DNA of 20,000 nt from an uncultured virus (IMG/VR IMGVR_UViG_3300020577_006910) (Duplodnaviria; Heunggongvirae; Uroviricota; Caudoviricetes), in IMG/VR virus record IMGVR_UViG_3300020577_006910; one strand, written 5' to 3'. The notes beneath the pieces are model-generated. The model saw only the letters and a program-made list of their open reading frames with translations. It did not search any database and was not told the origin of the DNA. Of the stretch, positions 1 to 20,000 are shown piece by piece. Both the position numbers and the translations under genes were made by a program. Numbering within the stretch: the first letter of the stretch is position 1; each line of letters begins with the position of its first letter.

Positions 1-540
1 TCTGGCAAGCAGATACTCGTCTTTTGAATCTACGCTAGCCATCAAGATGTTTCTAAATAAAACATCGCACTTTTTCCAGGTATGCGTGTAACCAGTGTAC
101 CCCGCTGATTTTTTAGTCAGCGTATCCCACAAGTCATATGGAACAGCTGTTGGCTCTCCGTAGCTGCCGACACGTAAATACCTGCCATCTAACCAAGAAA
201 AATCAACTAATTTTGAATATTTACCTTTTTTAAATGTTTTGTATATATTGAGCGGAGCTTGCCCTATGTTTACATAACAACTTCTATCTTTACCGTTACC
301 GGTGCCACGATGTCTGCAGTCTCCACACACTGAAGCATCTTGTTCAGTCTTGACTGCTTCAACTGGATTTACGTCTGATCGTAATATCCATGTTTGAATC
401 ATAGGTCCGGTTTTAGTATTAGAGGTTTTAAGCGTAGCTATACAGACAATTGGTGCGCCGTCTAATTGAGATGGTCCTTCATACAGGATCACTCCACCAG
501 AGGCGTGATTATTGTTTAATACATGAAGACTTAAAGACAT
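1..540 (-). CDS. Conserved phage Cys-rich protein, GP88/DUF7227-like (possible Fe-S/radical-SAM-like fold); 3' end runs off the window
   Basis: Not in the ORF track; translated by hand from ATG at 540, open to base 1: MSLSLHVLNNNHASGGVILYEGPSQLDGAPIVCIATLKTSNTKTGPMIQTWILRSD...SVCGDCRHR...CYV...RVGSYGEPTAVP...TGYTHTW...MASVD. The SNxKTG, CGDC, CY and GYTH motifs match my recollection of this phage family. Confidence 0.65.
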   Translation of the reverse strand, partial: MSLSLHVLNNNHASGGVILYEGPSQLDGAPIVCIATLKTSNTKTGPMIQTWILRSDVNPVEAVKTEQDASVCGDCRHRGTGNGKDRSCYVNIGQAPLNIYKTFKKGKYSKLVDFSWLDGRYLRVGSYGEPTAVPYDLWDTLTKKSAGYTGYTHTWKKCDVLFRNILMASVDSKDEYLLAR

Positions 541-577
541 AAAGCACCAAGTAATTATTAATATAAATTCAAAAGAA

Positions 578-2728
578 TTACAAAGAAATTACATAAGGAG
601 CATATGTTTTTAATTTATCTTCATGCGTGACTACGAGCATCTGAATATTTTTAGATGTAGTGTATGTCTGTAAATTTGTAAATAGGTCTGCTACTCTATC
701 AAGATGATCGCTGTCCAATCCGTAGGTAGGCTCATCCAGCGCTATAAAACCTACAGACTGATTAAACAAACTACTTACTGTAAGTAAAAACGATAGAGCT
801 AAGCAGCAACGCTGTCCACCACTTAACTGTTCAGTTATGGCTGATTGATTATTTGAAAATTTAACTTGAATAGTAGAATCAGCTAATAATTCAACTGTAA
901 ACGGTACGTCGAGTTGAGATAGCAGCTGATTCCAGCTGGCATTAAGTCTAGAAAAATATACGCTTGCTAAAGCTTGAGGAAGTTTGGTAGGGTGTAAAGC
1001 TTGCTTGATTTGCTCCAAACAACCGCAATAACTTTCAATTACATTGCGTTGTTTAAGTGTTTTATGTAGCGTCTCTAATCTTGCATTAATTGACGGTAAT
1101 AGTTTTTGCTCTAAAGCATTTAACTCTGCCTCTGCAAGACTTAATTGTTTTATCTCAGCCCTACAAACAGCCAACTCTGTTTCTAACTTAATTAAGTTAG
1201 TTTGACTTAGTTTTGTTTCTTTTTGAATTAAGCCAGATAAATGTGTTGTAATGTGTTCTATAGCTGCGTTTGTAGCAGATAGTTCTTTGTCTAAAGTATT
1301 TAAATTATTTAATAGCTCATCTACATTTTGCAGTTGTTTATCTAAATAAGCAAGTTTGTCTTGAATAACAGCTATTTCATTATTTAATTGCGTTTCGTCT
1401 AAATCCTTAAACGCAGCTAATTGCGCATCTAGTCCATCTAGCTTTTGCTTTAAACCGATCTCTTGCGTCAGCAGACTTACAAGCTTTGTGTAGTATTCGT
1501 AGATTTTTGTCGTGTTATTGACAGCTTGCGTATAAGTGTTTACGGCAAAAGTTGCCTTTTCTACTAAGTCAGATAAGTGTAAATGTTCTGTACCTTTAAT
1601 TACTGTATCTGTACCGCAAGTTGGACAGACGCCATCTTTAAAGCTAGTCAGTTTTGCCTGCTCTATAGATAAATTTAAAGCAGCTTCTTGTTTTACTTTT
1701 AGCGCTTCAGCTTGTTTAGCGGTAGCTTCGCTGTACGTTATGTACGAACCGTGCACAGCTACAATTTCAGAATGCTTAGCAGTACACTCGGTAACAGCTT
1801 CTGAGCGTCTAGTTAGCAGTTCTTTTTGCTTAGCTATTTGAGTTAATTTTTGTCTACACGTAGATAAAGCTACGGACTCAGCTATTTTTTCCTTAGCCAA
1901 GTGTTCTCTAGTTAAACAGTTTGATACGTTTTCAGCTACAGCAGATTTTTGCAAAGTTAGGTTGTTTAATTTAGTCTGCAGAGTTTCAGCTGTTTTAAGT
2001 GACGCAGATAGCCCTGTTGCCGGATTATTTAGATCGGCAGCTATACTGTGGCATGTAATTACTATTTGTTGCAGACTTGTCTCAGTGGAGCGTAATACAT
2101 CTAAAGAATGCCCCTTAAGTTCAGCGTTTAGTACATCTACGCGTTTAACTGCGTCAGAGTGTTCAGCTGTTAACTTCGAGAGATCCTCTAGTACCATACC
2201 ATTTAACTTACCGGTATAAAAATTTAATTCTGTTGTAGCTAAAGCATATATAGCTTGAAATCTATCGGTACCAAGTAATTTATGTAACATAACATTACGC
2301 TCACTTGGGCGAGCGTCTAATATAGCTGTAGTATCACCTTGTTTTACAAATACAAAATTATCGGATAAATTTTTTGCGGCCCCAAGTAAATCATTTATAC
2401 AAGCGTCTATGTCACTTAACTTAGAATAAATCTGACCATCATAGTTCAATAAAGCTTTTGAACTATGTAATTGTCGGGATATGTGCCCTTTTTTACCGTT
2501 GGCCTCGAAGGTCAACTCTACCCTACCCTCATCCGCATCCCATTTTAAAGCCTCTAATTTTTTAACGTTTGGAGTTACGCCGGTCAATACAAACTGTAAA
2601 GCTTTTAATATATTAGATTTACCGGTACCGTTAGGACCTTGTATAACACACAACCCATTATCAGGAAAAGCGATTACTAAATCAGAATGAATGCCGTAAT
2701 TAACTATGTGTAGCTTTTGAAGTTTCAT
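578..2728 (-). CDS. sbcC: SbcC/Rad50/gp46-like SMC-family ATPase (recombination exonuclease subunit)
   Basis: Walker A GPNGTGKS, Q-loop FVKQG, long coiled coil with central Zn-hook CPTC, ABC signature LSGGQ, Walker B/D-loop ALDEP, H-loop VTH. Confidence 0.95.
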   Translation of the reverse strand: MKLQKLHIVNYGIHSDLVIAFPDNGLCVIQGPNGTGKSNILKALQFVLTGVTPNVKKLEALKWDADEGRVELTFEANGKKGHISRQLHSSKALLNYDGQIYSKLSDIDACINDLLGAAKNLSDNFVFVKQGDTTAILDARPSERNVMLHKLLGTDRFQAIYALATTELNFYTGKLNGMVLEDLSKLTAEHSDAVKRVDVLNAELKGHSLDVLRSTETSLQQIVITCHSIAADLNNPATGLSASLKTAETLQTKLNNLTLQKSAVAENVSNCLTREHLAKEKIAESVALSTCRQKLTQIAKQKELLTRRSEAVTECTAKHSEIVAVHGSYITYSEATAKQAEALKVKQEAALNLSIEQAKLTSFKDGVCPTCGTDTVIKGTEHLHLSDLVEKATFAVNTYTQAVNNTTKIYEYYTKLVSLLTQEIGLKQKLDGLDAQLAAFKDLDETQLNNEIAVIQDKLAYLDKQLQNVDELLNNLNTLDKELSATNAAIEHITTHLSGLIQKETKLSQTNLIKLETELAVCRAEIKQLSLAEAELNALEQKLLPSINARLETLHKTLKQRNVIESYCGCLEQIKQALHPTKLPQALASVYFSRLNASWNQLLSQLDVPFTVELLADSTIQVKFSNNQSAITEQLSGGQRCCLALSFLLTVSSLFNQSVGFIALDEPTYGLDSDHLDRVADLFTNLQTYTTSKNIQMLVVTHEDKLKTYAPYVISL

Positions 2729-2730
2729 TA

Positions 2731-3843
2731 TTACAATCCAATAGCTTTTTTATATTGTTCTAGTTGTAATTTGGGATCGTTGTTCATCATGGCTTTTAAA
2801 AAAGCTGCAGCTGCTGGATCTTTTACATAGGAATTAACCAACGTGTCGAGGCTTAAGTCTAATTTGAGTTCGGGTGTAACGTCAGGTGTTTCTGCGTCAA
2901 AAAATGAACTAAACACATGTGCTTTGTTATCTATATAAGTTTTTAATCTATCTAGAGCTTTATTAATAGAACTGGATATCTTTACACTTACAACAGGTGT
3001 AACAATATCAGGATATTTTTGTTTTTTTATCTCATCATCTATAGTAGGTGTGTTTAATTTTGCGTCTAAGTCGCTAAACATCGCCACTAGGTCTGCTTCA
3101 GTACACAAAGTATAATAATAAAAATCTCGTGTAACTAGTTTATGTTGAGTTAAACTGATCTCACCATTTACTTCATTTACAAGGTATACATATTTTTTAG
3201 ATGCCTCTTTTAGAGCTTGTACGCTTGTGCTACCGGGATACGCAAATAGCGTATTACCGTGACGTTCTTGTATATTTACGTGGTAATCACCAAGAAGCAC
3301 TGCGGGTATTTCTTTGGGTACCCAGTTAGCTTTCATATTTACCATTGCGTCAAATTTACAAAAAACATCTAAAAGTTGGTGACCTACCACTATTGTGCTA
3401 GATGGTTTGCTTAAATGAGGCAACAACTCTTTTGCGTAAAACTGCTCTAACTCTGACGGATTACCGCAAAAAGGTACGCCATACAAATAGAAATTATTTA
3501 AACGCGTTTCTTTATTCTGTATATCCAACCCACCTATTACTTTAATCCAATCGTGTTCTTTACTCTTATCATGATTACCAGGTATACCGTAAAAGTTTAA
3601 ACCATTTTTATTTAGAGCACTAACGCCTTGTTTAGCTACGTATACGCTCTCCGCATCAGGGCGAGCTGAATCAAATAAATCCCCGCCATCAACATAATTA
3701 CAATTGTGTTCTACGCATAGTTGAATAGTTTGGTCAAACGATGCATACGCATCACCAAATATAGACGCCCGAGCCGTCCATACGTGCTTTCGTAAATGTT
3801 GATCAGCTCCAAAAATAAATAATAGATTTGGTTGTTTTGGCAT
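2731..3843 (-). CDS. sbcD: SbcD/Mre11/gp47-like metallophosphoesterase nuclease
   Basis: Calcineurin-like motifs ADQH, GGDLFD, GNHD, GHQ, GDYH, YPGS; ends 2 nt upstream of the sbcC-like start. Confidence 0.93.
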   Translation of the reverse strand: MPKQPNLLFIFGADQHLRKHVWTARASIFGDAYASFDQTIQLCVEHNCNYVDGGDLFDSARPDAESVYVAKQGVSALNKNGLNFYGIPGNHDKSKEHDWIKVIGGLDIQNKETRLNNFYLYGVPFCGNPSELEQFYAKELLPHLSKPSSTIVVGHQLLDVFCKFDAMVNMKANWVPKEIPAVLLGDYHVNIQERHGNTLFAYPGSTSVQALKEASKKYVYLVNEVNGEISLTQHKLVTRDFYYYTLCTEADLVAMFSDLDAKLNTPTIDDEIKKQKYPDIVTPVVSVKISSSINKALDRLKTYIDNKAHVFSSFFDAETPDVTPELKLDLSLDTLVNSYVKDPAAAAFLKAMMNNDPKLQLEQYKKAIGL

Positions 3844-3889
3844 AAAGCAAAAGAACGAATTAACGTTACTTTAACTGTCAAACAGGCGA

Positions 3890-4189
3890 TCAGGGAGATA
3901 AGCTTGCAAAAATACGTTTCACATCTTCACGGGATAAAATAATCACGCCGTAAATCGTAAAGCTACTATTAAAAGGGTGCGTAGCTTTATTTATATTATG
4001 CATTAAAAATTTTATCATGTATGGTTTATAGTTAGTGTCAAATAATACATGAGACATATACACGCACTTAATATGGTAGGCAATAGAGGCACTAAAGCTA
4101 AAACCAAACGTTAACATAAACAAACTAGAGCTATTAATATTCATACTACCTGTTCTTAAGTAGTTAAACTTTTTAAAGCAGTAAATCAT
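3890..4189 (-). CDS. YxF-array member 22 (99 aa, MIYCFK...), hypothetical
   Basis: ATG overlaps the upstream member by 17 nt; N-terminal YCF. Confidence 0.65.
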   Translation of the reverse strand: MIYCFKKFNYLRTGSMNINSSSLFMLTFGFSFSASIAYHIKCVYMSHVLFDTNYKPYMIKFLMHNINKATHPFNSSFTIYGVIILSREDVKRIFASLSP

Positions 4190-4511
4190 TTATACGTAGC
4201 TCCGCATCTGCGTGCTCGAACTGCTTCGTAGACATAGAATTAACAAAATAAATTAAAGCGGAAGTTTTTGGTTTACGCCGTAGATTTAAAACTACGTGAC
4301 CATGGTTATTAAATACGTAATATTCGTTATCACTATGGTGCCGCATAGTACGTGGTTTGGTGCTATCTACAAATATAAAACAAAAACAAGTGCTACGCCA
4401 GAAGTAGCCTTTCATGTAGTTAACGCAATAAAACATAAAAAACGTATAATAAAAAGCAGTCTTTCCTGAATAATTGTGGCATTTAAAGACGTAACCAAAA
4501 GGTGCTTTCAT
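4173..4511 (-). CDS. YxF-array member 21 (112 aa, MKAPFGYVFK...), hypothetical
   Basis: ATGA start/stop overlap at 4508-4511; N-terminal YVF. Confidence 0.7.
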   Translation of the reverse strand: MKAPFGYVFKCHNYSGKTAFYYTFFMFYCVNYMKGYFWRSTCFCFIFVDSTKPRTMRHHSDNEYYVFNNHGHVVLNLRRKPKTSALIYFVNSMSTKQFEHADAELRINDLLL

Positions 4512-4975
4512 GTTTTTTGTAAAGAATAAATACCGTATAAGTAATATTCATATGAGACCATGTTAAGTTGAAACTCTCTATTTTTTCTAGAGTATCTCGT
4601 TCGTTGTTTATGTGTGCGATCAAGTACGGTAAGCGCCAAGAACACCTCCTCTTCTGGTACATATGCATGTTTATGTAAATTACGCAACGTCAATATAGAC
4701 AGATTGAGACTAGTGTAAATTAAATAAGTAGAACGTCCCCACATAGTGGAATGTATCGCGTGATCACCGTATTTTTTTGCTTTAATTGAAACAGTTAAAA
4801 AATCCGAAGGATCGGTTTTGTCTTTATAAAACATATAAATAAGACCGTGCAATAAATTAAATATTTTTAACTTTTGATTCGTTAACGCGGGTGTAGTATT
4901 AGGGCGTAGTTTATTCGCTAAATCGTTGTACTCGTCAGATAAAAAGGTGTAGTTTTGACGTGCCTTAGTTTTCAT
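4508..4975 (-). CDS. YxF-array member 20 (155 aa, MKTKARQNYTFL...), hypothetical
   Basis: 11-nt overlap with the upstream member; N-terminal NYTF. Confidence 0.72.
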   Translation of the reverse strand: MKTKARQNYTFLSDEYNDLANKLRPNTTPALTNQKLKIFNLLHGLIYMFYKDKTDPSDFLTVSIKAKKYGDHAIHSTMWGRSTYLIYTSLNLSILTLRNLHKHAYVPEEEVFLALTVLDRTHKQRTRYSRKNREFQLNMVSYEYYLYGIYSLQKT

Positions 4976-5267
4976 ATATAGGGAAACCTGTCGGACAATA
5001 CACCACGTTTATGCTAATTATTTGATCAAAAAACGTACATTTAACACTGTAGCTAAACACCTCCGTGTGTTTACTAATAAAAAATTGAGGTCTAAAAACA
5101 TAAAAACAATAACAACGATAAAAATGAAAAGGTCTACGTTCAACTCCAAATGCAGTAATAGGATAGTTTCCCAGTATCTGCTTTGTTGCAGAAGTAAAAA
5201 ATGTTTGTTCTTTATCAGATAAACAGAATAGATGTTTACTTAGTTTAAAAACATAGTTAATTGTCAT
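4965..5267 (-). CDS. YxF-array member 19 (100 aa, MTINYVFK...), hypothetical
   Basis: ATGA overlap at 5264-5267; N-terminal NYVF. Confidence 0.7.
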   Translation of the reverse strand: MTINYVFKLSKHLFCLSDKEQTFFTSATKQILGNYPITAFGVERRPFHFYRCYCFYVFRPQFFISKHTEVFSYSVKCTFFDQIISINVVYCPTGFPIYEN

Positions 5268-5578
5268 TTTTTTAGCGTTACTTTCAATTTACCGTGATTG
5301 CGTAGCTTTTTTTGTTTTTTTACGTATATATAGTTATTGTTGTTAATGGGCACTGGAGTAACTGCAAAATAGGAAACCATCAAATTTCTGCCAGGACGTA
5401 CACTGAACCGTCTTGTTGAGCGTCCGCCTATATGTACAAAGCAGTACATCTTGCGTGAATAAGGTGGTACATATTTAGAATCAGCGCAGCAAACAGTAAA
5501 CCAGCTAGAACGACGATGTATTCTAGTAAAATATAAAAAGCGTGAATTATCTGGTTTGAAAGAATAGTTAGTTTTTAC
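5264..5578 (-). CDS. YxF-array member 18 (~104 aa, [V]KTNYSFKPD...), probable non-canonical GTA start (track calls a shorter ORF from 5449)
   Basis: Frame is open 43 codons upstream of the ATG at 5449; ccGAGGTGcgct-GTA AAA ACT AAC TAT TCT TTC gives NYSF. The start codon is uncertain. Confidence 0.55.
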   Translation of the reverse strand, partial: VKTNYSFKPDNSRFLYFTRIHRRSSWFTVCCADSKYVPPYSRKMYCFVHIGGRSTRRFSVRPGRNLMVSYFAVTPVPINNNNYIYVKKQKKLRNHGKLKVTLKK

Positions 5579-5898
5579 AGCGCACCTCGGAATACACGAC
5601 GCAGGTTAAAAACTTTTTGTTTGGAATCGGAATACACGACGCAGGTTAAAAACTTTTTGTTTGGAATCGTGATGTCCATATACACCGCGCACTCAAAAAC
5701 TTGAACGTAAAAATCTACGAACATATAAACACAAGAATATTCAGTACGAAAACCAATCGGCAAATTAGTGCAATTAATATGAATGTCATCACTTATGCAC
5801 GAAGACATGTACATTAATGACAAATAAATAAACGAATTTGCGCGTAAAATGCTGTCTAGTTTAGGGTTAAGTTTAAATCTGCTAAAGCTGTACAGCAT
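5575..5898 (-). CDS. YxF-array member 17 (107 aa, MLYSFSRF...), C-terminus altered by a 40-bp duplication
   Basis: Start re-called to ATG 5898, 2 nt after the upstream stop (track start 5934); N-terminal YSF. Confidence 0.65.
   Translation of the reverse strand: MLYSFSRFKLNPKLDSILRANSFIYLSLMYMSSCISDDIHINCTNLPIGFRTEYSCVYMFVDFYVQVFECAVYMDITIPNKKFLTCVVYSDSKQKVFNLRRVFRGAL
5587..5669. repeat. Perfect 40-bp tandem duplication (2 copies plus 3-nt TCG terminal microhomology)
   Basis: tcggaatacacgacgcaggttaaaaactttttgtttggaa at 5587-5626 and 5627-5666, followed by tcg. Confidence 0.97.
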
Positions 5899-5900
5899 AG

Positions 5901-6326
5901 TTAACACACAGGATACTGTAATAGCGGTGGACATTCTACGCTACCAATATTTATGGGCATAGTTGATTTATCAAGAGGTAAACTTACCCAACTGTACGCC
6001 GTAATATCTATAACAAGTTTGTGTGCGTATGGTGTATACGTAAACTTATATTTTGTGTTATTGCGTAACCTAAACACGATAAACTCAACACGATCTCTAC
6101 CGTAAGTTGCCTGTAACATAAAAGCAACGCTTATTACCACAAAGTAATCAGCACGTTTTCCAGTTTTTTTCTGTAAATATTTTAACGTATACCAAGCTAC
6201 ACAATAAGGATTATAGACGTTCACTTGACGTAAAGGGAACAGCTTATCAGCAGTTGTTGTTTTTAAAACACTAAACGATCTGTAGTTAAATAAATAGCGC
6301 ACTTTTGAATTGTTAGCTATCAGCAT
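5901..6326 (-). CDS. YxF-array member 16 (141 aa, MLIANNSKVRYLFN...), hypothetical
   Basis: 14-nt overlap with the upstream member; N-terminal YLF. Confidence 0.72.
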   Translation of the reverse strand: MLIANNSKVRYLFNYRSFSVLKTTTADKLFPLRQVNVYNPYCVAWYTLKYLQKKTGKRADYFVVISVAFMLQATYGRDRVEFIVFRLRNNTKYKFTYTPYAHKLVIDITAYSWVSLPLDKSTMPINIGSVECPPLLQYPVC

Positions 6327-6624
6327 CGGTTTTAATTAAAACGTTTTTCTGAGGTTTTAAATACCAGCTAGATAACAACATAAGACCGTAAAGTTGTGGT
6401 TTTGTATACGTGCAGCTGTAACATTTATTATCGACAGCTTTGATTGTAAATATACAAAAATTAAATAACATATAAATTGCAGGGCAATTAGTATAAACGT
6501 TTATAGCCAATTTGCTTAAATCACGTTTATTAAAAACTTTTTGTGATAATGCATATAATGAAGATGAAAAATTTACAACATCAACAGGCGAGTAATAAGT
6601 AAATCCAAAAGCGTATCGGACTAT
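6313..6624 (-). CDS. YxF-array member 15 (~103 aa, [I]VRYAFGF...), probable ATA start (track calls a shorter ORF from 6510)
   Basis: AGGAG-tcacagt-ATA GTC CGA TAC GCT TTT; in frame with the track ORF; no ATG/GTG/TTG between the upstream TAG TAG and the motif. Confidence 0.6.
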   Translation of the reverse strand: MVRYAFGFTYYSPVDVVNFSSSLYALSQKVFNKRDLSKLAINVYTNCPAIYMLFNFCIFTIKAVDNKCYSCTYTKPQLYGLMLLSSWYLKPQKNVLIKTDADS

Positions 6625-6668
6625 ACTGTGACTCCTGTTCCTTAGTAAACACAGCTACTACAAGCAAA

Positions 6669-7031
6669 CTAACAAAAGTCCGGCAAAAAATAATGACTAA
6701 ACCTATAAGAAGCAACACCTACGATAGATATAAACCCGGTTACGTTATCAAGATCAATACAAAAAGACCACGTGTTTTTTCCTATTTTTAAATTATCTAA
6801 AGGCGTGTGTGGAGTTTTTAGCGGCAAGCTTTTATATATGTACATACGCGAATTAAGTAGACTGATGTTAATAGCCGTATAATGCCTATTACAAGTCCAC
6901 CCAATAAAAGGCGGTCTTACTTTAGGGTTTACATTAAACATGCGAAGCCAGCGTATATTACCTATTGAGACCGCACAATTTGGATCTTCAAGCTCTTTAA
7001 ACACATAACTAGATCTTTTGATGAGTTGCAT
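6669..7031 (-). CDS. YxF-array member 14 (120 aa, MQLIKRSSYVFK...), hypothetical
   Basis: Start re-called to ATG 7031, 1 nt after the upstream stop (track start 7073); N-terminal YVF. Confidence 0.68.
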   Translation of the reverse strand: MQLIKRSSYVFKELEDPNCAVSIGNIRWLRMFNVNPKVRPPFIGWTCNRHYTAINISLLNSRMYIYKSLPLKTPHTPLDNLKIGKNTWSFCIDLDNVTGFISIVGVASYRFSHYFLPDFC

Positions 7032-7032
7032 G

Positions 7033-7317
7033 TTATGTGATCCGTAAACTGGTTGACATTGCATTGAAGGCATGAACTGATGTTACTATATTCAAAGAGC
7101 TGTAGTCTAGATTGTAGTTGTTACCGGGGTAAGTGTATACATACAAATAAAAATACAAACAATGACAATGCCAAGCGGTGTAGTTAGCCCCGCCATGCCC
7201 ATTAATAACACAATTGTTTGTCCAGCGTACGTAACATTTTATCAAAGGTAGAGAATTGGTGTTATTAAAATAAATGTAATGAGGGCTAAACCCATAATAG
7301 CTTTTATTAGCTAGCAT
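7033..7317 (-). CDS. YxF-array member 13 (94 aa, MLANKSYYGFS...), hypothetical
   Basis: 7-nt overlap with the upstream member; N-terminal YGF. Confidence 0.65.
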   Translation of the reverse strand: MLANKSYYGFSPHYIYFNNTNSLPLIKCYVRWTNNCVINGHGGANYTAWHCHCLYFYLYVYTYPGNNYNLDYSSLNIVTSVHAFNAMSTSLRIT

Positions 7318-7493
7318 AGGCGATATTGATATCGATGATTATACATACGCATACGATCTAGAATGACATCAAGATAGTAATATATTAACCATAAAGGTTC
7401 CCACCTATACCATATATAGCTATACGCTACAGGATCTTTAATAAATGCATGACTAAGACTAAAACAATATTTAGGAAAACTGGAGGTTGTCAT
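7311..7493 (-). CDS. YxF-array member 12 (60 aa, MTTSSFPKYCFS...), hypothetical
   Basis: N-terminal YCF; stop overlaps the next start. Confidence 0.6.
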   Translation of the reverse strand: MTTSSFPKYCFSLSHAFIKDPVAYSYIWYRWEPLWLIYYYLDVILDRMRMYNHRYQYRLC

Positions 7494-7524
7494 TCAATGG
7501 GCAGCCAAACGTAGCTACTGAACT

Positions 7525-7854
7525 CTAGTCAAGAAACAATCTATTATTGCGGTTTGTTGAAAACTTAATGAAAGTTACAGACTCTCTGTAAGAAATTTTA
7601 ACGTAATAACTTTCAAGCGTACATAAGTTTAAAGTCATACACCAATCTGGAAAAGTTGGAGGACTACTGTGATTTACAATATACGAACTACCTATATGAA
7701 TCATTAAAGAACTGGGACTATACCAATGGTAAATTCCGTCATACGTTAACCAATCAAAATAAGCACAAAGTAAAAGAAAACAACTTTTTTTAATAGAAGA
7801 GTCGGTGTTGATATATCGTTCTTTATAGGGGAGTGCAAAACAATAGTTAAACAA
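7525..7854 (-). CDS. YxF-array member 11 (109 aa, MFNYCFA..., TTG start), hypothetical
   Basis: GAAAGGA-tgcc-TTG; N-terminal NYCF. Confidence 0.68.
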   Translation of the reverse strand: MFNYCFALPYKERYINTDSSIKKSCFLLLCAYFDWLTYDGIYHWYSPSSLMIHIGSSYIVNHSSPPTFPDWCMTLNLCTLESYYVKISYRESVTFIKFSTNRNNRLFLD

Positions 7855-7882
7855 GGCATCCTTTCAAACGACTGAAGTTAAC

Positions 7883-8107
7883 TTACATAAAAAACATTTC
7901 TATATTAAAAACAAAATTTGGCATTAATACATAAAAATGTATAAATTCCGCAAAAACTATTATCCACACACCTGTGTAGGCACGACTACTGTTAACGGTT
8001 ACAGCAGGAGCATCCCATAGTTTTTTACACGCAAAATTAGCCACTATAACACGATAGTTATATTTACTGTACTCGTTAATCATTGAATTAAAGGTATAGT
8101 TACGCAT
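7883..8107 (-). CDS. YxF-array member 10 (74 aa, MRNYTFN...), hypothetical
   Basis: 8-nt overlap with the upstream member; N-terminal NYTF. Confidence 0.68.
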   Translation of the reverse strand: MRNYTFNSMINEYSKYNYRVIVANFACKKLWDAPAVTVNSSRAYTGVWIIVFAEFIHFYVLMPNFVFNIEMFFM

Positions 8108-8321
8108 TAGCTATTATGTACAGATGTATATCTGTGTCATAATTAAACTTAGCTAAAAAGCCTAACACAACAGGACTGTTAGACGCATAAACGGTATCAC
8201 CATAAAATTTAGCGTAATTTAAACGTTGTAACACATATAAAAAATGTAACGTAGCATCTAGTCTATTTATATGCGTAAGTACAGATGTAATGCGGTGGTT
8301 AAACAAATAGTTATTCAACAA
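8100..8321 (-). CDS. YxF-array member 9 (73 aa, MLNNYLFN..., TTG start at 8321 or 8318), hypothetical
   Basis: AAGGGAG-ctg-TTG-TTG; N-terminal NYLF. Confidence 0.68.
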   Translation of the reverse strand: MLNNYLFNHRITSVLTHINRLDATLHFLYVLQRLNYAKFYGDTVYASNSPVVLGFLAKFNYDTDIHLYIIANA

Positions 8322-8336
8322 CAGCTCCCTTGTGCT

Positions 8337-8555
8337 TTACGTAGAAAACCACCAAACATCTGGTTCGTGCGAGCTTGGTTTAAACACAACTAACTTATAA
8401 ACAGATACATAAGGATTAGCAAAAACACGTACATAATTATAGGTAGAAAATCGCGTCAAGTATAGCAACACATTAAACGGATTGTAGTAAGTATAAGCAA
8501 GATTTGCACCTGAAAGAATACGTGTGTACTTTTTGCTAAATTTGTAGGTCGGCAT
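8337..8555 (-). CDS. YxF-array member 8 (72 aa, MPTYKFS...), hypothetical
   Basis: ATG 8 nt after the upstream stop; N-terminal YKF. Confidence 0.65.
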   Translation of the reverse strand: MPTYKFSKKYTRILSGANLAYTYYNPFNVLLYLTRFSTYNYVRVFANPYVSVYKLVVFKPSSHEPDVWWFST

Positions 8556-8563
8556 ACAAAGAG

Positions 8564-8869
8564 TTAGGTAAACAGATCAACGTAATTATTATGATTAAAA
8601 CTAGTCATATAAGCTTCCACAGTCCAAAAACTAAAAAAAGGTGACTTAGAGATGTAAGTCCGATCACAGAAAAACCTACCTGTAAATAAGATGCCTGCGT
8701 TACGTACAGTTAAAAATACACAACACCGAAAGTCACAATAAGTCATAATTAAATAAAATGTAGGTGTGTACCACTCAATAGGATAGGTACGCCAAAAATC
8801 AAAATAATGAAAAGCTCCGAGCTTAGACTTAAATCTGTAATGATTACCGGGAACAGTTTTGACAGACAT
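8564..8869 (-). CDS. YxF-array member 7 (101 aa, MSVKTVPGNHYRFK...), hypothetical
   Basis: GAGGA-cac-ATG; N-terminal YRF. Confidence 0.7.
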   Translation of the reverse strand: MSVKTVPGNHYRFKSKLGAFHYFDFWRTYPIEWYTPTFYLIMTYCDFRCCVFLTVRNAGILFTGRFFCDRTYISKSPFFSFWTVEAYMTSFNHNNYVDLFT

Positions 8870-8901
8870 GTGTCCTCAGGATGGCCACGTTTAACCAAGC
8901 A

Positions 8902-9198
8902 CTAAAAGTATGGATAATGCAAAGATCCACAGTCTAACACATAATCCACGCGACCTGTCACACAATTTAGTACAGCTAAACGCCAGTTATACAATGCGCT
9001 ATAGACATTACGGTTAATTTCTATGTAGATCTTCGAATACTCTGAATGAGTAGTTATATTACTGTTATAAAAATCTACCTGTCTGCTGTGCCGTCCTGTA
9101 TAACTTAAACAAAAAGCACATTGATTAAAAACAGCTGTATCTTCATATATCGGGGTATATTTTTTATATAAAGGTATAAATGTGTAGATCCGTTTAAT
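8902..9198 (-). CDS. YxF-array member 6 (~98 aa, [I]KRIYTFIPLYKKY...DCGSLHYPYF), probable ATT start; absent from the ORF track
   Basis: Stop-free frame from 9213 to the TAG at 8904-8902 fills the apparent gap; AAAGGAc-gttatcc-ATT AAA CGG ATC TAC ACA TTT; same Y/F/C-rich composition as its neighbours. Confidence 0.6.
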   Translation of the reverse strand: MKRIYTFIPLYKKYTPIYEDTAVFNQCAFCLSYTGRHSRQVDFYNSNITTHSEYSKIYIEINRNVYSALYNWRLAVLNCVTGRVDYVLDCGSLHYPYF

Positions 9199-9224
9199 GG
9201 ATAACGTCCTTTTTTACATAAAAG

Positions 9225-9336
9225 TTAAGCATAAGAATCAAAATAGACGCCATGCTTAGACCTCGCTAAAGGCAACACGTAAAAACGCCCAAACATTAAC
9301 TTGATAAGAGTACTTAAACTCATAGCTATACCTGAT
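9225..9336 (-). pseudogene. YxF-array member 5, truncated or frameshifted ([I]RYSYEFK..., ATC start)
   Basis: AAAGGAG-tttagct-ATC AGG TAT AGC TAT GAG TTT; stops at 9258-9256 after 26 codons; an overlapping frame continues ...FGRFYVLPLARSKHGVYFDSYA to TAA 9227-9225. Confidence 0.4.
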
Positions 9337-9396
9337 AGCTAAACTCCTTTGCTGTTAGCTGTTTGCACTAAACGTGAACAATTAACACAAAGTTAT

Positions 9397-9729
9397 TTAA
9401 TTAAAATCAATGCAAACACTATGACTAAAAATAATTGTAATAAAGTTTGAATGTTTACTAGCGCGGCTAGAATTAGCACTGGTGCGGCTAATGTCAGTAA
9501 TTGATATAGTTACGTAACTTAAAAAATACGGATCTGTGGCGTAAACGTAGTAACAGTGACTTGTGTACGAATAACAAGTTGAATGACTTCTTTTAACATA
9601 AGTACAAACAGTGTACAAACCAATTAAACGATAGACATAAACTGAATTAAAAATTTTTGGTAAATGCAGTATTGAGTTAACGGGAGTAAAATTAATTAAA
9701 TTATTAGAATCAAAATTATACAAAATCAT
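9397..9729 (-). CDS. YxF-array member 4 (110 aa, MILYNFD...), hypothetical
   Basis: Start re-called to ATG 9729, a 14-nt overlap with the upstream stop (track start 9774); N-terminal YNF. Confidence 0.65.
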   Translation of the reverse strand: MILYNFDSNNLINFTPVNSILHLPKIFNSVYVYRLIGLYTVCTYVKRSHSTCYSYTSHCYYVYATDPYFLSYVTISITDISRTSANSSRASKHSNFITIIFSHSVCIDFN

Positions 9730-10012
9730 GAATCTCGTAATACGAATCTGCGTAATGTGGTTTAAAAATACCATCAGCCGTTTGATTAAAATATTGTCGG
9801 CATGTTAACGTAGCTAACCTATAAGGCTCGTGGTCTAAAAAAAATAATGGAAAACATACAAAGCTCACAAATGACATAGCCTCACTATTCCGCTGATAGC
9901 ACAAACAGTACTGATCAGTGTGCGACATAAAACGCCCTCCGGGAAGTGAACAATAGTTAGCTATAAAACAACTAGAATTACCTCTAAAAACATAAGCTTT
10001 GTTAACGCGAAT
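9716..10012 (-). CDS. YxF-array member 3 (~98 aa, [I]RVNKAYVFRG...), probable ATT start (track calls a shorter ORF from 9928)
   Basis: TAAGGAG-aagcgtc-ATT CGC GTT AAC AAA GCT TAT GTT TTT; 28 codons in frame upstream of ATG 9928. That ATG also has a GGAGG upstream, so either start is possible. Confidence 0.6.
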   Translation of the reverse strand: MRVNKAYVFRGNSSCFIANYCSLPGGRFMSHTDQYCLCYQRNSEAMSFVSFVCFPLFFLDHEPYRLATLTCRQYFNQTADGIFKPHYADSYYEIHDFV

Positions 10013-10041
10013 GACGCTTCTCCTTAGCGGGCGTTGTTTAA

Positions 10042-10449
10042 TTAGTTAAAATAGTTACAAAAGTGTTTGCTGCAACGAAGCTTAAATACGTACTCACTAT
10101 AAGGGACGTTAACCGAGCAATATCTACGTTCATTCATGTCTGAAGGCGTACGCGTAACCCAAGTCAAATTAGGTAAAGAACAAAACCTAAAAAAGTTTAC
10201 ATTTACATAAAAAAAATATTCAGCCTTACACGAACGATCATCGTGTGTAAACATAGAATAATTTACACGTACGTACAACCGTGAGAAAGCAGATATTTCA
10301 AATCCATAAGATAGACAATAAAGACTAGCTAAAGAATAAGCGCAAAATTGTTTATCTAACGCAGTAACTGATTTAACTGCAGAATACTCATGCACACGCA
10401 TAGACGTTAAAGTACATAAATTACCAAATTTAAAGCTATAAAAAATCAT
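10042..10449 (-). CDS. YxF-array member 2 (135 aa, MIFYSFKF...), hypothetical
   Basis: 14-nt overlap with the upstream member; N-terminal YSF. Confidence 0.72.
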   Translation of the reverse strand: MIFYSFKFGNLCTLTSMRVHEYSAVKSVTALDKQFCAYSLASLYCLSYGFEISAFSRLYVRVNYSMFTHDDRSCKAEYFFYVNVNFFRFCSLPNLTWVTRTPSDMNERRYCSVNVPYSEYVFKLRCSKHFCNYFN

Positions 10450-10735
10450 AGAAGTCGTACAACTCAGCTATCTCTGTGACAATAACAGCGCGTTCAGATG
10501 TACCGTAAGCAGCTTTTTTTAAAAGTACGCTTTGCATTTTTGAAAAGCAAATCGCACCAGCTCCAAAAGCCACACCACGATTAACTGAAGGTAAAACCAG
10601 TAAATTTATGTATAGGTTAGACAAAGAAGTAAAACAATAAGAATAAAGTGACATCGTATCGTCGCGATTGTTGTAAAGGGAACAATAACTGTGAGTTAAC
10701 GAAGGTTTACGTGTATAAGTGTAAACTGTAGCCAA
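10436..10735 (-). CDS. YxF-array member 1 (99 aa, MATVYTYTRK..., TTG start), hypothetical
   Basis: Strong SD AAGGGAGGT directly upstream; N-terminal YTY variant. Confidence 0.7.
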   Translation of the reverse strand: MATVYTYTRKPSLTHSYCSLYNNRDDTMSLYSYCFTSLSNLYINLLVLPSVNRGVAFGAGAICFSKMQSVLLKKAAYGTSERAVIVTEIAELYDFYDFL

Positions 10736-10821
10736 CCAACCTCCCTTAATGTTAGGTGTTTGTAAGGCTCAATGTAAAAGATTGTTTAATGTGTAAAGAT
10801 ACTCGTCTTTAAATAAAGAAA

Positions 10822-10960
10822 AAACAAATTTACGCCGAAGGCGGAAATTTGTTTATTTGGTGACGAAGACGAAGTCGGAGTCACCTAATTCCTTTTTTTC
10901 TCGAAGGCTATCCTTACAGCACTCCGAGTGAAACGAGGAGTAGCGAGTAAGGAGCCGAGA
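10822..10960 (+). other. Cluster of three GAA-triloop hairpins (structured ssDNA/RNA element; candidate origin, ss-initiation site or hairpin promoter)
   Basis: H1 10822-10854: aaacaaattt-a-cgcc-GAA-ggcg-g-aaatttgttt. H2 10859-10885: ggtgac-gaa-gac-GAA-gtc-gga-gtcacc. H3 10899-10960: tctc/gaga, ggc/gcc, tccttac/gtaagga, gc/gc, actcc/ggagt, ga.ga, gt-GAA-ac. Confidence refers to the structure, not a function. Confidence 0.8.
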
Positions 10961-10980
10961 GACTTAATCAAATTTTATAT

Positions 10981-10996
10981 GCTTGGGAACCCAAGC
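10981..10996. repeat. Short perfect inverted repeat
   Basis: gcttggg-aa-cccaagc. Confidence 0.85.
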
Positions 10997-11020
10997 TCTT
11001 GTATATATAAGTAGTGGAAC

Positions 11021-11069
11021 TTTGAACGAACGGTGGTAAACCTTCAGAATTTTGAACGAACGGTGGTAA
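11021..11069. repeat. Two perfect 19-bp direct repeats with 30-bp period (iteron/operator-like)
   Basis: tttgaacgaacggtggtaa at 11021-11039 and 11051-11069, each preceded by gaaY. Confidence 0.92.
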
Positions 11070-11119
11070 TTAGACATTTTAATTTAATTAGACGCTTAAT
11101 TGATATTAAAATGTCTAAT
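11069..11119. repeat. 15-bp perfect AT-rich inverted repeat with additional inner pairing
   Basis: attagacattttaat (11069-11083) / attaaaatgtctaat (11105-11119); inner ttaatta/taattga. Confidence 0.9.
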
Positions 11120-11135
11120 CAGTATTTTTACTTAT

Positions 11136-12473
11136 CTAAGTTGGTATTTGTACGGTGTGCATGCCATTAAACTCGACATAATCGTGTATGTACCATTCCA
11201 GCCAATGTGTTTTATTTCTATTGGCCAATTCTTCAAACAGCTTATAGTTTTTTACCAGATACTCTTTAAATTGCTTTAACTGCACTAATCCAGTAAATAT
11301 AAAATTATTAAAGCAAAGAACTGGATCTTCGCCAGTTGCCAGATATTTTAGTGCGTCAAGCATGGAATCTGCTTCATACAGGTTTACTACTTGCACTTTG
11401 TACATTGGGTTAGCTTCTAGGTTTTTTATGTAGCGCTGTATACGCCTTACTGTAGCCTTCTGGTTGTTTTTGGCTATGTAGGCTACAGTGACGTCTACAA
11501 ATGTTCCTGATGGATCTAATGCGGTATTAGCCGGAATACTATTAATAACTCTATATACCTCTTCACCTTTTTCGGTTAACTTGTCTACGGCTTTTCTAGT
11601 TAATTCCTTTAAAGGTTCGCGTATATTTTTTAGATACCCGTACTGAAAACGATAAGTAAAATATATAACTTTGTATTTAACGCTTGGATCAACAGGCTTT
11701 TTAACTTCTTCATCAAATACAGCGTGTATCTTTCTAATCCAGCACCATGGGCATAATTTGTAGTTATTGCATACAATTAGTCCGTGTTTACTGGTTATTT
11801 TTTTAACTATTGAGTTTTTGTTTAGCTGTAGTTCTTCTACTAAGGTGTCTTTTTTTAAATGCCATCCACCTACTTGCGGTACGCAAAACCTTGTAGAGTA
11901 CAACGCTCTTAATGCAGAGTTTAAACTATGCTGCGCTACTCTGCCGTTTGCGGTGTAGCTCTCAATAGTTTTCTTGTTTTCGATTTTTCCAGTTATGTCG
12001 GTAAAACCAACAGACATTACGGTTGGATTTATTACCCCATCGAATAATAACCCACGTAATGCAATATATTGTTTAATAGCGTTTGTTAGTGGGTCGCTGC
12101 TATAGGATTTAGTCATGTATGCGTCTAGTACAGTTAGATACGGTTTCATGCCTCTAAATAAAATTTTTTCGTAGAGTTCATCTGCCATCCAACCATAGTA
12201 CCTGTCGACTTTTGCTTTAAGTAGCAGTTCTTCTATTGAGCTGCTGTTTAACCCAAGTCGATTATGTGCTAGTTGTGGATTAAGTGTAATTACTTTGTTT
12301 TTTATGTTTAAATTATATTTAGCTAAAGACCAGTGAGCAAAACCATTTACAGGTACACGTTCTTTTGGTAGTATGTGTTTCTGTACTTGCAATAATTTTC
12401 TTTTTGATAGCGTTCCATTTATTTTTGGTAGGTCGTTTAAATTAACTGAGGTTTTTATATGTCCGTCGCTCAT
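11136..12473 (-). CDS. Hypothetical basic protein (445 aa) with C-x5-C-P-x-C Zn motif; possibly a degenerate HUH/rolling-circle Rep-like origin-binding protein
   Basis: Long Lys-rich ORF; VCNNYKLCPWCWIRK resembles the CxxRLCPxC..RR motif of Rep_1/IS91-type proteins; later VIYFTYR (motif I-like) and ALKYLAT (motif III-like); no H-U-H. The CDS is solid and the function is tentative. Confidence 0.55.
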   Translation of the reverse strand: MSDGHIKTSVNLNDLPKINGTLSKRKLLQVQKHILPKERVPVNGFAHWSLAKYNLNIKNKVITLNPQLAHNRLGLNSSSIEELLLKAKVDRYYGWMADELYEKILFRGMKPYLTVLDAYMTKSYSSDPLTNAIKQYIALRGLLFDGVINPTVMSVGFTDITGKIENKKTIESYTANGRVAQHSLNSALRALYSTRFCVPQVGGWHLKKDTLVEELQLNKNSIVKKITSKHGLIVCNNYKLCPWCWIRKIHAVFDEEVKKPVDPSVKYKVIYFTYRFQYGYLKNIREPLKELTRKAVDKLTEKGEEVYRVINSIPANTALDPSGTFVDVTVAYIAKNNQKATVRRIQRYIKNLEANPMYKVQVVNLYEADSMLDALKYLATGEDPVLCFNNFIFTGLVQLKQFKEYLVKNYKLFEELANRNKTHWLEWYIHDYVEFNGMHTVQIPT

Positions 12474-12908
12474 AGACCATCTGCTTTAAGTCAAGAAGAG
12501 GTTCAAAGTTTACAGGTAGATCTAGATAAGACGCTACAGCCTTTGTTGCAAAAATATCCAGAGCTTGATTCTCTGGGTATATTTTTTTCTTGGCGTGTAC
12601 CCACTAATGCACATGGTATTTTAGTGGTAAATAAGTCGATAGAACACGTACAAACTGACTCAGCTAAAAATACCGGTTTAACTGTTGAGCAGTTATTTAA
12701 TCTACTTCGTTCTTCCGGTCACATGTCGCTAGTGCTTCAACGTGCTTTAGAGGTAAGTGTAAACGAAGCTTTTTTATACGCAGATAAGGCGCTTGAAACC
12801 GCTGAGAATGTTTTAAAGGGTGTCAAAGAACAAGCTGAAAACAGCAAACCAACCAGAGATATATCTACCTCTGATCAGTTGGACACCCTGATTAATACAG
12901 AGAATTAA
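12459..12908 (+). CDS. Hypothetical protein (149 aa)
   Basis: GAGGT SD upstream; normal composition; fills the gap between neighbours. Confidence 0.75.
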   Translation: MSVAHRPSALSQEEVQSLQVDLDKTLQPLLQKYPELDSLGIFFSWRVPTNAHGILVVNKSIEHVQTDSAKNTGLTVEQLFNLLRSSGHMSLVLQRALEVSVNEAFLYADKALETAENVLKGVKEQAENSKPTRDISTSDQLDTLINTEN

Positions 12909-12909
12909 C

Positions 12910-13197
12910 TTAGTTACGTAAAAAGTAAAGAGCTGCCCACACCAATGCAATAGATGCAAAAGGTGCAAGTACTCCCACGTTAGTCAGAAGAAGTAACATG
13001 TAAGTTAGGCCAACGGACCAACTGGCCAAACAAATGTTACATTCTATAGCTTTTACATAGAGCTTAGAAAATTTAGATTCTTTTGCCCGCATCTGCTCGA
13101 GTAGATTTCTACCCAGGGGGGAAAATCCCAGTAACAGGGCGAACGTCATGGCTGTAAGCGTCGATAGCAGCATGTAATACAGATTTATTGTAAGCAT
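12910..13197 (-). CDS. Small membrane protein (95 aa) with CxxC-x3-W, DUF1360-like
   Basis: About three hydrophobic segments; motif IECNICLASW. Confidence 0.6.
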   Translation of the reverse strand: MLTINLYYMLLSTLTAMTFALLLGFSPLGRNLLEQMRAKESKFSKLYVKAIECNICLASWSVGLTYMLLLLTNVGVLAPFASIALVWAALYFLRN

Positions 13198-14056
13198 ATT
13201 TAATTAGTAAATCTCCAAATACCGAGGGGTATACCTCTTCGCTGTATTTGGCTGGTATCTCTATTGGTACTCCAATAATGTATTTAATAAAGATATAAGA
13301 CAGTTCGAGGTGAATAAGGTAATCAATCTTTTTATCTTTATTGTCTTTAAATTTTTCAATCTTCTCAATTAGCTCATTTTGATAAGGTGTAAATACTTTT
13401 TCAAATATACTAGGTTGTTTCATGTTGTATTCAGCTACGATGTAATCTAAAGCTAAATCACTTAAAATTTGTTTTTGTATTGGTGCGTAATGTTGTATGT
13501 GTTCATTAGGTTTCTGCAATGCAGACGTAAAAGTAATGTTGATGTGTCTATACGTTGCATACGCCAGCATAGTGACATACGCGTTATTTGTTTTATATAG
13601 CGAGTACGTTTCTTTGAGTAAGCTAATAGTTGTTCGTAAAAGAAGTACATGTAATAACAATACGCAAATATTAAATATATCTGTATGATTGTAAGTTAGG
13701 TAGTTTACTACGCAATTTATGCCCAGGCTAATAATACATGTAAACGCAAGTACTGCTAACAGACTTGCTGTAAACAATTTTTCGTGTATATCTCTTTTAC
13801 ATACAATAGCCTCTGTCCATGCAAACTCAGGTGACTCCATAACAGCTATTGCAATATACATACGTAATTGAGTCTCAATACGTTGTTTAGTTACATCTTT
13901 ATTGATATACCTGTTAGGAAAAAGCAGTAGCTTTACCAAAAAAATTACGTTGTTACACGCTTCAATCAATATTTCTTTTAGCTTTGATAGTTTTGCATTG
14001 AATACGTTCCTAATCACGTAAAACAACGTTAACTGGTCGTCAGGTATCGAGGCCAT
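13109..14056 (-). CDS. Hypothetical membrane protein (315 aa)
   Basis: Long ORF with two adjacent hydrophobic segments (LFTASLLAVLAFTCIISLGINCVV; IFNICVLLLHVLLL). Confidence 0.75.
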   Translation of the reverse strand: MASIPDDQLTLFYVIRNVFNAKLSKLKEILIEACNNVIFLVKLLLFPNRYINKDVTKQRIETQLRMYIAIAVMESPEFAWTEAIVCKRDIHEKLFTASLLAVLAFTCIISLGINCVVNYLTYNHTDIFNICVLLLHVLLLRTTISLLKETYSLYKTNNAYVTMLAYATYRHINITFTSALQKPNEHIQHYAPIQKQILSDLALDYIVAEYNMKQPSIFEKVFTPYQNELIEKIEKFKDNKDKKIDYLIHLELSYIFIKYIIGVPIEIPAKYSEEVYPSVFGDLLIKYAYNKSVLHAAIDAYSHDVRPVTGIFPPG

Positions 14057-14229
14057 TCAGCGGTTCTCACTTGATTGCCTGTAATAATTAATGGTAGAAT
14101 AGGGGACGGTGGTTTTCTTGAGTGCGTAGGTAAATCGAGCAACTTAAAACGAACAACAGCTTTTGGTGTTACGTAATAACGTTTACGTTGTAAATAGCGA
14201 ATAGCTGTATATTTAAAAGTAAGTGCCAT
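14029..14229 (-). CDS. Small basic hypothetical protein (66 aa, MALTFKY...; track start 14256)
   Basis: Fills the space between the 315-aa gene and the terminase; its ATG (CAT 14227-14229) abuts the terminase ATG. Confidence 0.45.
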   Translation of the reverse strand: MALTFKYTAIRYLQRKRYYVTPKAVVRFKLLDLPTHSRKPPSPILPLIITGNQVRTAEWPRYLTTS

Positions 14230-16068
14230 ATGGCTTCTCCTGATATAGTTAATCAATTAGTTGAATGGTCAAACTCGCAGAACACTGCAAATCCTTTGCC
14301 GTTAAACAAAGGTTTACGTTTAATATCTGATTTGTACAAGAACAAGAACTGCGATACTCTAGTACCTATTTTACCATTATTACTTAGCCTAAAAGGCAGA
14401 CCTTTTACATTAAAAGATCACATGCCCATGGAGCCTCTCTATAGGTTTAGAGATGTCCCTTTGAACACGCTAGTTAAATGCGGACGCCAGGTATCTAAGT
14501 CAACTAGTCTAGCTGCAACAAGCATAATGTTTAATGCTATTACTCCGTATTTAAATACCCTATGCGTAAATCCTTTATTTGAACAAATTCGTCGTTTCTC
14601 TAATAACTCTGTACGCCCCTTTATCGAAGAGTCACCTGTAAGAAAGTTAATCCAAGGTGAGACCGACGTAGATAACTCTGTTCTACAGCGCACGTTTTCA
14701 AACGGTTCAAATTTATTTTTTACGTTTGCTTACATAGATGCAGAGCGTGCTCGCGGTATTCCTGCAGATATTATTAAATTTGACGAAATTCAAGATATAG
14801 ACCAGGACTTTATTCCAGTTATTGTTTCGTGTTCAGACGCTTCGCAGTACGGTCTTATTCAAATGTCCGGTACGCCTAAGACGCTTGATAATCCAATTGA
14901 GATGTTTTGGCAGAAAAGCAGTCAAGCGCACTGGACAGTTCGCTGTGGATGCGGTCACTATAACATTGCTACTCTAGAGTGCGGTTTAATGGATATGTTG
15001 CAAGACCATGGATTTGCGTGCTGTAAGTGCTCTAAGTTACTTAACACACGCGAAGGATTTTTCTACCACATGTACGCTGATAGAAAAGAGATGTTTCCGG
15101 GTTACCACATACCGCAATGCGTTATGCCCATGCATTGTGAAAACGAACGTCGTTGGTATATGTTAATGGACAAAAAACGAAACTGGAAACAGTATTTATT
15201 CTTAAACGAAGTTTTAGGCGAAAGCTGTGACTCTGGTCAACGTTTAGTCACAGGAGCGCAACTCAGACGTTCGGCTAATCTACCTTGGAACTTAAATAGA
15301 GAAGAGGGTTTAGCCGCAAGACATTCAACTGACTATACTTCCGTTGTAATGGGTGTTGACTGGGGTGGCGGTGGTGCAGGTATAGTTAAAAAACGTAAAA
15401 ATAAAATTATTGTAGAAAATGGTACTCCGTCATATACCGTAATGACTGTTGTTGGGTTTAGACGCAATACGATTGAACCTGAAGTAATATACGCTGAGCG
15501 ATTAAATCCATCTTTAACACCTACAGAAGAAGCAAACTATATATGTAAAAGCTTTTTTGAGTTTAAGTGCTCTATTTTTGCGCATGATTACGGTGGCGCA
15601 GGTGCGTTACGTGAAACCATTATTCTACAAGCTAACTTACCTGAAGATGTGTTAATGCCGTGTATCTATACGCGTGCACCATCGCAACCGATTGTGCAAT
15701 ACGTACCGCCTTCACTAAACAGACCACGTCGTTACTATTCAGTAGATAAAGCAAGATCTTTATTGCTACTCTGCTCTGTTTTAAACGCCGGATTAATACG
15801 TTTTCCGAAGTGGCCAGATGTTAAGGATAACGCTGCTTGTCTTTATGAGGATTTTTTAGCTCTCATCGAAACAAAGACAGAGAATCCACGTGGATCTGAT
15901 GTATATCTGGTGGTTAAAAATCCGTCTTGGCCGGATGACTTTTGTCATTCTTTAAATTTAGCGTGCTTAGCCAGTTGGCACAGCTTACAACAATACCCTG
16001 ATCTTGCCGCTAAATTTGGTGTTTCTTATGGACCCGAAACACCTGACGTTCCTGCTAATGATGCGTAA
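14230..16068 (+). CDS. terL: Phage terminase large subunit (GpA-like ATPase plus RNase H-fold nuclease)
   Basis: Walker A-type KCGRQVSKST, RG..ADIIKFDE Walker B, SGTP coupling motif, Zn-ribbon Cys pairs (CGCGH, CCKC), NEVLGE, nuclease GVDWG and C-terminal PDDFCH. Confidence 0.9.
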   Translation: MASPDIVNQLVEWSNSQNTANPLPLNKGLRLISDLYKNKNCDTLVPILPLLLSLKGRPFTLKDHMPMEPLYRFRDVPLNTLVKCGRQVSKSTSLAATSIMFNAITPYLNTLCVNPLFEQIRRFSNNSVRPFIEESPVRKLIQGETDVDNSVLQRTFSNGSNLFFTFAYIDAERARGIPADIIKFDEIQDIDQDFIPVIVSCSDASQYGLIQMSGTPKTLDNPIEMFWQKSSQAHWTVRCGCGHYNIATLECGLMDMLQDHGFACCKCSKLLNTREGFFYHMYADRKEMFPGYHIPQCVMPMHCENERRWYMLMDKKRNWKQYLFLNEVLGESCDSGQRLVTGAQLRRSANLPWNLNREEGLAARHSTDYTSVVMGVDWGGGGAGIVKKRKNKIIVENGTPSYTVMTVVGFRRNTIEPEVIYAERLNPSLTPTEEANYICKSFFEFKCSIFAHDYGGAGALRETIILQANLPEDVLMPCIYTRAPSQPIVQYVPPSLNRPRRYYSVDKARSLLLLCSVLNAGLIRFPKWPDVKDNAACLYEDFLALIETKTENPRGSDVYLVVKNPSWPDDFCHSLNLACLASWHSLQQYPDLAAKFGVSYGPETPDVPANDA

Positions 16069-18667
16069 AAACTATCTGTTTAAATAGCTTTTTATACGCC
16101 TCATACACGTTAGCTGGAATAATCCAACCACCGTCTATTTTTCTTGTAAGTTCGTTTACGTTCTCTAACTGCTCTAATAGTAATACGTCATAGTTTAGTC
16201 TGCTTAATTTACTAGAAACTGCACGCCAGTTTATAACTACGTCGTCATCGATTTTAGGTAGGTTTAGCTCATTTAGGGATTCTGCACAAATAAGCTGTAA
16301 TATAAATCTACTCCATGCATCTTTTGGCAATTCGTGCACGTGCCCCGAGCAGTACTTATTAAATGTAATAATTTCTGGTACTAGCTCACCGAACGCTGTA
16401 TTTATTACGTCAGTTACAAAATCTAGTTGAGTAACTGTGGCTGGTTTTGTTATTTTATTTTTTAACACATAACAAAGTAGATAGGGAATAATTGTCTCTA
16501 TTTCAGAGAATTCTTTTTCAAAATTGTGCAATATAACTTTATTACTGTTAAGCGTTACCCAGTTAGTACCTGTGTCTACGTTAACTATTTCTTTATTTGT
16601 AACAGTAGTTATTACGTTATGCGGGCTATGATAGCGTAGCCAATCAACCCATGTAGGATGTAAAAAAGTTTCTTTTAGTAACATGAGCGGAAGCGGGTGT
16701 TGCTTTTCTACGTGGGCTATTTTAGCTACATGTGTTGTTTTTAAATGTGTGCGCTGTGAATATTTATTTAAATTAAGTCGCTCACCGAATTCTTGTAACA
16801 CGTTATATATGTCATCATTGTAATTTATAAGACCAGCACTATAAGAACCTGTGCTGTCCTTATCCGCCAATAAATTACTAATAACAACTTTTAATAGGTT
16901 TACAACTAGAGCGTTTACAGGTGTAAGTTTAAACCATTTTTCCAATAAAAGCCTACTGGGTTTAGTTGGCTGTAAATTACTTAACGGTGTTTTAATGGCC
17001 GCAAATTCTTTACAGGGTTTGATTTCACCGTCACCAGTAATTAAAAACTTTACAAACTGCCAACATTCTTTTTGTTTATCCCAACCGACTTTATCTAACG
17101 TTTTGGCGATTTGTATCTTGCTTTGTTTAAAAAATATATCAAACAACTTTTTTCTGTAGTTGTTTGCAACTGTAACTAAATTACCTTCTCTAACCGTTTT
17201 GTTTACTAACCATTCGTCAAAATTATTTTTTACTTCACTTAGTTCATCGATAAAATTAATCGTATAACCTGTACCTTTGATGTTGCCTGTTATATATGTA
17301 TTGTCGTTTACGTAACATAGTGTTTCAAAGTTAACGTAAGCATCGCACACAAGTTGCTCTTGTGGGACATTTGGTTTAATATGTTTATTTAGTTTGTAAA
17401 CGCCTTTATTTGGTCTGTATATGTATACGTTGTTGTCTACTTCAAAAGTAACTACATTATTTACGTTTGAGAAGTGATGCTCAATTTCTAACCATTCCTG
17501 CCTAGAACAGGTTGCTTTAATTTTTTCAACTTCTTCTTTTGTTAGTTTTGTTTTAATAGCAACAGCAAATTCTTGCGGTGTACTTACTTTGCTTAGATTT
17601 TTTAAAGCTGCAGGCCAGTCTTCTGCTTCGTTTTTTATTTTATTTAATACAGTTACAATGTTATTAGTAGTAACATCAGATGGGTTCTGTAGAAAATAAT
17701 ATTTACCCAAATCCTCAAAACTACGTGCAATATTTAAAGCATTAGAAGTTACGCCCTTTCCTACACAAATAAATTTTTTATTTGTGTTCATTGCATGCAG
17801 TAGGCGTAAAGATCCATCTAAACTATCTGAAGAAGGTACGCACACAATGCCGCTTTTTTGATTTGAATAGGTGTACCACTTTTTAACCAGTTCTAAATAC
17901 AAAAGTGGGTCGTCTACCACTATTAGCTCAGACCCTACATGATCTACAGTTTCCCGCATGCCCATTACACCCAGCTGCCGTCTATTCTGTAAAACAGATC
18001 GTAGCTCCGTCCTACCAAATCTATCAATTAACAACACCGCAGCTAATTGACCTGGAACTGTTTCGTATTCTAAAACAATAGCGTCTTTGTATTTAAACTG
18101 TTTGTCTTTAAAAGCATTTAAACTATAAGAACACTTAATCAAATCTATATAATTTGACCAGGTTAAACAACCTATGTACTTACCTAAAGGCGAGTTTGTG
18201 GTTAGCGTGGTGTCGCCTACCCATAGATCATGCTTTTCCAAAAAACTGATCACAGACGTAGGTAGATTTTTAGTTAAATGCCATTTCCATTTAGACCGGC
18301 ATATATTTACAATATCTAGCTTATATCGATAATTACTATAATAATCTAAGGTATCGACAGCCATGTCTCTAGGCAGCGATAAGTCTGTTTCAGAAGATAA
18401 CAACTGCCAAGCTGTATTAATATTTGGAATATTACGCAATTCTTGATACAATTGAATAGTTGTACCCGCCCATTGACAATTATTACAATAAAAACGACTA
18501 CCACCCGTCTCTACATCAGGATACACGTACATTATGCCCGTATGGCATAGATTACATTTGCAGAAATTTACATCAGTTGTATCGTTTGTCGTATTTAATT
18601 GTATTAACCCTAAGTTTGCTATCACGCTAGGTGTAACAACAGTCTCAAGATTTAATGGAGTTGGCAT
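16055..18667 (-). CDS. Large protein (870 aa) with N-terminal primase-type Zn finger; putative primase/replication-associated protein
   Basis: CNLC-x16-FYCNNCQWAGTTIQLY resembles the CHC2-type Zn-binding domain (F.C..C...G..I.); no clear TOPRIM or Walker motifs seen. Confidence 0.5.
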   Translation of the reverse strand: MPTPLNLETVVTPSVIANLGLIQLNTTNDTTDVNFCKCNLCHTGIMYVYPDVETGGSRFYCNNCQWAGTTIQLYQELRNIPNINTAWQLLSSETDLSLPRDMAVDTLDYYSNYRYKLDIVNICRSKWKWHLTKNLPTSVISFLEKHDLWVGDTTLTTNSPLGKYIGCLTWSNYIDLIKCSYSLNAFKDKQFKYKDAIVLEYETVPGQLAAVLLIDRFGRTELRSVLQNRRQLGVMGMRETVDHVGSELIVVDDPLLYLELVKKWYTYSNQKSGIVCVPSSDSLDGSLRLLHAMNTNKKFICVGKGVTSNALNIARSFEDLGKYYFLQNPSDVTTNNIVTVLNKIKNEAEDWPAALKNLSKVSTPQEFAVAIKTKLTKEEVEKIKATCSRQEWLEIEHHFSNVNNVVTFEVDNNVYIYRPNKGVYKLNKHIKPNVPQEQLVCDAYVNFETLCYVNDNTYITGNIKGTGYTINFIDELSEVKNNFDEWLVNKTVREGNLVTVANNYRKKLFDIFFKQSKIQIAKTLDKVGWDKQKECWQFVKFLITGDGEIKPCKEFAAIKTPLSNLQPTKPSRLLLEKWFKLTPVNALVVNLLKVVISNLLADKDSTGSYSAGLINYNDDIYNVLQEFGERLNLNKYSQRTHLKTTHVAKIAHVEKQHPLPLMLLKETFLHPTWVDWLRYHSPHNVITTVTNKEIVNVDTGTNWVTLNSNKVILHNFEKEFSEIETIIPYLLCYVLKNKITKPATVTQLDFVTDVINTAFGELVPEIITFNKYCSGHVHELPKDAWSRFILQLICAESLNELNLPKIDDDVVINWRAVSSKLSRLNYDVLLLEQLENVNELTRKIDGGWIIPANVYEAYKKLFKQIVFTHH

Positions 18668-18669
18668 AA

Positions 18670-19773
18670 ATGGTTATCTCTGAACAAGTTATTGACAGAT
18701 TATCTAAAATATACGATTTACCTGATTTTGTCAAAACTGCTTCTATTAAAGAAGAGTTTATGCAGCCTATTACTTACGATAAGTATGCCGATCCTGTAAA
18801 TAAACGTTATCCGTGTCACACTAAAAGCGCTACGTACTTTAGTAACGCATTGTTCTGGGATAGCAGCTTATTTGATCAAAAGGCGTCTTCATCTGTTGGG
18901 ACAAGCCTACTTAAGTTTGCCGAGTTCTGGGGTATTCTTCCAGACGTTAAGAAAAATATTTTAGAAAAAGCTGCAAAAGACGCTACTGTTAAAAGTTATG
19001 ATGAACTGCCCGATAGCGACTTTGCTATTGTAACAAATCAAAACGATAAAAAATACCGGTTGTATCCTTTGATTGATGCAGAGACTGTTAAGCTGGCGGC
19101 GGATTCTCTTTATGAAAATCGCTATAAGTTTACTTATGTTCAACGATATGAGGGAGCTAATAAGATTCTAGAAAAGGCTGCCAGCGAAAACGTAGAACTA
19201 GACGATACATTGTCTGACTACTTAGAGAGAGCTGCTGGTAAAGGTTTGACTACCACAAAAACACTTGTAGATGTAATTGAAAAGCGTGCGTATTTCTACG
19301 CCGGTAATAAACAAACTAAATACGCTAACGCACTTAGAAAACTTGCTGAACACATCAAGACAAAGCCAACATCTAAAACGTTGTGTCAAAAAACTGCTGA
19401 GGCGCTAGACACGTTAGACGTCGAGTCTGGATTGTACGCACACAGAGAGAAGCAAGCGCTCGCTTTGCCGGAGGAAGAGTGTCACGCTATCCTTTACAAA
19501 ACTGCTTGTGAATTTTTAGCTGCTCATGTTACGCTACCTACCGGAACTACTTATCTTAAAGAGGATCTAGCTAAGCTTGGTTACGATATTGCCTCACTTT
19601 ATCCTGCAGAGAAAAACAAGCTAAAGTTAAATAATAGTTTTAGTATGGATAAAGCCGCAAGCTGGCTAGAGAATTTACCGATGGATAAGGCTAGACTTGT
19701 GGATACGTATTTTAAAGCTAAGTCAGTTAATCCTACGTATACGGGGATTGACCTTAGTCTTTTCAGACAATGA
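18670..19773 (+). CDS. Hypothetical protein (367 aa) with two DUF6582-like repeats; possibly virion-associated
   Basis: DKYADPVNKRYPCHTKSAT and LPDSDFAIV...RLYPLIDAETVKLA resemble the LPDSDF..P..RKYP..D...V..A pattern as I recall it; GGAG SD 9 nt upstream. Confidence 0.6.
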   Translation: MVISEQVIDRLSKIYDLPDFVKTASIKEEFMQPITYDKYADPVNKRYPCHTKSATYFSNALFWDSSLFDQKASSSVGTSLLKFAEFWGILPDVKKNILEKAAKDATVKSYDELPDSDFAIVTNQNDKKYRLYPLIDAETVKLAADSLYENRYKFTYVQRYEGANKILEKAASENVELDDTLSDYLERAAGKGLTTTKTLVDVIEKRAYFYAGNKQTKYANALRKLAEHIKTKPTSKTLCQKTAEALDTLDVESGLYAHREKQALALPEEECHAILYKTACEFLAAHVTLPTGTTYLKEDLAKLGYDIASLYPAEKNKLKLNNSFSMDKAASWLENLPMDKARLVDTYFKAKSVNPTYTGIDLSLFRQ

Positions 19774-19998
19774 TTTTACATAAAAAGCTGTTTTTTGCCG
19801 CGACCTGTCGTTTATGACAGGTTTGTTTTTATCTACCATGTAGTCAATTACTTCTGTAAACGGGCCTAGAACCTTGTATTTTTTATTTAAAAAGAATATG
19901 ACGTTGCCGCCTTTTAAATCTACGTAATGTTGTTTGTCAGCTAAGATAATGCCATAATCAACACCAACTGGAAGCTCTACTGCTATTACATATCCTGG
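19723..19998 (-). CDS. 3' end of a hypothetical protein entering from the right edge
   Basis: Translated by hand, stop-free: ...PGYVIAVELPVGVDYGIILADKQHYVDLKGGNVIFF...KVNPRIRRIN* (TGA 19725-19723); overlaps the convergent gene by 51 nt. Confidence 0.6.
   Translation of the reverse strand, partial: PGYVIAVELPVGVDYGIILADKQHYVDLKGGNVIFFLNKKYKVLGPFTEVIDYMVDKNKPVINDRSRQKTAFYVKSLSEKTKVNPRIRRIN
19802..19830 (+). terminator. Possible intrinsic terminator for the 367-aa gene
   Basis: gacctgtcg-ttta-tgacaggtt stem followed by tgttttt, about 30 nt after the stop; lies inside the opposite-strand ORF. Confidence 0.5.
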
Positions 19999-20000
19999 GT

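Follow-up and report, generated by a model that had tools for sequence, protein, structure and literature searches.

Phage proteins that share only an N-terminal address are best described for T4, where the internal proteins IPI, IPII and IPIII carry a 10-residue N-terminal capsid-targeting sequence (CTS) whose positions 4 and 7 decide targeting, and where the first 10 residues of IPIII are enough for head targeting; in this account, the proteins are small and basic, their mature parts are unrelated or poorly conserved, and the set varies between related phages (PMC9026906). In the giant phages SPN3US and the phiKZ group, many head-packaged proteins are described as carrying propeptides that are processed by the prohead protease (PMC5694885). 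Long same-strand runs of lineage-specific small genes are reported from large and jumbo phages (phage G, 121Q), where they were read as tandem duplications (PMC5646251). The initial annotation of the locus presented here stated that no described phage system has this architecture. This was too strong, because the T4 internal proteins (PMC9026906) and the lineage-specific arrays of large phages (PMC5646251), as these sources present them, are close analogues.

Layout and genomic setting of the array

The analysed window is a 20,000-nucleotide stretch of DNA from an uncultured virus of the Caudoviricetes. Its minus strand is tiled between positions 3890 and 10735 by 22 open frames, namely 21 small genes and one 26-codon remnant. 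On the minus strand, 96% of this interval lies in stop-to-stop ORFs of at least 50 codons, compared with 27% on the plus strand, while the cover in shuffled sequences (Markov order 1 and 2, 500 each) had a mean of 36–40% and a maximum of 60%, which bears out the tandem series of 22 minus-strand ORFs annotated initially. In every member, the open frame begins 2–28 codons 5' of a Y-x-F motif and stays open for 52–147 codons past it, with the exception of 9324, where 22 codons follow (the remnant). Apart from the remnant, the members are 60–155 aa long.

The members are given below in transcription order, all on the minus strand, with the start of the Tyr codon of the motif in plus-strand coordinates. 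Member 1 (10436..10735, 99 aa) starts with TTG behind GGAGGT and carries the variant motif VYTY (10723); the ATG of member 2 (10042..10449, 135 aa, FYSF at 10440) overlaps its end. Member 3 (9716..10012, AYVF at 9994) has 98 aa from ATT 10012 behind TAAGGAG; the alternative ATG 9928 gives 70 aa without the motif, and this 70-aa form is present in the protein collection. Member 4 (9397..9729, LYNF at 9720) starts at ATG 9729 (110 aa) or at ATG 9774 (125 aa). The 26-codon remnant, member 5 (9256..9336, SYEF at 9324), has an ATC start behind AAGGAG, and member 6 (8902..9198, 98 aa, IYTF at 9186) an ATT start behind AAGGA; with a canonical start, just 30 aa of its 104-codon open frame would be used. 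They are followed by member 7 (8564..8869, 101 aa, HYRF at 8839), member 8 (8337..8555, 72 aa, TYKF at 8546), member 9 (8100..8321, 73 aa, TTG behind AAGGGAG, NYLF at 8309), member 10 (7883..8107, 74 aa, NYTF at 8098), member 11 (7525..7854, 109 aa, TTG behind AAGGA, NYCF at 7845), member 12 (7311..7493, 60 aa, KYCF at 7469) and member 13 (7033..7317, 94 aa, YYGF at 7296).

Member 14 (6669..7073, SYVF at 7007) is 134 aa long, or 120 aa from ATG 7031. Member 15 (6313..6624, 103 aa, RYAF at 6615) has an ATA start behind AGGAG, and the alternative TTG 6510 gives 65 aa without the motif. Member 16 (5901..6326, RYLF at 6296) has 141 aa and member 17 (5575..5934, LYSF at 5892) 119 aa, or 107 aa from ATG 5898. 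Member 18 (5264..5593, NYSF at 5566), with a net charge of +22, has 109 aa from ATT 5593; the alternative ATG 5449 gives 61 aa without the motif. The last four are member 19 (4965..5267, 100 aa, NYVF at 5255), member 20 (4508..4975, 155 aa, NYTF at 4951), member 21 (4173..4511, 112 aa, GYVF at 4493) and member 22 (3890..4189, 99 aa, IYCF at 4183), which ends 46 nt before sbcD. The coordinates confirmed both annotated ATGA overlaps, one between members 20 and 21 (4511/4508) and one between members 18 and 19 (5267/5264).

Downstream, the array is flanked on the same strand by genes for an SbcD-like nuclease (2731..3843; phrog_100, E 3.5e-6; 36% identity to L001) and an SbcC/Rad50-like ATPase (578..2728; Pfam SMC_N, AAA_23 and SbcC_Walker_B). 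The array lies directly upstream of sbcD and on its strand, which suggests one transcription unit. RNA-labelled runs cover the window evenly as contigs, and such cover does not show transcription. The upstream flank, also on the minus strand, encodes a 445-aa protein with a CPWC motif (11136..12473). In the relative L002, inspection by eye showed a comparable CPWC stretch in a 331-aa ORF beside sbcD (no BLAST match at E 0.01).

The array occupies a variable interval between sbcD and the large terminase gene terL (14230..16068, plus strand; Pfam GpA_ATPase), whose relatives show 40–57% identity. Across the window and eight related loci, sbcD and terL are 0.6 to 10.4 kb apart, and the array motif was found in this interval in none of the relatives examined.

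Coding signals and the N-terminal motif

The array frames and the window's nine large genes correlate in relative synonymous codon usage (r 0.89); once the composition-only expectation was subtracted, r was 0.78 in frame, compared with 0.26 and -0.11 in the two off-frames. The starts were divided into those that follow a gap of at least 15 nt or open the array (n=9) and those that overlap or abut the preceding gene (n=13). A Shine-Dalgarno match of at least 5 nt (AAGGGAG counted) precedes seven of the nine former starts and none of the 13 latter ones, and all seven are non-ATG (three TTG, two ATT, one ATC and one ATA). Overlapping neighbours appear to be translationally coupled, with fresh initiation at strong Shine-Dalgarno sites after gaps. 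Moreover, in a diverged strain five ORFs keep their full length, and Y-x-F is kept in all five. Codon usage, start signals and these retained ORFs support the initial view that the members are real, translated genes, and we consider this very probable.

The motif Y-x-F stands in frame near the N-terminus of 21 of the 22 members, and the remaining one, member 1, has Y-x-Y; all 22 tetrapeptides listed initially, from VYTY to IYCF, were found on the minus strand in the stated order. In the bodies, YxF occupies 15 of 1905 positions (0.8%). It occurs in 21 of 22 N-terminal stretches; with as many as 28 positions allowed per ORF (p about 0.2), the binomial P is still about 4e-14, and the supposed enrichment above chance holds. 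An unbiased count, in which YxF was sought in the first 30 codons of stop-to-stop ORFs of 55–180 codons, gave 20 of 36 ORFs on the minus strand of the window; the top counts for the other listed strands, which came from the window and 80 related loci, reached 12 of 81 and 7 of 38. With the nearest plausible start, Tyr is residue 3–11, as annotated, and most often residue 4–5, although the number varies with the start chosen. Five members (3, 5, 6, 15 and 18) reach the motif solely via ATT, ATC or ATA starts. Columns -1, 0, +2, +3 and, weakly, -3 around Tyr are enriched and no further column is conserved, giving the consensus peptide [N]-Y-x-F-[K/S/N].

The choice of Tyr and Phe codons in the motif equals that in the bodies (TAT:TAC 13:9 and 119:65; TTT:TTC 20:1 and 140:14). 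The TTT/TTC variation had been taken as a sign of protein-level constraint; as the ratio is the same in motif and bodies, it says nothing either way. The preferences for AAC (6/6) and AGY (5/5) in the motif are explained by codon context (10:6 and 9:6 in bodies). Since the apparent nucleotide-level signals vanish under codon context, a peptide is the best description of the motif, and selection probably acts on it as such.

Bodies, strain variation and possible roles of the motif

No pair of bodies among all members was more similar than shuffled-body controls, in support of a short N-terminal peptide shared by bodies without detectable similarity. Array members gave no PHROG or Pfam match, and no homologue of member 20 was found among 1.84 billion representatives. 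Net charge lies between 0 and +22 in all 21 members. Asp, Glu and Ala are enriched in the large genes but not in the bodies, and no clustering of hydrophobic residues was detected in the latter.

The comparison of strains bears out the rapid diversification of the bodies, with 1/155 to 12/74 residues differing. Variant P0013 of member 10 differs at 12/74 residues with YTF kept, P0005 of member 19 at 8/100, P0008 of member 16 at 8/141 and P0011 of member 14 at 15/134, while the residues just before YxF changed in three of the five variants. Besides substitutions, the bodies show replaced segments and indels; the long flanking pieces listed have 1.6–5.6% nucleotide difference and 0–3 gaps. In run X6, the 5' end of member 13 (7250-7366) is swapped for 148 other letters. 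The 3' end of member 17 falls in two perfect tandem copies of a 40-nt sequence (5587-5666), of which the same run has one.

We tentatively favour the explanation that the Y-x-F peptide is a docking or address tag. We read the locus as a lineage-specific cluster of small genes encoding basic, Tyr/Phe-rich, fast-evolving proteins that have the N-terminal peptide alone in common, apart from a weak second element that follows 4–19 residues later in about half of them. This peptide, as a short strand-like tag, would dock each member to one common partner, whereas the bodies could vary, be exchanged or disappear. The likeliest partner would be the assembling phage head, with the members as packaged and ejected internal proteins comparable to those of T4; taken by itself, this identification is rather unlikely. 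The tag is supported by the lack of similarity between bodies, by enrichment confined to the columns of the motif, by the spread of lengths from 60 to 155 aa and by analogy with T4, where the first 10 residues of IPIII direct head targeting; all 21 array members have a net charge of zero or above. For the initially proposed effector or anti-defence role of the bodies, the searches gave no partner, processing site or family match. The decisive T4 residues 4 and 7 are presumably Tyr and Phe.

The array shares its strand with the adjacent sbcCD, a setting more in keeping with early or middle genes than with head genes, which counts against the head as partner, and no prohead protease, scaffold or partner gene was identified in the window with Pfam and PHROG. 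Against a docking tag, the column analysis of the members showed no conserved cleavage-like position following the motif, unlike in the T4 CTS. The near-random bodies with unclustered hydrophobic residues, one member's language-model score in the range of shuffled sequences, low pLDDT, truncated member 8, five non-canonical starts and a second motif element found post hoc also speak against the favoured explanation.

Alternatively, the members could descend by old tandem duplication from a single small domain, probably beta-rich, and have diverged past recognition, in which case the motif would not be a separable tag; Y-x-F-K and the second, weak element [YF]-[STC]-x-[VLI] would be the last remnant of a first strand or hairpin. 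This is possible, though doubtful. A common fold agrees with the tandem, one-strand array, with lengths that peak near 100 aa (12 of the 22 members have 94–112 aa) and with bodies rich in the strand-favouring residues Y, F and C and poor in the helix formers E, Q, A and L. Single base changes separate the codons for K, N, S (AGY) and R (AGA) at +3, as descent predicts, and L002 holds a different small-gene array in the same interval, with three clearly paralogous small genes. The second element occurs 3–22 residues from Tyr in 10 of 21 members, compared with 2.8 +/- 1.5 in 2000 shuffles, but this pattern was picked after viewing the data. The absence of body similarity and of additional conserved columns argues against a common fold, as does the spread of lengths, and a core element starting at residue 3–5 would be unusual. 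AlphaFold2 gave no confident fold, with a pLDDT of 44.5, or 51.7 with all 21 members as alignment, which is weak evidence.

It is improbable that the array serves as a nursery for ORFs under weak constraint or in decay, with low translation and mostly functionless products, in which the motif was inherited from the 5' end of a founder and copied with each new unit. Body composition is indeed near a random translation of the bodies' own nucleotides (Cys and Arg ratio about 1), a protein language model gave one member a score within the range of shuffled sequences, and the 12 listed substitutions of member 13 (7033-7317) are spread as 3, 4 and 5 across codon positions. A 4-nt deletion at 8486 shortens member 8 to 31 aa in runs X3 and X5, two natural populations. 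The remnant, the five members without a canonical start before the motif and the outright segment replacement in the diverged strain point the same way. However, in-frame codon usage is tuned like that of the phage's real genes, strong Shine-Dalgarno sites stand exactly where de novo initiation is required, and a three-residue motif without selection would be lost under total body divergence. In member 14, the frame disrupted by a 1-nt deletion at 6976 is restored within about 5 codons, where CAVSI becomes LTPAV. Member 20, the best conserved between strains, changed at 1/155 residues although the spanning contig piece (4434-5586) shows ~3% nucleotide divergence overall.

A role of the motif in translation, with the Y-x-F-K codons or nascent residues setting the efficiency of initiation or early elongation in a mostly coupled gene series, is still less probable. 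The motif is A/U-rich, frame-locked within the first 3–11 codons and located 9–18 nt past the upstream stop at eight junctions (stop/motif 8564/8546, 7311/7296, 6313/6296, 5901/5892, 5575/5566, 5264/5255, 4965/4951 and 4508/4493), but it is absent near the starts of all nine large genes of the window and equally present in members with their own Shine-Dalgarno site, its distance from the start varies, and the Tyr/Phe specificity would be unexplained, as many other A/U-rich codons are equally suitable.

Finally, it is highly improbable that the motif is a DNA or RNA signal, TAYNNNTTTAR (promoter element, RNA-processing or operator site, or cassette recombination linker), lying incidentally in ORFs: the pattern matches 21 times on the array minus strand and 11 times on the two strands of the rest of the window, with 14.7 +/- 3.8 matches expected in total, A follows TTT in 17 of 21 motifs (P 5e-6), C precedes TAY in 10 of 22 (16% in bodies) and the sites lie at gene junctions, but 19 of the 21 matches are in frame with the containing ORF (15 of these N-terminal), every one of the 22 N-terminal sites shares the frame of the long downstream ORF, the synonymous-site preferences disappear with codon context as the null, promoter-like (26 vs 32.5) and terminator-like (4 vs 4.5) sites show no excess over shuffles, no Rfam or tRNA match was found, and homologous recombination needs a longer, less degenerate motif.

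Comparison with known phage systems

The hyperplastic regions of T4-type phages contain PeSLs, nucleotide cassettes of a promoter plus a stem-loop located between genes. The array resembles these regions as a variable interval between conserved genes with small ORFs of fast turnover. In contrast to PeSLs, the common element of the array lies within the coding frames themselves and in register with them, and neither promoter-like nor terminator-like sites show enrichment. The ejection and inner-body proteins of SPN3US and the phiKZ group are, as described, larger and were identified by mass spectrometry; for the array members, neither homology to them nor a protease site was found.

As a lineage-specific same-strand run of small genes, the array is similar to those described for phage G and 121Q. 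The members of such known arrays are visibly similar along their length or have a common core helix or C-terminal motif, whereas here the N-terminal tripeptide (plus K/S/N) alone is common, on bodies of nearly random composition.

The array members differ from the T4 internal proteins in having no PHROG or Pfam match and no sequence relation to them, and in forming one array of 22. The spacing of the tag is Y-x-F and not that of positions 4 and 7 as given for the T4 CTS, and no conserved protease-site column follows it. Like the T4 internal proteins as described, they are small and basic and share a tag near the N-terminus; the array members have 60–155 aa and a net charge of 0 to +22, and they carry Tyr mostly at residue 3–5 with Phe two residues on.

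Reading frames and start signals of the array

On sequence evidence, the minus-strand frames between positions 3890 and 10735 are shown to be real, native and fast-evolving small genes with a common N-terminal peptide that appears to be selected. All 22 N-terminal tetrapeptides listed in the initial annotation were found, in the order given there. Each Y-x-F motif (Y-x-Y in member 1, 10436-10735; members are numbered in transcription order) is read in a frame that stays open for another 52-147 codons, or 22 codons in the remnant at 9324, and the upstream opening of each frame lies merely 2-28 codons before the motif. The tiling of the region by ORFs was likewise borne out: on the minus strand, 96% of the array is taken up by stop-to-stop ORFs of 50 codons or more, compared with Markov shuffles (order 1 and order 2, 500 each) that averaged 36-40% and never exceeded 60%. 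On the plus strand of the array, the coverage by such ORFs is 27%.

Between the array frames and the nine large genes, RSCU values correlated with r 0.89. Once the base-composition expectation was subtracted, r was 0.78 in frame, and the two alternative frames of this DNA gave 0.26 and -0.11. The start signals of the array obey operon logic. Nine starts open the array or come after a gap of at least 15 nt, and seven of them have a Shine-Dalgarno match of at least five bases at 3-9 nt (GGAGGT, TAAGGAG, AAGGAG, AAGGA, AAGGGAG, AAGGA and AGGAG), while such a match is present at none of the 13 starts overlapping or abutting the preceding ORF. The start codons behind the seven strong sites are all weak (three TTG, two ATT, one ATC and one ATA), and the ATG starts of the array mostly have no Shine-Dalgarno site, as in the large genes.

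Apparent starts at Ile codons were found at ATT 10012, ATC 9336, ATT 9198 and ATA 6624 on the minus strand, located 7-8 nt behind the Shine-Dalgarno sequences TAAGGAG, AAGGAG, AAGGA and AGGAG, respectively; ATT 5593 (minus strand), without a strong site, is a candidate fifth. At 9198, the open frame comprises 104 codons, and a canonical start would yield 30 aa only. Repeated Ile-codon initiation within one operon would be unusual; alternatively, these members have lost their original start codon. The array may exemplify repeated initiation at AUU, AUC and AUA codons preceded by strong Shine-Dalgarno sites.

An array of tRNA or ncRNA genes was rejected, with no tRNA genes and no Rfam matches in the region. 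The A-rich strand of the array is the plus strand, as for coding strands elsewhere in the window. Plus-strand genes in another genetic code were rejected, because TAA, TAG and TGA occur throughout all three plus frames and therefore no stop reassignment opens them; codon-position composition showed no antisense phase, which also counts against plus-strand genes. Programmed -1 frameshifting at TTTAAA was discarded as well, since the upstream ORF mostly ends 2-73 nt before the motif, and no frame remains to shift from.

Occurrence, strain divergence and the sbcD-terL interval

The DNA comes from an uncultured tailed phage, has a G+C content of about 36% and encodes SbcC (578-2728, minus strand; Pfam SMC_N, AAA_23 and SbcC_Walker_B), an SbcD-like nuclease (2731-3843, minus strand; phrog_100) and a GpA-type large terminase (terL, 14230-16068, plus strand; Pfam). 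Megablast gave no DNA-level match to the window among 50,697 phage records. The best match of the terminase in phage records is Salmonella phage Arash (25.5% identity). Metagenomic relatives of the terminase are many, with 40-57% identity, and some of them come from contigs 119-220 kb long, which places the lineage among the large phages. SbcC had just two phage matches, both weak. Neither SbcD nor the 445-aa protein had a match in IMG/VR, and SbcD had none in phage records or JGI metagenome contigs, its word-index protein search returning only itself. The ORF at 1-540 (minus strand), which runs off the window edge, matched phrog_2554 (E 2e-52), and homologues about 50% identical to it occur in 152 phage records of great diversity (Mycobacterium, Klebsiella, Gordonia and Roseobacter phages); it is the sole gene of the window with such a broad spread of homologues.

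Near-identical DNA is present in wastewater libraries, parts of the window in river and activated-sludge metagenomes, and a strain differing by a few percent in one activated-sludge run. RNA-labelled wastewater runs contain the entire window as even-depth contigs, which do not demonstrate transcription.

Gene calls in the diverged strain gave identical protein lengths for 4508-4975, 4965-5267, 5901-6326 and 6669-7073, with 1 of 155, 8 of 100, 8 of 141 and 15 of 134 residues differing, respectively; its version of 7883-8107 has 76 aa versus 74 in the window and differs at 12 of 74 residues. The segments 7250-7366 (148 letters instead), 8176-8371, 8436-8695 and 9216-9342 could not be aligned at 80%, and many indels of 1-2 nt occur from 7366 to 8176. 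In the long flanking pieces listed, the difference amounts to 1.6-5.6% and the number of gaps to 0-3. Where members 17 (5575-5934) and 18 (5264-5593) meet, a perfect 40-nt tandem duplication (5587-5666, 2.1 copies) is present as a single copy in the sequencing run of the diverged strain (X6). Both members stay open in the one- and two-copy forms, and the C-terminal tail of member 17 differs.

None of 21 array members matched any of 80 related phage loci, the same loci that do match SbcC, SbcD, ORF 1-540 and two genes beside terL. In the closest IMG/VR relative (terminase 53% identical), sbcC and sbcD are followed by eight ordinary small genes and then by terL, the sbcD-terL distance being 3.2 kb. 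A second relative, L002 (terminase 53%), has about 20 minus-strand small genes of normal composition in an interval of 7.8 kb, all of them without a Y-x-F start. Three adjacent clear paralogues at 5222-6084 (minus strand) of L002, with WHT[VM][KR].KN...DR.[FL]G and IY[FS].V.[DN]P, are a different small-gene family in the same interval. The search for a syntenic array in related loci was thus successful for a small-gene array in the sbcD-terL interval, that of L002, but not for one with the motif, the density of which is 21 per 7 kb in the window and 7 in the next of the 80 loci, a threefold difference. The distance between sbcD and terL is 0.6-8.9 kb in eight loci with both genes and 10.4 kb in the window. 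Given the other contents of this interval in the relatives, its variable length and the motif density of the window, the array is a lineage-specific filling of a hyperplastic interval.

The upstream flank of the array (11136-12473, minus strand) encodes the 445-aa protein, which has a CPWCW stretch and no family from Pfam or PHROG. A 331-aa ORF with a similar CPWCH stretch (2615-3610 of L002) is located next to sbcD, on the opposite side of the L002 array; this likeness was seen by eye only, and BLAST at E 0.01 gave no match. The 400-nt gap upstream of the array contains, at 11017-11101, two short direct repeats that may be regulatory sites, one of 23 nt with 96% identity at a spacing of 30 nt, the other a two-copy tandem of 18 nt.

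The N-terminal motif and its explanations

The enrichment of YxF at the N-termini, claimed in the initial annotation, was confirmed, with the motif in 21 of 22 N-terminal stretches versus 15 of 1905 body positions. A count independent of start choice placed YxF within the first 30 codons of 20 of the 36 minus-strand ORFs of 55-180 codons in the window; the best of the other listed strands (window and related loci) had 12 of 81 and 7 of 38. Column statistics anchored on Tyr showed enrichment of Asn at -1 (6/22), Tyr at 0 (22/22), Phe at +2 (21/22) and Lys at +3 (8/22; basic residues 9/22), with a weak basic preference at -3. Columns +4 to +24 had no enriched residue except for a weak Leu at +10. 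Y-x-F was retained in all five strain variants, in three of which the residues directly upstream were altered (N to I, K to S and R to G).

We tentatively interpret the Y-x-F peptide as a docking or address tag, because it is located at the extreme N-terminus, is the sole conserved feature across dissimilar bodies of varied length, and is retained while neighbouring residues change.

Additional in-frame Y-x-F-[KNRS] sites are present inside members 21, 19, 14 and 2 (4319, 5102, 6707 and 10092, minus strand), the first of which is gone in the strain-variant protein P0015 (F67S). These sites could be due to chance or be the remains of fused former units.

That the motif is instead the leftover of a common small fold is somewhat unlikely. 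A weaker second element, [YF]-[STC]-x-[VLI], was found 3-22 residues past the Tyr in 10 of 21 members versus 2.8 +/- 1.5 in shuffles, and is only a lead, as the pattern was defined post hoc. The initial statement that the members share no other alignable sequence stands: the best real pair of bodies scored 23.5 bits and the best shuffled pairs 20.4-26.2 bits (20 replicates). No known family emerged either, since all 21 scanned members were without a PHROG family (E 0.01) and without a Pfam family above the cut-off. Member 20 (4508-4975) had no homologue except its own strain variant among 1.84 billion representatives. With AlphaFold2, member 20 on its own reached a pLDDT of 44.5, and member 19 (4965-5267), supplied with all 21 members as the alignment, reached 51.7. 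The ESM Atlas had no match of at least 0.9 for the two members queried, one of which scored within the range of shuffled sequences. Membrane proteins were rejected, as a 19-residue window of at least 1.6 occurred in one of 21 members and no member exceeded its own shuffles; the hydrophobic residues are unclustered.

The composition of the array proteins is unusual (F 8.3%, Y 9.6%, C 3.4%, E 2.0% and Q 1.4%) and close to a random translation of the region's own base composition, with a ratio of about 1 for Cys and Arg. In the large genes, by contrast, Ala, Asp and Glu are overrepresented and Arg and Cys underrepresented, as is usual. With phage-like codon usage yet near-random composition and no relatives, the bodies are candidates for genes born in place. 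A nursery of ORFs under weak constraint, each with the 5' end of a founder, is a decidedly unlikely reading of the array. Sequencing runs X3 and X5 have in common a 4-nt deletion at 8486, a slippage within a TACT repeat, that shortens member 8 (8337-8555) to 31 residues; natural populations can thus do without this member. Among the sampled codon-position counts, which cover the 40 listed of 847 strain differences, the 12 listed for member 13 (7033-7317) are split 3, 4 and 5 over the three positions, and this even spread makes the member look nearly unconstrained. In the same sample, all 12 listed differences in the flanking genes 1-540, sbcC and terL are at third positions (sbcD: none of two), as are four of the seven listed substitutions of member 14 (6669-7073) outside a frameshift patch. 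This patch results from a 1-nt deletion at 6976 in the diverged strain, compensated within about five codons (CAVSI to LTPAV); therefore, the reading frame itself is under selection.

The motif is very improbable as an early-translation signal. For the DNA consensus TAYNNNTTTAR, the minus strand of the array has 21 hits, and 11 were counted elsewhere in the window on both strands; of the 21 array hits, 19 are in frame with the containing ORF. Synonymous variation, taken in the initial annotation as a sign of protein-level constraint, gives no such indication, because TTT:TTC is 20:1 and TAT:TAC 13:9 in the motif, compared with 140:14 and 119:65 in the bodies, which reveals no extra constraint. 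Since codon choice is as in the bodies and nearly all pattern hits are in frame, the motif is best described as a peptide. A nucleotide signal is hardly tenable, and constraint of that kind through AAC before Tyr (6 of 6 Asn) and AGY after Phe (5 of 5 Ser) was rejected, as the bodies have 10:6 and 9:6 in equal codon context.

Comparison with known systems

The initial annotation knew of no described phage system with this architecture. This has to be narrowed, as large phages are known to carry tandem arrays of lineage-specific genes (PMC5646251); what sets the array apart is the N-terminal tripeptide, the near-random unrelated bodies and the apparent AUU, AUC and AUA starts. Like the paralogue arrays of G/121Q type, it is a same-strand tandem run confined to one lineage, but its members are not recognisably similar, the best pair being within the shuffled range. 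PeSL cassettes consist of a conserved intergenic promoter and stem-loop, whereas the array motif is inside ORFs and in frame, and promoter- and terminator-like sites in the array are at or below the shuffle mean. In RiPP precursor libraries, the conserved leader is long and a modifying enzyme is encoded nearby; the array has just 3-4 conserved residues, and none of the nine large proteins of the window matched a modifying-enzyme family. In outer-membrane porins, Y-x-F is a C-terminal signal formed by the last three residues, unlike the N-terminal motif of the array. A keyword literature search of limited reach found no published account of an N-terminal YxF tag in phages.

The closest precedent for the tag is the T4 capsid-targeting sequence (PMC9026906). 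Both the T4 internal proteins and the array have a short peptide at the extreme N-terminus of unrelated small basic proteins, in the array on 22 of 22 members (one with YxY), with dissimilar bodies and net charges of 0 to +22. The array differs in that no column resembling a prohead-protease site was found after the tag, although this comparison is weak. PHROG and Pfam scans of 21 of 21 members gave no sequence relation to IPI, IPII or IPIII. By this precedent, the phage head would be a candidate partner of the tag; the lack of a conserved cleavage column and the location of the array genes, adjoining sbcCD on the same strand, speak against such a role.

A more far-reaching proposal, which we consider quite unlikely, is a standing library of quasi-random, quickly replaced polypeptides, each with one common N-terminal address peptide that would deliver new bodies at once to one place (e.g., the head and then the next host), and hence a nursery in which novel proteins against the host or its defences would arise and be tested. 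As an address tag, if it is one, the tripeptide would allow arbitrary proteins to be loaded onto a phage structure or partner with a minimal, portable signal, and would be a counterpart of the T4 capsid-targeting sequence in an unrelated, uncultured phage lineage. Moreover, the array would display, at a single locus, the generation and turnover of new small proteins by a phage.

Follow-up and report, generated by a model that had tools for sequence, protein, structure and literature searches.

Weak start codons behind strong Shine–Dalgarno motifs in an array of small phage genes: a possible expression brake

We find that an array of small genes in an uncultured phage carries Shine–Dalgarno (SD)-like motifs ahead of weak codons at most of the points where ribosomes would enter it de novo. 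The reading we favor, with a probability of about one half, is that the array is entered mostly at weak codons behind strong SDs, that this probably forms a built-in expression brake, and that some of the genes may be dying. Initiation at these codons and selection for their weakness are what we infer from the anatomy of the array, its start-codon statistics and the reproducible letters at the sites.

Anatomy of the array and its start codons

The window, that is the whole 20,000-nt stretch of DNA analysed (IMG/VR IMGVR_UViG_3300020577_006910), holds 22 small ORFs in one minus-strand array (Table 1). A Y-x-F motif lies 2–10 residues after the proposed start in 21/22 members, the first member having Y-T-Y instead; behind the proposed non-canonical codons the distance is 2–6 residues, as against a range of 2–10 in the ATG- and TTG-started members. 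As the Tyr codon of the motif is mixed (TAT in 13 members, TAC in 9), YxF is kept at the protein level. The members gave no Pfam or PHROG family matches and no pairwise similarity among themselves below E=0.004 (database of 22 sequences), and structure models of them are poor (pLDDT 0.31 for an Atlas model, 44.7 with AlphaFold2), a point against the reading we favor. The G+C content of the genome is 33–36%. The array stretch is present in contigs from RNA libraries, which cannot show starts and could stem from DNA carry-over. In the reading we favor, the array forms a translationally coupled operon that encodes small phage proteins, its genes probably being early or accessory ones; coupling of the SD-less downstream genes rests on the four intact ORFs among the proposed non-canonical ones.

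Table 1. Coordinates of the array, its discussed members and neighbouring features in the window (energies are SD duplex energies in kcal/mol).
Feature	Coordinates	Strand	Start	Length	Motif	SD and spacer	Energy
Small-ORF array	3890..10735	-		22 ORFs, 26–155 codons; rich in Y, F, S, C
First array member	10436..10735	-	TTG		YTY	AAGGGAGG	-11.9
m10012	9716..10012	-	ATT 10012-10010	98 codons	YVF at residue 7	TAAGGAG 10026-10020, 7 nt	-9.1
ATC ORF	9256..9336	-	ATC 9336-9334	26 codons	YSY/YEF	AAAGGAG 9350-9344, 7 nt	-8.2
19-codon upstream ORF	9194..9253	-	ATG 9253	19 codons		GAGGT, 6 nt
m9198	8902..9198	-	ATT 9198-9196	98 codons	YTF at residue 5	AAAGGAC 9212-9206, 7 nt; weak AAGGA	-5.6
m8555	8337..8555	-	ATG	72 aa in window
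TTG(TTG) member	8100..8321	-	TTG			AAGGGAG	-7.6
TTG member	7525..7854	-	TTG			AAAGGA	-5.4
m6624	6313..6624	-	ATA 6624-6622	103 codons	YAF at residue 4	AGGAG 6636-6632, 7 nt	-6.9
m5578	5264..5578	-	GTA 5578-5576	104 codons	YSF at residue 5	ccGAG 5590-5586, 7 nt; GAGG	-7.2
Perfect tandem duplication (40 nt)	5587..5666	.

Start codons are distributed unevenly along the array. When members lying 15 nt or more behind the upstream gene are set apart as gap members, ATG is found at 12/13 coupled members versus 2/9 gap members (Fisher p=0.0015), which agrees with the initial annotation that coupled members nearly all use ATG. The other seven gap entries combine an SD-like motif with a weak codon (three TTG, two ATT, one ATC and one ATA), and the TTG starts at 10735, 8321 and 7854 do stand behind SD-like motifs as had been described. 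Grouped by SD strength, taken as duplex energy, none of six starts with an SD of -6.9 kcal/mol or stronger is ATG, versus 14/16 of the others (Fisher p=0.0004). These six array-head SDs (-11.9 to -6.9 kcal/mol) are the strongest among the starts of the window and all precede non-ATG codons; the genes outside the array all start with ATG (10/10), with no SD stronger than -6.4 kcal/mol. Against the weak-start reading, SD-like 9-mers occur at about equal frequency on the non-coding strand.

The five motif, spacer and codon strings on which the initial annotation was built were all recovered on the minus strand, each with a 7-nt spacer, and in all five frames there is indeed no ATG, GTG or TTG between the upstream in-frame stop and YxF. 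The description of all five codons as near-cognate holds for four: ATT 10012, ATC 9336, ATT 9198 and ATA 6624 are one base from ATG, but GTA 5578 is two bases off. ATH codons and CUG are reported as the best initiators after AUG, GUG and UUG in E. coli, at 1–2% of AUG; GTA falls in a class of 57 codons reported to initiate there at 0.1–1%, a figure for the class and not for GUA singly. As ATH makes up 5.7% of the codons of the array, finding it at the SD-set spacing in 4/4 sites is unlikely by chance (about 1e-4 by our own estimate), a number to be read with some circularity in mind, as the SD helped to choose the start codon at these sites. Further near-cognates lie in frame at ATT 10042, CTG 6654 and ATT 5593, the one at 6654, in the m6624 frame, being without an SD.

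Sequencing error at the five starts was considered and rejected, as contigs from an independent study carry the same letters: those of run X2 agree with the window at all five non-canonical sites, while run X5 does so at 6624 and 9336 and run X9 at 6624, the sites being read there in near-identical strains. The more distant run X6 covers the four intact sites at 3–16% divergence.

Evidence from the individual members

Four of the five frames had been called intact, and they are, running for 98, 98, 103 and 104 codons with codon usage like that of canonical members; the 9336 frame has 26. The first canonical codons downstream lie at 9928, 6510 and 5449, and at the 73rd of the 103 codons in the open frame that contains m9198, with none in the 9336 frame. 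In frame, the stretches that separate the proposed from the first canonical codon (28, 68, 38 and 43 codons long) score like coding sequence, at 0.24–0.48 and 0.20–0.29 per codon against two shifted-frame models; the opening 40 codons of canonical members give 0.10–0.46. Out of frame, these four N-terminal stretches come out at about zero or negative. The sole indel found in them, a 3-nt deletion ahead of the first ATG of m5578 in run X2, is in frame.

This bears on whether ribosomes use the downstream starts ATG 9928, TTG 6510 and ATG 5449 instead, yielding shorter products that lack YxF and leaving the upstream stretch as a leader or vestige. The case for it is best at m10012, where ATG 9928 would give a 70-aa protein without the motif and lies 6 nt behind an SD of its own (GGAGGG within 9943-9935, -10.0 kcal/mol); as this SD is stronger than that of ATT 10012, the 70-aa product needs no ATT. 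It is also ATG 9928 that gene callers chose in the window strain (P0004, as stored 28 residues short of the ATT 10012 start), and they chose an internal ATG in the ortholog of a 77%-identical relative (P0005). Elsewhere the reading fares less well, as neither 6510 nor 5449 is preceded by an SD-like site at or below -6.5 kcal/mol and the 9198 frame would yield just 30 aa; moreover, the upstream stretches look coding, bear the motif common to other members and begin behind strong SDs. We consider this downstream-start reading unlikely. The relative's ortholog P0005 seems likewise to have no canonical codon upstream, and no called ortholog of m9198 was found among 1.84 billion representatives; both the internal-ATG call and the missing call fit relatives without a canonical start.

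Around 9336 the picture is different from that of the intact members. The 26-codon ATC frame is followed by three in-frame stops, and positions 9217-9341 are not alignable between the window and X6; this ORF is most likely the remnant of an array member. The 19-codon ORF begins 2 nt past its stop and itself ends in a TAA (9196-9194) sharing one base with ATT 9198, and an in-frame ATG-TAA start-stop pair (9219-9214) lies ahead of m9198.

Such overlaps raise the question of whether the weak codons are reached by re-initiation and not by de novo entry, terminating ribosomes held on the mRNA accepting weak codons. The routes would lead from the 19-codon ORF to ATT 9198 and from the upstream member to GTA 5578 or ATT 5593, and ATT 10042, sharing one base with the upstream stop (TAATT 10044-10040), might serve m10012. 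The geometry is suggestive, with ATTAA 9198-9194, GTAA 5578-5575 and the TAATT matching the ATGA and TAATG overlaps of the array, but the other coupled starts are ATG in 12/12 cases, and ATA 6624 and ATT 10012 lie 44 and 29 nt past the upstream stop with SDs of their own. In E. coli, accurate re-initiation is reported still to involve initiator tRNA and IF3 proofreading, and random non-canonical starts are reported only when ribosome recycling fails. We regard re-initiation as an improbable explanation of these starts. De novo initiation remains the reading we prefer, with ATT 10012, ATT 9198 and ATA 6624 most likely genuine starts that are weak and assisted by an SD, as in infC, pcnB and ccpN.

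GTA 5578 is a separate case. It overlaps the upstream stop TAA 5577-5575 as GTAA, the geometry of a GTGA or ATGA overlap and one transition away from GTGA; it looks like the decayed GTG of such an overlap, unless m5578 really starts at the in-frame near-cognate ATT 5593. The tandem duplication just upstream of it changes the frame and stop of the upstream member, and X6 lacks the duplication.

Expression brake or start-codon decay

The main competing explanation is that the five starts belong to genes already dead or on their way out, in a fast-evolving array whose members are individually dispensable; each would have lost its start by one third-position mutation, recently enough for its frame still to be open. 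A single substitution separates each of the codons from ATG or GTG, GTAA being one transition from a GTGA overlap, and a G+C content of 33–36% makes changes from G to A or T the favoured ones. Just 26 codons are left of the 9336 frame, in a region not alignable in X6, and the 40-nt duplication recently rewrote its neighbour's end. In addition, runs X2 and X5 carry a frameshifted m8555, with 4 nt missing at 8486-8489 and 31 aa left, from which we conclude that gene decay is ongoing in the array. The pattern of the losses is harder to reconcile with decay: the ATG-derived variants are ATH in 4/4 cases, with no second-position variant or CTG ((3/7)^4 = 0.03 at equal chances), and the losses would fall on 5/8 starts led by SD-like motifs (gap heads plus GTA 5578) but on 0/12 ATG-coupled starts. 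Four ORFs of about 100 codons remain intact in AT-rich DNA with normal in-frame codon usage, the m10012 ortholog of the relative, too, seems to be without a canonical start upstream, and loss of a head start would silence the coupled SD-less genes behind it, seven in the case of 6624. Decay of all five starts is a tentative alternative, less than likely in our judgement.

The initial annotation proposed that the entry points into the array are deliberately weak, so as to keep toxic products low or to tie expression to relaxed initiation fidelity during infection. This is supported in part, by the statistically significant split between SD-led weak codons and SD-less ATG-coupled starts and by the coding character of the upstream stretches, whereas the deliberate nature of the weakness and both proposed purposes are conjectural; the proposal has to be qualified for the 9336 remnant, for GTA as a poor initiator, for 9928 with its own SD, for 9198 with its possible re-initiation, and for the ongoing decay.

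If the weak starts act as we suggest, the array would have nine de novo entry points for ribosomes, seven of them with an SD-like motif that sets the ribosome on a weak codon, and the downstream SD-less members would be translated by termination-reinitiation at an ATG overlapping or abutting the upstream stop. By analogy with measured cases, ATT 10012, ATT 9198 and ATA 6624 would be low-efficiency starts at some 1–10% of the ATG level. Each coupling chain would then be throttled at its head (m6624 stands first in a chain of eight coupled genes reaching 3890), as AUU and AUA do in infC, pcnB, cvfC1 and ccpN. ATC 9336 would head a dead remnant, and m5578 would represent either the recently decayed GTG or a coupled start at ATT 5593.

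A further speculation, which we hold to be distinctly unlikely, is that initiation fidelity acts as a gate for the entire array: its 20-odd YxF proteins would be produced only while there is little IF3 proofreading for the ribosomes present, and YxF would serve as an address tag. The array would use only two kinds of start, non-canonical de novo initiation and SD-less AUG re-initiation, and excess IF3 in E. coli is reported to suppress both (PMC2268962). Such a shortage of proofreading might arise, for example, once the phage has upset translation in the host, and the tag could direct otherwise unrelated cargo to packaging, export or a common partner.

Relation to known systems and significance

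Provided that the starts are real, at least three of this phage's proteins are overlooked or cut short by standard gene callers; the downstream-start products of two such proteins were absent from the protein collection searched. The array would furthermore be a compact natural operon in which a strong SD and a weak codon together fix the output wherever ribosomes enter, and its SD-plus-codon pairs would be natural material for tests on the tuning of near-cognate initiation. Should fidelity gating hold, the phage would have a means of timing gene expression by the fidelity with which its host initiates. In the opposite case, with the starts not real, what the array records is genes dying as they lose their start codons, in an accessory region of the phage with fast turnover.

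For the motif, and not for start codons, an analogy may be drawn with the T4 internal proteins' capsid targeting sequence, described as a short conserved N-terminal tag on otherwise unrelated, fast-evolving small proteins; a protease gene was not identified in the window.

Prokaryotic genes started by GUG or UUG have a strong SD more often than AUG-started ones (Belinky, Rogozin and Koonin 2017, PMC5622118), so strong SDs at the weak starts of the array follow a known compensatory pattern. The trend as presented there is weak and genome-wide, leaving out AUU and CUG starts, whereas the array takes it to an extreme form, all-or-none within one operon.

That SD-assisted AUU and AUA starts throttle expression is established in both E. 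coli and S. aureus. In E. coli, infC (encoding IF3) and pcnB are described as resembling the array in that no AUG, GUG or UUG is available and an SD sets the ribosome on AUU, their output being limited by IF3 proofreading. Those two are single conserved host genes, experimentally proven, whereas the array offers 3–4 candidates within 7 kb, recognised from their letters, and shows no evident autoregulatory logic. Also comparable are the S. aureus starts reported for cvfC1 (AUU) and for ccpN, citZ and infC (AUA), which like those of the array lie at fitting spacing behind strong or extended SDs; AUU and AUA starts behind extended SDs reach about 10% of the AUG level there, and cvfC1 encodes a small protein as the first gene of its operon (PMC13009471). 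The S. aureus starts are described as mapped by Ribo-RET and conserved across staphylococci or Bacillus, while the SDs of the array are 5–8 nt long. If real, the starts of the array belong to a known kind of exception, here at unusual density.

The array proteins and their shared N-terminal motif

The minus strand of the window carries 22 consecutive small ORFs between the gene for SbcD and a 445-codon gene (see table). Set against the window's other gene products, theirs contain much Tyr (9.5%), Phe (8.2%), Ser and Cys and little Glu, Gln, Gly and Ala. Searches of PHROGs and Pfam with the 21 longer members gave no match below E=0.01, and in an all-against-all BLASTP no two of the 22 members were convincing as paralogs, the best E being 0.004 against a very small database. 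The array ORFs are real genes: one member has relatives of 86% and 60% identity with the same length of 135 aa; blocks of aromatic and Cys residues are invariant between this member and the two relatives.

In 21 of the 22 members the tripeptide Y-x-F is found 2–10 residues past the proposed start, frequently in the form [N/R]-Y-x-F-[K/N/S], and the first member has Y-T-Y. By our arithmetic, Tyr and Phe at these frequencies would produce Y-x-F by chance in far fewer than one in ten windows this short, so the motif is real. A signal at the RNA or DNA level instead of a peptide motif was ruled out: the Tyr codon is TAT in 13 members and TAC in nine, so that it is the peptide, and no nucleotide signal, that is kept in Y-x-F. 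Structure prediction yielded no usable model for the array proteins, which are not confidently foldable; the Atlas model of m10449 (members are named by their start) has a pLDDT of 0.31 and no look-alike at 0.9 or above, and an AlphaFold2 model from a three-sequence alignment reached a pLDDT of 44.7. The capsid targeting sequence carried by the T4 internal proteins, described in PMC3012670 as a short N-terminal peptide on small proteins, is likewise common to unrelated small proteins, a likeness that we offer as an analogy only.

Upstream of the array lies a gene-free stretch with direct and inverted repeats and a hairpin (see table), which may be the control region of the array. A scan of promoters and terminators did not rise above shuffled expectation.

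Location of the array, its upstream stretch and the genes with family matches
Feature	Coordinates	Strand	Basis
SbcC-like nuclease subunit	578-2728	minus	family match
SbcD-like nuclease subunit	2731-3843	minus	family match
Array of 22 small ORFs	10735 to 3890	minus	
Gene-free stretch (~400 nt)	10740-11135		
18-nt hairpin	10819-10857		
23-nt direct repeat	11017-11039 and 11047-11069		
Perfect 15-nt inverted repeat	11069-11083 and 11105-11119		
Large terminase	14230-16068	plus	family match

Start codons and SD sequences

The 22 starts were classed by their distance from the upstream stop; for members with a choice of ATG codons (9729, 7031, 5898), the one closest to the stop was used. Thirteen of the starts either overlap the upstream stop or lie within 8 nt of it (the coupled class); 12 of these are ATG with essentially no SD, and the other is GTA 5578. 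The nine members that start at least 15 nt from the stop, or stand first in the array (the gap class), use TTG, ATT, ATC, ATT, ATG, TTG, TTG, ATG and ATA, and the two classes differ in their use of ATG (Fisher p=0.0015). The six starts whose SD duplex energy reaches at least the strength of -6.9 kcal/mol all use codons other than ATG (within the array, p=0.0004), a comparison with some circularity, as the SD helped to pick the codon at the near-cognate sites; among ten ATG-started genes outside the array, no SD is stronger than -6.4 kcal/mol. SD-like 9-mers are not enriched overall in the whole window (29 on the minus vs 27 on the plus strand), and six of them sit within the few tens of bases that precede array heads. 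ATG is the start codon of every one of the ten larger genes in the window, most of which have little or no SD (including the site 12459-12473). The host may be a sparing user of SDs, and the strong SDs at the array heads would then be more conspicuous.

The initial annotation had five members starting at near-cognate codons, namely ATT 10012, ATC 9336, ATT 9198, ATA 6624 and GTA 5578. Each SD-spacer-codon string that it quoted is present at its position, no ATG, GTG or TTG precedes the motif after the upstream in-frame stop in any of the five frames, and four of these frames are indeed long (98–104 codons each), the 9336 frame having 26 codons. The term near-cognate fits ATT, ATC, ATT and ATA but not GTA 5578, which is two positions off ATG. 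The letters are not assembly errors, since independent contigs agree: those of run X2, from another study, do not differ from the window at any of the five sites, those of run X5 are identical at 6624 and 9336, and those of run X9 at 6624. X2 is an RNA library with possible DNA carry-over, and its contigs reveal neither transcription nor starts; the coverage gaps that X5 and X9 have on parts of the stretch were not used as evidence. On inspection, a fusion of neighbouring members by frameshifting (at 10045, 6654 or 5578) was rejected, the SDs lying beyond the upstream stops with no slippery site that re-pairs, and an alternative genetic code was ruled out, as table 11 gives large genes that are uninterrupted and match their families.

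The cleanest of the five cases is ATA 6624, which follows AGGAG by 7 nt, lies 44 nt past the upstream stop and heads a chain of eight coupled genes. ATT 10012 also has a good SD and spacing. An in-frame ATG at 9928, 84 nt downstream and 6 nt behind GGAGGG (-10.0 kcal/mol), was used by the gene callers in this strain (protein P0004), as was the corresponding ATG in a 77%-identical relative (P0005, on a 1594-nt contig that also holds P0002). As callers prefer the longer ORF if its start is canonical and SD-led, the P0005 call indicates that this relative probably has no such start upstream; ATT 10012 and ATG 9928 may both be in use. The RNA library X2 also holds a second, diverged variant (record 7, 9975-10087) in which 116 unalignable letters replace the segment where m10449 ends and where the SD and ATT 10012 lie.

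ATT 9198 is preceded by AAGGA only (-5.6 kcal/mol), and its frame is without a canonical codon for 73 codons. A 19-codon ORF, led by GAGGT and ATG 9253, has a TAA stop with one base in common with ATT 9198, and an ATG-TAA start-stop pair (9219-9214, minus strand) lies in the m9198 frame 15 nt upstream of it; the ATT could be reached by re-initiation. The similarity of the diverged relative in run X6 stops exactly at this pair. No called ortholog of the 9198 frame occurs among 1.84 billion representative proteins, and its two matches in that library, long multi-stretch proteins, were judged spurious. At ATC 9336, three same-frame stops follow the short ORF before ATT 9198, and X6 is unalignable across 9217-9341; we read this ORF as a remnant. 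GTA 5578 and the upstream stop overlap in the string GTAA, which a single transition would turn into GTGA, and ATT 5593 is an in-frame alternative. Just upstream, one member has at its 3' end a perfect 40-nt tandem duplication (5587-5666) that is absent from X6 and shifts the frame of this member, so that its stop now overlaps GTA 5578.

Coding signal, decay and relatives

Frame-specific trinucleotide frequencies, trained on 17 ATG/TTG members, were applied to the stretches between the proposed codon and the first canonical one (28, 68, 38 and 43 codons). Against two shifted-frame models these stretches score 0.24–0.48 and 0.20–0.29 per codon, compared with 0.10–0.46 for the first 40 codons of canonical members, and they score around zero or negative out of frame. 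From this in-frame score it follows that the upstream stretches are translated now, or were until recently. The sole indel polymorphism observed in these stretches, at 5464 in X2, is of 3 nt and in frame; at 5463-5466, in the part of m5578 upstream of its first ATG, X2 carries one substitution together with this deletion.

The chief rival explanation is decay of the start codons, by which the weak-start members would be dead or dying. X2 and X5 are without 4 nt at 8486-8489, one unit of a short TACT repeat, which shortens m8555 from 72 to 31 aa and is a natural frameshift polymorphism. In X6, which is 3-16% diverged and whose contigs span 4434-5586, 5627-6905, 8695-9216 and 9591-10220, several segments are unalignable or replaced at gene junctions. 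Array members are thus gained, rewritten and lost in nature, and this keeps the pseudogene reading alive, although we consider it rather unlikely. The interpretation of the initial annotation, that entry points into the array are deliberately weak, stands in part: the start-codon pattern and the coding N-terminal stretches speak for weak entry points, the decay continuing in the array speaks against them, and the deliberate nature of the weakness is conjecture. Two junctions on the minus strand, 10436-10449 and 9716-9729, have nearly the same DNA, ATGATTTT[T/G]TATA; at both, the upstream protein ends in -DF-x and the next begins M-I-[FL]-Y-x-F, a likeness in sequence which suggests that junctions were copied or exchanged between members.

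The window belongs to a contig from an uncultured phage; its G+C content is 32-41%, and it holds no tRNA genes. Proteins identical to its own are recorded on a 73.6-kb contig, and protein look-up also led to a JGI contig of 12.6 kb from this strain. The nearest terminases are 53-57% identical in uncultured phages and 25-30% in cultured phages of various hosts, and so point to no particular host. The stretch 5200-10800 had no megablast match among 50,697 public phage records, and tblastn of such records with the terminase, SbcC and a 180-aa end fragment gave distant matches only (25-51% identity, many different hosts). Single-protein scans of IMG/VR with SbcD and the terminase found nothing. 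A scan with a terminase alignment returned 80 loci (the top one 53% identical), none of which encodes a relative of any array member by tblastn. Scans of JGI metagenome contigs and of IMG/VR recovered no close-relative DNA; two JGI metagenome loci were judged spurious, having no phage-like ORFs. In the two IMG/VR phages that come nearest, the SbcD-terminase neighbourhood is present and the Y-x-F array is lacking. One of these two (L002, terminase 53% identical) has between SbcD and terminase another set of small ORFs, about 20 in number (2615-9267, minus strand), several of them paralogs with a common W-H-T-[MV]-[RK]-x-K-N N-terminus and without the Y-x-F motif.

Weak starts as proposed throttled entry points

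Following a known logic, we give a probability of about one half to the reading that SD-led weak starts throttle chains at 10012, 9198 and 6624. A strong SD would keep the 30S subunit on the weak codon, so that every coupling chain would be throttled in output at its head, and the downstream genes of the chain would be served by re-initiation at ATG. Strong SDs are reported to be commoner in genes started by GUG or UUG (PMC5622118). In E. coli, an excess of IF3 is described as inhibiting both non-canonical de novo initiation and re-initiation at SD-less AUG (PMC2268962). As the array is made of just these two types of start, it is conceivable by analogy that expression of the whole array could be gated by initiation fidelity.

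Initiation at AUA, AUC, AUU and CUG in E. coli is put at 1-2% of that at AUG, and at the other 57 codons at 0.1-1%, in a preprint that gives only infC and pcnB, both with AUU, as confirmed natural cases (10.1101/063800). In S. aureus, Ribo-RET is reported to place AUU (cvfC1) and AUA (ccpN, citZ, infC) starts behind extended SDs, at about 10% of the AUG level (PMC13009471). This kind of exception is already known; its density in the array is unusual.
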